Program-made: the position numbers and the translations under genes
Assembly: GCA_945907065.1 (NCBI GenBank)
Contig: CAMDSC010000012.1
Span: 577-64,576, forward strand
Origin: Chitinophaga pinensis
GTDB lineage: Bacteria > Bacteroidota > Bacteroidia > NS11-12g > UBA9320
Direction of reading: 5' to 3'
DNA length: 64,000 nt
Shown: positions 1 to 64,000 of the stretch, piece after piece
Layout of the letters: every line of letters starts with the position of its first letter
Position numbering within the stretch: position 1 is the stretch's first letter
The notes under the pieces: generated by a model
Databases searched by the model: none
What the model saw: only the letters and a program-made list of their open reading frames with translations
Told to the model about the DNA's origin: nothing

Positions 1-201
1 GTGCAGCGTGGCGAACCAGCTGTATTTAAAGTAAATCAAGTTATTCCAGGATGGACAGAAGCTTTAAAACTTATGCCAGTAGGTTCTAAATGGGAGTTAT
101 ATATTCCATCTGCACTTGCTTATGGTGAGCAAGGTAACCAAGGAATTCCCGGCAATAGTGTTCTTATATTTGAAGTAGAACTTTTAGGTATAGAAAAGTA
201 A
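1..201 (+). CDS. FKBP-type peptidyl-prolyl cis-trans isomerase, C-terminal fragment (5' end outside window)
   Basis: FKBP fold motifs (GWTEAL, YIPSx[18 protein letters not shown]); near-identical to C-terminus of the next ORF, so a tandem paralog. Confidence 0.8.
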
Positions 202-220
202 TTTTTATTTAATTTTTAAA

Positions 221-901
221 TTGAAAACTAAATTCACAATATTCGTCGCCTTGTTTGCTTTTGCTTTCGTAAGTAATGCTCAAAAAGGTTCGGTTGAAAA
301 TCCTAAAATAAAAACCAATGTTGACTCCATAAGCTATGCTTTAGGCTCATTAATTGGTGCCGATTTAAAAAACGGTGGTTTTTCAGAAATTAATTATAAA
401 GTGATGAATGCTGCGATGCAACGTGCTATCAAAGGGGATTCACTTATTATGTCTAAAGAGCTTTCAAATTCTTTACTGCAAGCTGCAGCCATGGCTGAAA
501 TGAAAAAAAAATCAGCCGAAACTGAAAAACTTTGTGCCACCTTTTTTGAAAAGAACAAAACTGCTCCCGGAGTAGTTACTACTGAATCAGGGTTGCAATA
601 TAAAATTATCAAACCAGGTACCGGTTCTAAACCTACCCTCGAGCAAAAAGTGAAAGTACATTATACCGGAAAATTATTGGATGGTAAAGTATTTGACAGC
701 TCTGTAGAACGTGGCGAACCTGCAGTATTTGGAGTTGGTCAGGTAATCCGTGGATGGACAGAAGCTTTGCAATTAATGCAGGTAGGCTCTAAATGGGAAC
801 TTTATATTCCATCAGATTTAGCTTATGGCCCACAAGGAACTCAGGGAATTCCAGGAGGAAGCCTTTTAATATTTGAAGTAGAACTTTTAGGAATAGAATA
901 A
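221..901 (+). CDS. FKBP-type peptidyl-prolyl cis-trans isomerase (FkpA/FklB-like), secreted
   Basis: N-terminal signal peptide (MKTKFTIFVALFAFAFVSNA); N-terminal dimerisation-like helix region plus C-terminal FKBP domain (VIRGWTEAL...LIFEVELL). Confidence 0.85.
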   Translation: MKTKFTIFVALFAFAFVSNAQKGSVENPKIKTNVDSISYALGSLIGADLKNGGFSEINYKVMNAAMQRAIKGDSLIMSKELSNSLLQAAAMAEMKKKSAETEKLCATFFEKNKTAPGVVTTESGLQYKIIKPGTGSKPTLEQKVKVHYTGKLLDGKVFDSSVERGEPAVFGVGQVIRGWTEALQLMQVGSKWELYIPSDLAYGPQGTQGIPGGSLLIFEVELLGIE

Positions 902-920
902 CTTAAAAATTTAATAAAAA

Positions 921-957
921 AGCCCCAAGATTTTAAAATCTTGGGGCTTTTTTATTT
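921..957 (+). terminator. rho-independent terminator after FKBP gene
   Basis: stem agccccaagatt / aatcttggggct followed by T-run (tttttatttt). Confidence 0.7.
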
Positions 958-1041
958 TATCCATTGACTGAAATCAACGCCAATGGATTTAGATTTATTA
1001 ATTCATTGCCTTCAGATTTATCTGACGGATTAAAAAAGGAT

Positions 1042-2070
1042 TTAAAACAATGAAGGATTATTACCATTCATCCGTATCCTACCCAAATGTTCGTATGCTA
1101 AAGCTGTAGCTTCTCGGCCTCTTGCAGTTCGCATAAGCAATCCCTGCTGAATAAGGAAAGGTTCATACACTTCTTCAATCGTTCCTCCTTCTTCTCCCAC
1201 CGCTGTGGCAATTGTATTTAAACCTACCGGCCCACCTTTAAATTTATCAATAATGGTTACCAGTATTTTATTATCCATTTCATCCAATCCCAGTTTATCT
1301 ACATTCAAGGCATCTAATGAATAGCGGGCAATATCAAGAGTAATTACTCCATTGCCTTTAATCTGAGCAAAATCTCGGGTACGACGAAGTAATGAATTGG
1401 CCACACGAGGGGTTCCTCGACTTCTTCGGGCTATTTCATAAGCCGCTTCATCTTCAATAGGCGTATTAATAATTTTGGAAGAACGCTTTATAATGGTTTG
1501 TAAAAGTTTTGAGTCATAATATTCCAATCGGCAATTAATACCAAACCTTGCCCGCAAAGGCGAAGTGAGCAAGCCCGAACGGGTGGTAGCTCCAATCAAG
1601 GTAAACGGATTTAAACTAATTTGAACCGAACGGGCATTTGGGCCCGTGTCAATCATTATATCAATTTTATAATCCTCCATGGCACTGTAAAGGTATTCTT
1701 CCACAACATTACTCAGTCGATGAATTTCATCAATAAAAAGCACATCGCCTTTTTCTAAATTAGTAAGTAAACCCGCCAAATCGCCTGGCTTTTCAATTAC
1801 AGGGCCAGAGGTAATTCTGATATTGGTTTTTAATTCGTTGGCTATAATATTAGAAAGGGTGGTTTTACCCAATCCCGGAGGGCCATGAAGCAAAACATGA
1901 TCGAGTGCCTCGCCTCTTAAAACTGCGGCTTTAACAAACACGCGCAAATTTTCCATAATTTTATCCTGCCCCGAGAAATCATTAAAGTTAGAGGGGCGTA
2001 AAACTTTTTCTAATTCCTGTTCTTGTGGCGAAAGATTTTCTTTATTGGGGTCAAGTACGTTATTTTGCAC
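1042..2070 (-). CDS. ruvB: Holliday junction branch migration DNA helicase RuvB
   Basis: Walker [10 protein letters not shown], Walker [10 protein letters not shown], sensor/arginine motifs; length 342 aa typical. Confidence 0.95.
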
Positions 2071-2217
2071 CTCACAAAATTAAATAATATTAACAGGCAA
2101 CCCACTACCTATATTACACATCTTTTTAGTATCGCATGAAATGCCCGAAGTACAATCTACAAACCATATAAAAGCGGATATCGGGCATTCTTTATCACCT
2201 TATTTTAAAAATTAGAA

Positions 2218-3312
2218 ATGAAATTGAATATAAAATATAATTTTTTAACACTATTACTTCTATCTGTAACCCTTCCACTTTATTCACAAGATGCCAAAAC
2301 TACACTTCAGGTAGATAAACGTTTTCATGATTTTGGAAAAATAAAAGAAGATGGCGGAAAAGTAAGAGCTGTATTTACTTTTAAAAATACCGGCTCGTCT
2401 GAACTAATCATTCAAAATGTAGAATCCTCATGTGGCTGCACAATTGGAGAATGGACTAAAGGTCCAATTGCTCCAGGAAATACAGGGATTGTTACAGGAA
2501 TTTATGACCCTAAAAATTTGATTGGAATTATTGACAAAACCCTTGGTGTATATACGAATGCTAAATTTGCAAAGGTTGTAATTTTAGAACTTAGAGGGGA
2601 AGTAATTCCTCGGGACAAAACAATGGATGATATATTTCCTTATCGCGCCGGAAACTTAATGTTTGATAAAGAAATGTTTGAATTTGGAGATGTGTTGAAC
2701 GACAAAAAGGATTCGGCATTTATAGTGATGTATAACGATGGCCAATATCCAATCAAGATAAATAACACATCGTCACTGCCTACTGGTTATATGATACGGC
2801 CTGAAAAAAGCATAATTGAGCCCAATGAAGAGGTAAGACTTTATGCAATTGTTGATGGAAATATATTTCAGGATTTTGGGCCGTTTAACAAAAATTTTAG
2901 ATTGATTACGGATGACCCTGAATATTCAGAAAAACCTTTGTATATGTTGGGAACCATTAAGTATAATTTTGGTAACCTTTCAAAAAAGGAAAAAAAAGAT
3001 GCTCCAAAATTTAGCATTGATAAACGTGAAAAAGATTTTGGAACACAACCTATCGGAGGTTTTGTATCTACTACTTTTATTATAACCAATAAGGGTAAAA
3101 ATGATTTAAAAATTTTGAGTCTTAAAGCACAATGCCATTGCACCGAGCCAAACATTGATAAAACTTTATTAAAGAAAGGGGAAACGGCTACCTTAACCGT
3201 AAAATTTGATTTATTAGGAAATATGGGAAGCACCCAAAAACCAGTTACTATTTATACTAACGACCCAAAAAAACCTACGGTTGATATATTATTAAAGGCC
3301 AACCTTTACTAA
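2218..3312 (+). CDS. DUF1573 (double-domain) secreted protein
   Basis: signal peptide; two copies of F-x-D-FG ... N-x-G ... L-x-I ... SCGCT / QCHCT pattern characteristic of DUF1573. Confidence 0.6.
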   Translation: MKLNIKYNFLTLLLLSVTLPLYSQDAKTTLQVDKRFHDFGKIKEDGGKVRAVFTFKNTGSSELIIQNVESSCGCTIGEWTKGPIAPGNTGIVTGIYDPKNLIGIIDKTLGVYTNAKFAKVVILELRGEVIPRDKTMDDIFPYRAGNLMFDKEMFEFGDVLNDKKDSAFIVMYNDGQYPIKINNTSSLPTGYMIRPEKSIIEPNEEVRLYAIVDGNIFQDFGPFNKNFRLITDDPEYSEKPLYMLGTIKYNFGNLSKKEKKDAPKFSIDKREKDFGTQPIGGFVSTTFIITNKGKNDLKILSLKAQCHCTEPNIDKTLLKKGETATLTVKFDLLGNMGSTQKPVTIYTNDPKKPTVDILLKANLY

Positions 3313-4721
3313 TTATTTTTAGGTTTCAGTCCTATTTCTGTTCCTTTTTTAATTATAAACTCCAACCCTTCGTTGTAGTCATTCTTTATTTCTCCGTCCA
3401 AAATTGCCTCGCGCAAAGCATTTTTCAGCACCCCTATTTCACGGCCTGCCCCAATTCCAAATAGTTCCATTATTTCAATCCCGTCAATTGGTGGTTGCCA
3501 ATTTCTAACACGGTCCCTTTCTTCTACATCTCTTATTTTATCCTCCACCACTTTCAGATTATTCAAAAACTTTCTAACCTTTAACTCATTTTTTGTTGTT
3601 ATGTCAGCTCTACAAAGTTTTAAAAGACTAAAAATATCTTCCCCTGCATCAAAAATCAACCGTCTAACGGCTGAATCGGTAACTATTTCCTGAGATAGCA
3701 CAATAGGCCGCAAATGAAGCTGAACCATTTTTTCAACGAATTTCATTTTTTCATTTAGTGGCAAACGCAACCGTTTAAAAATCCCTTTCACCATTCGTGC
3801 CCCTTTATCTTCATGACCATGAAAAGTCCACCCTTCACCTTTATAAAAGCGTTTGGTTTGTGGTTTAGCAATATCATGAAGTATGGCAGACCATCGCAAC
3901 CAAATATCATCTGATTCACGGCACAAATTATCAAGTACTTGAATGGTATGGTAAAAATTATCTTTATGCGAAAGTCCGTCAATGGTTTCCACCCCATGCA
4001 ATAAAGCCATTTCGGGAAAAACCAATTGCAATAAACCGGTATCAAATAATAAACTGAACCCTACGGATGGTTTGGGTGATAAAATTATCTTATTAATTTC
4101 ATCTGAAACACGCTCCATAGATACAATTTCAATCCTATGAGAATTATCTTTTATCCCCTGCAAGGTTTCGGGATGTAATGTAAAGTTGAGTTGCGAAGCA
4201 AACCGAATGGCCCGCATCATTCGCAAAGGATCATCGCTAAACGTAATTCCGGGAGCCAATGGCGTTTTTATTATCCCATCGTTCAAATCCTGCATTCCGT
4301 TATAAAAATCAATTAACTGACCATAGTCATCAGCATTCATGCTAATTGCCAAGGTGTTTATAGTAAAATCACGACGACTTAAATCATCTTCAAACGAACC
4401 GGGAGATACCAATGGTTTTCTACTTTCTGACTGATACGATTCTTTTCGGGCTCCCACAAATTCAATATCCCAATCCTCGTTTTTTATCATGGCCGTGCCA
4501 AAATTTTTAAAAACATGAACGTCCGAATTATCCCCTAATTTTTTAGCTACAGCCTGAGCAAAATCTATCCCATCACCAATCACCGTAAAATCGATATCCT
4601 TGGATGGACGCTTTAAAAAAATATCACGAACATACCCACCTACCACGTAGGCTTTCACCCCGGTTTCGGCAGCCACCTGTGCCACTACTCCAAAAACTTT
4701 ATGCCCTAGTGAATCCTGCAT
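3309..4721 (-). CDS. CCA tRNA nucleotidyltransferase / poly(A) polymerase-family protein with HD domain
   Basis: N-terminal nucleotidyltransferase motif GGYVRD...DIDF, RxxTxNxL head motif, central HD domain (HDIAK), 470 aa. Confidence 0.75.
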   Translation of the reverse strand: MQDSLGHKVFGVVAQVAAETGVKAYVVGGYVRDIFLKRPSKDIDFTVIGDGIDFAQAVAKKLGDNSDVHVFKNFGTAMIKNEDWDIEFVGARKESYQSESRKPLVSPGSFEDDLSRRDFTINTLAISMNADDYGQLIDFYNGMQDLNDGIIKTPLAPGITFSDDPLRMMRAIRFASQLNFTLHPETLQGIKDNSHRIEIVSMERVSDEINKIILSPKPSVGFSLLFDTGLLQLVFPEMALLHGVETIDGLSHKDNFYHTIQVLDNLCRESDDIWLRWSAILHDIAKPQTKRFYKGEGWTFHGHEDKGARMVKGIFKRLRLPLNEKMKFVEKMVQLHLRPIVLSQEIVTDSAVRRLIFDAGEDIFSLLKLCRADITTKNELKVRKFLNNLKVVEDKIRDVEERDRVRNWQPPIDGIEIMELFGIGAGREIGVLKNALREAILDGEIKNDYNEGLEFIIKKGTEIGLKPKNN

Positions 4722-4817
4722 TGGGCGGCAAAAATAACTCTGAAAAATGAGTAATGAATGGTTAATTATTAATGGTTAATGGTTAATTAATAATTCGAAG
4801 GTAAAGATTCACTAGCT

Positions 4818-6326
4818 TTGTGCATTATGTTGCCCATTTACACAGCTTCTACTATTCGTCAATGGGATGAATACACCATTAAAAATGAACCTGTAAATTC
4901 CATTGACTTAATGGAAAGAGCTGCCAAAGCTTGTGTCGTTTGGCTTGTAAAAAACATTTCAATCGAACACCCCATTGAAATTGTTTGCGGAAACGGTAAT
5001 AATGGTGGTGACGGATTGGCCATAGCCCGATGGCTTCTTTTTTATAACTATAATGTAAGGGTTTTTATAAAAAATGATTTAAAAAAATCAGAGGATAATT
5101 TAACAAACCTTAAAAGGCTGAAAGAGTGTGGATTTACTGAAATAATAAACCTTAATGAAAATACTGATATAAATTTTCAAAACAATTCAGTAATTATCGA
5201 CTGTATTTTTGGGACAGGATTAGACCGACCTGTAGAAGGATTTTGGATGAATGTTATTAATCAAATCAACCAATCCAACTGCCGGGTTATTAGTATTGAC
5301 ATAACTTCCGGTTTATTTTCAGAACCATCCATTACCGTTGACTTAAGTCAACGACAATTGACAATACAAGCCACAGCTACTTTAACGTTTAAAACCCCAA
5401 AACTTGGTATGTTGATTCCCGGCTGGGGAAACTACTGCGGGCAACTGGAAATTTTGGATATTGGTTTAAGTCAAAATTTTATTGATGAAAACGCTTCAAA
5501 ACAGTTTTTTGTAACCTTTGATGACATTGCAAAAAGGTTCAAAAAAAAGGAGAAATTTTCACACAAAGGAACTTACGGTCACGCCTTAATGGTTGCAGGA
5601 AATAAGGGCAAATGCGGAGCGGCTATTTTAAGTTCAAAGGCTTGTTTAAAAAGTGGAGTAGGCTTGGTTACTGTTCATAATATTGATGAATGTTCTTTTG
5701 CTATTCATACCTCAATTCCTGAAGTTATGATGGATAACTCACCTATGGAATCTTTGGACGTAAAGTGTTTTTCAGCCATTGGCATAGGGCCGGGAATTGG
5801 GACCGAAAACAACCAAAAGGAGTTATTACAAACTATTCTTAAAAATGCCGAATGCCCTTTGTTATTGGATGCCGATGCTTTAACCCTCTATTCAAAAAAT
5901 CCCAACAATTATCAATTACCTACCAATTCAATTCTTACCCCACATCTCAAGGAGTTTGATAGATTAGCCGGAGAATCTAAAAATGCTTATGAACGCTTAA
6001 CAAAGGCTCAAAATTTTGCAAAAGAAAACAATGTAATTTTGGTTTTAAAAGGGGCTTACACTGCCATTTGCAATGTGGATGGAAAGGTGTTTTTTAACAG
6101 TACCGGAAATGCCGGAATGGCCACAGCTAGAAGCGGCGATGTGCTTTCAGGAATTATTACATCATTATTGGCTCAGGGCTATTTGCCGATTGAAGCTGCA
6201 ATTATTGGGGTATTTATTCACGGAGCTGCGGGTGATTTTGCTGCCAAAAATAAATCCATAACCAGCATGATTGCTTCGGATATTATTGAAAATTTAGATT
6301 TGGTTTTTAGGGAATTGGAGGGGTAA
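4818..6326 (+). CDS. nnr: bifunctional NAD(P)H-hydrate repair enzyme (YjeF_N epimerase / YjeF_C ADP-dependent dehydratase)
   Basis: N-terminal GxGNNGGDG motif, C-terminal carbohydrate-kinase-like domain with GxGDVLSG; 502 aa. Confidence 0.85.
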   Translation: MCIMLPIYTASTIRQWDEYTIKNEPVNSIDLMERAAKACVVWLVKNISIEHPIEIVCGNGNNGGDGLAIARWLLFYNYNVRVFIKNDLKKSEDNLTNLKRLKECGFTEIINLNENTDINFQNNSVIIDCIFGTGLDRPVEGFWMNVINQINQSNCRVISIDITSGLFSEPSITVDLSQRQLTIQATATLTFKTPKLGMLIPGWGNYCGQLEILDIGLSQNFIDENASKQFFVTFDDIAKRFKKKEKFSHKGTYGHALMVAGNKGKCGAAILSSKACLKSGVGLVTVHNIDECSFAIHTSIPEVMMDNSPMESLDVKCFSAIGIGPGIGTENNQKELLQTILKNAECPLLLDADALTLYSKNPNNYQLPTNSILTPHLKEFDRLAGESKNAYERLTKAQNFAKENNVILVLKGAYTAICNVDGKVFFNSTGNAGMATARSGDVLSGIITSLLAQGYLPIEAAIIGVFIHGAAGDFAAKNKSITSMIASDIIENLDLVFRELEG

Positions 6327-6330
6327 TCCT

Positions 6331-7233
6331 TTAAATGGCATCCACTTTTACCGAAGTCATACTCAACGATCCCGCTAATAATTTATCATTAAAAAAGGAA
6401 ACCTTGTCTTTTTCCTCTACCAATCCTAAAATGTAAAGCAAAGGATAATAATGGTCAGGCGTTGGGATAGCATTGCGGCCTGCTGTGCCAAAATTTTGGT
6501 AATTTATTAATGCTTTGTGGTCGCCACTCAGAATGGCGGTTTTAAATTTTTCATTCATTTCTATGGCCCAGTCAAAGCCATAATTGGGTTCATTCATTTT
6601 ATCCCAAGCCACCATTCCCAAATTATGAACCATATTGCCGCTGCCAATTATTAGCACTCCTTTTTTTCTTAAAGTTTCCAATTCTTTGGCTAATTCATAA
6701 TGGTATTGGGCGGGTTGGTTATAGTCAATACTTAATTGTAAAACCGGAATGTCGGCATCGGGATACATATTTTTAGTAATGCTCCACGTGCCGTGGTCAA
6801 GCCCCCAATCGTGGTCAAGCCCTACCGTTGTTTTTTTGAATAAGGCGGCTGTTTCTTTAGCCAGTTCAGGATTTCCTGGTGCAGGATACTGAACATCAAA
6901 CAAGGCTTTTGGAAATCCCCCAAAATCATGAATTGTTGGGGGATTAACCATTGCCGTAATATGCGTACCCTTAGTTAGCCAGTGGGCCGAAATACACAAC
7001 ACCGCTTTTGGTTTTGGTATTTCTTTGCCCATGGCTTTCCAGCGTTGCGAAAACTCATTGTCTTCAATGCCATTCATTGGCGACCCATGCCCTACAAACA
7101 ATAAAGGAAGTTTTTCATCCTGCTCAGGCAGGCTATCGGTGAGTGAATTAAACGATCCTAGTGTTGTCATTGCTGTAGCTGCTGAAATTAATTTTATAAA
7201 ATCTTTGCGTTGCATGGTGATGCCGTGTGGCAA
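6331..7233 (-). CDS. class III extradiol ring-cleavage dioxygenase (YgiD / 4,5-DOPA dioxygenase-like) with Tat-like signal
   Basis: LLFVGHGSPMN and HxxxxxH motifs of the LigB/YgiD family; N-terminus QRKDFIKLISAATAMTTLGS resembles a twin-arginine (RK variant) signal. Confidence 0.75.
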   Translation of the reverse strand: MPHGITMQRKDFIKLISAATAMTTLGSFNSLTDSLPEQDEKLPLLFVGHGSPMNGIEDNEFSQRWKAMGKEIPKPKAVLCISAHWLTKGTHITAMVNPPTIHDFGGFPKALFDVQYPAPGNPELAKETAALFKKTTVGLDHDWGLDHGTWSITKNMYPDADIPVLQLSIDYNQPAQYHYELAKELETLRKKGVLIIGSGNMVHNLGMVAWDKMNEPNYGFDWAIEMNEKFKTAILSGDHKALINYQNFGTAGRNAIPTPDHYYPLLYILGLVEEKDKVSFFNDKLLAGSLSMTSVKVDAI

Positions 7234-7238
7234 GTTTA

Positions 7239-7910
7239 CTACTTACTTTTTATATCCAAAGAAATATTTACTACTTCAGAAATAAATTTATCCTTCAATG
7301 ACTTATCGTTACCATACTTTATGCCCCATAAGGTGCGGTCGATATTGAAACTACCAACTACGGAGTAAATACCATTGGTGTTTTCAATTTTGGCAGGGAA
7401 CGACACATTTTTAGTGGCGTCTTTCAACGTTAAGTTACCACTTACTTTGTAATTGGCTCCATCTGTTACAGAGCTATCAGTGGCTGTGGCAGTATATGGT
7501 TCAACAGAAGTTATTTCAAATTTTGCAGTTGGAAATATTTCAGCATCAAAAAAATCAGCACTTAATAAATGAGGTAATAATTTGGCTTGAAACATTTCTT
7601 CTTTTTGATCCAATACCAAAGATTTTATATCAATAACTACTGTTCCGCCGTTAACTTTACCTTCGGCAGCTGTTAAATTACCTGATGATACTTTAAAAAA
7701 TCCCGGATGATTTTTTCCTACACCGTTTCCTACAAAACCTACTTTTGAGGTTTCAATATTAATCAGGACTTCATTTCCTAATGTTGAATCTACAACTTGT
7801 TCGTCAGTAATCTTAGCTTCATCACCCTTTGGGGTGTTAGAACATGATGCTACAAATAAGGAACCCACTATCAAAGCCATTCCTGCTAATGATTTTATGT
7901 TTATTTTCAT
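7239..7910 (-). CDS. YceI-family lipoprotein
   Basis: lipoprotein signal MKINIKSLAGMALIVGSLFVASC; YceI-like beta-barrel repeats (FxxxxxxG...ExDxxSxxT). Start moved from ORF-track 7961 to the internal ATG at 7910, directly before the signal peptide. Confidence 0.7.
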   Translation of the reverse strand: MKINIKSLAGMALIVGSLFVASCSNTPKGDEAKITDEQVVDSTLGNEVLINIETSKVGFVGNGVGKNHPGFFKVSSGNLTAAEGKVNGGTVVIDIKSLVLDQKEEMFQAKLLPHLLSADFFDAEIFPTAKFEITSVEPYTATATDSSVTDGANYKVSGNLTLKDATKNVSFPAKIENTNGIYSVVGSFNIDRTLWGIKYGNDKSLKDKFISEVVNISLDIKSK

Positions 7911-7929
7911 TTTTTTAATTATTAAATAA

Positions 7930-8478
7930 TTAAGCTTGTTTTGAAAATTGAACTTCGGCATGAATTCTTACTTCTTCACTTACCAATAATCCTCCTGCTG
8001 CCAATGGTGCATTCCAGCTTAGGTTCCACTCTGTTCTGTTTATTTTACCATTTAAAGTAAAACCAACTTTTTGGTTTCCCCATGGATCGATACCCATTCC
8101 ACCAAATTCTACACTTAAAATTGCAGGCTTAGTGATTGCGTTAATGGTTAATTTGCCGTGCAATTCATAATTGTCGTTACCTAAATTTTTCAATTCCGAA
8201 GAAACAAATTTCATTTCAGGATAATTGGCAATGTCAAAAAAATCAGGAGATTTAATGTGACCATCGCGTTGTTCACTGCCGGTAGTAAAGGAAGCTACAT
8301 CGGCATTAAAGTTAATTTTTGCAGTTGAAAAATCGTCACCGTCGGTTTCTACGTTTACATCAAATTTTCCGAATGAACCGGAAACGTTGGTAATCATCAT
8401 GTGTTTTACTTTAAACCCAAGTTCACTGTGTGATGCATCTAGGTTCCAAATTGTTTTCGCTGTTGCTGTTGTTGTCAT
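7930..8478 (-). CDS. YceI-family protein
   Basis: WNLDASHSELGFKVKHMMITNVSGSF... classic YceI N-terminus; tandem to a second YceI gene. Confidence 0.8.
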   Translation of the reverse strand: MTTTATAKTIWNLDASHSELGFKVKHMMITNVSGSFGKFDVNVETDGDDFSTAKINFNADVASFTTGSEQRDGHIKSPDFFDIANYPEMKFVSSELKNLGNDNYELHGKLTINAITKPAILSVEFGGMGIDPWGNQKVGFTLNGKINRTEWNLSWNAPLAAGGLLVSEEVRIHAEVQFSKQA

Positions 8479-8580
8479 AATTTTTTGTTTAAATATTATG
8501 ATACTAAATTACAACGGGCATTAAGCATCAATCCTTGATGTAAGCCAAGAAATGCTATTGATGTAGGTTAAGAAAAAAGG

Positions 8581-9162
8581 CTACTTAGCCAATTGCTTGC
8601 GGATGCGACTTAGGCTTTCGGGAGCAATACCAAGATAAGATGCAATAACAAGTTGAGGAACACGCTGCACTATTTGAGGATATTTTTTTATAAAAGCTAA
8701 ATATCGCTCCTCTGCAGAACTTGATAGCATGGAATTGACTCGGCGTTGGGTGGCCATATAATTATTTTCTAAAAGTATTCGGTGAAACCGCTCGTAACCC
8801 GGGACCTCCTTTAAAATCTTTTCACGTGCTTCTATATCCATAACTACAATTTCACAATCTTCCAACGCTTCAATAGTAAAATTGGCCGGTTCACCTGTTA
8901 AATGGCTATACATATCACTTATCCACCAGCCCTCAAGAGCAATTTGAAAAACATGCTCGTCACCATTTTTATCAATTGTATAGGTTTTTAAACAGCCCTT
9001 ACTAACAAATCCGGCATACCTGCACACATTGCCTTCTTGTAAAAAAAACTGCCGTTTTTTTAACTTCGTTACCAAACAATTATTTATAAAAACTTCTTTG
9101 TCAGCCTGTGTTAATTGAATAGTTTTCGAAATAGTATCTATGAAAAATTCCATCATCTGCAA
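8581..9162 (-). CDS. Crp/Fnr-family transcriptional regulator
   Basis: N-terminal cNMP-binding beta-roll (FLQEGNVCRYAGFVSKGCLK), C-terminal HTH (ASYLGIAPESLSRIRK). Confidence 0.8.
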   Translation of the reverse strand: MQMMEFFIDTISKTIQLTQADKEVFINNCLVTKLKKRQFFLQEGNVCRYAGFVSKGCLKTYTIDKNGDEHVFQIALEGWWISDMYSHLTGEPANFTIEALEDCEIVVMDIEAREKILKEVPGYERFHRILLENNYMATQRRVNSMLSSSAEERYLAFIKKYPQIVQRVPQLVIASYLGIAPESLSRIRKQLAK

Positions 9163-9337
9163 TTATTTAAACGCCAAACAAAGTTATTAGTTTTTAATAT
9201 TTACAAAATCTTTAACCCAAATTTTATACAATAATTAAATTTTAATCGTAATTTGAATTAAGTTTCTAATAAATCACATCCAATAGAGTGTCACATATTT
9301 CAAACAACTTGCGTCTATACCACTATTAAATAAGCTT

Positions 9338-9889
9338 TTGGACGAAAAAAACCTCATAAAAGCATGTGCAAAAGGTGACTCAACAGCTCACCGAATGGTA
9401 TATGATAAATATGGACCTCAACTTATGGGCCTGTGCATGAGGTATGCCGGAAACAGAGAGGATGCCGAAGAGATTTTTCACGATAGTTTGATAAAGGTTT
9501 TCAATAATATTAAAACCTTTAAATATGAAAGTAGTTTAAAAACATGGATTTGTAGAATAGGAATTAATACAGCACTAGATTTTTTAAGAAAAAGAAAAAA
9601 GACATTATTTCTTAGCCATATTTCAGATTATGACCATGAAATAGTTGACAGCGATATTCCTTCAGAAGTTAGCCTTGAAGCCGAAACCGCTATGAAATTG
9701 TTAAAAACTATGCCTGTAAATCAGCAGGTTATTATCAATTTATTTATAATAGAAGAAATGAGCCATAGGGAAATAGCAGCCCAATTAGGAATAAGTGAAG
9801 AGGCCAGCAGAGTGCAATTGAGCCGAGCAAAACGAGTATTATCAAATATAATAAATACAAATATTACAAGAAATGAACACCAAAAATAA
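9338..9889 (+). CDS. RNA polymerase sigma-70 factor, ECF subfamily
   Basis: region 2 (FxxxYxxYxxxLxxxCxRY) and region 4 HTH (MSHREIAAQLGISEEASRVQLSRAKRVL); 183 aa. Confidence 0.85.
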   Translation: MDEKNLIKACAKGDSTAHRMVYDKYGPQLMGLCMRYAGNREDAEEIFHDSLIKVFNNIKTFKYESSLKTWICRIGINTALDFLRKRKKTLFLSHISDYDHEIVDSDIPSEVSLEAETAMKLLKTMPVNQQVIINLFIIEEMSHREIAAQLGISEEASRVQLSRAKRVLSNIINTNITRNEHQK

Positions 9890-11219
9890 TCTTCATACTG
9901 CCTTGAATAAGGCATTTGAAAACCATGAAGAACCTCTTAATGAAGCTCAATGGACGAGGCTTGAGGGGGCTATTGTTACCAGAAAGAAAAAAAGGTGGTT
10001 GCCTTTCTTTTTAATCTTTATGATTATGTGCATTACATCTGGTACAACTTACCTACTTACCCTTAATTATGGTTTAAATACTCATCGCATTTCGTCCAAT
10101 GTGTTGACACAAAAAACCCGTTTTAATAAAAAATCAATTGCATCAAATAATACAAAAGTTGATTTGCCATTAGCAGCCAGTTCTTATAATATTAATAATT
10201 TAAGTTTGAATGCAACGATTGCTAGCCGAAAACACTCTACTTACAAAACCAATGATTATGTTACTGATATAATTATTGCTAATAACGAAGCTATAACTCC
10301 TTCAAATAATGAATTAATAATAGAAACGCTCAGTAATATGCCAGTTGAAGAAAGTATTATTGATCTGCCCTTGATAGAAGATAAAACACTGGAAACTATA
10401 GCTTTAGAAAAAGAGACTAAAATGGATATTGCCCTTAAAAATAATGATACTAACTATTCTTCCAAGGCAGCTAAAGAGGAAATTGAGGACACTAAACAAC
10501 GTCCATCTAAAATTGCTTTTTCAATAACCAGTGGATATTCAAAAATGAATGTAAAAGTTTCTTCTCTCGAAAATGCCGAGAAGTTACATAAAGACACAAA
10601 GAAAATTTTTGAAGAAAGCAATAAAAATTTAAAAACCGAATATATTAACCTTGGGGTTGATTACACTATTTTAGCACGATTTAGGATTGGCATAAACACT
10701 GGGTTGCAATACCTTAGAATTGCTTCACCCATTAATATAAATTATAAACTTACTGAAGTTCCATTTTGGGATCACAGACATACTCAAATTGAAGGTTATT
10801 TAACAAAAGATACTTCTTCTGCCATTCAATTTAATTCAAATACTACAAATTACACAACCTATATTAATCTTCCTATCCGAGGTAATTATTCCATTCCATT
10901 AAACGCCAAAAATGAAATATTAATTACTGCCGGAGGCAGTTTTAGTATTCTTGCTTCAGCCAAAGGGCAAAATATTAATATTAATAAAGAACTAAATATT
11001 GAGCCAGGCACCAGAACTTTGAATAGGGACATGTATAGAAAAATTAATGCAGGATTGGCTGGTGGAATACAATATAATACAAAACTTAAAGATGCATGCT
11101 GGATAGGGATTGAAAACTTATGGCAAACCAATCCTATGAAGTATAAAACAGGATATGGAAGTGTTAAAAATAAATTACAGGGCTATAGTGTTAATTTTAT
11201 TATTAAATACAAAATCTAA
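9873..11219 (+). CDS. membrane protein, putative anti-sigma factor with C-terminal beta-barrel-like region
   Basis: overlaps sigma gene stop by 17 nt (translational coupling); short cytoplasmic N-terminus, one TM helix (WLPFFLIFMIMCITSGTTYLLTL), C-terminal alternating beta-strand pattern ending YSVNFIIKYKI. Confidence 0.4.
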   Translation: MNTKNNLHTALNKAFENHEEPLNEAQWTRLEGAIVTRKKKRWLPFFLIFMIMCITSGTTYLLTLNYGLNTHRISSNVLTQKTRFNKKSIASNNTKVDLPLAASSYNINNLSLNATIASRKHSTYKTNDYVTDIIIANNEAITPSNNELIIETLSNMPVEESIIDLPLIEDKTLETIALEKETKMDIALKNNDTNYSSKAAKEEIEDTKQRPSKIAFSITSGYSKMNVKVSSLENAEKLHKDTKKIFEESNKNLKTEYINLGVDYTILARFRIGINTGLQYLRIASPININYKLTEVPFWDHRHTQIEGYLTKDTSSAIQFNSNTTNYTTYINLPIRGNYSIPLNAKNEILITAGGSFSILASAKGQNININKELNIEPGTRTLNRDMYRKINAGLAGGIQYNTKLKDACWIGIENLWQTNPMKYKTGYGSVKNKLQGYSVNFIIKYKI

Positions 11220-13666
11220 TGCTTATGAAAAAAACTACTATAGCCTTATATCTTATTTTGTTACCATTTATAAGCTTTTCTCAAATTCCCTTTATCAAAA
11301 ATCTTGATAAAGGAATAAATCAAAAAATAGAATGTTCTTGCATTGATAAAGATGAAAACCTCACCGTTGCTTATTATGAATCACCACTGAAGGAAACTTT
11401 AATTTTTGATAAATGGGATATATCACTTAACAAATGGATAAGAAAAATTAATACCATTTCTAGTGTAAGAATGGAATACCGCAATTTCAATAAATGTATA
11501 TATAAAGGAGATTCTTTACTATTAATAACTGCCTACCGAGATGGAAGCATAAACCGAACAGGCCTTTTTTATATACCTAATAATATCAATTTTAAACCTC
11601 AAAAAATGAGTGATTTTAGATCCTTGAAAGGTGGTGAAGTTTTTATTTCTGATGCTAAAATTATTCACAGAAAACTAATTTTGTTAGGAAGATTTGATAC
11701 CATCATTAATACCCAATCCAAAATAAGATACGCTTATTCTAATGCTGTAATATTTGAATATGAAGATATTACTGACAACTGGGGCTTTAAGGCTTCAGGG
11801 CAAATAAAAAACTTTACAATTGCTAATTTATCTGCCGCAATTAATGACAATAGCGATACAGCAATTATTATAGCCAGCGACAACTCACCAATTATACTTA
11901 GATATATTTTTCCTGATAAATTAGAACCAATTCTAAAATCTAATTCTAATTTACCTTACTCAAGTGTGGCTTTTATTGATAAAAAATGGTTAATAACTCT
12001 TGTAAATTCTGATTCGGTAATATATTCTTCAAATACAAAAGATTTTTTTGGAAAAAAACTTGATAAGAAATTGGGCTATTATGTTAGTATAATTAACACA
12101 CCCAAAGGCATTTTAATATCTGAAGACAATGCCCAAATAAGCATAATATATAAGTTGGATTTAAGTTTAAATAAGTTGGCTAATATTTACCAATCTCCGC
12201 CTTCTTTTGGCAGTTTACCATTAAGCGGATTGATAAATTCTAAAGCATCGTTGTTTTATTATACTAATATTCCAATTTTATTTAGAAACAAAATATTCGG
12301 AAATATTGTAGAATTGAATTTGGATTTTGATAGGACTATTAAATTTATTCCTGTTACAGCATATATTTTTTATGATAAAAATAACAACTTTAAAAAAGAT
12401 ATTGATGAAGACTTGGTATCAGGTAAAATATTAAACCGTACTTATAATTATTTTTTAACTAGCACCACCGGAAAATTTGAAGATAATGTGCCATATTATA
12501 ATGATGTAGAATATGAACTGGTTAGTAATAATTATGGTCAATGCCTAAAACTTCCTTTTTCAGGCGCTTTAAAAAGCAATACGCTTCTCGGCACAAACTC
12601 TGATTTATATTTTCCGCTACAAAGTGCATTATTCCCCAAAAATATTAATGTAAAAAGTTGGGGAACAGCTACTGCTCGATTAATGGATACAATTCCACTT
12701 GCAATTACTATATCAAATCACGACTGCAATATAAACCCATCTAATGCTAGTGTTATTTTGGTACTTGATTCCAACACAACCTTAATTAATTCAAGTCCTG
12801 CTTATAATTTTAAAAACGGGAATACTATTTATTATAATTTAACCAATATTAAAGCCAACCGAGATAGTATTATAAAACTAAATATTTTATATCCCTATTC
12901 TAAGTTTAAAATCGGTGAGTATGTAAAACATTATGTAAATATGTTTACTGCTTATAAAGATGATACCCTTGATAACAATGACAGTATTGTTCAAAAAATG
13001 GTATATAGTTATGATCCAAATGCAAAATATAGCATTCCACAAGGTACCATTACCTCTGACCTTAAAAATATTCGATACTATATCGAATTTCAAAACGAAG
13101 GAAATGATGTAGCCAGAAGAGTTGTGATAATGGATACTTTAGATACTAAGATTCCTGTTTATGAATTTCAGATGGTAGCAAGTAGCCATGCTTATAAAGT
13201 TTCTTTGCAAAATAATGTGGTAACATGGGAATTTGATAATATTAATTTACCTCCAAAATCACTTGACCTGAAAGGCAGTCAGGGCTATGTTATTTTTGAT
13301 GCTCATATTATTAGTAATGTTGGTGTTGGTGATAGCATTAGAAATAAGGCTTTTATTTATTTTGACTTTAATGAACCAATTGTTACCAATTTAGCAATTA
13401 TCAAACGTATTGAAGATCTTCCTTTCGTTGATGAAAATGAAAATACTTTCAGAGTATTTCCTAATCCGGCCATGGAAATAGTAACTATTGAAAACAAAAT
13501 AAATATTAATCAAAATATTAAAATATATAATATGCTAGGCCAGGAAATAATGGATGTTAAATTAGACCCTATTGGTAAAACCATGCAGTCTATTTCATCA
13601 TGGCCAAGAGGAATGTATTTTATAAAGTCGAGTAAAGGAGGCTTTCAGAAGTTTTTGGTTCACTAA
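11219..13666 (+). CDS. T9SS type-A C-terminal-sorting-domain secreted protein (DUF11/CARDB-like repeat)
   Basis: signal peptide; YDPNxK...EFxNxGxxxAxxVxIxDxLD conserved-repeat motif; C-terminal ~80 aa matches Por_Secre_tail pattern (FRVFPNPA...IYNMLGQEI...GMYFIK); ATG overlaps upstream stop (taATG). Confidence 0.7.
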   Translation: MLMKKTTIALYLILLPFISFSQIPFIKNLDKGINQKIECSCIDKDENLTVAYYESPLKETLIFDKWDISLNKWIRKINTISSVRMEYRNFNKCIYKGDSLLLITAYRDGSINRTGLFYIPNNINFKPQKMSDFRSLKGGEVFISDAKIIHRKLILLGRFDTIINTQSKIRYAYSNAVIFEYEDITDNWGFKASGQIKNFTIANLSAAINDNSDTAIIIASDNSPIILRYIFPDKLEPILKSNSNLPYSSVAFIDKKWLITLVNSDSVIYSSNTKDFFGKKLDKKLGYYVSIINTPKGILISEDNAQISIIYKLDLSLNKLANIYQSPPSFGSLPLSGLINSKASLFYYTNIPILFRNKIFGNIVELNLDFDRTIKFIPVTAYIFYDKNNNFKKDIDEDLVSGKILNRTYNYFLTSTTGKFEDNVPYYNDVEYELVSNNYGQCLKLPFSGALKSNTLLGTNSDLYFPLQSALFPKNINVKSWGTATARLMDTIPLAITISNHDCNINPSNASVILVLDSNTTLINSSPAYNFKNGNTIYYNLTNIKANRDSIIKLNILYPYSKFKIGEYVKHYVNMFTAYKDDTLDNNDSIVQKMVYSYDPNAKYSIPQGTITSDLKNIRYYIEFQNEGNDVARRVVIMDTLDTKIPVYEFQMVASSHAYKVSLQNNVVTWEFDNINLPPKSLDLKGSQGYVIFDAHIISNVGVGDSIRNKAFIYFDFNEPIVTNLAIIKRIEDLPFVDENENTFRVFPNPAMEIVTIENKININQNIKIYNMLGQEIMDVKLDPIGKTMQSISSWPRGMYFIKSSKGGFQKFLVH

Positions 13667-14526
13667 ATATTTACTTCCATATCAAACGATTTTTCAATTC
13701 GTTCATTTGCTGGCAGCATTAGAATTCCTTCTTTTTGCGAAACATCACCTTCAAAATCTACTAAATCGGCTATGCCTTGCCAAGGCTCAATACATATAAA
13801 ATTGGCTCCGTGTTTAGCCCATATTCCCAAATAAGGCCAACCTTCAAAATTTACTTTTATACTTCTTCCAGTAGACTTGAATTGAAGTTTAACCCAATCG
13901 GATTTTAAATATTTAAATATTAAAGCATCTTTAGAAAATGTATCCTCATTCACTAAAATATGACTGTTTCCATCGGTTACTTGTTTTTTTCTATTCGAAA
14001 TAAAATTTTCATCCAACATCCATGATAAAGGATTTCTATCCTTTTCAAAAACTATTATGGTATCGTTCGGCTCCGAAATATTAAATGCAGGATGACCACC
14101 AAATGAAACAGGCATAGGAGTTAACCCTAAATTAATGACATCAAAACTCATGGTTAGTTTATTGCCAACTAAGGTATATTTAACCTTAAAACTGAATCGA
14201 AAAGGATAACGTTGCCAAGTATGATTATTATCTTTCAATTCCAGAATTGCACAATTTTCAGTTTGTTCAATTACCTCAAACATCAAGTCACGAGCGAAAC
14301 CATGCTGTTCTATAGTATGTAAATTTCCGTCATAGCTATATTCAAAATTTTTAAGCCTACCTACAAATGGAAACAATACAGGAGCATGCCTTGGCCAAAC
14401 TGATTTATCAGCTTGCCAAATGAATTCTGTATCTGTAGGTAAATGTTTAAAGCTGCACAACTCTGCCCCAAAAGGAAGAATAGAAGCGGTATATTCGCCA
14501 GACTTTAAATCAACAGGATTATCCAA
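13663..14526 (-). CDS. aldose 1-epimerase (galactose mutarotase-like) family protein
   Basis: HGFAR, GGHPAF and IEPW motifs of the aldose-epimerase supersandwich family; 287 aa. Confidence 0.6.
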   Translation of the reverse strand: MDNPVDLKSGEYTASILPFGAELCSFKHLPTDTEFIWQADKSVWPRHAPVLFPFVGRLKNFEYSYDGNLHTIEQHGFARDLMFEVIEQTENCAILELKDNNHTWQRYPFRFSFKVKYTLVGNKLTMSFDVINLGLTPMPVSFGGHPAFNISEPNDTIIVFEKDRNPLSWMLDENFISNRKKQVTDGNSHILVNEDTFSKDALIFKYLKSDWVKLQFKSTGRSIKVNFEGWPYLGIWAKHGANFICIEPWQGIADLVDFEGDVSQKEGILMLPANERIEKSFDMEVNI

Positions 14527-14530
14527 AACT

Positions 14531-15655
14531 TTATAGATTTCCGCGTTTGGCTTGTTCCAATTCTATGGATTCAAACAAAGCTTTAAAATTCCCTTTACCA
14601 AATGATTTGGCACCTTTGCGTTGTATTATTTCAAAAAACAAAGTAGGTCTGTCTTCCACTGGTTTTGTAAATATTTGCAATAAATAGCCTTCATCATCTC
14701 TATCTACTAATATTCCTAATTTTCTTAGTGGCTCAATATCCTCATCTATTTCACCTACTCTATCTATTAACTCATCGTAATAGGATGATGGTATAGTTAA
14801 AAATTCTATTCCACGACTTTTAAGTTTGGTAACGGTGTCAACAATATCTAAAGTGGCCACTGCAATGTGCTGCACACCTTCACCTTCATAAAAATCTAAA
14901 TATTCTTCTACTTGTGATTTCTTTTTTCCTTCGGCTGGTTCGTTTATCGGAAACTTTACATACCCGTTTCCATTACTCATTACCTTACTCATAAGGGCTG
15001 AGTATTCAGTTGAAATATCTTTATCATCAAAACTTAAGATATTTTTAAATCCCATCACATCCTCATAAAATTTAACCCAAGGATTCATCTGGTTCCAATC
15101 AACATTACCAACGCAATGATCCACATATAAGAGGCCTACCTCTGTTGGATTATAGGTTGATTCCCATTTAACAAAACCCGGCATGAACGGCCCATTGTAA
15201 TTTTTGCGTTCCACAAATAAATGAACGGTATCCCCATAAGTATGAATACCAGACATTTTAACTTCTCCGTTTTCGTCATTTAGTGTTTGAGGTTCCATAT
15301 AGACTTTGGCACCACGCTTTACGGTTTGTTCAAAAGCATCATAAGCATCATCAACCCATAGTGCTAAGGAATGGACACCATCGCCATGTTTTTGAATGTG
15401 TTGGTTTATGGGGTCACCGGACTTAAGCGGAGTTGTAAGCATTATCCTCATTTTGCCTTGTATCAAAACATAGGAAGACCTGTCTCTTACTCCGGTTTCA
15501 GGACCTGCATAGGCCAAACTTTGAAAACCGAAAGCAGTTTTATAAAAGTGGGCAGCCTGTTTGGCATTGCCTACGTAAAACTCAATAAAATCGGTTCCTT
15601 TAAGAGGAAGAAAATCGGTAACGGTTTCCGGTTGAAGTTGACTAGTGGTTTGCAT
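14531..15655 (-). CDS. hppD: 4-hydroxyphenylpyruvate dioxygenase
   Basis: two VOC modules; HIAVAT, FFEIIQR and C-terminal KALFESIE motifs typical of HPPD; 374 aa. Confidence 0.9.
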   Translation of the reverse strand: MQTTSQLQPETVTDFLPLKGTDFIEFYVGNAKQAAHFYKTAFGFQSLAYAGPETGVRDRSSYVLIQGKMRIMLTTPLKSGDPINQHIQKHGDGVHSLALWVDDAYDAFEQTVKRGAKVYMEPQTLNDENGEVKMSGIHTYGDTVHLFVERKNYNGPFMPGFVKWESTYNPTEVGLLYVDHCVGNVDWNQMNPWVKFYEDVMGFKNILSFDDKDISTEYSALMSKVMSNGNGYVKFPINEPAEGKKKSQVEEYLDFYEGEGVQHIAVATLDIVDTVTKLKSRGIEFLTIPSSYYDELIDRVGEIDEDIEPLRKLGILVDRDDEGYLLQIFTKPVEDRPTLFFEIIQRKGAKSFGKGNFKALFESIELEQAKRGNL

Positions 15656-15771
15656 AGTTGGTTTGCAAAATTAAAGTTTATGAACGGATTAATGCAAATG
15701 AAAAGTGTTTATCTTCATTTCCTGTTTCAATAGGTGTTTTCGAACTTTTAGTATTGTATTAAACCCATAAA

Positions 15772-15794
15772 AAAAGAGGCCTAAGCCTCTTTTA
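15772..15794. terminator. hairpin terminator at end of ribosomal super-operon / hppD (convergent)
   Basis: aaaaagaggcctaagcctctttt: 6-bp GC-rich stem flanked by A-run and T-run, usable on both strands. Confidence 0.5.
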
Positions 15795-15817
15795 AATATT
15801 TAATACTTTAATTGTAA

Positions 15818-16441
15818 TTATTCTTCTGTTTTTGGTTTTTCTTCACCTTCTACTTCAGCAGTTGGTTCAGCTTCCATTTCGGCAGTTGGTTCTACTACTT
15901 CTGTCTCTACTACAACCTCTGTTTCCTGTATCTCTTCTGTAAATTCCATAACAATTGGTGCAGCTTTAGGTGCTTTAGCAGCAGGAGTTTCAGTGATAGC
16001 TGTTGTTTCTTTTTTCGAACCTCTTCGGGTACGTTTAGCAGTTGCAGCTTCTTTAGCCACCAATTTACCTCCACCTAGTGTTTCGTTAAAATCAACAAAC
16101 TCCATCATACACATTTCGGCATTATCTCCCAATCGGTTACCAGTTTTTAATATTCGGGTGTATCCTCCCGGTCTGTCAGCTACTTTTGTTGCTACGTTTC
16201 CAAATAGTTCTTTAACTCCATCCTTATTTTGTAAATAACTAAATACAATCCTCCGTGAATGGGTGCTATCGTCTTTAGCTTTAGTTACCAAGGGTTCAAT
16301 ATACTTACGCAATTCTTTAGCTTTGGCAAGAGTTGTAATAATGCGTTTACTAATAATTAGCGAGGTAGCCATATTTGAAAGCATGGCATGACGATGACTG
16401 GTAGTTCTGCCTAAATGATTTATTTTATTTCCGTGTCTCAT
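15818..16441 (-). CDS. rplQ: 50S ribosomal protein L17 with ~80-aa acidic C-terminal extension
   Basis: [21 protein letters not shown]... canonical L17 N-terminus; 207 aa vs ~120 typical; tail rich in E/T/A/K/V. Confidence 0.9.
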
Positions 16442-16448
16442 CTCTTAT

Positions 16449-17441
16449 TTAGTCTTCGTTTAGGTTATATTTTGCGACGTCCATTCCAAAGTTTAATCCT
16501 TTTTCACGAACAAATTCTTCCAATTCAGTTAATGATTTTTTACCAAAGTTTCTAAATTTTAATAGATCTTCGATATGGAAACTTACCAATTCACCAAGTG
16601 TTCTGATTTCAGCCGCTTTCAAACAATTATAAGCTCTAACAGAAAGATCAAGATCAGATAGCGGGGTTTTAAGAATCTTACGCATCTGAAGTAAATTTTC
16701 ATCTACTTCCTGAGCTTTAGATTTCACCTGTGTATCCAACAACATATTATCATCCGAGAACAATAAGTAGTGCTGTATTAGTATTTTGGCTGCCTCTTTA
16801 AGTGCATTTTCAGGATTGATAGAACCATCAGTACTAATTTCAATCATCAGTTTCTCATAATCCGTTCTACCTTCAACACGGTAATCTTCAACACTGAACT
16901 TAACATTTTTCACCGGAGTGTAAATTGAATCTACAGGGATTAGTCCAATCACTGCATCATTTGGCAGGTTTTCTTCGGCAGGAACATATCCACGACCTTT
17001 ATCGATAACCATTTCCAATTCTAAATTCACAAATTGCTCCATATTACAAATCACTAAATCAGGATTTAGTATTTCGAACATAGAAGAAAAACGGCTAATA
17101 TCTCCAGCTGTAAATTGATCTTGGCCTTTAATATTTATGTAAACCTTTTCAGAATTTGAACCACCACCAATCTTTTTAAAACGTACTTGTTTTAAGTTAA
17201 GAATAATTTCGGTCACATCTTCCACAACACCTTTCATACTGCTGAACTCATGGTCAACACCAGGCATTTTAATAGAAGTAATTGCATAACCTTCTAGTGA
17301 AGATAACAATATTCGACGAAGTGAATTACCGATGGTAACACCATATCCTTTTTCTAAAGGACGAAATTCGAACAAACCATAAAAGTCTGTTTCTTTATGC
17401 ATTATAACCTTATCCGGTCTTTGAAATGCTAATATTGACAT
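16449..17441 (-). CDS. rpoA: DNA-directed RNA polymerase subunit alpha
   Basis: N-terminal assembly domain and C-terminal alphaCTD ([21 protein letters not shown]); position between rpsD and rplQ. Confidence 0.95.
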
Positions 17442-17466
17442 ATTTATTTTTTAGTTTGTTTAATTA

Positions 17467-18069
17467 TTATTTTGAATAAAGTTCAACAATAAGTTGTTCT
17501 TTTATTTTCTCTGGAATATCCTCACGTTCAGGAAGTGCTAAAAATGTTCCCTGATAGTTAGTTGCGTCCCATTGTAACCAATTGTAGGTTTTTCTTCGGG
17601 CCAAAGCATTATTTATATTCTCTAGTGATTTTGATTGTTCACGAACGGTTATTACATCACCAGGTTTTAATAGGTAAGATGGAATGTTTAATAAACTACC
17701 ATTTACCAAAATATGCTTATGAGAAACCAACTGACGGGCACCATCTCTAGTAGGAGAAAGTCCTAATCTGAAACATGTATTATCTAAGCGAGCCTCCAAA
17801 AACTTAAGAAGGTTTTCACCTGTAATACCGTGTTTACGAGCAGCTTTATCAAACAAGTTAGCAAATTGACGCTCCAATACACCATACGTGTACTTAGCCT
17901 TTTGTTTTTCACCTAGCTGAATTGCATATTCAGACTGCTTGGAACGACGACGGGAATTTCCGTGCATTCCTGGCTTGTAATTTTTTTTGTCCAATGCTTT
18001 ATCAGGGCCGAATATTGGCTCTTTAAAACGTCGGGCGATTTTGGATTTAGGTCCTGTATATCTTGCCAT
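17467..18069 (-). CDS. rpsD: 30S ribosomal protein S4
   Basis: [15 protein letters not shown]... ; conserved order. Confidence 0.95.
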
Positions 18070-18115
18070 TTCTTATTATTCTTTATTGAAATTTTAAATC
18101 TAAAATCTAAAATTA

Positions 18116-18505
18116 TTAAACTCTTCTTCTTTTTGGAGGACGACAACCGTTATGCGGCATTGGGGTAATATCCTTAATTGACATTACTTCTATTCCTGCT
18201 GCCTGTAAGGTACGAATAGCTGATTCACGACCAGCTCCTGGTCCTTTAACAAACACATCTACTTTTTTCACTCCCAGGTCGGTTGCCACTTTACAGCAAT
18301 CCTGACTTGATACCTGACCTGCATAGGGTGTATTTTTCTTTGAGCCACGAAAGCCCATTTTACCAGCACTAGACCAAGATATAACTTGTCCTTGATTATT
18401 TGTTATTGAAATAATAATATTATTGAAAGAGGCCTTGATGTGAGCTTGACCATAAGCTTCAATAATTACTTTTCTTTTTTTAACAACTTTTTTTCCTGTA
18501 GCCAT
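18116..18505 (-). CDS. rpsK: 30S ribosomal protein S11
   Basis: IASFNNTIITITD-like core ([15 protein letters not shown]), C-terminal [13 protein letters not shown]. Confidence 0.95.
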
Positions 18506-18526
18506 TTAATTTTTTTTTGCTATTTA

Positions 18527-18904
18527 TTACTTAGTTACCTTCTTTTTGTTTGCTACAGTCTTACGTTTTCCTTTACGGGTACGTGCATTGTTTTTTGTAG
18601 ATTGCCCCCTTACAGGTAAACCTTTTCTGTGACGCAAACCTCTATAACAACCGATATCCATAAGTCGTTTAATATTGGTTTGAACCTCCGAACGCAACTC
18701 ACCTTCCACCTTATGACCTTCAGTAATAATTTTACGAATAGCTGTAAGATCTTCATCACCCCATTCGCTAACTTTTTTATTTACGTCCACTCCTGCACTA
18801 TTTAAAATAGTAACAGCATTAAAACGACCAATACCATATATATATGATAATCCAATTGGTCCTACTTTGTTTCTTGGTAAATCAATACCTGCAATCCTGG
18901 CCAT
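18527..18904 (-). CDS. rpsM: 30S ribosomal protein S13
   Basis: [13 protein letters not shown]... canonical S13. Confidence 0.95.
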
Positions 18905-18907
18905 TAC

Positions 18908-19024
18908 TTATCCTTGTCTTTGTTTAAATTTAGGGTTCTTTTTATTCACAACGTAAACCACACCTTTGCGTTTTACAATTTTGCAATCAACACTTCTTTT
19001 CTTAACCGATGATGTTACTTTCAT
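18908..19024 (-). CDS. rpmJ: 50S ribosomal protein L36 (missed by ORF track, 38 aa)
   Basis: own translation of minus strand: [38 protein letters not shown]; canonical L36 with CxxC...C...H-like zinc-ribbon spacing; sits between infA and rpsM as expected. Confidence 0.85.
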
Positions 19025-19028
19025 TTTA

Positions 19029-19247
19029 TTATTTGTATCTAAAGCTGATTCTTCCTCTTGTTAAATCATATGGTGACATTTCAACCTGAACCTTGTCACC
19101 GGGCAGAATTCGAATGTAGTGCATCCTCATTTTACCACTGATTGTTGCTATAATTTTATGTCCGTTCTTCAATTCTACTCTAAACATTGCATTAGACAGG
19201 GCTTCAATAATCATACCATCCTGTTTAATCGAATCTTGTTTAGACAT
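19029..19247 (-). CDS. infA: translation initiation factor IF-1
   Basis: S1-like fold, 72 aa, [20 protein letters not shown] motif. Confidence 0.95.
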
Positions 19248-19302
19248 GTCTTTTTTTTACGGGCTGCAAATATAGTAATTTAAATTTTATTTTAATCAAA
19301 TA

Positions 19303-20670
19303 TTATGTCATTGAACCACCTGTTGCAGTTCTCCCTTTTATTCGTCCATACTTCATTAATCCATCATACTTACGCATTGATAAATGAGTATCAATTTGTG
19401 CTAATGTATCCAATACTACACCTACCATAATTAGTAGTGAAGTACCTCCAAAAAACTGTGCAAACTGGTCATTTACTCCAAATATTATAGCTATAGCAGG
19501 CATTATTGCAACAAAACCAATAAAAATAGCACCTGGAAAAGTAATACGCGAAATGATTGTATCTATAAAGTCAGCTGTCTTTTTCCCTGGTTTGATTCCT
19601 GGTATAAAACCACTATTACGTTTTAAATCTTCTGAAATTTGAACTGGATTATAAGTAATAGCTGTATAAAAATAGGTAAAAAGCATTATCAGGGTAAAAA
19701 ATAAAGCGTTATACCCAAACGAGGTAATATCCATAAATTTAGAAAAGAAATTAGACGCTGATGAAGACGTATTAGATAAAAGTCCTGTAAGAGTAGAAGG
19801 AATGAACATTAATGCTTGAGCAAAAATAATTGGCATTACTCCTGCTCCATTTATTTTTAATGGTAAATACTGACGAACTCCTCCATATTGTTTATTACCA
19901 ACTATTCTTTTGGCATACTGGACAGGAACTCGTCGAGTACCTTGAATTAATAATATAACACTTAAAATTACAACTAGCCATATAACTAATTCTACTAAGA
20001 AAATAATTGGCCCACCTGCACCACCTAATCTACTATTCAATTCACCTAATAAAGCAAAAGGTAATCTTGAAATAATACCGACCATGATGATAAGTGATAT
20101 TCCGTTTCCAAGTCCTCTATCAGTAATCCTTTCACCAAGCCACATTGTAAACATTGTACCTGCAATAAGTGTTACTACTGCTATAAAGGTAAATGTTGCT
20201 ATTGAAATTGGGGCACCTTGCTGCAAGGCATAAATGGCATCTGTTTTTGATGACTTTAATTGAACTATATAAGCAATCGCCTGAACTCCAGATACAGCTA
20301 TTGTTAAATAGCGGGTAATCTGATTGATTTTACGACGACCATCTTCACCTTCCTTAGACATTCGTTGAAACGAAGGCAATGCGAAAGTCAATAACTGCAC
20401 AATAATAGAAGCCGAAATATAAGGCATTATACCTAATGCGAAGATGGAAGCTCTGTTAAATGCTCCACCCGAAAAAGTATTAATAAGACCTAGAAGGCCA
20501 TCCTGAGTAGAATTGCCATATTTAGCATCCATTACTACCGGATCAATACCAGGCAAGTAAATAAATGTTCCAATGCGATAAACTGCAAGTAGTAAAAGAG
20601 TCTGAAGAATCCTTGAACGCAATTCTTCAATACTCCAAATATTTTTAAAGGTAGATATTAGCTTTTTCAT
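19303..20670 (-). CDS. secY: preprotein translocase subunit SecY
   Basis: 10 TM segments, plug and GIxPxITAS-like motifs, 455 aa, position between rplO and infA. Confidence 0.95.
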   Translation of the reverse strand: MKKLISTFKNIWSIEELRSRILQTLLLLAVYRIGTFIYLPGIDPVVMDAKYGNSTQDGLLGLINTFSGGAFNRASIFALGIMPYISASIIVQLLTFALPSFQRMSKEGEDGRRKINQITRYLTIAVSGVQAIAYIVQLKSSKTDAIYALQQGAPISIATFTFIAVVTLIAGTMFTMWLGERITDRGLGNGISLIIMVGIISRLPFALLGELNSRLGGAGGPIIFLVELVIWLVVILSVILLIQGTRRVPVQYAKRIVGNKQYGGVRQYLPLKINGAGVMPIIFAQALMFIPSTLTGLLSNTSSSASNFFSKFMDITSFGYNALFFTLIMLFTYFYTAITYNPVQISEDLKRNSGFIPGIKPGKKTADFIDTIISRITFPGAIFIGFVAIMPAIAIIFGVNDQFAQFFGGTSLLIMVGVVLDTLAQIDTHLSMRKYDGLMKYGRIKGRTATGGSMT

Positions 20671-20678
20671 CAGGCGGA

Positions 20679-21125
20679 TTAAATGATTTGAGTGGTTCCT
20701 CCTGCATTTTCAATTGCCGATTTTGCTGCATCTGAAAATGCATGAGCAGTAACGTTCAATTTTAATGTTAATTCGCCTCGTCCTAATATTTTAACCCGTT
20801 CGGTTTTACTTACAATTCTTCCTTTTAGAAAATCTTCATGAGATATTGTATCTGTATTTAAGCTTTGAGCAAATTCTTGCAATCTGTCCAAATTCATACT
20901 TGTATATTCAACTCTGAATGGATTTTTAAATCCAACTTTTGGAACACGCCTTTGCAATGGCATTTGACCACCTTCGAAACCTACTTTTTTGGAGTGACCT
21001 GAACGAGATCCGGCACCCTTATGTCCCCGTGTGGATGTTCCACCCGTACCTGAACCGTTTCCGCGTCCTTTGCGTTTTCTATCGCGAACTGAGCCTGGGG
21101 CTGGTTTTAAATTACTTAAGTTCAT
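20679..21125 (-). CDS. rplO: 50S ribosomal protein L15
   Basis: Gly/Arg-rich N-terminus (RKRKGRGNGSGTGGTSTRGHKG), 148 aa. Confidence 0.9.
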   Translation of the reverse strand: MNLSNLKPAPGSVRDRKRKGRGNGSGTGGTSTRGHKGAGSRSGHSKKVGFEGGQMPLQRRVPKVGFKNPFRVEYTSMNLDRLQEFAQSLNTDTISHEDFLKGRIVSKTERVKILGRGELTLKLNVTAHAFSDAAKSAIENAGGTTQII

Positions 21126-21127
21126 TT

Positions 21128-21307
21128 CTAAACGTTTTCTACTTTTAATAAATGCTTTACTGAATTAATCATTCCTACCAAGGCAGGATTTGCTTCCACT
21201 TCTTTAGTGCGATGCATTCTTGTTAAACCTAAGGCTACTAACGTTCTTTTATCACGTTCAGTACGGTCAATACCACTTTTTATTTGTGTAATTCTAATCT
21301 TTGCCAT
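21128..21307 (-). CDS. rpmD: 50S ribosomal protein L30 (missed by ORF track, 59 aa)
   Basis: own translation of minus strand: MAKIRITQIKSGIDRTERDKRTLVALGLTRMHRTKEVEANPALVGMINSVKHLLKVENV; canonical L30 between rpsE and rplO. Confidence 0.85.
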   Translation of the reverse strand: MAKIRITQIKSGIDRTERDKRTLVALGLTRMHRTKEVEANPALVGMINSVKHLLKVENV

Positions 21308-21313
21308 TTTTAA

Positions 21314-21832
21314 TTAACCGTTAAATAATTTATCTAATGAAATTCCCCGTTGTTCTGCAATTGTATATGGGTCACGTAACTTTGCTAATGCATCTATTGT
21401 TGCTTTCACTACGTTATGAGGATTTGAAGATCCTTTTGATTTTGCCAATACATCATGTACGCCAGCACTTTCAAGCACAGCACGCATAGCACCACCAGCA
21501 ATTACACCAGTACCGTGTGAGGCGGGCGTAATAAATACACGTCCACCACCAAACTTTCCGATTTGCTCATGAGGTACTGTTCCGTTTATAACTGGAACTT
21601 TAATAAGATTTTTCTTAGCATCTTCAATTCCCTTTGCTATTGCATCAGTTACTTCACTTGCTTTTCCAAGACCATGACCAACAATACCTTTTCCATTTCC
21701 TACAACAATAATTGCTGTAAAACTAAATGTACGTCCCCCTTTAGTAACTTTGGCTACTCTGTTTATATTTACTACAGTTTCTTTTAACTCAATATCTGTA
21801 GCTCTGACTCTTAATAATGTTTGTGTTGCCAT
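21314..21832 (-). CDS. rpsE: 30S ribosomal protein S5
   Basis: dsRBD-like N-terminal domain plus S5 C-terminal domain ([15 protein letters not shown]). Confidence 0.95.
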
Positions 21833-21835
21833 TTC

Positions 21836-22192
21836 TTAAAAAATTAATCCTGCTTCTCTTGCTCCGTCTGCAAGACTCTTAACGCGACCATGATATAAAT
21901 AACCATTACGGTCAAAAACAACTTTAGTGATACCGTTAGCTAAGGCGGCCTCTCCTACTTTTTTACCTACTTCAAAAGATTTTTGGGTTTTGGTAGCCTT
22001 TGAAGTTTCTATTTCTTTAGATCTTGATGAAAATGACAATAATGTCTTTCCTGCTGTATCATCTATTAATTGGGCATAAACATCATTGTTGCTTCGATAA
22101 ACAGACAACCTTGGTTTTTCGGCACTACCAAAAACCTTAGCCCTCACCCTTCTTTTTATTTTTAATCTACTTAATACTTTATCAGTTGCCAT
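21836..22192 (-). CDS. rplR: 50S ribosomal protein L18
   Basis: [27 protein letters not shown]-terminus typical of L18. Confidence 0.9.
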
Positions 22193-22197
22193 ATCCT

Positions 22198-22752
22198 TTA
22201 TTTTTTACTTGCTGATTTACCGGCTTTTCTTCTCAACTGCTCACCTTGGAATTTAATACCTTTTCCTTTGTATGGTTCAGGCTTGCGCATTGATCTAATT
22301 TTAGCAGCTACCTGTCCAATCAATTGTTTATCGCTTCCTTCTAAAATGATAAGTGGATTTTTTCCTTTTTCACTTTCTGTACTTACTTTAATTTCTTTAG
22401 GTACTTCGATAAAAATATTATGTGAAAATCCTAAATTCAATTCAAGCAAATTACCTACGTTACTAGCTTTATAACCAACACCAACAACTTCTTGCTTTAT
22501 AACATATCCTTCACTCACACCTTTCACCATATTATTGATAAGAGAACGGTATAACCCATGAAGAGATCTTTGACTTTTACTTTCGTTACTTCTGTTTACC
22601 TGAACAATTCCATCATTCAATTCAATTGAAATTCCTTCCAATAGTTTTTGTGAAAGCTGGCCTTTTGCTCCTTTAATTGTAACCGTATCACCTGACGTTT
22701 GTATTTCTACGCCTTTAGGTAAGCTGATTGGGTTTTTTCCTACACGTGACAT
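22198..22752 (-). CDS. rplF: 50S ribosomal protein L6
   Basis: [17 protein letters not shown]... two-domain L6. Confidence 0.95.
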
Positions 22753-22773
22753 TTTATTTTATTTGTCTAATTT

Positions 22774-23169
22774 TTATGATACGTAACAAATTAATTCACC
22801 ACCAACATTTTGCTTTTTAGCTTCTTTGTCAGTCATTACTCCATGTGATGTGGTAACAATTGCTATACCTAAACCATTCTTCACACGTGGCATATCTTCT
22901 GAAGAAGTATATTGGCGTGAACCAGGTTTACTAACACGACTTATTTCGTTTATGGCTGAAAGCTTTGTTATTGGGTGATATTTTAACGCTATTTTAATAA
23001 CTCCTCCTATAGTATTATCTTCAAATTTATAGTTCAAAATATAGCCCTTTTCAAACAATACTTTTGTTATCTCCTTCTTAATGTTAGAAGCAGGTATTTC
23101 TACTATTCGGTGGTTTGCCTTTATGGCATTTCTTACTCTTGTTAAGTAATCTGCAATTGGATCTGTCAT
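22774..23169 (-). CDS. rpsH: 30S ribosomal protein S8
   Basis: MTDPIADYLTRVRNA... canonical S8. Confidence 0.95.
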   Translation of the reverse strand: MTDPIADYLTRVRNAIKANHRIVEIPASNIKKEITKVLFEKGYILNYKFEDNTIGGVIKIALKYHPITKLSAINEISRVSKPGSRQYTSSEDMPRVKNGLGIAIVTTSHGVMTDKEAKKQNVGGELICYVS

Positions 23170-23192
23170 GATTCTTTTCTTTTAATTAATGA

Positions 23193-23462
23193 TTACCAAC
23201 TTGCTTTTGTTACTCCCGGAATTTTGCCATTTGAGGCCATTTCACGAAATTGATTTCTACATAATCCGAATATACGGATATAACCTCTTGGCTTTCCAGT
23301 AATGGAACAGCGATTGCGTAACCTTACTGGTGAAGAATTACGTGGCAACAATTGCAACGCATCAAAATTCCCGTCAGCCTTTAGTTTGGCACGCTTTTCA
23401 GCATACCTGGCTACCAATTTCTCCCGTTTTCTTTGGCGGGCTTTCATTGACTCTTTTGCCAT
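23193..23462 (-). CDS. rpsN: 30S ribosomal protein S14
   Basis: [13 protein letters not shown]... and C-terminal [21 protein letters not shown]. Confidence 0.9.
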
Positions 23463-23465
23463 GTC

Positions 23466-24020
23466 TTATTTATTTTGATTTTTAAATGGTAATCCAAATT
23501 CTTTTAACAACTCTAAACATTCCACATCATTTTTTGCAGTAGTTACAAATGTGATGTTATATCCGTTTATCTTATTCGTTTTATCGATGTTTATTTCAGG
23601 GAATATCAACTGCTCGGTTACACCAAAAGTGTAATTTCCACGACCATCAAATCCTTTATCGTTTATTCCTTGAAAATCACGTACACGTGGCAGAGCTATA
23701 GAAATAAGACGATCTAAAAATTCGTACATATTATCTTTTCGCAATGTTACCTTGGTACCGATAGGCATTTTAGAACGTAATTTAAAGTTCGAAATATCCT
23801 TACGTGAATAAGTTGGAACTGCCTTCTGTCCTGCAATTACAGATAATTCAAGCACTGCAGTATCAACAAGTTTTTTGTCGGAAACTGCTGCACCAACTCC
23901 TTGGTTAATAGAAATTTTAACCATCTTCGGAATTTCCATAACGTTTTTATAACCAAACTTTTCTTTAAGAGCGGGTACAACGCTAGCTTTATATTTTTCT
24001 TTTAATCTTGGTGAATACAT
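23466..24020 (-). CDS. rplE: 50S ribosomal protein L5
   Basis: conserved L5 core ([24 protein letters not shown]...), 184 aa. Confidence 0.95.
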
Positions 24021-24027
24021 CTTTCTA

Positions 24028-24363
24028 CTATTTTATAAAATCACCTGTTTTCTTTGAAAATCTCTGCAATTTACCATCTGCATTAAGCTTGCGACCAATG
24101 CGAGTAGGCTTTCCTGCTTCCATAAGCATTAACTTGCAAATATGAAGAGGTGCTTCTAATTTTATAATGGAACCGTTTGGATTATTAGCATCTGGTTTTT
24201 TATGTTTAGTAACCATATTGATTCCTTCCACAACAGCTCTTTGTTCTTTTACTATTACACGTAATATTCTTCCTGACTTATTTTTGTCATCTCCGGCTAA
24301 TACCTTAACTGTATCACCTTTTTTTACATGCAGTTTTTGTATTTTATTAAATCTACGTTCCAT
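24028..24363 (-). CDS. rplX: 50S ribosomal protein L24
   Basis: KOW motif ([20 protein letters not shown]), 111 aa. Confidence 0.9.
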
Positions 24364-24366
24364 AAT

Positions 24367-24735
24367 CTATAAAACTTCTGGGGCTAATGATACAATTTTC
24401 ATAAACTGTTTTTCGCGCAATTCACGAGCAACTGGGCCAAAAATACGCGTTGCTCTCGGCTCATCGTCTTTGTTTAACAACACACACGAGTTATCATCAA
24501 AACGAATATATGATCCGTCGGCGCGACGAACTTGCTTTTTTGTTCTAACTATAACTGCCTTGGATACAGTTCCTTTTTTTACCCCGCCTGAAGGAATTGC
24601 TTCTTTAATAGAAACAACTATTTTATCGCCTAATGAGGCGTAACGACTACGGGTTCCTCCAAGCACTCTTATACAAAGTACTTCTTTAGCTCCACTATTA
24701 TCAGCTACTCTAAGTCTTGATTCTTGTTGTATCAT
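24367..24735 (-). CDS. rplN: 50S ribosomal protein L14
   Basis: [19 protein letters not shown]... canonical L14, 122 aa. Confidence 0.95.
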
Positions 24736-25001
24736 TATTTAGCCTTTTCAATTATTTCAACTACTCTCCAACGCTTGCTTTTACTAAGCGGACGAGTTTC
24801 CATTATTTTAACAACATCGCCAATTCCACATTCTTCCTTTTCATCATGAGCCATAAACTTCGAAGTGGCCTTTACGAATTTGTGGTATTTGGCGTGTTTC
24901 TTTTTACGCTCAATAGTAACAGTAACTGATTTTTGCATTTTGTTACTGGCTACTACACCTATTATTTCTTTTCTGGAGTTTCTTTCCATTTTATTAATCA
25001 A
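24735..25001 (-). CDS. rpsQ: 30S ribosomal protein S17
   Basis: OB-fold S17 ([27 protein letters not shown]), 88 aa. Confidence 0.9.
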
Positions 25002-25200
25002 TACTTTTTAATTCGTTTTTGCGACGGTTGATTTCAGTAAGATACTTTGCAACTAAACGTCTTGAAAACGTGATTTTACCTGGGTTCTCTATTTGAGATA
25101 CTGTATGGCTAAATTTAAGCTTTTGCAATTGTAAACGCTCATCACGCAATACACTATGAAGCTCTTTATTAGACAATTCTTTTATTTTATCGTAATCCAT
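24994..25200 (-). CDS. rpmC: 50S ribosomal protein L29
   Basis: helical 68-aa protein with ELxxKLxELKxxLFxLRFQ-like pattern, between rplP and rpsQ. Confidence 0.85.
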
Positions 25201-25205
25201 AACAA

Positions 25206-25625
25206 TTATTCTGCGTAATTTGGTTTAACAACAAATCTTGTAACAACTGGTAACTTTTGAGCTGCTAGGCGCATAGCCTCTTTTGCAACTTCTTGTGGCA
25301 CACCTTCTACTTCAAAAATAATGGTACCAGGTTTTATTACAGCCACCCAATATTCAGGAGCTCCTTTACCTTTACCCATCCTTACTTCAGCCGGCTTTTT
25401 AGTTACAGGTTTGTCTGGAAAAATTCTAATCCATACTTTACCTTCCCTTTTCATAAAACGGTTTAAAGCTATACGGGCTGCTTCAATTTGACGGCCGGTT
25501 ATCCATTTAGGTTCCATAGATTTCAAACCGAAATCTCCGAACTCTATTTGGGCGCCACGGGTAGCCAAACCTTTCACACGTCCTTTTTGTTGTTTTCTAA
25601 ATTTGGTACGTTTTGGTAGTAACAT
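25206..25625 (-). CDS. rplP: 50S ribosomal protein L16
   Basis: [16 protein letters not shown]... canonical L16. Confidence 0.95.
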
Positions 25626-25648
25626 TTCTTCTCCTTATTTATTTAATA

Positions 25649-26476
25649 TTAAGCCCTATCGTTTCTAGGTCTAGGTCCACCAGCGTTTCCACTACCTGTT
25701 CTAGGTCCTCTATTATTATCGCGTCTTTCTCCTCCACGGCTATCACGGTCTCTACCTCCACTTCGTCTCTTATCTCTGTCTCCACCTGGTCCACCTGGTC
25801 TGCGATCGGCACTTGCATTAGTAGGTCCTACATTCATTGAAAGATCTCTCTTACCATAAATTTCGCCTCTCATTATCCAAACCTTTACACCTATTTTACC
25901 ATACACAGTTAATGCTTCAGCTATATGATAATCAATATCTGCACGGAAAGTATGCAATGGAATTCTACCATCTTTGTATTGTTCACTGCGAGCCATCTCA
26001 GCTCCATTTAAACGGCCTGAAAGCATTACTTTTATTCCTTCAGCTCCCATTCTCATGGTTGAAGCTATTGACATTTTTGTAGCACGCTTGTATGAAACAC
26101 GTCCTTCTATTTGTTGTGCAATAGATTCAGCAACTAATCTAGCTTCTGTTTCCGGACGTTTAATTTCAAAAATATTTATTTGAACGTCTTTTTTAGTAAG
26201 CTTCTTAATTTCTTCTTTTATTTTATCAACTTCCGAACCACCTTTTCCTATTACAATACCTGGACGAGCGGTGTGAACCGTAATAATGATGCGCTTCAAT
26301 GTACGCTCAATCACTATTTTGGAAATACCACCACGTTGAATACGTGCATGAAGGTACTTGCGGATTTTATAATCTTCGGCTAATTTTTCGCCAAAGTTTT
26401 TTCCACCGAACCAATTAGATTCCCATCCACGGATGATACCTAATCTTATACTTATCGGATTTACTTTTTGACCCAT
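25649..26476 (-). CDS. rpsC: 30S ribosomal protein S3 with ~55-aa Arg/Gly-rich C-terminal extension
   Basis: [14 protein letters not shown]... KH domain plus S3-C; tail [51 protein letters not shown]. Confidence 0.95.
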
Positions 26477-26494
26477 TATTACTTGTTATACCTT

Positions 26495-26863
26495 TTAATT
26501 TACGTTTTCAATTGTTTCACCAACCACATCAACTACAAGTGTAATATGGTTTGAACGTTTGCGAATTCTATATGCCCTTCCTTGCGGTGCAGGACTTAAA
26601 CGCTTCACGGTTCTTCCCTGATTTACAAATATTGATTTTACAACCAATCCTGTTTCATCATCTACTTTAGCATCATTTTTCAATTGCCAATTTGCTATAG
26701 CTGATAATAATAGCTTTTCTACTAAAAGAGCATAAGCTTGTTTTTGGTTAAATTTTAAAATACTTAATGCCTTGTTTACATTCTCGCCACGAATTTGGTC
26801 TACTACCAAACGCATTTTACGAGGTGATAAAGGGCAATTATTTAATTTAGCTACTGCTTCCAT
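26495..26863 (-). CDS. rplV: 50S ribosomal protein L22
   Basis: [20 protein letters not shown]... canonical L22; start moved to the internal ATG at 26863, which abuts the rpsS stop codon (26865-26867). The ORF-track 26908 start would overlap rpsS. Confidence 0.9.
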
Positions 26864-26864
26864 A

Positions 26865-27128
26865 TTATCTATTTCCTGAGTGTCCTTTGAAAGTTCGTGT
26901 TGGGGCAAATTCGCCTAATTTATGACCTACCATATTTTCAGTTACATATACAGGAATAAACTTATTTCCGTTATAAACTGCAAATGTATGACCTATAAAA
27001 TCTGGTGTAATCAACGAGCGACGACTCCATGTTTTTATTACATTTTTCTTCTTTGCTTCGTTCATGGTATCAATCTTTTTGAAAAGCTTGACATCAACGA
27101 ATGGACCTTTTTTAAGCGACCTTGGCAT
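26865..27128 (-). CDS. rpsS: 30S ribosomal protein S19
   Basis: [12 protein letters not shown]...[16 protein letters not shown] canonical S19. Confidence 0.95.
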
Positions 27129-27130
27129 AA

Positions 27131-27955
27131 TTATTTCTTCCTTCTTTCTATGATAAACTTATTTGAACTCTTATTAGGATTACGTGTCTTATGACCTTTA
27201 AGACCTGTTCCTTTTCTTGTGCGGGCCTGACCACCTTTTGCTCTACCTTCACCTCCACCCATTGGATGATCCACTGGATTCATTGCTGCCGGACGAGTTC
27301 TTGGTCTACGTCCCAACCAACGATTTCTTCCTGCTTTACCTTTATTTTCAAGGCTATGATCAGGATTACTTAATGAACCGATTGTAGCTGAACATGTAGA
27401 CAATATCATGCGTGTTTCACTTGAAGGCAATTTAATTACTACATATTTTCCATCACGTGCAACAAGCTGTGCATTTGAACCTGCACTACGTACAATTTTT
27501 CCGCCTTGTCCTGGATTTAATTCAATATTATGAACAATACTTCCCAATGGCATTTCACTAAGAGGTAAAGAATTTCCTAAATCTGGAGTTGAGCCTGAAC
27601 CGGAAGTTATTTTTTGTCCAACCTTAATTCCGTTGGGTGCCAAAATATATCTTTTTTCACCATCAGTATATTCAATTAAAGCTATGAAACAAGTTCTGTT
27701 AGGATCATATTCTACAGTTTTAACCTCACCAACTACTCCAGTTTTATCGCGTTTAAAATCTATTATCCTATATTGTTGCTTATGGCCACCACCTATATAG
27801 CGCATGGTCATAGTACCTTGATTATTACGTCCACCTGATTTTTTAATGGAAATAATAAGGCTTTTCTCTGGTTTATCGCCAGTTAGTTCCTCAAATGTAT
27901 TAGCAACTCTAAATCGTGTTCCCGGTGTTACCGGATTTAATCTTTTAACTCCCAT
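27131..27955 (-). CDS. rplB: 50S ribosomal protein L2
   Basis: canonical L2 ([14 protein letters not shown]-terminal [10 protein letters not shown]). Confidence 0.95.
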
Positions 27956-27957
27956 GA

Positions 27958-28248
27958 CTATATATTCTCAAAGAAATCTATTTTTTGTCCCTCCTTTAAA
28001 TGTACAATAGCCTTTTTGTAATTAGGCTTTTTGCCATTTATAACACCAGATTTAGTAAAACGTGATTTTCGTTTTCCTCTTACTAAAATAGTATTCACTC
28101 GTTCTACTTCCACATTGTAAACCTTTTCTATTAAAGCTTTGATTTCATCTTTGGAAGCATTTTTATCTACTACAAAACCAACTTGCTCAGTTTTATCAGC
28201 AATTTTGGTCATTTTTTCCGTTAATAACGGTCGTTTTAAAATACTCAT
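27958..28248 (-). CDS. rplW: 50S ribosomal protein L23
   Basis: 96 aa, L23 fold pattern, between rplD and rplB. Confidence 0.9.
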
Positions 28249-28252
28249 ATTA

Positions 28253-28894
28253 TTAGGCGGTTAAAACTTCTTCTAATTTTACAACTGAATTTTCCACTAA
28301 TACAACTCTTGCTGCTTTCATAATTTGATATGTATTCAAATCTGATGCAATCATAACCTCTGATTTTGGAAGGTTACGTGCTGAAAGGTGTATATTCTTA
28401 TTATATTCTGGCACAACGAATAAAGTACGTTTGTCAGACATATTTAAAGCGCCAATTAGCACATTAAATTCTTTTGTATTAGGTTTATCAAAATTGAAAG
28501 ACTCAATAATGGTAATATTATTATCTTTTAATTTATAAGCTAAAGCCGACATACGAGCTAGCTTTTTTAGTTTTTTATTTAATTTAAAACTATAATCTCT
28601 TGGGCGAGGTCCATGAATACGACCACCACCAACTCTGGTTCCAGATTTTAAACTACCCGCACGAGCAGTTCCTGTTCCTTTTTGACGCTTAATCTTTTTT
28701 GTTGAAGCTGTAACTTCAGACTTATCTTTGGATTTATGAGTTCCTTGGCGTTGATTTGCTAAGTATTGTTTAACATCTAAATAAATAGCATGGTCATTCG
28801 GCTCGATACCAAATACTCCATCATTTAATTCAACTTGACGACCTGTATCGTTTCCTTTAATATCTATTACGTTCAGTTTCATCTTATTTTTCAA
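28253..28894 (-). CDS. rplD: 50S ribosomal protein L4
   Basis: 213 aa, L4 core ([16 protein letters not shown]), conserved order. Confidence 0.9.
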
Positions 28895-29501
28895 TTATAA
28901 CCATGGAACCATTAAACCCAGGTATTGCACCTTTAACAACTATAAGATTGAGTTCAGCATCAACCTTTAAAACTTCTAGGTTTGTTATTTTAACTCTGTC
29001 ACCACCCATTCTACCACCCATCCTCATCCCTTTAAATACCTTTGAAGGATATGAAGATGCGCCCAAAGATCCAGGTGCTCTTAATCTGTTATGCTGCCCA
29101 TGGGTAGCTCCACCAACTCCTGAAAATCCGTGACGCTTCACAACTCCTTGGAAACCCTTTCCTTTTGAAGTTCCTATTACATCCACAAATTCTCCAACTT
29201 CAAAACCGCTTACATCCAATGAATCGCCAAGGCTTAACTCTCTTTCAAAATGGGCGAATTCTACCACTTTTGTTTTAGGAGCTGTATTTGCTTTCGCAAA
29301 ATGACCTATCAGCGGTTTGGGTGTATTCTTTACCTTACGGTCACCAAATCCAACTTGAACTGCATTATATCCATCAGTTTCTTTAGTTTTAATTTGGGTA
29401 ACAACGCATGGTCCTGCTTCTATTACTGTGCACGGAATTAATTTTCCGCTATCAGCAAAGACGCTAGTCATACCTACTTTTTTACCTATTATTCCAAACA
29501 T
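28884..29501 (-). CDS. rplC: 50S ribosomal protein L3
   Basis: [15 protein letters not shown]... canonical L3. Confidence 0.95.
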
Positions 29502-29532
29502 GATTAATTATTCTTTTAATATTTTATTTCTA

Positions 29533-29841
29533 TCACACTTTAATTTCAACGTCTACACCACTTGGTAGCTCAAGTTTCATAAGTGCATCTACTGTTTTGG
29601 CAGTTGAACTATAGATATCTAGCAACCTTTTGTAAGAACACGTTTGAAATTGCTCACGAGCTTTTTTATTAACGTGCGGTGATCTTAACACTGTAAAAAT
29701 CCTTTTTTCAGTAGGTAATGGTATTGGACCATTAACTATTGCGCCTGTGGCTTTTACAGATCGAACAATCTTCTCAGCTGATTTATCAATCAATGTGTGA
29801 TCGAACGATTTTAATTTTATTCTTATTTTCTGGTTCACCAT
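29533..29841 (-). CDS. rpsJ: 30S ribosomal protein S10
   Basis: [23 protein letters not shown]... canonical S10. Confidence 0.95.
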
Positions 29842-29848
29842 TTTTAAA

Positions 29849-31987
29849 TTATGCGTTTGCTCTAACTCCTTTAACTTTTTCTATTATTTCCTCAGCCATA
29901 TTTTTAGGGACTTCATGGTAATGTGAAAATTCCATTGACGAAGTTGCTCTTCCTGAAGTAATGGTTCTAAGGGTGGTTACATAACCAAACATTTCTGATA
30001 ATGGAACTTTACCTTTAATAACTTGAGATCCAGCTCTTTCTTCCAATCCTTCAATTAATCCACGACGACGATTTAAATCTCCTTGAACATCTCCCATATA
30101 ATCAGCTGGAGTAACAATCTCAATTTTCATTATCGGTTCTAATATTATTGGATTAGCATGTTTTGCTGCATCCCTGTATCCCTGCTTTGCAGCTAATTCG
30201 AATGATATTGAATCAGAGTCAACCGCGTGAAAAGAACCATCATATAATCTTATTTTCATGGTTTCAAGAGGATAACCTGCAAGAACACCATTCTTCATTG
30301 ATTCTCTAAATCCTTTTTCTACTGAAGGGATAAATTCACGTGGAATTGCTCCACCCACAATTTGATTAACAAACTGTAAGCCTTCACCAACAAAATCAGC
30401 ATCAACAGGAGAAATTTCAAACTGAATATCAGCAAATTTTCCACGTCCACCTGTTTGCTTCTTAAATGTTTCGCGATGTTTTAATGTCCCTTTTAAAGCT
30501 TCTTTATAAGCAACCTGAGGTGCTCCCTGATTAATCTCAACCTTAAATTCACGGCGTAAACGGTCAACAATAATTTCAAGGTGAAGTTCACCCATTCCAC
30601 TGATAATTGTTTGACCTGTTTCCTCATCTGTTTTAACTTGGAATGTAGGATCCTCTTCAGATAATTTACCTAAAGAAACTCCTAATCTATCAGAATCCGC
30701 TTGAGTTTTTGGCTCAATAGCTAAACCAATAACAGGTTTTGGAAAATTCATTGCCTCTAATACAATCGGATTTTTTTCATCACATAAAGTATCGCCTGTC
30801 TTAATATCTTTGAATCCAACAGCAGCTCCAATATCCCCAGCTTCTAAACAATCTATTGGATTTTGTTTATTGGCATGCATTTGGAATATTCGAGATATAC
30901 GTTCCTTATTTCCACTGCGAGTATTTAAAACATATGAACCAGCATCTAATTTACCAGAATATGCTCTTATAAAAGCCAAACGCCCCACAAAAGGGTCTGT
31001 TGCAATTTTAAAAGCTAACGCTGCAAATGGTTCTTTTACATCTGGTTTACGAGAAACCTCCTCTTCAGTATCAGGATTTATACCTATAACTTCACTTCGG
31101 TCAAGCGGACTTGGCATAAGTTCCATTACAAGGTCAAGCATGGTTTGAACTCCTTTATTTTTGAAAGATGAACCACAAACCATTGGTACAATCTTCATAT
31201 CTAAACATGCCTTACGTAAGGCCTCTAAAATTTCTCTTTCTGTAATAGAAGCAGGATCTTCAAAAAATTTTTCCATTAGGCGGTCATCATATTCTGAAAC
31301 CGCTTCAAGTAATTTTTCCCTCCACTCATTAGCCTCCTCAATCATATCATCAGGAATTGGAATGGTTTTATAAGTCATCCCTTTGTCTGCTTCATTCCAG
31401 ATCATTCCTCGATAATTTATCAAATCCACAACACCGGTAAATCCATCTTCTGCACCAATTGGCAACTGAAGTGGTACTGCATTGCTTCCTAACATTTCTC
31501 TAACTTGTTTAACAACCATTAAAAAGTCGGCACCCGAACGATCCATTTTATTTACGAATCCAATACGAGCTACATTATAATTGTTAGCTAATCTCCAATT
31601 GGTTTCAGATTGTGGCTCAACACCATCAACTGCACTAAATAAGAAAACTAAACCATCAAGTACACGTAATGAACGATTTACTTCGACAGTAAAATCAACG
31701 TGCCCTGGTGTATCAATAATATTTATATGATATTCTTTTGTTTCTGGGAGTTTTAAACCATCCTTCATAGGATAATTCCATGCAACTGTAGTAGCTGCTG
31801 AAGTTATAGTAATTCCACGTTCTTGCTCTTGCGCCATCCAATCCATTGTAGCTGCACCATCATGTACTTCTCCAATTTTATGATTAACACCCGCATAATA
31901 TAATATCCGCTCGGTAGTTGTTGTTTTACCGGCGTCAATATGGGCAGCAATCCCAATGTTTCTAGTATATTTTAAATCTCTTGCCAT
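29849..31987 (-). CDS. fusA: translation elongation factor G
   Basis: G1 [10 protein letters not shown]3 [12 protein letters not shown]; five-domain 712-aa EF-G; no tuf between fusA and rpsJ (common Bacteroidota arrangement). Confidence 0.95.
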
Positions 31988-31994
31988 AATTTAG

Positions 31995-32465
31995 TTACAC
32001 TCTGAAATGTGAAAATGCTTTATTGGCATCGGCCATTTTGTGTGTATCTTCTTTTTTCTTAACTGATGAACCTTCACCTTTTGCAGCAGCTAATATTTCT
32101 CCTGCTAATTTCTCAGCCATTGACTTTTCATTTCTCTTGCGGCAATAGGTTAACATCCATTTAGTTCCTAATGCTACTCTTCTTTCAGGCTTTACTTCAG
32201 TTGGTATCTGAAAAGTAGAACCACCTACACGACGAGCTTTCACTTCCACTGTAGGCATAATATTATTAAGTGCTCTTCTAAACACTTCTACTCCTTCTTC
32301 CTCAGGTAACTTACCTCCAACTATATCTATTGCATCGTAAAATATTTTACGGGCTTGGCCTTTTTTACCATCCTCCATCATACAATTGATAAACCTTGAA
32401 ATCAACACATCGTTAAAACGTGGATCTGGGGTTTGAATTCGTTTTTTAGCTCTGGCCTTTCTCAT
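31995..32465 (-). CDS. rpsG: 30S ribosomal protein S7
   Basis: canonical S7 (156 aa). Confidence 0.95.
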   Translation of the reverse strand: MRKARAKKRIQTPDPRFNDVLISRFINCMMEDGKKGQARKIFYDAIDIVGGKLPEEEGVEVFRRALNNIMPTVEVKARRVGGSTFQIPTEVKPERRVALGTKWMLTYCRKRNEKSMAEKLAGEILAAAKGEGSSVKKKEDTHKMADANKAFSHFRV

Positions 32466-32845
32466 TATTTTTTAACTTTTGGTCTCTTGGCACCGTATTT
32501 TGATCTTCGTTGTTTTCTTCCTTCAACTCCTGCCGTGTCTAATGCACCACGAATAATGTGATAACGAACACCCGGTAAATCCTTTACTCTACCCCCACGC
32601 ACTAATACGATGGAGTGTTCTTGTAGGTTATGTCCTTCACCTGGTATATAGGCGTTAACCTCTTTGCTATTGGTCAATCTTACCCTAGCTACTTTACGCA
32701 TGGCAGAGTTTGGCTTCTTTGGAGTAGTCGTATATACCCTAGTACATACACCCCTTCTTTGAGGGCATGAATCAAGGGCAGGTGATTTGCTCTTGAACTT
32801 GGGAGCTACACGGCCTTTACGGACTAATTGTTGAATGGTCGGCAT
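32465..32845 (-). CDS. rpsL: 30S ribosomal protein S12
   Basis: [12 protein letters not shown]...PKKPNSA.RKV canonical S12; first gene of cluster. Confidence 0.95.
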
Positions 32846-33251
32846 TTGCTTTTTGTGTACAATTTTTTAACGGACTGCAAAAGTAAGATTTTTCAAATAA
32901 AATCCAAATCTGTTTTAATATATTTTTAAAATAATCCTTCTTAATTACTTTAAAGACCTAAATCCTATTCAATATGTTGAATTTCAGATGTAACAATATA
33001 AGTATTTAGCGTGCTTTATTTCATATCCTATCTATTAACCCTGTCAATTAAAAAAAAATTTAAGTAAATCCATTTCAAAAAGAAACTTATTTAGCATTTT
33101 TATAAGTTTAAATTTTAGCAGATTTAGCAATTACCTTCTTGTTTTATATCTTTTTATCGAGCCTCAATTATTTCTACTTCAATCCAATATTTGGGATTAA
33201 ATTTTAATTATGTTTGCCGCCAATATTAAAATCTATTTTAAACAAAAAATT

Positions 33252-34925
33252 ATGTTATCAGATATAGAAATAGCACAGTCAACGACTCCAAAGCACATTA
33301 AGCTAATTGCCGAAAAATTAAACATTGATGCCGACGATCTTGAATATTATGGAAAGTATAAATGTAAACTTCCACTAAATTTAATAAACCATGAAAATTT
33401 AACCAAAAGCAATCTGATATTAGTTACTGCTATTAATCCAACACCGGCGGGTGAAGGCAAAACCACTATGAGTATTGGTCTTACTGAAGGATTAAATAAA
33501 ATTGGCAAAAAAGCTGTGGCAGTATTGCGTGAGCCTTCTTTAGGTCCTGTATTTGGGGTAAAAGGTGGCGCTGCCGGTGGTGGTTACAGCCAAGTAATTC
33601 CTATGGAAGACATCAATCTTCATTTTACCGGCGATTTTTCGGCGGTTGAAAAAGCAAATAATTTGCTTTCAGCATTGATTGATAATAATATTCAGAATAA
33701 AAAAGAAAACAACCTGAATATTGACCCAAGAACTGTTGTTTGGAAACGGGTAATGGATATGAATGACCGTTCATTAAGGCAAATGATAATTGCTTTGGGT
33801 GGCAAAAATGGAGGTATCCCGCGTGAAACAGGATTTAATATTACTGCGGCATCTGAGGTGATGGCAATTTTATGCATGTCAAAGGATTTGAAAGACCTGA
33901 AACAAAAATGCGGTAATATATATATGGGTAATACATTTGATGGTCAACCTGTATTTGCCCGTCAATTGAATGCCCAAGGAGCAATGGCGGCTTTACTTAA
34001 GGATGCTATAAAACCTAATTTGGTGCAAACCCTGGAAGGCAATCCTGCAATTTTACATGGTGGCCCGTTTGCAAATATTGCACAAGGAACCAATACTATT
34101 TTGGCTACCAAAATGGGAATGAGTTTGGCCGACTATGTAGTAACTGAAGCTGGTTTTGGTGCTGATTTAGGTGCTGAAAAATTTTTAAATATAAAATGTG
34201 GTTATGCCGGAGTTACACCAAAGTGTGTAATGATTGTAGCTACAATTCGTGCTTTAAAATATCATGGTGGCGTGGATGTTAAGGAATTAAAAAATGAAAA
34301 TGTTGAAGCATTAAAAAAAGGATTTTGTAACCTTGAAAAGCATCTTGAAAACATTAAATCATTTGGGATTCCTCCGGTAGTGGTTATCAATAAATTTTAT
34401 GCCGACTCAGCAGCAGAAGTTGACACCTTAATTAAATTAGTAGAAGGCAAAGGTGTTGCTATTGCTATTGGTGCAGGATTTGAGCACGGTGGTGAAGGTA
34501 TGAAAGAAATAGCCCAAAAAGTGGTAGATACTATTGCAAATTCTACTGGCTCATTTTTAGGAACGTATGATTGGAATGATACCGTGGAAAATAAATTAGA
34601 GGCTATTGCAAAAAAAATATACGGAGCTGATGGGGTGGATTATACTGCCAAAGCACTCACCGATCTTAAAAAAATATATAAAATGGGATTTGATAAATTA
34701 CCAATTTGTATGGCCAAAACTCAGTATTCATTAACGGATGATCCGAAAAAAATAGGACGTCCGACTAATTTCAGACTTACCGTTCGCGAATTTGAATTTG
34801 CTAACGGGGCAGGATTTATTATACCAGTATGTGGTGAAATGATGCGTATGCCGGGCTTGCCGCAAATACCTGCCGCTGAAGCTATTGATATAGATGATGA
34901 CGGAAAAATTTTAGGCTTGTTTTAA
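33252..34925 (+). CDS. fhs: formate--tetrahydrofolate ligase
   Basis: P-loop PTPAGEGKTT, EPSLGPVFGVKGGAAGGGY, large FTHFS domain; start set at internal ATG 33252 (MLSDIEIAQS) typical of FTHFS N-termini. Confidence 0.9.
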   Translation: MLSDIEIAQSTTPKHIKLIAEKLNIDADDLEYYGKYKCKLPLNLINHENLTKSNLILVTAINPTPAGEGKTTMSIGLTEGLNKIGKKAVAVLREPSLGPVFGVKGGAAGGGYSQVIPMEDINLHFTGDFSAVEKANNLLSALIDNNIQNKKENNLNIDPRTVVWKRVMDMNDRSLRQMIIALGGKNGGIPRETGFNITAASEVMAILCMSKDLKDLKQKCGNIYMGNTFDGQPVFARQLNAQGAMAALLKDAIKPNLVQTLEGNPAILHGGPFANIAQGTNTILATKMGMSLADYVVTEAGFGADLGAEKFLNIKCGYAGVTPKCVMIVATIRALKYHGGVDVKELKNENVEALKKGFCNLEKHLENIKSFGIPPVVVINKFYADSAAEVDTLIKLVEGKGVAIAIGAGFEHGGEGMKEIAQKVVDTIANSTGSFLGTYDWNDTVENKLEAIAKKIYGADGVDYTAKALTDLKKIYKMGFDKLPICMAKTQYSLTDDPKKIGRPTNFRLTVREFEFANGAGFIIPVCGEMMRMPGLPQIPAAEAIDIDDDGKILGLF

Positions 34926-35022
34926 ACACTCATTTCCCCTAAACTATACACTCCATTTGGCTGTGGATATATGAATCCATGCTGTTTCACGCTAAAAAAA
35001 TAAATTTGTCGTTTATATTTCA

Positions 35023-36645
35023 ATGACAGCTCGTTTTTTCAAATTACTTACAATCCTATTATTGCTTGTTCCAATAGCCGTGAATGCCCAGCGCGACACG
35101 GTAAAAGATTTAGACAAGGTAGATATTTACACCAAATACCGCCCAGTTCTAAGCGATGCCAAACGTGTGGAATCGGCTCCTGAAATGAAAGAGCCCGAAA
35201 TAAAAGCTTTAAATTTTACCTATTCATTTCCAGACTTGCGTTATAAAGTACAATCTGCTTTTACAGCTATTTCGGCTCAGGAATACCGCACCAAAAATGA
35301 CGCATTTGTTAATGGTAATTTTATAAAAGCGGGATTTGGAAATTATACAACTCCTTTGCTTCACATAGAATTGCACAATGGCAAAAGTAATAATTATGCC
35401 TACGGTGTTTCTGCGCATCATCTGTCTTCAAACGGAACATCTTTCAAATCATTTATGGATGATAACATTTCTGTTCATGGGGCTAAATTTATGCGAGGAA
35501 ATACATTGAGTGGCCAATTGGGTTATTCACGGTTTGGTTATAATTATTATGGCTACAATCATGATTCGGATAATTTCAAAAAGGATTCCGTAAAACAAGC
35601 TATTAATAATATTACCGCCAATGTGCATTATGATAATATCAAAACATCTAAAAAATTAAAAACCACTTTTGATGTAGATGCATATCGGTTTTCTATTGTG
35701 CAACAAAACGAAATTGGCTATCGATTAAGTAATAAAACCGGGGGGAAAGTGGGCAATGGCGAATTGTACGTAAATACTGCTTTTGAAGGATTTGCGTCGG
35801 GGCCAGATTCAGTAGTGTATAAAAGGAATTTTATTGATATAAACCCAGTTTACAAAATGCGTTACAAAGAAGTGGATTTAACAATGGGTGCATTTGCATC
35901 CATAATGCTTGACTCCTTGGATAGCCGCTTTTATTTATATCCCGAATTTAGGGTAGATTATTATGTAGCGCCCGAAAAAATGAAAGCCTATGCAGGATTG
36001 GGCGGTGGCCTTACCAAAGGTTCCACAAGAACACTTTATAATGAAAATGCGTTCCTTGCCGAAAATCAAGCTTTAAAAAATCAATATACTCCTTATATTA
36101 TTTTTGGTGGGATAAAAGGCAAACTTGGCAGTGGGTTTGATTACATGCTTGAACTATCGCAACAAACCATTAATAATCTTCCGATGTATTTGAGCGATAC
36201 TCTTGCCTTGCACAAATTTGTAATACTTTATGAAAATGTAGGACTCTTCAAATTCAACGTAGGACTTAACTACAACCGTTTTGAAAAATTCAAAATCGGA
36301 ACCAACTTTACTTATTTTTCATATAATCCATCTTCGTCAGTCCACGCTATTCAGCGTCCCGACTTTGAGTGGAACACAAAAATATCAGGAACTATTGCTA
36401 ATAAATTAGCCCTTCATTCAAAAATATATGTGATAGGAACCCGCTATGCCAAATATATATGGAGCAATGAAAGCCAAAAACTTCCAATAATTGCGGATAT
36501 AAATATTGGTGCTGACTACCGTTTTAGTAAGGACATTTCGTTTTTTATAGATGTAAATAACCTTACCAATCAAACCTATCAGCGTTGGTTTAATTATCCT
36601 TCGTATGGCCTGAATGGAATTGCAGGAGTTACCTTTATTTTTTAA
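35023..36645 (+). CDS. hypothetical outer-membrane beta-barrel protein
   Basis: signal peptide (LLLLVPIAVNAQ), alternating aromatic/polar beta-strand pattern throughout, C-terminal aromatic beta-signal (GVTFIF); no plug domain. Confidence 0.4.
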   Translation: MTARFFKLLTILLLLVPIAVNAQRDTVKDLDKVDIYTKYRPVLSDAKRVESAPEMKEPEIKALNFTYSFPDLRYKVQSAFTAISAQEYRTKNDAFVNGNFIKAGFGNYTTPLLHIELHNGKSNNYAYGVSAHHLSSNGTSFKSFMDDNISVHGAKFMRGNTLSGQLGYSRFGYNYYGYNHDSDNFKKDSVKQAINNITANVHYDNIKTSKKLKTTFDVDAYRFSIVQQNEIGYRLSNKTGGKVGNGELYVNTAFEGFASGPDSVVYKRNFIDINPVYKMRYKEVDLTMGAFASIMLDSLDSRFYLYPEFRVDYYVAPEKMKAYAGLGGGLTKGSTRTLYNENAFLAENQALKNQYTPYIIFGGIKGKLGSGFDYMLELSQQTINNLPMYLSDTLALHKFVILYENVGLFKFNVGLNYNRFEKFKIGTNFTYFSYNPSSSVHAIQRPDFEWNTKISGTIANKLALHSKIYVIGTRYAKYIWSNESQKLPIIADINIGADYRFSKDISFFIDVNNLTNQTYQRWFNYPSYGLNGIAGVTFIF

Positions 36646-36786
36646 GATATTTCTAAATTTTAGCGAACACTTTCAAATCTTACACTATTTATAACTAGCA
36701 ACTTACAATCTCCAATCGAAAATAATTGTTAATTTTTAAATCAATTTGACCCGTTTATAATTAAATTGCACTTTTGTTTTAAAACA

Positions 36787-37842
36787 ATGGAATTTATAAA
36801 TTTAATAGAAAGTGTTTCTGAATTGCTTTACAAGCACAACTGTGTTATTATTCCAGGCTTTGGGGGATTTATAACAAATTATAAACCTTCAGGTTTTGAA
36901 GAAAGCCGCAATTTAATTAGTCCTTCCAGCAAAAAAGTAGCATTTAATCAATTACTGATTGAAAACGATGGATTGCTGATAAACAGTTGGTCACAAAAAA
37001 ACGAAATCTCCTATCAGGAAGCCGAAGAAGACATTTTGGCCTTTTCCGCTTATTTAAAAGATAAAATAACCATAAACAAAAGCTTTGATTTTGAAAATAT
37101 TGGAACCTTTTATTCCAATGCTGAAGGCAAAATAATTTTTGTTCCTTATCAAGGCTTTAATTTTTTAGAATCAAGTTATGGATTATTCCCAATTAAGATA
37201 AAACCCCTTGCAGCTCAAGTTGTAGTTTCAAATTTAAAAGTTGTTGAAGAAATCCAAGAGCCTATTACTGCATTTAAAGAGGAAGTAATTGGCAACAAAA
37301 AAGCTACTAAACAATTTCATTTCAACACTATGTTTTTAATGAAGGCTGCTTCCTTGTTACTAATGGCAGCAGTTGCCGTTTTTGTTTTATACTATTTAGG
37401 AAATAACAACAAAAATAAAGGAACTGCTTATCAGCCAAAAAGCGAACAAAATGCTTCTTTTATTCATATTGACACCAACCACAAAAAACCTTCGAAAGCA
37501 AAAGAAGTTTCAATTGCAGGACTTGAATATAAAGCTGAACGAAAAAAGATAAATGAACTAAAAACCCAATTAAATTCTTTCTCTGAACTAAATTCACCCA
37601 AACAAGAAACCTACAATGTAGTAGTAGGTTATTACAAAAATGAAACTCAGGCAAATAAAATATTAATCAAACTTCAAATTGATTATTCAAATGCAATACT
37701 TGCTGAACCAACAAATGAAGGATATGCAATAGTGGTTGAATCATTTTTTAAACATACTACGGCCGAGGCTTTCAGCGTTATGCTAAAACAAAACGGTTTT
37801 AAAAACATAAGCATTGAAAAACACGTTGTGTTTGGACAATAG
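36787..37842 (+). CDS. HU-like (HU-CCDC81-type) N-terminal domain / SPOR C-terminal domain membrane protein
   Basis: N-terminus LYKHNCVIIPGFGGFITNYKP resembles HU-fold; central TM helix; C-terminus YNVVVGYYKNETQANKILIKLQ...EGYAIVVESF is SPOR-like (peptidoglycan-binding). Confidence 0.5.
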   Translation: MEFINLIESVSELLYKHNCVIIPGFGGFITNYKPSGFEESRNLISPSSKKVAFNQLLIENDGLLINSWSQKNEISYQEAEEDILAFSAYLKDKITINKSFDFENIGTFYSNAEGKIIFVPYQGFNFLESSYGLFPIKIKPLAAQVVVSNLKVVEEIQEPITAFKEEVIGNKKATKQFHFNTMFLMKAASLLLMAAVAVFVLYYLGNNNKNKGTAYQPKSEQNASFIHIDTNHKKPSKAKEVSIAGLEYKAERKKINELKTQLNSFSELNSPKQETYNVVVGYYKNETQANKILIKLQIDYSNAILAEPTNEGYAIVVESFFKHTTAEAFSVMLKQNGFKNISIEKHVVFGQ

Positions 37843-37876
37843 ATTTAAGACCTAATATTTTATATAAATTTAAACA

Positions 37877-38737
37877 ATGGACTCAGAAAATCAAAAAGGA
37901 TTTATAGGAACCATACTTTTTCACGGGTTGCTACTTTTGTGTGTATTTCTTATGAGTTTTGCCAATGGCGGCGGTGGCGGTGGTGATAACGGGACAGGTG
38001 AAGCATTAGGTGGCCTTGAAGTTTCATTGGGCGAACCTGACCTTGGAGGCCCCGATATGGAAGCTGGCTATACTCCCGAACAAGAAGAAGTAACGCTTGA
38101 AAAAACTGTAGATGAAGAAACATTAACCGATGATAACTCGGTGGCTCCTGAAGTGGTGAGCAAAAAACCTGAAGTAAAAACTGAAGCCCCTAAAATAACT
38201 GCTCCAGTATTTAAAAAAACTGTCCCTAACCCAACTCCTAAAAAAATGCCAGATTCAAAAGGACTTTTTTCTAAAAAAGGTGGTAATAAAGGTGATGGCA
38301 CAACTCCCGGTAACCAAGGGGAAGACGATGGTAGCATAAACGGCCATAACGGAGATGGAAACAGCCCAGGTGATGGAAATGGTAAACCGGGAAATGGCCC
38401 AGGTGACGGACCTGGCAATGGCCCCGGAAACGGACCTAGTGATGGCCCTGGAAATGGTAAAGGGAAAGATGTTACCTTTGGGCTTCGTGGTTTTAAAGCC
38501 GCTAACCCTTTTAAAATAGATGCAAATAAATCAGGTTCTGGAACTGTTGTAATAAAACTTTGTGTAGAAAAAGATGGTTCAATAAAAAGTGTTGAAAAAA
38601 CACTAAAGGGCAATATCACTGACCCATATTTTATTAATTTAGCATACCAAGCTGTAAAAAATAACACTTATACCCCAACAGGAAGTAGTGTTTCAGACCC
38701 ATGCGGGTATGTTACTTTTACTTTCAAAGCGCGTTAA
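37877..38737 (+). CDS. TonB-family energy transducer-like protein with Gly/Pro/Asp/Asn low-complexity linker
   Basis: short cytoplasmic N-terminus plus TM (ILFHGLLLLCVFLM), Pro/Glu-rich spacer, GNGPGDGPGNGPGNGPSDGPGNG repeats, C-terminal ~90 aa TonB-C-like (VVIKLCVEKDGSIKSVE...). Confidence 0.5.
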   Translation: MDSENQKGFIGTILFHGLLLLCVFLMSFANGGGGGGDNGTGEALGGLEVSLGEPDLGGPDMEAGYTPEQEEVTLEKTVDEETLTDDNSVAPEVVSKKPEVKTEAPKITAPVFKKTVPNPTPKKMPDSKGLFSKKGGNKGDGTTPGNQGEDDGSINGHNGDGNSPGDGNGKPGNGPGDGPGNGPGNGPSDGPGNGKGKDVTFGLRGFKAANPFKIDANKSGSGTVVIKLCVEKDGSIKSVEKTLKGNITDPYFINLAYQAVKNNTYTPTGSSVSDPCGYVTFTFKAR

Positions 38738-38781
38738 AAGAACCAGATTTCTGCAATGGTTTAACCATCTTCAATTAATCT

Positions 38782-40026
38782 TTGAATTACGATTCCACTT
38801 TAGAATATTTATATGCCCGGTTACCCATGTTTCATCGTATTGGGGCGGCGGCTTATAAGGCGGATTTAACCAACACCATTTTGTTATGCAATGCTTTAGG
38901 AAATCCTGAATCAAAATTTAGAAGCATTCACATAGCCGGAACTAATGGCAAAGGCTCTACATCCCATGCATTGGCAGCTATTTTTCAGCATATTGGATAT
39001 AAAACAGGACTTTATACATCACCTCATTTGGTAGATTTTAGAGAAAGAATTCGTATCAACGGGCAGATGATTCCCAAACAAAATGTTGTAGATTTTATTA
39101 AAACTCATCGTGATTTAATTGAAATTATAAATCCTTCTTTTTTTGAAGCAACCGTGGGAATGGCTTTTGATTATTTTGCAAAAGAAAAAGTAGATATTGC
39201 CATAATAGAAACTGGACTTGGCGGAAGATTAGACAGCACCAACATTATAAATCCTCTCATGTCTGTTATAACAAATATAAGTTTTGACCACACTGATTTG
39301 TTAGGAGATACTTTGCAAAAAATAGCAAGCGAAAAAGCGGGCATCATAAAGCCCGGAACTCCTGTGGTGATTGGCGAAACACATCCTGAAACAGCTGATA
39401 TTTTTATACAAAAAGCTTTAAAAAATCAATCTGAAATATACTTTGCTGATACCAACCCTAATTATTTTAATACTGAAATATCTACGGACCTTTTAGGCGA
39501 GTATCAACAAAAAAATATGATAACTGTGATGCAAGTCATTGAGGTTTTAAAAACAAAAGGATTTGACATATCCAATTTTGAAGTAGCCCGTGCATTGCAA
39601 AATATTAAAGGACTTACAGGTTTGCGTGGCCGATGGGAAATATTGGGAAATAAACCCTTTGTAGTTTGCGATACAGGCCACAACCTGGCAGGATTGGGAG
39701 TGGCAATGCATGAATTATCAAAAGTAAAATACAACAAACTATTTATAGTTTTTGGGGTGGTAAAAGAAAAAGAAACTTCGGCTATTTGGTCATTGCTTCC
39801 GCAAAATGCCACTTACTTTTTTTGTACTCCAGCCATTCCCAGAGGAAGAAACGACCAAGACCTTTGCGCTGAAGCCAATCAAAATGGTGTTAATGGCAAA
39901 GCTTACGGTAGTGTAATAAATGCATTTAATCAGGCTTTAAAAATGGCAGAACCTGATGATGCGATATTTATAGGTGGAAGTACTTTTGTGGTAGCGGATT
40001 ATCTTACTTCGGTAACTGAAATTTAA
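38782..40026 (+). CDS. folC: bifunctional folylpolyglutamate synthase / dihydrofolate synthase
   Basis: Mur-ligase P-loop HIAGTNGKGST, central and C-terminal Mur ligase domains; 414 aa. Confidence 0.85.
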   Translation: MNYDSTLEYLYARLPMFHRIGAAAYKADLTNTILLCNALGNPESKFRSIHIAGTNGKGSTSHALAAIFQHIGYKTGLYTSPHLVDFRERIRINGQMIPKQNVVDFIKTHRDLIEIINPSFFEATVGMAFDYFAKEKVDIAIIETGLGGRLDSTNIINPLMSVITNISFDHTDLLGDTLQKIASEKAGIIKPGTPVVIGETHPETADIFIQKALKNQSEIYFADTNPNYFNTEISTDLLGEYQQKNMITVMQVIEVLKTKGFDISNFEVARALQNIKGLTGLRGRWEILGNKPFVVCDTGHNLAGLGVAMHELSKVKYNKLFIVFGVVKEKETSAIWSLLPQNATYFFCTPAIPRGRNDQDLCAEANQNGVNGKAYGSVINAFNQALKMAEPDDAIFIGGSTFVVADYLTSVTEI

Positions 40027-40042
40027 TTTTCTACAAAAAAAA

Positions 40043-40078
40043 AGACCTGACAGGTTTTAAAATCTGCCAGGTCTTTAC
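40043..40078. terminator. bidirectional rho-independent terminator (folC + / adhesin -)
   Basis: A-run, stem agacctgacagg / cctgccaggtct (1 mismatch), T-run. Confidence 0.6.
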
Positions 40079-40094
40079 TTATATTTTTTTTAAA

Positions 40095-43000
40095 TTATCT
40101 TAACACTGTAAGAATCATATTTTTTACAAATAATCTTGGATATCCACCTGTTGTTTTTCTATAGCTAATGGTCATTGGATAAACACCATCTGGAACAATT
40201 GTATCTCCTGATTTTCCATTCCATCCTTTATTTGGATCCCCCTTATAAATTATTTCACCCCAACGATTGTAAACCACAAGTTCGACCCATTCAAGTACTT
40301 GCCCCATAGGTTTCCATACATCATTTATATTATCGCCATTAGGTGAAAAAACACTCGGAAAATGCAATTGACATCCTAATTCATCTATGGTAATATTTAC
40401 AGTAGCTGTATCTGCACCGCATCTATTTTCAGCTATTACCCCATATAATCCCGGAGTTTTAATTTTTCGGGTTGGTAAATTATAACCATCAAGCCAAGTA
40501 AATGTGGTATTATCCGCATAAAAACTAAAATCGTAACTAAGGTTAGGACTTTCACAGAAAACAGAATCTGTAAATCCAAAATCAACTACTGGAGGTATTG
40601 AAAAATAAACCCATATTGAATCGCCTTTTGTACAATTACCATTGGATGCCTTAACCCAATACAAAGTCTTTGGTTGGTTAGGCGCACTTATTGAAGGAGT
40701 GCTTGCTCCGGTATTCCAAGTATATGATAAAGCAGCTGCAGACGATGCATCTAAAGTGGGTGAAACCCCATTACATACATCAATATCTGCACCCAAATTA
40801 ACAATTGGAGTGGCTTGATAAATAATTACTACTGTGTCTTTTTTGAAACAAGTTCCATCCGAAATTATTCCTACAAACGAACCACCCGGATTATTTACTG
40901 TATATTTAGCAGTTGTGGCCAACTGAGCTCCAATAAGGGTTTCCCATTCATAAACGGTGGCATTGGTAGCTGTAATATCCAAAGACCATGTAGCATTATC
41001 ACACAATTGCATATCAGCACCCAATGAAGGAATAAATAATTCAGGACGGTAGGTTACTTTAATACTATCACGACTCTTACAAATACCATCATCTCCTTCT
41101 ACCCAATGAATACCTCCAGCAGGTGTTGCGTTTTTGCGAATGCCGGGGGCAGTAGCATTATCCCACCACTTATAGGACTTAAACGCATATTTAGCCACAT
41201 TCAAATCAATGGTTTGATTTACACATAAGATAGTATCTCGACCCAAATTTATTTTTACAGGACTTTGGAATGTTACATTTATTGTATCCGAAGTTTTACA
41301 AACTTTCTTTGGTAAATCACGAAGGTCAACATAATATTTACCGGTTGTAGTAATTGGATAACTATAATTAACCGTGCTACCCATCCAAGTATATTCCACA
41401 TTATTAAGGGTTGAAGATATGGCATTAAATGTAATACCATTGCAAAGTGTAGTATCATTTCCTAGCGTAAACGCCGGAATACTGTATGTCTTTATATCGA
41501 TGGTATCACTCACTTCACAGGTACCGTTGGACACAGTAACCCATTGCTTTCCTGCGGTAGTGGCCTTATAAGTACTAAGCGTAGAATTATCTTTCCATTT
41601 CCAAGTTTTGGTGCCTGCAAGGGCTGCATTTACTAAATAAAAGCCACCTGCACAAAAGGAAGTATCTTTACCTAAACTGAAAGATGCTTTGGATTGGAAC
41701 GTTACATTTACCGTATCGCGAGTACTATAGCACATGGTATCTTTTATCCTTGCCCAATAGAGTCCGGTAGCTTTCACTTTTAATATTGAATCGGTGGTTA
41801 AACCTTTCCATAAATAGGATTTTGAAGTGGTAGTTTTTGCACTCAACGTAACACTGTCACCTAAGCAAAGTAATGTATCCTTTCCAATATTTAAAGTAGG
41901 TATTGCCCTTGTTGCTACGACTACAGTATCATAAGTGTAACATCCAGGTTTATTTTCTGCTCGGACCCATATAGTACCCGATTTTTTGGCATAAGCCGTA
42001 GCCGTGGTATCACCCAAACTCCAAAGGTATTTTTCACCTTTAGAAGCAGTTAACATCACACTATCTCCTGCACAAAACAAAGTATCATTTCCCAATTTAA
42101 ATTTAGGATATTGAATTACATCTACATAAAAGGAATCAGTGCCAGTGCAGCCTCCTACCTTTGCAGCTAACCAATGCCATCCTTTTTTATTGGCAATATA
42201 GGCCGGCACTGTAGAATTGTCATTCCACAGATAGGTGGCATTTGTAATATTCACAACTTTTACGGCTTCTCCCCCTTGGCATATTACAGTATCATTTCCT
42301 AAATCTACTTTTGGGTTAGGAAAAATAGTCAACAGCTTTCGTGCTGTATCTGCATAGCAATCTGGGCTAGCTGTTTTTCTATAAAATTGAACAAAAACAC
42401 TGTAGGTTTTAGCACTTGAAAAGGTATGATACACCACAAAACCTTTTGCTTTATTTTTGACTCCCGTGCTTGGATCTCCAAAATTCCAAACTGCAGAATC
42501 GACTCCGGCTGAGTCAGTAGCAAATAATTTGGTTGACGCCTTTTCACATAAATTGGCTGCATTGCTACCAAAATCAAATTCAGATTTATTAAAAAACGAA
42601 TTTATAAATGTAGGAATGCCCCATTGAGCATATCTGCCTGACCCAAGATCAACGGAGTTCAAAACAAAACTGCACGCCGTTCCTGTACAATTTGGCTTTT
42701 CAATACAAGATAGATATTGAGATCCAGAACCTAAGCGTCCCCTTGTAAGGTAAATTTTACCATCTAAAGCAAGCTGCATTCCCCCACCTGAATTAGTGGT
42801 AAAAGAATTTACAACTTTTATACAACTTGCGCCAATTGCATTAGCATTACCTGCTAACATATCCAATTGCCATAACCCATCGCCACCATCGCTTCCTCCA
42901 ACAATATATGAGGGCAAATAAAAACTAATATAAAGATAACGTGCATTCGGTGAAAGCTCCATTCCATACAAGCTACTGATATTACCAACTCCTGATTTGA

Positions 43001-43826
43001 TATTTGTTTTATCTATAACCTGAGGATTGGATAACTTACCAGTCAAATTATCGAAATCATATATTTCTATCCTACCAGAATTTCCATAATATTGATTACC
43101 CCCGTTTTGTTGGCCGGCAATTAGAGCTATTAACTTGGTACCATCCGGGGTAAACTTCATATACCCTTTTCCATACCCCCTAGCTCCTCCTCCTGTGCAA
43201 GCCCAAGTAGGACCTACTGCTGAAATAACAGGGGAACCAAGTCCGGTTGCATTCAACTTATAAGCATAAAATTTATTATCATCTCCAGTGTGGGATAGCA
43301 CCCAAGTATCCACCTTATTGGCATGCTTGATAGCGCATACCTTTTCGGCAGCTAAATTATTGGTAGTGGCTTTGCTAAGTAAAGGCACATTTTTAGTCAC
43401 CACTTGGCCCATTCCACCATTCAAAGAAGTATCTACAATTGAATATTGAAAACCATCGTTTCCCCATTCAGCGTCAGCTGTAAAAATCCAATACCTATTT
43501 GATCGCACCGGTTGCTGAACAATAATAGCACTTTGAGTGGAATTAACATCACCCTTTAAGCCTGTGCCATTCGACATACCGCCATGTGCCTTGGTCCACA
43601 CATTAACACCATTGGTATAAAAAAGCAACCTGCCTTTAGAGTCAGATATTGATGCTACACCATCTAGGGAGTTCATCACACCATTGGATTGTGCCACAGG
43701 TGCATTCGCTGTTCCATTAAAAGCAACACCTGCTTTATTTCCAAAATACCACCATGTGGCTTCCTTTTGGGCAAATGAATTAAGAGTTAAAATTGAAAAA
43801 AGTAGGAGTAAATAAGACCTTTTCAT
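40095..43826 (-). CDS. giant secreted adhesin-like protein with T9SS type-B (gliding-motility-associated / CHU_C) C-terminal domain
   Basis: signal peptide; N-terminal beta-propeller-like region; PKD motif (WNFGDPSTG); ~12 Ig-like repeats each with LGNDT..C.G; C-terminus FSPNGDNINDVW...VYNRWGEIIY matches type-B CTD. Confidence 0.75.
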   Translation of the reverse strand: MKRSYLLLLFSILTLNSFAQKEATWWYFGNKAGVAFNGTANAPVAQSNGVMNSLDGVASISDSKGRLLFYTNGVNVWTKAHGGMSNGTGLKGDVNSTQSAIIVQQPVRSNRYWIFTADAEWGNDGFQYSIVDTSLNGGMGQVVTKNVPLLSKATTNNLAAEKVCAIKHANKVDTWVLSHTGDDNKFYAYKLNATGLGSPVISAVGPTWACTGGGARGYGKGYMKFTPDGTKLIALIAGQQNGGNQYYGNSGRIEIYDFDNLTGKLSNPQVIDKTNIKSGVGNISSLYGMELSPNARYLYISFYLPSYIVGGSDGGDGLWQLDMLAGNANAIGASCIKVVNSFTTNSGGGMQLALDGKIYLTRGRLGSGSQYLSCIEKPNCTGTACSFVLNSVDLGSGRYAQWGIPTFINSFFNKSEFDFGSNAANLCEKASTKLFATDSAGVDSAVWNFGDPSTGVKNKAKGFVVYHTFSSAKTYSVFVQFYRKTASPDCYADTARKLLTIFPNPKVDLGNDTVICQGGEAVKVVNITNATYLWNDNSTVPAYIANKKGWHWLAAKVGGCTGTDSFYVDVIQYPKFKLGNDTLFCAGDSVMLTASKGEKYLWSLGDTTATAYAKKSGTIWVRAENKPGCYTYDTVVVATRAIPTLNIGKDTLLCLGDSVTLSAKTTTSKSYLWKGLTTDSILKVKATGLYWARIKDTMCYSTRDTVNVTFQSKASFSLGKDTSFCAGGFYLVNAALAGTKTWKWKDNSTLSTYKATTAGKQWVTVSNGTCEVSDTIDIKTYSIPAFTLGNDTTLCNGITFNAISSTLNNVEYTWMGSTVNYSYPITTTGKYYVDLRDLPKKVCKTSDTINVTFQSPVKINLGRDTILCVNQTIDLNVAKYAFKSYKWWDNATAPGIRKNATPAGGIHWVEGDDGICKSRDSIKVTYRPELFIPSLGADMQLCDNATWSLDITATNATVYEWETLIGAQLATTAKYTVNNPGGSFVGIISDGTCFKKDTVVIIYQATPIVNLGADIDVCNGVSPTLDASSAAALSYTWNTGASTPSISAPNQPKTLYWVKASNGNCTKGDSIWVYFSIPPVVDFGFTDSVFCESPNLSYDFSFYADNTTFTWLDGYNLPTRKIKTPGLYGVIAENRCGADTATVNITIDELGCQLHFPSVFSPNGDNINDVWKPMGQVLEWVELVVYNRWGEIIYKGDPNKGWNGKSGDTIVPDGVYPMTISYRKTTGGYPRLFVKNMILTVLR

Positions 43827-43874
43827 AATTGATATAAAGGTCGAAAATAATTAATAAATAAGTAACAAACAAGA

Positions 43875-45641
43875 TTAATCTATTCCTATAAGAAACGGCA
43901 CCCGTGCTTGTATTCCCGAGATTTTTGATAAGGATTGCAGTGTTTTGTGCAAAGTATAAAATTCTCCAAATTCTGCTTTCAAAGCTGCCTTGGTTTGCTC
44001 ATCCCCTGAAAACATTGTGAGTATTTCTTCATATTGGCTCTTTGGCTGAGGATATTCTACAATACGGTAGTCTTTAAGTTTGGCTTTCCATTTGGCTATG
44101 GCAACGGCTTTATCCATTCCGCCAAGCACATCTACCAAGTTTATTTCTTTACCTTGCTCGCCCGTCCACACTCTGCCTTGCCCAATAGAATCAACCATGT
44201 TCTTAGGCATATTGCGCCCTTTGGATACCCGTGTCAAAAATTTGTCATAAATATTTTCAACTAAATGCTGAATCACCTGATACTCAGCCGGAGTCAATGC
44301 TCTATCGATTCGGCCAAAATCTGAAAATTCACCAGTTTTTACATAATCATAGTTAATTCCAAGCTTGTCGTTCAGCAATTTTTGCATGTTGGGCAACAAC
44401 CCAAAAACACCAATACTTCCTGTTAAAGTATAAGGATGAGCCACAATGGTATCAGCAGGAGCAGCAATATAATACCCCCCAGATGCAGCCACTTCAGCCA
44501 TAGATACTATCAATGGTTTTTGGGCTTTTAATAATTCCAACTCACGCCAAATTACATCACTGGCTTGAGCACTTCCTCCCGGTGAATTGATACGAAGCAC
44601 TACTGCTTTTACTCTTTCATCTTCCCGCAGTTTGCGTATCATTTCCGAAAATTTTTCGCTACCTATTTGGTCTTTTTCGCCTTTGCCCATCACTATTTCA
44701 CCATCGGCATATACTACAGCTATTCTATCCTTGCCGCTTCCTTTTCGGTTTTTTAAAGTCTTTTTATATTTATCAAGAGTTATAAAACTAATATCTTTAG
44801 ATTTTTGATTTTTAATTCCAAGCCTATTTTGTATTTCCTGCAATACTTCATCCTTATAAAGTAGCTTATCAATCAATCCAAATTTCACAGCTTCTTCAGG
44901 AGTTTTGGCCAACCATTTATTAGCAATTTCATTTACTCGCGTTGGTGTTAAATTGCGACTAACTGCAATTTTATTTTCCAAGTTATTCATTATGGAATGT
45001 AAATATTCATCTATTTGCTTGCGGTTTTCTGGACTTAGTTTATCTAAAATAAATGGCTCAACAGCGCCTTTAAATTTACCATGACGAATCACTTGCATTT
45101 CTACTCCAAGTTTATCTAGAGCATTTTTAAAGAAAGTAACATTGGCCGAAAGACCATTGAACATCACTTCACCTTCTGGATTTAAAAATACCTTATCAGC
45201 TACAGAAGCAAGGTAGTATGTATTTTCATAGTAATAATCACCGTAGGCATATACAAATTTTCCTGATTTTTTAAAATCAAGAATGGCTTCTCTAATTTCT
45301 TCTATTTTGGCAAATCCGGCTCCTATAAAGTTTAGGTCTAAAAAAATACCTTTAATATTCGGGTCGGTTTTAGCATTTTGAATGGAAGCAACAGTTTCAT
45401 TTAATCCTACTGCTTTGCCAACATTGGGCGACATACCACCAAAAAGATTGAACGGTTTTTCTACATCCTGATCATCAATAGTATAGTTAAAACTGAGTTT
45501 CAAAACTGAATTTTTTTCAACTGTAACCTCATCATCCTTCGAAAAACTTGAAGCAACACCTATCATTACTAAAATGAAAAGGAAAAAAATAATAATGTAG
45601 GCAGTAATGGCTGCTAAAACGTATTTAAAAAATTGTCTCAT
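43875..45641 (-). CDS. sppA: signal peptide peptidase SppA, 67K type (protease IV)
   Basis: N-terminal TM, two ClpP/crotonase-like S49 domains (SMAEVAASGGYYIA with catalytic Ser; GLIDKL Lys region), 588 aa. Confidence 0.85.
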   Translation of the reverse strand: MRQFFKYVLAAITAYIIIFFLFILVMIGVASSFSKDDEVTVEKNSVLKLSFNYTIDDQDVEKPFNLFGGMSPNVGKAVGLNETVASIQNAKTDPNIKGIFLDLNFIGAGFAKIEEIREAILDFKKSGKFVYAYGDYYYENTYYLASVADKVFLNPEGEVMFNGLSANVTFFKNALDKLGVEMQVIRHGKFKGAVEPFILDKLSPENRKQIDEYLHSIMNNLENKIAVSRNLTPTRVNEIANKWLAKTPEEAVKFGLIDKLLYKDEVLQEIQNRLGIKNQKSKDISFITLDKYKKTLKNRKGSGKDRIAVVYADGEIVMGKGEKDQIGSEKFSEMIRKLREDERVKAVVLRINSPGGSAQASDVIWRELELLKAQKPLIVSMAEVAASGGYYIAAPADTIVAHPYTLTGSIGVFGLLPNMQKLLNDKLGINYDYVKTGEFSDFGRIDRALTPAEYQVIQHLVENIYDKFLTRVSKGRNMPKNMVDSIGQGRVWTGEQGKEINLVDVLGGMDKAVAIAKWKAKLKDYRIVEYPQPKSQYEEILTMFSGDEQTKAALKAEFGEFYTLHKTLQSLSKISGIQARVPFLIGID

Positions 45642-45777
45642 TGTCTAAATTGATAAATTGTTAATTTTAAAAAACCTTAAAGGTTTAAATTTATAGGGCA
45701 AAGTAAAGTGATGATTGATTGCCACAAATTTCTATATCGTTTAATTACAAATTTATTTCGGTAAAACACGAATCAAT

Positions 45778-45853
45778 TGTAGAGACGCAATATTTTGCTT
45801 CTCCATGATATATTCCTATAGAGAAGCAAAATATTGCGTCTCTACGTTTTTCT
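45778..45853 (+). repeat. perfect 25-bp inverted repeat (17-nt loop) followed by T-run, overlapping predicted hcp promoter
   Basis: gtagagacgcaatattttgcttctc - catgatatattcctata - gagaagcaaaatattgcgtctctac - gttttttct; read directly from sequence. Confidence 0.7.
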
Positions 45854-45904
45854 AAAAATCCTTATATTTGTTTAAATTATTTTAACCTTAAAAAAATAAA
45901 ATCT

Positions 45905-46411
45905 ATGGCACTAAACGCTTATTTAAAACTCAAAGGACAAAAACAGGGCGACATTAAAGGCTCGGTTACTCAAAAAGGTAGAGAAAACAAAATCATGGTA
46001 ATTGCAGTTAGTCATGAGGTGGTTTCACCAAGAGATATGGCTTCAGGATTACCTTCAGGCAAACGACAACACAAACCGTTTGTAATTACAAAAGAATTGG
46101 ATAAATCCAGCCCATTGCTTTATAAAGCGCTATGCACTAACGAAAATATTACCGAATGGGAATTGCAGTTTTGGACTACACAAATGACAGGAGCCATTGG
46201 TGGTGCAGGGATAGAGAGACAGCATTACACTGTAAAACTTACTAATGCAAAAATTTGTGATATAAAGTTTAGCATGCTAAATAATAAAAATCCTGATTTG
46301 ATGAGGTATGCCGAATATGAAGAGATAGCTTTTACTTATCAAAAAATAAGCTGGACAATTTTGGATGGTGGAATTACTGCTCAAGATGACTGGGAAGCAC
46401 CGATTGTTTAA
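45905..46411 (+). CDS. hcp: Hcp-family protein (type VI secretion tube protein TssD-like), orphan
   Basis: MALNAYLKLKGQKQGDIKGS...(Hcp N-terminal M-A-x-x-x-F/Y-L-K-I/L-x-G-x-KGE pattern), GKRQHKPFVITKELDKSSPLLYKALCTNE (Hcp core motif SF.K.(V)DK.SP.L..A...G), 168 aa; no other T6SS genes in window. Confidence 0.75.
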   Translation: MALNAYLKLKGQKQGDIKGSVTQKGRENKIMVIAVSHEVVSPRDMASGLPSGKRQHKPFVITKELDKSSPLLYKALCTNENITEWELQFWTTQMTGAIGGAGIERQHYTVKLTNAKICDIKFSMLNNKNPDLMRYAEYEEIAFTYQKISWTILDGGITAQDDWEAPIV

Positions 46412-46426
46412 ATTTTATATAAAAAA

Positions 46427-46457
46427 GCCCGATAAAATTATTTATCGGGCTTTTTTT
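46427..46457. terminator. bidirectional rho-independent terminator (hcp + / TonB-dependent receptor -)
   Basis: aaaaaa gcccgataaa atta tttatcgggc ttttttt. Confidence 0.7.
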
Positions 46458-46474
46458 ATTGAGAAAATTTTACC

Positions 46475-48685
46475 TTAGTAAGAATATCTTATTGCTAAAT
46501 AGAAGTTCCTTCCGGGAGCATTAATACCGGAAGCAAAAACACGGTACTGGGTATCCAAAATATTTTCGATACCACCTTGAACTACAAAATTATTAGGTAA
46601 TTTATAAGCTAATCTTAAGTTTAAAGTCATCCAAGCCGGAATGCCGCTTTTTGGCGCATATTGCTGATTATCTTCTCCACTGTTGGAATAATTTTTAATA
46701 TCCTTTTTACCATTAAAATTTACAATTCCCTCCCCAGTAAACTTATTGATTGTTTTACTATAACCTAAATTTGAGGTAATTGGGGCAATATGATCAAGTG
46801 GCTGATGGGTTGGGGTAGAAGTTATTGTCCCTTTAGTATAACTAAAATTCATATACAATTGTGAACCACCTGTAAGATTAGCAATCAGATTGGCTGAGTA
46901 TCCATAAATTATAGCCGTTTGCGAATTTTGATTAGCAAATACTTTACTCATCTGCCCATCATAAAGTATTGAATCATTTCCATTAAGTTTTGCTGGCCCT
47001 GTAGTAATGGCATTCTTAAAATTGGTGAACCAAACTGTAGTTTCGATTCGAATTGATTTTGTTGGTTTGTAACTAATTCCAATTTCATTGGTTAAAGTTT
47101 GCTCAGGATTTAAATCGGGATTTGGAACAATTACAATTCCTTTAGCAGTTTCAAATATTTTTGATAAATCATCAATATTAGGAACCCGATAGCCTGCAGA
47201 AACTTGGTAAGAAAGCTTTAAATTTTTTAAAGGATTATAAATAATGCCCGCATATGCCGAGCGGGTAATATTGGTTTGCTCTGTCGATGTTTGCGGTAAA
47301 TTAAAAAATGAATTATCAATAATGGTTGAATTAAGTTTTGAAATACCAATTCGTACCCCTTCGTTAAACGTCAGTTTTCCGGAAGGCAATTCAATGGTAT
47401 GTGTAAAATACAAGGCATTATGATTTAATGTGTTATTTCCGTTGGGATAGCGTGTATCTAAGGGCGTTTCAATCTCACTTTTTATATTGGTTTTTTTAGC
47501 GGTAGATATAAGTGTATTGGCTTGCCCGTCAAAACCAAACCTAAATTTATTCTTACTTGATCCTTTTTGAAAATCAAGATTATAACCAATTACCCCAACC
47601 TCTTCAATTCGTGTACTTAAATTATAACTACCAAAATTACGTGTAATCCGGCTTTCCTGAACTTTTTGACCACTTATCCCTAAGTGAATGAAGTTAAAAC
47701 CAAATTTATTTTTAAGATTTAAATCATATGCTACTAATGATCTGGTTTGAGGCCCATAATACCATTCAGCAAATTTTGGCTTACCACTGCTTAATTCAGA
47801 AAGTCTGTCGTACCTTGGAATATTGCTCGAATTTGAAAATTGAAAGTTTAATTGGTGCTCTATACTTTTATTTTGTTGGTATAAAAATTTTTGCAACAAA
47901 TCCACTTGGCTATAACCACTCTGGGTTTGTAAATATATATTACTGTTAGTTATAGTTGAATCTACTCCATTTAAATTTTGAGCATAAATGGTTCGCAAGC
48001 CATAGATGGAATCAAAAAAGACATTTTTACTCCTACCCATTTTCAAGTCTCTGAATTTGTTGTAGGTAATGGAAGTTAAACTGGCAAATTTTTTAAACCC
48101 CAAATTGAAATTCATATGTGTTGACACCCCATTATTTACTGAAGAAAAACGTTGCATCGCATTTACACTCAAGGTCTTTTTACCGGTTGCATCCAATTTT
48201 GGTTTTTTAGTCATAAAATGAATGGTTCCTCCCAAGGCATCACTTCCATATACCGTGGATGTAGGACCAAAGTAAACTTCCACTTTATCAAGTATACTGG
48301 GGTCGAGGGTTATAACACTTTGAAGATGCCCTCCCCTATATATTAAATTGTTCATTCTCACGCCATCTATTACCAATAATATTCTACTTGCTTCAAAACC
48401 TCTAATCACTGGACTTCCGCCACCTTGTTGGCTTTTTTGAACCAATATTTGTCCGGTATTTGACAGAATATCGGCACTTGTTTGAGGATTATCAAATTGA
48501 ATTTGTTTTGATGAAATTACTGAAATTTGCGCAGCAACTTGCCGCTTCATTTCTTCCGTTTTATTTACTGAAACAACTATTTCATCTAAATCAACCGATT
48601 TTTTTATACTATCCCTTACATCCGTTTGAGCTTTTAAGGATAACGTTACTAATACTATAATTATAAAAGTTATTGTAAAACGCAT
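46475..48685 (-). CDS. TonB-dependent outer-membrane receptor
   Basis: signal peptide, TonB box region (DLDEIVVSV), plug domain (SPVIRGFEASRILLVIDGVRMN), 22-strand-size barrel, C-terminal aromatic (AIRYSY). Confidence 0.8.
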   Translation of the reverse strand: MRFTITFIIIVLVTLSLKAQTDVRDSIKKSVDLDEIVVSVNKTEEMKRQVAAQISVISSKQIQFDNPQTSADILSNTGQILVQKSQQGGGSPVIRGFEASRILLVIDGVRMNNLIYRGGHLQSVITLDPSILDKVEVYFGPTSTVYGSDALGGTIHFMTKKPKLDATGKKTLSVNAMQRFSSVNNGVSTHMNFNLGFKKFASLTSITYNKFRDLKMGRSKNVFFDSIYGLRTIYAQNLNGVDSTITNSNIYLQTQSGYSQVDLLQKFLYQQNKSIEHQLNFQFSNSSNIPRYDRLSELSSGKPKFAEWYYGPQTRSLVAYDLNLKNKFGFNFIHLGISGQKVQESRITRNFGSYNLSTRIEEVGVIGYNLDFQKGSSKNKFRFGFDGQANTLISTAKKTNIKSEIETPLDTRYPNGNNTLNHNALYFTHTIELPSGKLTFNEGVRIGISKLNSTIIDNSFFNLPQTSTEQTNITRSAYAGIIYNPLKNLKLSYQVSAGYRVPNIDDLSKIFETAKGIVIVPNPDLNPEQTLTNEIGISYKPTKSIRIETTVWFTNFKNAITTGPAKLNGNDSILYDGQMSKVFANQNSQTAIIYGYSANLIANLTGGSQLYMNFSYTKGTITSTPTHQPLDHIAPITSNLGYSKTINKFTGEGIVNFNGKKDIKNYSNSGEDNQQYAPKSGIPAWMTLNLRLAYKLPNNFVVQGGIENILDTQYRVFASGINAPGRNFYLAIRYSY

Positions 48686-48800
48686 TATTTATTTTTTTTA
48701 AATGAATGAATAATACCCTCATTAACAGGGTATCGCAAAAAAAATTAACCATTATATTCCCTCTCTAAAAAAGGAATTACCAAATGGTATATTGAAATTT

Positions 48801-49361
48801 TTAAACTTTTTCTGGAGGAGGTACCGACGGTGCCGGGGTATTAAGGCTATAGATAGTATTATTAAACCAATAATACGAATTGCTTTTATTTATTTGATAA
48901 AATTCAATGAAACTAAAAGTATTTTCATGAAACAGCTTTTGATAAAAACTGACTAACCGCTTTTGATTTTCCTTATTTTGAGGGTTATTTCCTATAATAT
49001 CACCTATCAAATGTGCTAACTGTTTATTTAGTTTTGTTTCCTTATTATCCCACCAGCAAGTGTAAAGAATTGTATCACCCTTTACTATAGATTTTACAAC
49101 ATCATACATCTCACCTTCATACTCAAATTCCTTTGAATGTTTCCACTTTAAATTACTCTTAGTGTTAGATATTTTAAATTTCAGGATAATCAATTCTCTA
49201 TCATCCAATCCGGCAATCATTTGCTGTTTTACTTCTTTCTTAATTAATTTCACTTCATGCCGCAACCATATATAGGTTCCTGTAATAGGAGCTATAAGGC
49301 ATACTAAAAGAAATATGGAAATAAGCTTTTTCAAAAAATAAAATCTTGCAACATTAATCAA
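48801..49361 (-). CDS. hypothetical membrane-anchored protein
   Basis: single N-terminal TM (ISIFLLVCLIAPITGTYIWL), no recognisable domain; upstream of and co-directional with TonB-dependent receptor. Confidence 0.35.
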   Translation of the reverse strand: MINVARFYFLKKLISIFLLVCLIAPITGTYIWLRHEVKLIKKEVKQQMIAGLDDRELIILKFKISNTKSNLKWKHSKEFEYEGEMYDVVKSIVKGDTILYTCWWDNKETKLNKQLAHLIGDIIGNNPQNKENQKRLVSFYQKLFHENTFSFIEFYQINKSNSYYWFNNTIYSLNTPAPSVPPPEKV

Positions 49362-49439
49362 TCAAATTTTAAAAACACAACCGAATTTACAAATGGTCTG
49401 TTTAATCCAAACAAATGATAGTATTTTCGCTTTTGAAAA

Positions 49440-49600
49440 AACCGGTGAAAGGGAATCCCGTGAAATTCGGGGACAGTGCCCGCTGCTGTATATTCCACCA
49501 CAATGTTTTGCATACCTTAAAGCCACTGTTTTAGCCTAAAAGCAAAATGGGAAGGCTGCAAAAACATGGAATGAGTCAGAAAACCTGCCGTTTTTTTTAC
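49440..49600 (+). ncRNA. cobalamin (B12) riboswitch
   Basis: GGUGAAAGGGAAUCCCGUGAAAUUCGGG...GCCCGCUGCUGUA...AAAGCCACUG...UGGGAAGGC...GAGUCAGAAAACCUGCCG (B12 box rAGYCMGgAgaCCkGCC) then U-run; directly upstream of a TonB-dependent receptor. Confidence 0.8.
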
Positions 49601-49647
49601 AACTTTTTAAAAACGCTTTGCTTTCGGGAATAAAAGCAACGGTATTT

Positions 49648-51567
49648 ATGAACAGATATATAATTATCTCTTTTTTGTTCTCCCTTGGTTTGCCTGCCGC
49701 AGCGCAAAAGGATTCACTATGGAAAAAAAATCTAAAGGAAATTACCATAACTACTGACCGGGTTGAATTATACACCTTAGGAAACAGAATTGATAAACCC
49801 GACAGCCTTTTACAACGTATTTTTAAATCATCACCCATAGGTTCATTACTTGATGCCTCAAGTGGTTTGGTTATTCGTAGTTACGGGCCGGGAATATTGG
49901 CCACTTCATCCCTGAGGGGAGGAAATGCCCAACAAACTGCAATGTCCTGGAACGGATTATCAATCAACAGTCCTGTAAACGGATTGAGTGATTTAAATCT
50001 TATACCTTCCTTTTTATTTGACGGGATTTCTGTTTTACCGGGATTGGCCGGTAGCTTGCAAGGAAGTGGCGCTATTGGCGGTGGAATAAATTTAAACAAT
50101 TCTGCCTTAAAAAAAGAAGGATTTTCAGCCGAGCTAATGCAAACCGCTGGAAGTTTTGGAACTTATACAGGAGGGTTTAAATTTAATTATACAAAAAAGA
50201 AATGGAGCCATTCTGTAAAAGGTTTTTATTCAAAAACCAACAATAATTATTCATTTATAAACCGTGCCGAAGCTGGAAATCCAAAAGAAAATTTGACAAA
50301 TGCCGAAGGCAAAAATTATTCGGTTTTGCATCAAACTGCCTATCAATCCGCAAAGGCCGGAATTTTTAAAATTAACTATTGGGGAACCTTCGCCAATCGC
50401 CAAATACCTCCTACCCTATTGATGGAAAATACGACAGCCCGACAACTCGACAATATTCAAAAAACAATGGTACAATGGGACAAATCGTTTAAAAAAGTAA
50501 GTTTAAAATTTCATTCTCTATTTCAAAATGATTATTTAAAATACAGTGAAAAAGAGTTAGACATCAATTCCATCTCCAAGTCTATATTTATTACCAATGA
50601 TGCTGAATTGCGATTTAAAAGCTTTAAAAATTCTACCTCAAGCATTGGTGCTGTTCATTCGTTTACCAAAGCTAATGTAGCTAATGTTTTAAATACAGGA
50701 ACTACCACCTTAAATGAATCTGAAAGAAATCAAGTGGCATTTTGGGCAAGTCATTTTCATCAGATTGTTAAACTTAGAACCAGTATTTCAGCCAGCGTGA
50801 GGCAAGAATTGGTTGATACAAAATTTTTACCTTTAATTCCTGCACTTGGGTTTAAAACCCACCTTCATAAAACCCTTGATATTTATGGTCAAACAAGCAA
50901 GGTTTACAGAATTCCAACCTTAAACGACCTGAATTGGATTCCGGGAGGAAACCCTGAATTAAAACCAGAATCTGGATGGGCCAACGAACTTAGTGCCGAG
51001 TTAAATAAAAAAAATAAACAGCTTTATTTCACAACTTCTGTCACCGGATATAGCCGCCTTATTACCAATTGGATTCAGTGGCAACCGGTATCTTCGCAAA
51101 TTTGGAGTCCCATAAATATTGGTAAAGTAAACAGCCGTGGGCTGGAACTAAGAAGTACTCTAAAGATTAGTATTACCAATAAAATTTATAGCAAAACAGG
51201 TCTCAATTTTGATTATACCAAATCCGAAAATGTGGATGCCACTAACCCAAACTACAAAAAGCAGTTGCTCTATATCCCCTATTTTAAATCCTCAGGCTTT
51301 ATTGCCTTTGGGATAAAAAATACAGTTTTGCTCTTACAAGGAGTTTGGGTTGGTAAACGGTATACCGGTTCTGACAATTTAGATTCAATACCGCACTACG
51401 GCTTAATAAATTTAGCATTGAATCATAACTTAAACTTAAAAAAAACGAATGGCAATGCATTTTTAAGAGTTAATAATATTTTAAATAAAAGCTATGAAGC
51501 CATTGTTTGGCGGCCAATGCCGAGTATTAATTTTGAATTTGGAATAAATATATGTTTTAACAACTGA
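49648..51567 (+). CDS. btuB: TonB-dependent receptor, BtuB-like (cobalamin-riboswitch controlled)
   Basis: signal peptide MNRYIIISFLFSLGLPAAAQ (start set at ATG 49648 rather than TTG 49618), plug motif LRGGNAQQTAMSWNGLSIN, ~640 aa barrel; riboswitch context. Confidence 0.75.
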   Translation: MNRYIIISFLFSLGLPAAAQKDSLWKKNLKEITITTDRVELYTLGNRIDKPDSLLQRIFKSSPIGSLLDASSGLVIRSYGPGILATSSLRGGNAQQTAMSWNGLSINSPVNGLSDLNLIPSFLFDGISVLPGLAGSLQGSGAIGGGINLNNSALKKEGFSAELMQTAGSFGTYTGGFKFNYTKKKWSHSVKGFYSKTNNNYSFINRAEAGNPKENLTNAEGKNYSVLHQTAYQSAKAGIFKINYWGTFANRQIPPTLLMENTTARQLDNIQKTMVQWDKSFKKVSLKFHSLFQNDYLKYSEKELDINSISKSIFITNDAELRFKSFKNSTSSIGAVHSFTKANVANVLNTGTTTLNESERNQVAFWASHFHQIVKLRTSISASVRQELVDTKFLPLIPALGFKTHLHKTLDIYGQTSKVYRIPTLNDLNWIPGGNPELKPESGWANELSAELNKKNKQLYFTTSVTGYSRLITNWIQWQPVSSQIWSPINIGKVNSRGLELRSTLKISITNKIYSKTGLNFDYTKSENVDATNPNYKKQLLYIPYFKSSGFIAFGIKNTVLLLQGVWVGKRYTGSDNLDSIPHYGLINLALNHNLNLKKTNGNAFLRVNNILNKSYEAIVWRPMPSINFEFGINICFNN

Positions 51568-51589
51568 TTAAACTGATTGATTTGATATA

Positions 51590-52582
51590 ATGATTTTAGA
51601 TAAAAAAATATATTTAGTATTTACCCTTTCATTTCTCTTTTGGGGAATGAAAGGATTTTCACAATATGCTCCTGCAGCAGGAAAGTTAGGAAGTTCGGCA
51701 CTTTTTAAAGATTCATCCATTTTTGTAAATTGGGCCAAGCAATGCACTATTTACAGAGGGTGGAAAAACATTGCTCAAAAAGATTCAGGTTATGCCACCA
51801 TTGGCGATAGCACTTCAGCAACTGGCAAAGCAGGAGAAAACGGAATAGTGAGCTTGGGAGATAGCGGTATTGCAATTTGTCAATTTTACAAACCTTTAAT
51901 AAATGGTGATGGATGGGATTTTGCTGTATTTGAAAACACTTTTGACGACCGCTATTTAGAACTTGCCTTTGTGGAGGTGAGTTCTGACGGGTGGAGATAC
52001 TTTAAGTTTCCATGCCATTCTTTAACCGACACGTTAAATCAAACTGGAGCCTTCGGCTATACCGAACCTGAAAATATTAATAACCTTGCTGGGAAATATA
52101 GGGCGGGATATGGAACACCATTTGACATCGGCGACATTCCCGATTACAAAGACTTAAATAAAAACAATATACGGTTTGTAAAAATTTTAGATATTGTGGG
52201 AAGTTTAAACTCAAAATTTGCAAGCTTAGATACAGCCATGCGAAAAATAAATGACCCATGGCCTACCCCATTTACATCCAGTGGCTTTGATTTGGATGCC
52301 ATTGGAGTTATTCATGAACAAGCCACCTCGGAGATTATTTCAATTAATTCGAATCAATTTATTATAGGCCCTAATCCTATTAAAGAATCTCAAAAATTAA
52401 GAATTGATAATTCTGAAAATCTAATTTCAACTATAAAAATTTTTGATACCGTTGGTAAATTATATAAAGAAATAAGTATTTCATCCCCACTAATTGAGAC
52501 CACTGATTTGCCATCCGGATTATTTTTTATTCATTTTTCAGGAACATCTATTACCAGCATTTATAAAGGTTTAAAATTATGA
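51590..52582 (+). CDS. secreted protein with T9SS type-A C-terminal sorting domain, in B12-uptake operon (possible DUF4465/BtuH-like B12-capture domain)
   Basis: signal peptide; C-terminal ~75 aa (FIIGPNPIKESQKLRID...IFDTVGKLYKEI...LPSGLFFIHF) matches Por_Secre_tail pattern; 1-nt-overlap coupling to next gene. Confidence 0.5.
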   Translation: MILDKKIYLVFTLSFLFWGMKGFSQYAPAAGKLGSSALFKDSSIFVNWAKQCTIYRGWKNIAQKDSGYATIGDSTSATGKAGENGIVSLGDSGIAICQFYKPLINGDGWDFAVFENTFDDRYLELAFVEVSSDGWRYFKFPCHSLTDTLNQTGAFGYTEPENINNLAGKYRAGYGTPFDIGDIPDYKDLNKNNIRFVKILDIVGSLNSKFASLDTAMRKINDPWPTPFTSSGFDLDAIGVIHEQATSEIISINSNQFIIGPNPIKESQKLRIDNSENLISTIKIFDTVGKLYKEISISSPLIETTDLPSGLFFIHFSGTSITSIYKGLKL

Positions 52583-53640
52583 GAAAAAAAATAATCTCTA
52601 CAAAATTTTATATTCTCATTGCCCTCAGTGCCTCCGTGTTAATTTTATATAGTTGCAAAGATGAGCCACCCAAAACACATCCAACCCAATTAGGTCAAGG
52701 GAAAGGTTTGTTTGTTTCTAACGAAGGTACTTTTGGAATGGGCAACGCTTCGTTAACGTATATTAATCTTGAAAACGATTCACTAAACACAGATGTAGAC
52801 CTATTTAAAACCAGTAACAACCGTTCTTTAGGTGATGTTTTTCAAAGCATGAGTTTGATAAATAAATATGCTTGGTTGGTGGTAAATAATTCAGGAAAAA
52901 TTGAAGTAATAAATCCGGAAACCTCCAAATCCGTTGCTACTATCAAAAATCTTAAATCCCCACGCTATGCCTTGGAAGTGCAACCCGGAAAAGTGTATGT
53001 TTCTGACCTTTACTCCAATTCTATAAGCATAGTTGATGCTAATTCCTTTACCAAAACCAGAGAAATTAAATGCAAAGGCTGGACAGAAGAAATGATTTTA
53101 TTTCAAAACAAAGTATGGGTAACCAATCATAACAGCGATTATCTTTACATTATTAATCCATCCACCGACATTATTACTGACAGCATTGCTCTGGCTTATG
53201 GTGGCTCAAGTTTAGTATCTGATAAGGATGGAAAAATTTGGGTTTTATGTTCGGGCGATTTGATAAAAAAACGTACCGGAGGACTTTTTTGCATTAATCC
53301 TACTACCCTAAAAATTGAAAAACAATGGCAATTTGCTAAAGATGATTACAACCCTGTAAAGCTGAAACAAAACCCAGCTAATGATAGTTTGTATTTTATT
53401 AATCAAGGAATTTTTGGGTTTCCAAAAACGGCAGCTAATCTCCCTGTCAATCCTATAATATCGCAACCTTCAGGCACATCATTTTATGGACTAACCATTC
53501 AATTATCTACAGGAAATCTTTTTGTATCGGATGCTATAGATTTTGTAAGCCGTGGTAAAGTTTCCGTCTATTCACCTAAAGGTATTTTCATTAAGTCTTA
53601 TAAAACCGGAGTCGTTCCGGGGGAGTTTTTGTGGTGGTAA
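52579..53640 (+). CDS. surface lipoprotein, YncE-like beta-propeller (BtuG-like)
   Basis: lipoprotein signal (ALSASVLILYSC), repeated YV(S/T)N...N.(V/I)..(V/I)D beta-propeller blades; Bacteroidota B12 loci encode a BtuG beta-propeller lipoprotein next to btuB. Confidence 0.55.
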   Translation: MRKKIISTKFYILIALSASVLILYSCKDEPPKTHPTQLGQGKGLFVSNEGTFGMGNASLTYINLENDSLNTDVDLFKTSNNRSLGDVFQSMSLINKYAWLVVNNSGKIEVINPETSKSVATIKNLKSPRYALEVQPGKVYVSDLYSNSISIVDANSFTKTREIKCKGWTEEMILFQNKVWVTNHNSDYLYIINPSTDIITDSIALAYGGSSLVSDKDGKIWVLCSGDLIKKRTGGLFCINPTTLKIEKQWQFAKDDYNPVKLKQNPANDSLYFINQGIFGFPKTAANLPVNPIISQPSGTSFYGLTIQLSTGNLFVSDAIDFVSRGKVSVYSPKGIFIKSYKTGVVPGEFLWW

Positions 53641-53650
53641 ATAAATAAAA

Positions 53651-53690
53651 AACGGTCTCAAGAAATCTTGAGACCGTTTTAATAAATTGA
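53651..53690. terminator. bidirectional rho-independent terminator (btuG-like + / giant protein -)
   Basis: aaaaaa cggtctcaag aaat cttgagaccg tttt. Confidence 0.65.
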
Positions 53691-53703
53691 GATTTTTTAT
53701 ATT

Positions 53704-56700
53704 CTATTTTATCTTAAAATCGAAGCAGCCTATAATTTCACATTCCTTACAATTTGCATCTCTAAATGTAAACTTCACACAAATCTTTCCTTTTAGTTCG
53801 CAACAGTCAATAGCTGGTTTTGGGGGTAATATAAAGGTCATTCCAATATTGGTAATATTTGGAGCATTTAAATTACTTCCGTTATTCCAAATTACTTCTC
53901 TTGGATTTTGATAAACTCCAGTGCTGCTTCCATTAAATGAAGGAACCGTTGTGCCACCATACATTGTAATTTTAGGAGGAGCCGCATTTATATTTAAAGC
54001 TGAAGCCACACTTGCCCACGTAAAAGGAAGATTAACACATTGCATACATTCCTTTTTGTAATTATCATCAATGGTATAGCTTACCACATTAGCTCTCACC
54101 TCGGTAATATTAACTGTAGCCGGTATAGATATCGAGAAATTGTTACTAACTAAAGTTGAATTTATCCCTGCAGTATAGGTTGGATTTTTAGGGTTTACTT
54201 TAATTTCATAAGGGCAGCAAGAACTACTGTCGCAATTCGTTTTAAATTTGATAACACAACTGTCACAGATCTTATCACCGCACCATCCATAAAGTGTTAA
54301 AATATAAACACCAGGCAAACTTGGAACAAAGTTAAGTTGCAAATTACCGGTAGTTATTCCTCCACTTGGTGGTTGTAGTTTATATTTCACAACCCCGTTG
54401 CATGTGGAATCGGCACATTTATACTTGCCATTTATTAAATAGGTTTGATTGCATGCTACATCATATGTTTTTTTGCATTCTAGTTTTTTAGAATTCCCCA
54501 CTCCAATATTTGCTTTCATATCAGGATTGTCGGTTTTATTCATGGTTATTTCACCCCAACTGCTGCCTTTACAACTGCAATTACAGTTTTTTATAAATAA
54601 ATCATACTTGCCTGATTTTGCAGCACAGCTATCGGTAAGATAAGTTACCTGAATTGTGATTTGGTGTTGACCTAAAGACAAACCTGTAAGGCTTAAAAAA
54701 GGGCCTGTTGAATGGTAATTTCCATCTACAAACCATCTAATATTATACACTCCGTTGTATGTTTGTCCGGGGCCTAAAGGTAGAGGAGGAATTATTTTAG
54801 CGGTATCGCATAAAGTATCGCAACCAATAGGAAACAAAGCCAAATAGGGACGTTTTTTAATAGTAACCATATTACTTGTACCAAAACATCCACTTATTGG
54901 ATCAACAACTGTTACATAATAGTTTCCTGCCTGTGCCGTGGTCATAGTTTGCCCGCTAGCACCATTACTCCATTGATAAATATAATTAGGATTGGTAGGA
55001 GTAGCTGTTGCGGTATAGGTATGATTTATTCCTTCACATAAATAACCAGTTGGGGCTATAGTTACTGATGGACTTAAATATAAATAAACACAGAAAGTAT
55101 CTTTAGCTACACAGCCCGTTGTAATATCTGTTACTGTTAAAATAAACTGATAAGTTCCCAATTGTGTAACTGCTGCACTCGCATAAAATTGAAGATTATC
55201 CGGACTAAAAGTTACACTTCCTGGTCCTGTGCAAGTCCAGTTATAGGTGTAATTTGGATTATTTCCACCGGTATTTTGCACACTTATAGTCCATGGCGAA
55301 CTTCCACTCGCACATTGAACGGTTTGCCCCTGAATATCAGCCAAAGGTTTTGGTAAATAAATAACCATTACAGTATCTGATTTTACAGGACAACCATTGT
55401 TATTACTAATGGCTGTTACTGTATAATTCCCCGATGCATTAAAATTGCATAACTGATAGGTTGAATTAGTTGCTCCGCTAATTGCAGCCCCATTTTGATA
55501 CCATTGAAAACCTGTAAAACTAGCAGCAGGATTGGTATTTAAAGTAAGTGGTGGTAGGCAATCAGGGCAAATTTTTACTATTGGTGAAGGAGTAATAGTT
55601 AATGCCGTTGGAATTAATACAGTAATAGGCTTTGAAGTAGTAAAAATACATCCATACCGATCCTTTATAGTTAATGAAATGGTAGGATTAATTGGTGTTC
55701 CATTATAGGCATGAGTTATAGGATTGGTAACACCAGTTGTGGCGTCACCAAAATTCCATGCATATGAAATCACTCCTGCGGTATAGCTGCTGTTAAAAAC
55801 TGTTTGAGCATCTTTACACACATTGGGTCCTCCAAGTATAGAAAATGTAGTTGTTGGAAAATTAAATGTAAACGATTTGGTAAGAGTACAACCATTTTTA
55901 GAGATGGTAAGTGTAATTGTAGGATTACAACCAAATGGAACGGTTAATATTGGGTTAGGTATGTTTGTAGCACTTAAAGAACCACAGGTAGTTGACCAAG
56001 TAATCGAATATCCTGCATAAGCAGCCAAAAATCTGGAAGCATCCTGCAATTGAATACTCCAAGCATTTACACCACAACTTATCACACTTGTAAATGAATC
56101 TACCATTGGCACAGTAACAATAACTGTATCACAATGTTTAGTTCCATTGCTGCAGGTCATTACTGCATAAACTTGATAAGCTCCGGCATCAGCATAAAGA
56201 TGATTACCGGTTGGGCCACTAAAGCCATCTCCGTAATACCACGCTGTTGAAACAGGAGTACATCCGGCAGGAATATTTGTGGTTAAAGAAACTGGATTTG
56301 GGCAATTGCTTGTGCTTATTACTAAATCAGGAATACAACCCGGTGCAGGCACACAAGGACTTACAACTATCACATTAGATACATCAGTGCATCCATTGCT
56401 GCAACTCACTGTTACAAAATAACTACCTGGTAAATTTGTGGTCATTGTTGGGCCGGTAGCTCCATTGCTCCATAAAAATGTAGCTCCTGGGCAATTTGCA
56501 GGTATGGGGGCTTGCATAGTTACCGAACCACCATTACATATATTTCCAATTGCAGAAATGGTAGCTATTACTGGGGTTATACCCGTTACAATAATTTGAT
56601 TTGTTGCAATACAAGGGCCTGGATAAGTGGCTTGTAACACATAGGTTCCATTTTGGGTAACCGTAAATGGGCTTCCTGAACCAACAGGACTTCCATTTAA

Positions 56701-58740
56701 AAACCAATTGTAGGTTCCTCCGCTTGGTGCGGCAGTTAAAGTTGCTGAACAAGCACCATTAACTTTTGTAATAGTAACGGTTGCTGCTGTAGCTGTTAAA
56801 TTTATAGAACTGCTTCCACCACAACTTGTAATTGTAAGAGTAGCATTGCTGTTAATTGTAAAAGTGGCTGAATTAGTTCCTTGACCTCCTGTAAGCACAG
56901 CTCCAGGTGTAGCACTCCACACATATCCTCCTGGAGGAATGGCTCCTGCCACAGTTGCTGTAATAGTTCCACCGCTGCAAGTGCTAGCACCCGGTGAAAG
57001 TGTAATCGCAGGTGGTGCAGGTACTTTTGTTATAGAAAGCGTTTTTGTTCCTGTACAACCTGCCACAGTTTGTGAAGCCTGCAAAGTCCAAGGGCCAGCA
57101 CCTGTAAACAAGACAGATGCTAATGAATTATTGGCTCCATAAGGCGCTATATTTCCTGTACCTGCAGTAAAACTCCAAGCAAAATTTCCTCCTGCAACAT
57201 TACTACTTACAGAATAGGCATATAATTGATTTGGGCAAATAATAATATTACCAACTATTGGATTTAAAATAGGAGTTGGATTTACTATTACATTTAGCAA
57301 ATCGGAAGGTGTGCAATAGTTTGCAGCATTAATTGGAACTGCATAAATGTTATAGCTTCCAGCTACATTCCAAGTAAGAGAAATACTTGAAACACTTGAA
57401 AATGTTCCTGCAGGAATACCTGGAGGCGTATAACCTGAAGTTGGGGTAATATTCCAGTTAGCATTGCCACCACCATTCACAAAATAGGATGATGTAGAAT
57501 TTGTGCAAACTGGTGAAAGTCCTGAAATTTGAAATTTAGGTTTTATATAAATTTTTATTGTGCTAGAGCCACTGCATCCGCTATATGGATTTTTATAATT
57601 ACAAACTAAATAATAAGGACCTCCTGGTGAAGAATTCCAAGTAACATTTATTATATTATGATTGCTATCTACCCCGGCAATTGTCCCTCCTCCGCTTAAT
57701 GTCCATTTATAAAATGTACCCGGCAAGGCTGGCAAAGAATAAGAAGTTGTAGAACTTGGACATACCGGTGTAGGTCCTTGAATTGGCAAATTCGGATAAA
57801 GTACAGGAACATTAATAGTAGATGAGTTACCACAAGTATTTGGGCAAGTAGCATTTAGGGTTACAGTTGTGGGATAAGTACTTGGCATATTCCAAACCAC
57901 CTTTACACATGTTGTACCTTGTCCACTGACTATTGTTCCGCCATTCACTACCCAATTTAATCCTGTGCATCCAACTGTACTGGTACAATATTTTATTGTA
58001 TCTCCCGGGCATAGCATCTTTCGGCAATCATCTGTATGAATATCAATTCCTTTTTTAGTGCCTACAGTAATTTTTACCATAGCTGTATCCTTACAACCAC
58101 ATTCTACAAGTTCGCCTTTGCTATTTAGAATAAGATTAAAAACTGTTAAAATAACTATTTTTACACCACTTGTAGCATAAATATGTGGAGGTGGATTTTG
58201 AACATTATCAAAAGTACCATCCCCAAAATCCCAATAATATCCGGATGCGCCAATGGATGTTGCTCCGCTAAAATTCACAGGAGTTAAGGCACAAACAGGG
58301 TTAGGATTAAAAGTGATTCCGGCGGTTGGGCCATCTACCAAACATACAGTCATTCGTATTGTATCTCTACATTTTCCATCAGCACTTGAAACAATTACTT
58401 GAATAAAGCCTTGAGAATTGTTTCCCCAAGTTATTATTCCAGGATTAGCTGGAGTAACCGCTATAGAACCACCAACAACTGTCCAGCTATATGTAAATCC
58501 TGTAAGGTTGGGAACTACTAAATAACTTTGTTGTTGATTTTTACAAGCTATCAATATTCTACCGGGACTGCCAGCTCCTCCATCAGGATTGGCATGAATT
58601 TGTTTGCATGCGTAATCATCACATGGACGAATAGCGTTTGATACCAATTCAAATTTTGGACAACAGCCAGCTGGCTGATTCTGAGCATTTGTATTTACAA
58701 AAGACAACAGTAATATCAGGATAAATAATAAGTTCTTCAT
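53704..58740 (-). CDS. giant (1678 aa) secreted Cys-rich multi-repeat protein with PKD domains and shared C-terminal Cys-rich module; no T9SS CTD
   Basis: signal peptide MKNLLFILILLLSFVNTNAQ; PKD signatures YWDFGDGT and WNFGDATTG; >100 Cys; many Ig-like repeats; C-terminal ~300 aa Cys-rich region ending ...PPKPAIDCCELKGKICVKFTFRDANCKECEIIGCFDFKIK. Confidence 0.6.
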   Translation of the reverse strand: MKNLLFILILLLSFVNTNAQNQPAGCCPKFELVSNAIRPCDDYACKQIHANPDGGAGSPGRILIACKNQQQSYLVVPNLTGFTYSWTVVGGSIAVTPANPGIITWGNNSQGFIQVIVSSADGKCRDTIRMTVCLVDGPTAGITFNPNPVCALTPVNFSGATSIGASGYYWDFGDGTFDNVQNPPPHIYATSGVKIVILTVFNLILNSKGELVECGCKDTAMVKITVGTKKGIDIHTDDCRKMLCPGDTIKYCTSTVGCTGLNWVVNGGTIVSGQGTTCVKVVWNMPSTYPTTVTLNATCPNTCGNSSTINVPVLYPNLPIQGPTPVCPSSTTSYSLPALPGTFYKWTLSGGGTIAGVDSNHNIINVTWNSSPGGPYYLVCNYKNPYSGCSGSSTIKIYIKPKFQISGLSPVCTNSTSSYFVNGGGNANWNITPTSGYTPPGIPAGTFSSVSSISLTWNVAGSYNIYAVPINAANYCTPSDLLNVIVNPTPILNPIVGNIIICPNQLYAYSVSSNVAGGNFAWSFTAGTGNIAPYGANNSLASVLFTGAGPWTLQASQTVAGCTGTKTLSITKVPAPPAITLSPGASTCSGGTITATVAGAIPPGGYVWSATPGAVLTGGQGTNSATFTINSNATLTITSCGGSSSINLTATAATVTITKVNGACSATLTAAPSGGTYNWFLNGSPVGSGSPFTVTQNGTYVLQATYPGPCIATNQIIVTGITPVIATISAIGNICNGGSVTMQAPIPANCPGATFLWSNGATGPTMTTNLPGSYFVTVSCSNGCTDVSNVIVVSPCVPAPGCIPDLVISTSNCPNPVSLTTNIPAGCTPVSTAWYYGDGFSGPTGNHLYADAGAYQVYAVMTCSNGTKHCDTVIVTVPMVDSFTSVISCGVNAWSIQLQDASRFLAAYAGYSITWSTTCGSLSATNIPNPILTVPFGCNPTITLTISKNGCTLTKSFTFNFPTTTFSILGGPNVCKDAQTVFNSSYTAGVISYAWNFGDATTGVTNPITHAYNGTPINPTISLTIKDRYGCIFTTSKPITVLIPTALTITPSPIVKICPDCLPPLTLNTNPAASFTGFQWYQNGAAISGATNSTYQLCNFNASGNYTVTAISNNNGCPVKSDTVMVIYLPKPLADIQGQTVQCASGSSPWTISVQNTGGNNPNYTYNWTCTGPGSVTFSPDNLQFYASAAVTQLGTYQFILTVTDITTGCVAKDTFCVYLYLSPSVTIAPTGYLCEGINHTYTATATPTNPNYIYQWSNGASGQTMTTAQAGNYYVTVVDPISGCFGTSNMVTIKKRPYLALFPIGCDTLCDTAKIIPPLPLGPGQTYNGVYNIRWFVDGNYHSTGPFLSLTGLSLGQHQITIQVTYLTDSCAAKSGKYDLFIKNCNCSCKGSSWGEITMNKTDNPDMKANIGVGNSKKLECKKTYDVACNQTYLINGKYKCADSTCNGVVKYKLQPPSGGITTGNLQLNFVPSLPGVYILTLYGWCGDKICDSCVIKFKTNCDSSSCCPYEIKVNPKNPTYTAGINSTLVSNNFSISIPATVNITEVRANVVSYTIDDNYKKECMQCVNLPFTWASVASALNINAAPPKITMYGGTTVPSFNGSSTGVYQNPREVIWNNGSNLNAPNITNIGMTFILPPKPAIDCCELKGKICVKFTFRDANCKECEIIGCFDFKIK

Positions 58741-58745
58741 AATAA

Positions 58746-60362
58746 CTATTTTATGTTTTTATTTAATGGATCATGATCTATCTGGTCATTACAACCCTCT
58801 TTTTTCTTTTCATAACAAACTAATTTGTTACAAGTAGTACAATCGGTAAATTCAATTTTGTATCGAATACACCACCTGAATACTGCACTGCAACACGGAG
58901 TTAGTTGAGGCGTGGTAATATTAATATTTAATGGTGGTGGGTTGTTGCCAGTATTCCAAGCAAGGCTGTTAGTGCCATTTGTAAAATGACCATATGTAGC
59001 TGCATCCTTATTGCAAGGTATACAAAAATTATTTTCAGGAGTCATTTCAAAATAAACCAGTTCGGCCTTAATATTTTTAATGGTTTTAGGCGGGGCTGTG
59101 GTAATTGAAACTGATTGAGAATAAGAAAGTATATTGTTCGTATAATTTATTTGAGCTGGAGCATTTGCTGTTAATGTAAAATGTTTATCATCACAATCTG
59201 CACATCGGCAGGGTTTAACCGTGTCACACAAATAATCTTCGGCATTTTTGTTCGGGTCACCTTGTTTTTGTATTCTTGTTTTTATACAAATATAACTTAG
59301 TGAGCTACTGGCAGTGATGGTTCCGCTTACGAGGAGTATACCACCCGATGCCGCGATGGATACTACTGGGTTCGGCACTGTGCTGGCAATAGTGGCACCT
59401 CCCGGAGTACTTGTGGTTATGCTGATATTTGTAAATTCAGCCACAGTGTTATTCAGATTCGTAATTATATACGAATAGGTGTAAAGACCTGGAGTAGATG
59501 TACATTTTACTTTTAATGAATCTAGTTGAATGATATATTGAGTTTGCATACTAAATGCAAAAGGTTGAGCAAACCCAAGTCCATCCACTAATTTCCGCCC
59601 CTGATCATCTAAAGGAGTAACTGTCCAAACATAATTTTTACCCATTTCAGGCATTGCAAATTCTACCGGCCATTGGGTTTGAAGTACTCCTTTCAAATCT
59701 TTTTCAACAATGGGTTGGTTGCTTCGTAAGGCTGTCATACTATTTTGCCCTTCCAATACCTCCCATACCTGCAGGCGATATGTAACTATTGTTGAAGGTG
59801 CTGGAGTAACCGGTGTCCACCTAAAAACTATTCCTTTCATCCCCGATTCAGAAATAGCTTCTTTGTCTTTAGGATTAACAAGCGTTGGAGCCTGATAAGC
59901 CATAATGCTAAAAGTTTTACAAACTGTTCCTGAAGTTCCAACCGGGGCACCAGTCACAGGATCTATAAGGGCGACACAAATTCTATAATTATCATCCGGT
60001 ATTCGGCCTGTGGTTATTGCAGATTTCTCTAAATTACCTTTATAATTTACCACATTGGATGGAATTATATCCTCTGGATTATAAGTTGAACTACCAGGAG
60101 GAACCGTTAATACTGGCATTTTTGCCGCATCAGTATTTGCTACCAATGTTCCTTTACCATCAAATAGTTCTGTTTTTATTTTCACTTGAATATCCTTTGT
60201 ACTCGAGTTAATTATTAAAAGTTTAACTGTTTCAGTTCGTTGCTGCCAATCGGATATATAAGGCGATGGTTTTGGACTCATCAGCAACTGAATGTTTTGA
60301 GCCTTGAGACCACCCGCTGACAAGAAGATTAGAACTACAAGTAATTTAAATTTTTTATACAT
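58746..60362 (-). CDS. secreted protein (538 aa) with C-terminal Cys-rich module homologous to that of the downstream giant protein
   Basis: signal peptide MYKKFKLLVVLIFLSAGGLKAQ; C-terminus ...FCIPCNKD...SLAWNTGNNPPPLNI...PCCSAVFRWCIRYKIEFTDCTTCNKLVCY; 5-nt gap to next gene. Confidence 0.5.
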   Translation of the reverse strand: MYKKFKLLVVLIFLSAGGLKAQNIQLLMSPKPSPYISDWQQRTETVKLLIINSSTKDIQVKIKTELFDGKGTLVANTDAAKMPVLTVPPGSSTYNPEDIIPSNVVNYKGNLEKSAITTGRIPDDNYRICVALIDPVTGAPVGTSGTVCKTFSIMAYQAPTLVNPKDKEAISESGMKGIVFRWTPVTPAPSTIVTYRLQVWEVLEGQNSMTALRSNQPIVEKDLKGVLQTQWPVEFAMPEMGKNYVWTVTPLDDQGRKLVDGLGFAQPFAFSMQTQYIIQLDSLKVKCTSTPGLYTYSYIITNLNNTVAEFTNISITTSTPGGATIASTVPNPVVSIAASGGILLVSGTITASSSLSYICIKTRIQKQGDPNKNAEDYLCDTVKPCRCADCDDKHFTLTANAPAQINYTNNILSYSQSVSITTAPPKTIKNIKAELVYFEMTPENNFCIPCNKDAATYGHFTNGTNSLAWNTGNNPPPLNINITTPQLTPCCSAVFRWCIRYKIEFTDCTTCNKLVCYEKKKEGCNDQIDHDPLNKNIK

Positions 60363-60366
60363 AATG

Positions 60367-62136
60367 TTATAATTTATAGGTTATGGAAGTTCTTAAAAGA
60401 TTTTCACGATAGGATATTCCAGGACGGCTATCGCCAAATTCAAAAAGATTAATTGAGCCGTTTAATGAAAACGATACTTTCTTTTTCACAGTGAGTTTCA
60501 CTCCAATTAAGGTCATTATTTGTGAGCCGAATGAAGTGGCACCTAAAGTATTCTCAGCATAAGTAAGACCTAAAGTTGTGCTTAGTTTTTTCTTAAATAA
60601 TTTATATCCAACACCCACATTTACGGCTTTGGTCATTAATTTTCCATAAGAAGTATTATTATCAAAATAGCTAATTAAAGTAGTTGCTGAAAAAGGCGAT
60701 TTTAACATAGAAAGCATATACGAAAATGCTCCATTGCTGGCATCGTTATTATTTACAGCACCCGTTATTGTATTAAAATCATTGAAAACATTTTGAGCAT
60801 ACATAAGTGTAAAATTATGCATACTTGATTTGGTTATAAAATTATACGATGGACTGACACTCCAAGATTCCGTCACCATTTCAACTCTAAATGTGTCATT
60901 CAATACTGAGTTTCTAAACCCAAAGTTGGAATAAGAGCCTGCCAGAGACAAATTATCTGTTAACTGTAAATTGAGGTTGGCGGAACCTATAGTTTGGGTT
61001 GTGGTTGTTGCTCGGATACCTGAAAGATTATTCACTCGTCGTCCAATAGAACCAGAAAGCTGAACCTTGTTTTTAAATAACATAAATCGCGGGTCAATGG
61101 TTGCCTCCAATCGGTCGGTTTGTAAAAAAGGATAACCCAATGGTACAAAACCATCGCCGTAGTAACGACCTGTTAATTTTAATCCGAAGTTTTTTCCATC
61201 TCTTCCTATAGATAATACCGATGCATAATCCAATCGGCTGGATTCTTTGGGTATAAAAACAGTTTTTGGTGGCGATAGTGAAAAAGATGGCAACTCATTG
61301 GAACGCATATCTCTTGTAAAAGCAGAACCAGCAACCTCTCCTTTTATATAAGTTTTTTTACTTAATTTAATCCTAAAATCAATTGAACTTAAAATACCTG
61401 TTTGGGGCATAACATTTATTGGTTTAGTAACCAAAGATGCTGTGTCATCTTGCATCATACTGGCAATTATGTATAGATGGGAAGAATCTTCATAGCCAAA
61501 TCCAATTTTGGCTGAATGGATTTTTCGAGCATAAATACCTTGGATATTTTTAGTTGTATCCTGCTTTACCGCCATTTGTGATGTACCTGAAAAAACTGAG
61601 AGTCTAAATTTACCCGGAGTTAAATTTAATCCTGCCCCATATACCGCCAAATCGCCAACACTCAATTCAGAATATTGAGGAATTTGAGAACCCAATAAAA
61701 CTTGGCACCATTTATATTTTGGAGCAATACCAATGCGGTTTAACGGATTTTTTACAAGTTCTTTAAAATTCAAGTAGGGAGCATTTGGTATTTTAGGAAC
61801 ACTGGGAAGTATAACCCCAAATTGTCCTGTTGGTAAAGCCATTGATATTGGCATTGAAAAATCTTTAATATTTATTGAAACATTTACAACTAATCTACCC
61901 AAAGCATCAGGCCTACGAGGAGCTACAGCCCCTAATGTATCCGAATTCATGTGATAAAAATCACCATAAACTCCCATATCTCCTGAAATATTTATTGGTT
62001 TATTTTTTTGTTGGCCAAAAGTAAATTGAGAGAATAAAGTAACTAAGTACAGTAAAAAGATTAACCTTTTTGGCAACAATAATATAAGTTGTAGATTAAT
62101 CATAGGGTTACACAAATATAATTTTATTAAATACAT
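60367..62136 (-). CDS. predicted outer-membrane beta-barrel protein, first gene of three-gene operon (family not recognised)
   Basis: N-terminal hydrophobic signal (LIFLLYLVTLFSQFTFGQQ); ~550 aa of alternating hydrophobic/polar short strands with Gly/Asn/Ser-rich turns; no plug, POTRA or OmpA motif; 4-nt gap to next gene. Confidence 0.4.
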   Translation of the reverse strand: MYLIKLYLCNPMINLQLILLLPKRLIFLLYLVTLFSQFTFGQQKNKPINISGDMGVYGDFYHMNSDTLGAVAPRRPDALGRLVVNVSINIKDFSMPISMALPTGQFGVILPSVPKIPNAPYLNFKELVKNPLNRIGIAPKYKWCQVLLGSQIPQYSELSVGDLAVYGAGLNLTPGKFRLSVFSGTSQMAVKQDTTKNIQGIYARKIHSAKIGFGYEDSSHLYIIASMMQDDTASLVTKPINVMPQTGILSSIDFRIKLSKKTYIKGEVAGSAFTRDMRSNELPSFSLSPPKTVFIPKESSRLDYASVLSIGRDGKNFGLKLTGRYYGDGFVPLGYPFLQTDRLEATIDPRFMLFKNKVQLSGSIGRRVNNLSGIRATTTTQTIGSANLNLQLTDNLSLAGSYSNFGFRNSVLNDTFRVEMVTESWSVSPSYNFITKSSMHNFTLMYAQNVFNDFNTITGAVNNNDASNGAFSYMLSMLKSPFSATTLISYFDNNTSYGKLMTKAVNVGVGYKLFKKKLSTTLGLTYAENTLGATSFGSQIMTLIGVKLTVKKKVSFSLNGSINLFEFGDSRPGISYRENLLRTSITYKL

Positions 62137-62228
62137 TTCAAAATTTTGTTGGTTTTATTAAGGTCTTTTTAATCTTTTATATTCTCACTTTTATTAACCC
62201 GTCATTAAAACTTATCTTTGCCCACGTC

Positions 62229-63569
62229 ATGCAATTGAATGAACTAACAGCCATAAGCCCAATAGACGGGCGCTACCGAAAAGCCACTTCTGATTTGGCC
62301 CCCTATCTTTCTGAGTGGGGACTTATTAAATATCGGGTGCAAGTAGAAATCGAATATTTTACACAGTTATGTAAAACGGTTCCACAGTTAGCTTCTATAA
62401 ATATTTCAGAGGTATATCCAAAACTGAAAACTGTTTACGAAAATTTTTCAGAAACCGATGCTTTAGAAATTAAAGCTACCGAAAAAATAACTAACCACGA
62501 TGTAAAAGCGGTTGAGTATTTTGTAAAGAAAAAACTCGAAGAACTTGGTTTGGGAGCTTATGTGGAATTTGTGCATTTTGGACTTACCTCTCAGGATATC
62601 AATAATACTGCTATTCCTTTGTCGTTTATGGAAGCTAATAATTCAACTATTTTCCCAGCTTTGGATGATTTGCTTATTAAACTTCAATCATTATCAGCCG
62701 AATGGGCAAACATTTCATTATTGGCTCGAACTCATGGACAGCCGGCTTCTCCTACCCGATTGGGAAAAGAAATGGATGTATTCACCAATCGACTGATTGC
62801 ACAAATTGAGCAATTTAATAACATTCCCTACAGCGCTAAATTTGGCGGAGCCACCGGAAATTTAAATGCTCATTACATAGCCTATCCTGATAAAAACTGG
62901 CACAGTTTCGCCAATTCTTTTGTTGAACGTTTAGGATTAAAACGTTCGTTTCCTACCACACAAATTGAACATTACGATAATTTAGCCGCTCAATGCGATA
63001 CTTTTAAGCGTATCAATACAATTCTTATTGATTTGTGCCGCGATATTTGGAGTTATATTTCCTTTGATTATTTTAAACAAAAAATAAAAGAAGGTGAAAT
63101 TGGAAGCTCGGCCATGCCACACAAAGTAAATCCTATTGATTTTGAAAATGCGGAAGGAAACCTGATGATGGCCAACAGCATTTTTGAATTTTTGGCTGCC
63201 AAACTTCCTATATCACGACTGCAAAGAGATTTAACAGATTCTACAGTTTTAAGAAATCTTGGAGTTCCATTGGCTCTCTCACTTATAGCTTATAAATCGG
63301 TTATGAAAGGATTGAACAAGCTAATAGTAAATACTGCTAAAATTGAAGAAGATTTGGATAATAACTGGGCAGTAGTGGCCGAAGCCATTCAAACTATATT
63401 GAGACGGGAACAGATAGAAAAACCTTACGAATTATTAAAAGATTTAACCCGAACCAATTCTAAAATAACCAAAGAATCGATTCAAGAATTTATTCAAAAT
63501 TTGAAGGTTTCGGATTCTGTTAAAATTGAATTGATGAACATTTCACCCTTTAATTTTGTTGGTAAATAG
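62229..63569 (+). CDS. purB: adenylosuccinate lyase
   Basis: fumarate-lyase signature (SSAMPHKVNP), HGQPASPTRLGKE motif, 446 aa. Confidence 0.9.
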   Translation: MQLNELTAISPIDGRYRKATSDLAPYLSEWGLIKYRVQVEIEYFTQLCKTVPQLASINISEVYPKLKTVYENFSETDALEIKATEKITNHDVKAVEYFVKKKLEELGLGAYVEFVHFGLTSQDINNTAIPLSFMEANNSTIFPALDDLLIKLQSLSAEWANISLLARTHGQPASPTRLGKEMDVFTNRLIAQIEQFNNIPYSAKFGGATGNLNAHYIAYPDKNWHSFANSFVERLGLKRSFPTTQIEHYDNLAAQCDTFKRINTILIDLCRDIWSYISFDYFKQKIKEGEIGSSAMPHKVNPIDFENAEGNLMMANSIFEFLAAKLPISRLQRDLTDSTVLRNLGVPLALSLIAYKSVMKGLNKLIVNTAKIEEDLDNNWAVVAEAIQTILRREQIEKPYELLKDLTRTNSKITKESIQEFIQNLKVSDSVKIELMNISPFNFVGK

Positions 63570-63938
63570 ATGAACAAACCAACGGTAGTTTTAGGAGCCA
63601 ATACCAATCCTGAAAAATATGCCTATCGGGCAGTTGAATTTTTACAATCCATCTATCAGCCTGTTTTTCCTGTGGGGATAAGACCGGGAGAAGTTAAAGG
63701 TTTACCAATTTTCCAAGATTTTTCACATCTTAAAAATGAGGATATACATACAGTTACTCTTTACCTTAATCCAAGTAATCAAACTCACTGGTATAAGCAA
63801 ATTTTACATTTAAACCCAAAGCGTGTTATCTTTAATCCCGGAACTGAAAACCCTGAATTTGAAGAAATGCTAGAAGAAAAAGGAATTGAAGTGGAGGAAG
63901 CTTGCACTTTGGTAATGGTGAGAACCGGCGTTTACTAG
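63570..63938 (+). CDS. CoA-binding domain protein (YccU/YneT-like)
   Basis: KPTVVLGANTNPEKYAYRAVEFL Rossmann-like N-terminus typical of small CoA-binding proteins; 122 aa; stop/start abut purB. Confidence 0.7.
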   Translation: MNKPTVVLGANTNPEKYAYRAVEFLQSIYQPVFPVGIRPGEVKGLPIFQDFSHLKNEDIHTVTLYLNPSNQTHWYKQILHLNPKRVIFNPGTENPEFEEMLEEKGIEVEEACTLVMVRTGVY

Positions 63939-64000
63939 ACCCCTTTATACTTTTCTACCAAACTTATAAAAGAAGGAAAGGGTTGGAATAAAAAATTGTC

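Follow-up and report, generated by a model that had tools for sequence, protein, structure and literature searches.

A predicted outer-membrane barrel of an unnamed family and its Ig-domain partner proteins form a recurrent gene set in Bacteroidota

[quoted passage not shown] A three-gene locus in a 64,000-nt stretch of DNA (the window) raises the question of whether such proteins could be anchored or exported in another way, as it encodes an outer-membrane barrel and two large secreted proteins with no detectable T9SS CTD. To answer this, we first examined the organisation of the locus. Three ORFs were located on the minus strand at 60367-62136 (589 aa), 58746-60362 (538 aa) and 53704-58740 (1678 aa), separated by gaps of only 4 and 5 nt. 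A perfect 14-bp palindromic hairpin followed by a T-run lies at 53649-53680, between the 1678-aa gene and the convergent plus-strand gene that ends at 53640, and serves as a terminator shared with the convergent plus-strand operon. By inspection, all three N-termini look like signal peptidase I signal peptides ending in A|Q, with no lipobox. The first gene probably starts at ATG 62103, giving a protein of 578 aa (60367-62103), since nearly all homologues start at the equivalent of M12. A candidate Bacteroidota -7 promoter box, TATATTTG (TAnnTTTG), was found on the minus strand at 62113-62120, 10 nt upstream of this ATG and inside the longer ORF, although a consensus match alone is weak evidence.

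Next, we aimed to identify the fold and family of the first protein. AlphaFold2 modelled it confidently (pLDDT 86.6, pTM 0.74) as a barrel with 25 long strands plus strand fragments in residues 92-132; counting 26 strands makes every periplasmic turn 2-5 aa long. The first strand starts at residue 37, about 6 residues after the signal peptide, and the model contains neither an internal plug nor a periplasmic domain, so an external plug is likely needed. The most conserved motifs of the barrel lie in loops rather than strands, which points to a conserved protein contact. The protein matched no Pfam or NCBIfam model, and a profile search with the family alignment gave 0 PDB sequence hits at E<=10. 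Its 105 homologues are all unnamed and without Pfam hits, and scans of 49 barrel relatives and 10 distant superfamily members gave only sporadic weak generic barrel hits. Fold searches with Foldseek returned only generic large barrels, namely MtrB (E 1e-10, TMq 0.50), then SlpA, then the FimD usher. The superfamily holds 4,388 clusters at 50% identity, none of them named.

To find the features that accompany the barrel, we compared related loci, numbered L001-L085. In 73 of 75 related loci the gene directly after the barrel starts with the same module of about 275 aa that forms the N-terminus of the 538-aa protein (59538-60362, minus strand), with gaps mostly between -4 and +12 nt and often an overlap of 4 nt. 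This N-module consists of a signal peptide and two beta-sandwich, Ig-like domains in the AlphaFold2 model (D1, residues 22-153; D2, residues 160-272), and it is homologous to the N-termini of the genes directly after the barrel in L001-L085. In L002 a small inserted gene separates the two genes, and L033, the one locus without a downstream partner, is uninformative, as its barrel lies 263 nt from the contig end and is followed by purH and mreBC. The N-module occurs alone (277-372 aa, about 295 aa), fused to the D3-D4 domains described below (about 530-538 aa), or fused to passengers of 1,036-2,836 aa that carry RTX repeats (13 stretches, E 2e-51), fn3, SdrD_B-like or DUF928 domains. In L013 one barrel is followed by three N-module proteins with different passengers. 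A reverse search starting from a homologue of the 538-aa protein recovered the same cluster, barrel included, although one cassette (L091) has no barrel within 4 kb downstream.

We then analysed the two cysteine-rich proteins in more detail. The C-terminal half of the 538-aa protein (58746-59537, minus strand) comprises a beta-sandwich domain, D3 (residues 278-381), and a Cys-rich module, D4 (residues about 387-521; nt 58749-59204). A profile search with the 538-aa family alignment gave 0 PDB hits. The last about 170 residues of the 1678-aa protein (nt 53707-54228) are the same Cys-rich module: profile-profile comparison by hhalign gave a probability of 95.9% and an E-value of 5.5e-9 over 128 columns, and a joint alignment showed nine invariant cysteines. 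The 1678-aa protein scores for PKD_4, PKD, PKD_6 and BiPBP_C in Pfam, carries the motifs YWDFGDGT at residue 169, WYYGDG at 834 and WNFGDATTG at 995, and hits only PKD or Ig domains in the PDB. A sequence-only reading had proposed more than 100 cysteines and roughly 15 Ig-like repeats for this protein; we counted 78 cysteines, and the number of repeats could not be verified; self-BLAST finds no significant internal repeats. The two partners contain 78 and 17 cysteines against 1 in the barrel, consistent with oxidised extracytoplasmic proteins. Genes similar to those of the 538-aa and 1678-aa proteins are adjacent wherever both are seen, and homologues of the 1678-aa protein lie next to 538-like genes and the barrel in 44 loci, with dozens of such loci in Chitinophagaceae.

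To assess whether the two proteins could be T9SS cargo, we searched them for the known sorting domains. Neither matched Por_Secre_tail (PF18962), CHU_C (PF13585), TIGR04183 or TIGR04131 at E<=1. In contrast, genes in the same window did score, those at 11219-13666 and 51590-52582 for the type A CTD and that at 40095-43826 for the type B CTD (CHU_C, 4e-12), and thus serve as positive controls. Comparison by hhalign with local CTD alignments gave probabilities of 0.3% for type A and 0.1% for type B, although this test has low power. None of the N-module proteins or giants that we examined carries a T9SS CTD. These results support the sequence-only reading of the locus as a candidate surface or secretion module without T9SS sorting domains, since the cargo C-termini do not score and the genes co-occur widely outside this genome. 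That reading, however, treated both downstream proteins as cargo. Our comparison shows that the invariant partner of the barrel is not the Cys-rich C-terminal module but the N-module, and the 538-aa protein is therefore better read as a barrel partner or adaptor than as plain cargo.

How might these parts work together? The explanation we favour, which we hold to be about as likely as not, is an outer-membrane module for surface proteins, built from parts with no known relatives. In this model the plug-less barrel of about 26 strands is joined by the co-encoded N-module, which docks in or on it and acts as both plug and anchor. Whatever is fused behind the N-module would be held at, or threaded to, the cell surface; in the window this is two more Ig-like domains ending in the Cys-rich module, and in other genomes it is a passenger of up to about 2,500 aa. 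The 1678-aa protein is probably recruited to the 538-aa adaptor through the Cys-rich module that both carry. A barrel of this width could pass or house folded, disulfide-bonded Ig-like domains, as 24-strand ushers do, which would explain how these proteins reach the surface without a T9SS signal. The evidence is entirely computational, and contact between barrel and N-module, surface location, transport through the barrel and pairing of the C-modules are all inferred. No energy source or periplasmic chaperone could be recognised, and the 1678-aa protein and a third-gene family of about 670 aa lack the N-module, which leaves their route out unexplained. RTX, PKD and fn3 domains are typical of extracellular proteins but could also fold in the periplasm. 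More tentatively, the locus may be the founding example of an undescribed export and anchoring pathway, widespread in Bacteroidota and related FCB lineages, in which the barrel recognises the N-module as a tandem-Ig address and displays or secretes folded, disulfide-rich proteins up to giant adhesin size independently of the T9SS, with the Cys-rich module as a second, inter-subunit docking device. If confirmed, this would add a new kind of protein-conducting or protein-anchoring barrel and would give thousands of hypothetical giant proteins of environmental Bacteroidota a predicted location. Should the barrel be only an anchor, the pair would still deserve family definitions in Pfam or NCBIfam.

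An alternative that we consider unlikely, though it cannot be strictly excluded, is that the two Cys-rich proteins are T9SS cargo with an unrecognised C-terminal signal, namely the Cys-rich module, and that the barrel is only a PorP/SprF-like surface anchor and not a translocon. The organism does use the T9SS, barrel genes next to giant adhesin genes are the rule for type B cargo, a PorP_SprF gene lies next door in L003, and the module sits at the extreme C-terminus and ends in V/I-x-I-K. However, besides the absence of CTD hits, the barrel has no PorP_SprF signature and is about twice the size, the feature conserved next to the barrel is N-terminal, and most N-module giants lack the Cys-rich module. 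In addition, a profile search with this module returned only fragments of the same two families and not diverse cargo, so there is no evidence for a general sorting tag.

Somewhat more doubtful is the possibility that the barrel with its N-module plug is a gated channel or an envelope structural complex, and that the Ig-rich proteins are not exported but stay in the periplasm or on the inner face of the outer membrane, for example as tethers or binding proteins. No transport energy source or signal was identified, all partners have only Sec signal peptides, many cysteines and RTX repeats are compatible with the periplasm, and a glycan-sensor-like two-component system is often nearby. On the other hand, we infer from domain size that passengers of up to 2,836 aa made of tandem beta-sandwich domains would be far longer than the periplasm is wide. 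PKD, SdrD_B, fn3 and CBM-like passengers are typical of surface adhesins, and no TonB plug, SusD-like partner or transporter genes are conserved nearby. Finally, an incidental adjacency of three unrelated secreted proteins is refuted, as the barrel/N-module pairing in 73 of 75 loci spans barrels from 89% down to about 22% identity and several orders of Bacteroidota, plus Ignavibacteria and Chlorobiota bins, and cassette A or cassette B lies next to the barrel in 64 of 85 loci.

Four literature searches found no description of this module. We compared it with the closest known systems one by one. As in two-partner secretion (type Vb; TpsB/TpsA, e.g. FhaC/FHA and CdiB/CdiA), an outer-membrane barrel gene lies next to genes for large Sec-dependent proteins that share a conserved N-terminal domain of about 250-300 aa followed by highly variable, repetitive passengers, and one barrel can be followed by several such proteins. 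However, TpsB is a 16-strand Omp85 barrel with two POTRA domains and the TPS domain is a beta-helix, whereas here the barrel has about 26 strands and no periplasmic domain, and the N-module is two Ig-like sandwiches and often exists as a stand-alone protein; no match to ShlB, Bac_surface_Ag, POTRA or Haemagg_act was found. The FimD/PapC ushers of chaperone-usher pili are wide barrels of 24 strands that let folded, disulfide-bonded Ig-like subunits through, and here all partners are built from Ig-like domains. Yet we found no usher plug, N-terminal domain or C-terminal domains, no PF00577 hit and no PapD-like chaperone gene, the partners are multi-domain giants and not single-domain pilins with donor strands, and the structural similarity is limited to the barrel wall.

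MtrAB(C) and LptD/LptE are 26-strand barrels whose lumen is occupied by a separately encoded partner from the same operon. The barrel has no MtrB_PioB or LptD Pfam match, none of the three proteins contains a CXXCH haem motif, and the identity to MtrB is about 10%; overall, fold similarity to MtrB and ushers is at the level of barrel size only (TM <=0.5, identity 5-14%). SprF/SprB of the T9SS likewise combine, in Bacteroidota, a barrel gene with adjacent genes for giant Ig-rich surface proteins, but neither our barrel nor the 49 family members hit PF11751 (size about 300-350 aa), and the link to the barrel goes through an N-terminal and not a C-terminal module. The barrel also lacked the Plug domain (PF07715) and the 22-strand barrel (PF00593) of TonB-dependent receptors and SusC, while window genes 46475-48685 and 49618-51567 hit both models. 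The neighbouring TonB receptor operon is convergent and is not conserved in other loci, and we therefore rejected Sus-like uptake. Profiles of FadL/PorV, OmpA-C, LptD and autotransporters were not matched either. Lastly, barrel proteins of 729-829 aa, inspected as possible fusions of barrel and N-module, carry an unrelated helical C-terminal extension instead.

We first located the three ORFs of the module on the minus strand and found them exactly where the sequence-only reading had placed them, at 60367-62136 (589 aa), 58746-60362 (538 aa) and 53704-58740 (1678 aa), separated by gaps of 4 and 5 nt. A perfect 14-bp palindromic hairpin followed by a T-run lies at 53649-53680, between the last of these genes and the convergent plus-strand gene that ends at 53640. 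Judged by inspection, all three products begin with a short basic stretch, a hydrophobic core and a site between A and Q, with no lipobox. The real start of the first gene is probably the ATG at 62103, giving a protein of 578 aa, since almost all homologues start there. A TAnnTTTG box at 62113-62120 also lies inside the longer ORF, although this is only a consensus match.

To assign the barrel to a family, we scanned it together with 49 relatives and 10 distant superfamily members against Pfam and NCBIfam, which gave no family for any of them. AlphaFold2 modelling on a 49-sequence alignment resulted in a confident model (pLDDT 86.6, pTM 0.74). Beta-strands start about six residues after the signal peptide, and thus the model contains no POTRA or other periplasmic domain. 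There are 25 long strands, plus short strand fragments and one helix in residues 92-132. If one more strand lies in this region (26 in all), every periplasmic turn is 2-5 residues long and the longer connections are on the outside, which is the normal outer-membrane protein topology; this step is an inference. The most conserved motifs of the family, RRP (63-65), NPxNRxGIxPKYKW (120-132), GDGFVPLGYPFxQTD (316-330) and NNLSG (358-362), fall in those loops. This is unusual for surface loops and suggests a conserved protein contact or lumen-folding segments.

A profile search of PDB sequences found nothing for the barrel at E≤10. Foldseek ranked MtrB, the 26-strand sheath of the Mtr complex, first (E 1e-10, TMq 0.50), followed by Deinococcus SlpA and the FimD usher (E 1.5e-7, TMq 0.40). 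These are all wide barrels that house or pass another protein, and the similarity is of size and shape, not of family. An exhaustive profile search found 4,388 clusters at 50% identity with E≤1e-3 and 2,154 with E≤1e-30, indicating a large family with no curated model. Within this superfamily, a distant subfamily (P0334, P0338 and P0349, 803-829 aa) carries a helical C-terminal extension of about 250 aa that matches no family.

Next, we analyzed the 538-aa protein, which has more than 250 homologues, all of them unnamed. The family is modular. Units resembling D2, the second domain of the 538-aa protein, occur one to four times, giving size classes of about 527, 653, 780 and 910 aa, whereas other proteins keep residues 1-272 at 60-73% identity but continue into quite different C-terminal regions.

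The 538-aa and 1678-aa proteins share a Cys-rich module. Direct BLAST between the two was marginal (E 0.009), but they are bridged by the protein P0167, whose N-terminus is 72% identical to the 538-aa protein and whose C-terminus matches residues 1383-1674 of the giant at E 3e-18. Profile-profile comparison of the two families gave a probability of 95.9% (E 5.5e-9 over 128 columns), and a joint alignment displayed nine invariant cysteines. The giant contains 78 cysteines, not more than 100 as the sequence-only reading had counted, while the 538-aa protein contains 17 and the barrel 1; the estimate of roughly 15 Ig-like repeats in the giant could likewise not be confirmed. A database search with the module profile found only fragments of these two families, and there is therefore no sign that the module is a general sorting tag.

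To assess how widely the genes co-occur, we examined the neighbourhoods of barrel homologues. Look-ups of distant homologues, from a Flammeovirgaceae bin, Fulvivirga imtechensis AK7 and others, showed a barrel followed by a giant protein and then a protein of about 670 aa. A scan of species-representative genomes found 174 relatives, and 80 loci were retrieved. These are mostly from Chitinophagaceae, Ferruginibacter and Sediminibacterium, but also from Saprospiraceae, Flavobacteriales, Bacteroidales, Lentimicrobiaceae, Ignavibacteria and Chlorobiota bins, plus one cultured strain, Limnovirga soli KCS-6.

All ORFs of 85 loci were then searched with the domains of the window proteins, which gave a very regular picture. 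In 73 of 75 loci with at least 900 nt downstream, the gene right after the barrel starts with the N-module, i.e. domains D1-D2 of the 538-aa protein, usually with a gap of -4 to +12 nt. In one locus, L002, a small PDDEXK_3 (PF13366) gene at 11800-12207 is inserted between the two, and in another, L033, the barrel lies at the contig edge, so that this locus is uninformative. A PDDEXK_3 gene is also found in locus L091 at 17725-18135, where the barrel would be; in both loci this may be a mobile insertion that disrupts the module. The N-module occurs alone, at 277-372 aa, in most Chitinophagaceae; with D3-D4, the C-terminal half of the 538-aa protein, at 530-538 aa in the window's clade (loci L006-L008); and at the head of passengers of 1,036-2,836 aa. 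These passengers are varied and include RTX, fn3, SdrD_B-like, DUF928 and CBM-like domains. In locus L013 one barrel is followed by three N-module proteins of 415, 1,327 and 1,231 aa. A protein of this locus with a Sec signal peptide and the N-module (17157-20852) carries 13 RTX calcium-binding nonapeptide stretches (E 2e-51), repeats that are normally associated with type I secretion substrates. L013 and L008 are two barrel loci about 12 kb apart on the same contig (CAZTXB010000020.1), one having the window-like 538 and 1678 pair and the other the three tandem N-module proteins.

Two cargo cassettes accompany the barrel and N-module pair. Cassette A consists of a 538-like protein and a 1678-like PKD giant, both with the Cys-rich module; the 1678-type module was detected in 44 loci and the 538-type in 31. 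Cassette B, an N-module giant plus a fn3-like protein of about 670-710 aa, was detected in 21 loci. One or the other lies within 10 kb of the barrel in 64 of 85 loci. The gene order of the window (barrel, 538, 1678) recurs in L006-L008, whereas in Chitinophagaceae the order is 538-like, 1678-like, barrel, N-module protein. A look-up starting from a 538-like homologue (P0140) recovered the whole cluster, barrel included.

We then tested the two cargo proteins for T9SS signals. Neither matches PF18962, PF13585, TIGR04183 or TIGR04131 at E≤1, while three other proteins in the same window do match. Similarly, none of the N-module proteins or giants examined has a T9SS CTD. Comparison of the Cys-rich module by hhalign with small local alignments of type A and type B CTDs gave probabilities of 0.3% and 0.1%, though this test has low power, because the type A and type B alignments do not find each other either. 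The window also contains a second barrel-plus-cargo pair, this time with a T9SS signal: at 9873-13666 on the plus strand, a 448-aa OMP_b-brl_2 barrel gene overlaps by 1 nt with an 815-aa gene carrying DUF7619 and Por_Secre_tail. A 588-aa ORF at 43875-45641 on the minus strand, of the same size as the barrel and upstream of the type B CTD gene, is an S49 (SppA-type) peptidase and not a barrel.

A plug-less barrel of about 26 strands would be a dangerous hole in the outer membrane, and known barrels of this size are generally filled by a partner (LptE in LptD, MtrA in MtrB) or by their own plug (ushers). Here the only invariant companion is the two-Ig-domain N-module, which is encoded immediately downstream and is often translationally coupled. 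Its occurrence as a free protein, fused to D3-D4, or fused to very different giant passengers is a Rosetta-stone type of argument, suggesting that the N-module is the piece that binds the barrel and that what follows it is what the system presents. Since a 24-strand usher passes folded Ig-like pilins, a barrel of this size could hold or pass the disulfide-bonded Ig-like domains of which all partners are made. The 538-like and 1678-like proteins are adjacent to each other wherever both are seen and share the Cys-rich module, which is the natural candidate for docking the giant onto the adaptor. We consider this anchor-and-translocon reading about as likely as not. It is less likely that the two proteins are unrecognised T9SS cargo with the barrel as a PorP-like anchor, and somewhat less likely still that the module is a non-exporting channel or an envelope-structural complex. 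Chance adjacency is so improbable that we regard it as excluded.

The organisation works most like two-partner secretion, in which a barrel is found next to large proteins with a conserved N-terminal address domain and variable passengers, while in barrel size and substrate type it is most like chaperone-usher or MtrAB/LptDE complexes. However, it is not a member of any of these. Of the defining features that could be tested, POTRA and Omp85, the TPS beta-helix, the usher plug and chaperone, haem motifs, PorP_SprF, the TonB plug and T9SS CTDs were each not found, and our literature searches revealed no description of the module. The proposal of the sequence-only reading, a candidate undescribed surface or secretion module, passed all of its own refutation tests, and it is sharpened by the identification of the N-terminal module as the true partner of the barrel. 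The module is a well-supported candidate for a new kind of outer-membrane surface-protein system, although its function, its localisation and the contact between barrel and partner are inferred.

Finally, we looked at genes surrounding the module. A two-component pair lies within 10 kb of it in about 33-35 of 85 related loci, for example in L005 (6223-9896), L058 (1691-2452), L089/L090 (6251-9903) and L091 (6156-9856). It consists of a sensor kinase with Reg_prop propellers and usually a Y_Y_Y domain plus PF06580 His_kinase, together with a LytTR response regulator, and is often directly upstream on the same strand; none is present in the 64-kb window. In three related loci (L089-L091, 3657-6171) an unannotated 438-aa gene and a trypsin-like protease gene precede this pair. 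In the window, the convergent plus-strand operon at 49618-53640, which shares the bidirectional terminator with the module, encodes a TonB-dependent receptor, a 330-aa Por_Secre_tail protein and a DUF5074 protein, but is not conserved next to the module elsewhere.

Follow-up and report, generated by a model that had tools for sequence, protein, structure and literature searches.

Unless a related locus is named, coordinates refer to the window, the whole 64,000-nt stretch of DNA that was analysed. On its minus strand, three genes with intergenic gaps of 4 and 5 nt form an operon in the order barrel, small and big, where barrel denotes a 589-aa open reading frame (ORF), small a 538-aa protein and big a 1678-aa protein (Table 1). 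The upstream border of the operon is the divergent purB gene, and a strong terminator-like hairpin behind big marks its end. The longest barrel ORF begins 11 codons (62104-62136) upstream of the public start Met12 (MINLQL...), and the signal peptide of the barrel protein agrees with the shorter form.

Table 1 Features of the barrel-small-big operon
Feature	Coordinates	Strand	Description
Terminator-like hairpin	53649..53680	-	14-bp stem followed by a T-run, 24 nt past the big stop codon
big gene	53704..58740	-	Sec signal peptide (...NAQ), PKD/Ig-like array, Cys-rich Mid modules, big-type module
Big-type ten-Cys module	53707..54234	-	big residues 1503-1678; A1 HMM E = 2.2e-71
Mid modules, Cys-rich, Ig-like	54235..54720	-	big residues 1341-1502
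small gene	58746..60362	-	Signal peptide (...KAQ), smallN (~20-272), ~100-residue linker domain, small-type module
Small-type ten-Cys module	58791..59216	-	small residues 383-524; A1 HMM E = 1.4e-46
smallN domain	59547..60305	-	small residues 20-272
barrel gene	60367..62103	-	578-aa product from Met12 of the 589-aa ORF, per public records

Gene products of the operon and their surroundings

All three products, like their homologues, carry Sec-type signal peptides ending in ...AQ or ...GQ, and a search for a lipobox in big, small, the barrel protein and their homologues found none. In Pfam, big matches PKD_4 (1.6e-17) together with PKD_6 and a weak Ig_7, and the best-matching PKD/Ig stretches listed fall between residues 138 and 1206, none of them over residues 1503-1678; small has none. 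Small and the 589-aa protein have zero Pfam or NCBIfam matches, PDB sequence searches with either retrieved nothing, and Pfam scans of smallN, of the Mid modules and of the ~300-aa proteins described below gave nothing meaningful. The preliminary description of this DNA had taken the 589-aa protein for a barrel, in agreement with its structure model, which predicts a large outer-membrane β-barrel of ~25 strands (pLDDT 88).

That big and small lack a T9SS C-terminal domain, as had also been proposed, held up against HMMs of both types. Neither protein matched type A (PF18962/TIGR04183; none at E ≤ 1 in Pfam or E ≤ 0.01 in NCBIfam) or type B (CHU_C, PF13585/TIGR04131), and the sole type B-related signal was a sub-threshold Ig_7, a ‘CHU_C-associated’ Ig domain, at residues 1044-1124 of big. 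Two other proteins of the window served as positive controls, namely the product of 51590-52582 for type A (TIGR04183, 25.5 bits at a cut-off of 23; PF18962, 25 bits at a cut-off of 27) and that of 40095-43826 for type B (CHU_C, 4.3e-12). LPXTG, PEP-CTERM and GlyGly-CTERM signals are likewise absent from big, which ends in ...GCFDFKIK, and from small, which ends in ...DHDPLNKNIK, and neither terminus has a hydrophobic segment.

Several further genes of the window were annotated alongside the operon. The product of the gene at 40095-43826 (minus strand) is a PKD protein of 1243 aa that bears a genuine C-terminal domain of T9SS type B, and this gene adjoins an S49 peptidase gene; the latter, a 588-aa ORF at 43875-45641 (minus strand), was considered as a barrel paralogue and rejected, being an SppA-type S49 signal-peptide peptidase. 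An isolated Hcp gene lies at 45905-46411 on the plus strand (T6SS_HCP, 2.9e-35), with no type VI secretion gene among its scanned neighbours. Three plus-strand genes at 49618-53640, convergent with the barrel-small-big operon, encode a BtuB-like TonB-dependent receptor, a 330-aa T9SS type A protein and a DUF5074/YncE-like β-propeller, and this cluster looks like a surface-assisted uptake locus of the cobalamin-like kind.

The ten-cysteine module and its two types

The preliminary description had proposed that big and small end in a shared Cys-rich module. Homology of the two C-termini is borne out by the comparisons below; the proposed borders are not, as only ~176 of the last ~300 residues of big belong to the module. 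The remainder of the interval then assigned to it (nt 54235-54700) consists of Mid modules, which have no counterpart in small, vary in copy number among homologues and sometimes stand after the ten-Cys module.

Similarity between the two whole proteins is marginal in BLASTP (E = 0.009) and rises to E = 2e-4 with the C-termini alone. The weak whole-protein match would suit a chance resemblance of two Cys/Asn-rich sequences, an explanation whose probability we nevertheless regard as negligible. A Smith-Waterman alignment of the two window modules scored 78 against 34.4 ± 6.0 in 2000 composition-preserving shuffles (z = 7.3), and none of the 2000 attained the observed score, so the similarity is not mere Cys/Asn richness. 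Comparison of the family profiles with hhalign (111 small-type against 32 big-type sequences) aligned 129 columns across the whole module at E = 1.8e-5 and a probability of 78%. When 18 big-type and 17 small-type sequences are aligned jointly, exactly 11 columns are invariant, ten Cys and one Trp, and the same positions are the only columns conserved at 80% or more (80-100%) in 142 full-length instances drawn with the joint-alignment profile from a library of 1.84 billion proteins. Among these 1.84 billion representatives, the joint profile recovered 632 clusters at E ≤ 1e-3, of which 408 reached E ≤ 1e-10, and this one profile retrieved both families at E < 1e-37.

Both proteins conform to the register C-x4-C ... 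C-x2-C ... W ... C-C-x6-C-x9-C-x2-C-x4-C, within a predicted all-β domain of ~140-180 residues. The framework comprises C1503, C1508, C1565, C1568, C1646, C1647, C1654, C1664, C1667 and C1672 with W1618 in big, and Cys 385, 390, 447, 450, 490, 491, 498, 508, 511 and 516 with W468 in small. Certain details of the alignment by eye need correction. The terminal pattern CC-x6-C-x9-C-x2-C-x4-C is exact in both proteins, as had been read; the P-C-C ending ascribed to both is instead D-C-C in big, and TTAPPK and NINAAPPK, once paired, do not align, since the former precedes the central CxxC of small and the latter follows that of big, within a ~35-residue insertion that the big type has relative to the small type.

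The data support one genuine, shared, disulfide-type domain of ~140-180 residues, so far unnamed, which exists as two old paralogous types, small-type and big-type. In keeping with the earlier remark that it resembles no named domain, sequence searches of Pfam, NCBIfam and PDB returned no match. For small, 252 homologues were found. Of the 120 listed, 111 conserve its last ~150 residues, and the conserved stretch ends no more than 18 residues from the C-terminus, with an identity of roughly 67-77% among the best-scoring homologues; a further 38 homologues were found for the C-terminus of big. Median identity to the window sequence within each type is 59-61%, compared with 33% for the PKD array. 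A stronger statement, that the module is twice as conserved as the rest, was dropped, as the comparison is window-centric and the barrel of the window belongs to a divergent sub-family; mean distances among 51 loci are alike for the modules (0.45-0.50) and the barrel (0.40).

AlphaFold2 modelling with the joint alignment returned a confident all-β sandwich (pLDDT 81, pTM 0.77), predicting an Ig/cohesin-like fold. Two CxxC knuckles are invariant family-wide (C1565xxC1568 and C1664xxC1667), the second of which lies at the turn of the last β-hairpin in the model. Disulfides between the framework cysteines are conceivable, as is a metal site built from the two knuckles. Beyond the ten shared cysteines, the big type has an 11th family-invariant Cys at 1509, which gives it an odd number of invariant cysteines (11, in 32 of 33 homologues); the small type adds family-specific cysteines at 387 and 524 for 12 invariant positions, with a 13th present in 60% of homologues, and Cys 379 stands just upstream of the module. 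We considered Cys parity as a sign of an intermolecular disulfide and rejected it, since 11 cysteines, again an odd number, are present in the neighbouring Mid region of big, which makes a bond between domains just as possible. The counts and the knuckles would be compatible with a Cys that stays unpaired, with a disulfide between domains or between molecules, or with a Cys4 metal site.

Distribution of the module and the barrel cassette

Among the 142 representatives, the module ends within 25 residues of the C-terminus in 90, while more than 60 residues follow it in 34; it is terminal in most proteins but not in all. The tails consist of further Mid modules, charged coiled segments or genuine T9SS type A C-terminal domains, the latter scoring 27.6, 30.2 and 35.6 bits in the representatives P0304, P0370 and P0273, respectively, at a Pfam cut-off of 27 bits. 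In P0273, the module occupies residues 62-244 of 724 and is followed by TSP1 and MopE motifs and then by the C-terminal domain. In these three proteins the module is cargo, not signal. Single-module relatives occur in unrelated architectures, so the domain can act outside the small/big pair.

Two matched stretches are listed for 24 of the 142 representatives; 21 of these are true second, internal copies and three are one copy in two halves. Natural fusions of small and big number 21 and run from smallN through a first module copy and repeats (SdrD_B, PKD) to a second copy, sometimes ending in a T9SS C-terminal domain. By score, 18 of the 21 have a small-type first copy and 16 a big-type second copy, and the order is never reversed. 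One fusion (P0315, locus L085) fills the small and big position in an otherwise standard cassette, and another (P0337, locus L083) has a sub-threshold T9SS-type tail (22.8 bits, cut-off 27), yet the protein after it still contains a barrel domain (E = 7e-46).

A species-level survey with one genome per species yielded 80 loci, all from uncultured organisms (Chitinophagaceae/Ferruginibacter, other Chitinophagales, Prolixibacteraceae and a few others), and all recovered relatives of the module-bearing form of the cassette are metagenomic. HMM searches of the ORFs found big with a big-type module in all 80 loci, small with a small-type module in 67 and the barrel in 70, most absences of cassette members being contig ends; a ~300-aa protein made of the smallN domain is the usual fourth member. 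The order barrel, small, big is shared by the window and its closest relatives, L003 and L011. Directly behind the barrel gene, a smallN-domain protein is encoded in 65 of 69 cases; three contig ends and one frameshift account for the rest.

The barrel also occurs in cassettes of another composition, in which smallN forms the N-terminus of large proteins. Distant barrel homologues (L092-L094, including the cultured Fulvivirga imtechensis AK7) adjoin 1700-2300-aa proteins with an N-terminal smallN-like domain (E from 1e-13 to 5e-5) and no Cys module. The gene order at these loci is barrel, the 1700-2300-aa smallN protein, a ~590-690-aa fn3-containing protein and another large protein; they represent a wider family of cassettes that lack the Cys module, and the cultured member would lend itself to genetic work. 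The preliminary description had the barrel encoded together with the module-bearing proteins, and this applies to 70 of the 80 genomes, with most misses at contig ends.

Three architectures can be distinguished. Where the fibre protein itself carries smallN, the Cys module is missing; where the fibre (big) has no smallN, the module is found on both the fibre and a separate smallN protein (small); and where small and big are fused, both module types are kept in the same order.

Further cassettes and neighbours were seen at related loci. The closest related genome, L003, has a second, paralogous cassette (14267-20544) 4 kb downstream of the first, made of a barrel, a 415-aa smallN protein and a ~889-aa protein that combines smallN, Mid and a big-like module as in P0062; domains have therefore been shuffled between cassette proteins. 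A LytTR response regulator and a Reg_prop/LytS-type histidine kinase lie directly upstream of many cassettes (L001, L002, L085; 30 of the 80 loci), which suggests dedicated regulation of the cassettes; the window lacks this pair.

Across 51 loci, the pairwise-distance matrices group into two sets whose members co-vary. The C-termini of small and big correlate at r = 0.93 (0.74 and 0.95 within clades) and the barrel and the 300-aa protein at r = 0.91, compared with r = 0.38 for the modules and the barrel. Because flanking domains co-vary too, the fusions and the mirror-tree result are evidence that small and big belong together as whole proteins, not specifically that their modules do.

Possible roles of the module

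An attachment or docking role for the module is plausible, and we tentatively favour, at somewhat less than even probability, a heterotypic pair of docking modules by which the PKD fibre would be linked to an adaptor associated with the barrel. Small would be this adaptor, its N-terminal smallN domain going with the barrel and its C-terminal module gripping the matching module at the C-terminus of big, so that the long PKD fibre of big would be tethered to a barrel-associated anchor. The most economical reading of the three architectures is that smallN is the barrel-side element and that the two modules would form the docking pair. Homology, Cys framework, predicted fold, synteny, fusions and the distribution of the domains are results of the analysis, whereas the physical pairing, the contact between smallN and the barrel, and the surface location are inferred.

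That the module is an independent ligand-binding head, a lectin-like, metal-binding or adhesive tip by which both proteins would separately reach the same target, seems doubtful: only Cys and Trp are conserved family-wide, so that no common ligand pocket is evident, and such a head leaves unexplained the strict small-type/big-type pairing, the fixed order in fusions and the absence of the module where the large protein itself carries smallN. The preliminary description suggested an alternative secretion or attachment signal at the C-terminus that the barrel recognises; both proteins would then pass through the outer membrane, or be plugged into it, independently of T9SS, for which a LapA-type retention module offers an analogy. 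This reading is poorly supported and in our judgement unlikely. The module may be internal, present in two copies, near the N-terminus (P0273) or upstream of genuine T9SS C-terminal domains; distant barrel cassettes do without it; the invariant neighbour of the barrel is smallN (65 of 69); the distances of module and barrel are weakly correlated; and known sorting signals are much smaller and much less rigid than a domain of 140-180 residues with ten fixed cysteines. The module might also serve only as a structural end-cap or stopper, in which case a rigid, cystine-knotted domain without a specific partner would guard the end of a repeat array against proteolysis or unfolding. This reading would fit the dominance of the Cys framework in the conservation, the terminal position in most proteins and the Cys-rich nature of the adjacent Mid modules. 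It is nonetheless very unlikely, given that conservation within each type is high beyond the cysteines (the median identities to the window quoted above) and that two distinct types are kept side by side across many genomes, which is unexpected for a generic cap.

In function, the nearest analogies are the docking modules of the cohesin type, known from the cellulosomal cohesin-dockerin system, and the retention module of LapA-type adhesins. The ten-Cys module has no Pfam sequence match to cohesin (PF00963) and no dockerin partner, cohesins lack the ten-Cys frame, and the proposed partner here is a paralogous copy of the same fold, in the outer-membrane context of Gram-negative Bacteroidota. 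The T9SS C-terminal domains of types A (Por_Secre_tail) and B (CHU_C) are, like the module, C-terminal Ig-like β-sandwiches of secreted PKD-repeat proteins of Bacteroidota; the module differs in being about twice as long, in its ten invariant cysteines, in matching neither HMM and in also occurring internally and directly upstream of true type A domains in relatives.

LapA of Pseudomonas fluorescens is a type 1-secreted adhesin whose retention module is anchored in the outer-membrane pore LapE (bioRxiv 10.1101/198937). The concept is the same, a folded terminal domain that keeps a giant repeat adhesin on an outer-membrane channel, but LapA depends on T1SS rather than Sec, uses the opposite terminus and shows no homology, and the evidence here favours smallN over the Cys module for the barrel-side role. 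The barrels of chaperone-usher pili and of the MtrAB porin-cytochrome complex (24-26 strands, each holding a protein) resemble the one studied here only in being large β-barrels. The barrel cassette has no usher or chaperone Pfam signature and no plug or POTRA domain, its CxxC motifs are never followed by His and heme motifs are absent; membership tests placed the barrel outside both the two-partner secretion (TpsB) and the chaperone-usher families.

We rate the module as a Cys-framed domain of docking or adhesin type, new and of wide distribution, within a conserved outer-membrane cassette that is itself undescribed, and our literature search found no description of either. The cassette comprises three unannotated, widely conserved protein families. 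Large PKD/Ig-repeat proteins of Bacteroidota are thought to be displayed on the surface mainly via T9SS or as lipoproteins. Big, a 1678-aa PKD protein, has neither signal, though the genome uses both types of T9SS C-terminal domain.

A broader reading, which we consider rather unlikely, is that the cassette of ~25-strand barrel, smallN protein and PKD fibre is a self-contained, T9SS-independent outer-membrane display system of Bacteroidota, in which barrel and smallN would export and/or anchor Ig-domain fibres and the ten-Cys modules would be a dedicated coupling device, which a disulfide between the molecules or a metal site common to both might lock. If true, it would amount to a novel pathway of protein assembly and bring with it a new class of docking domain. 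Should the modules prove to be a compact, cystine-stabilised heterodimerising pair, they could also serve as a protein-engineering tag. The definition of the ten-Cys module provides a searchable signature for at least 632 protein clusters, a concrete and testable pairing hypothesis, and an entry point to what may be an undescribed means of fixing fibres to the outer membrane.
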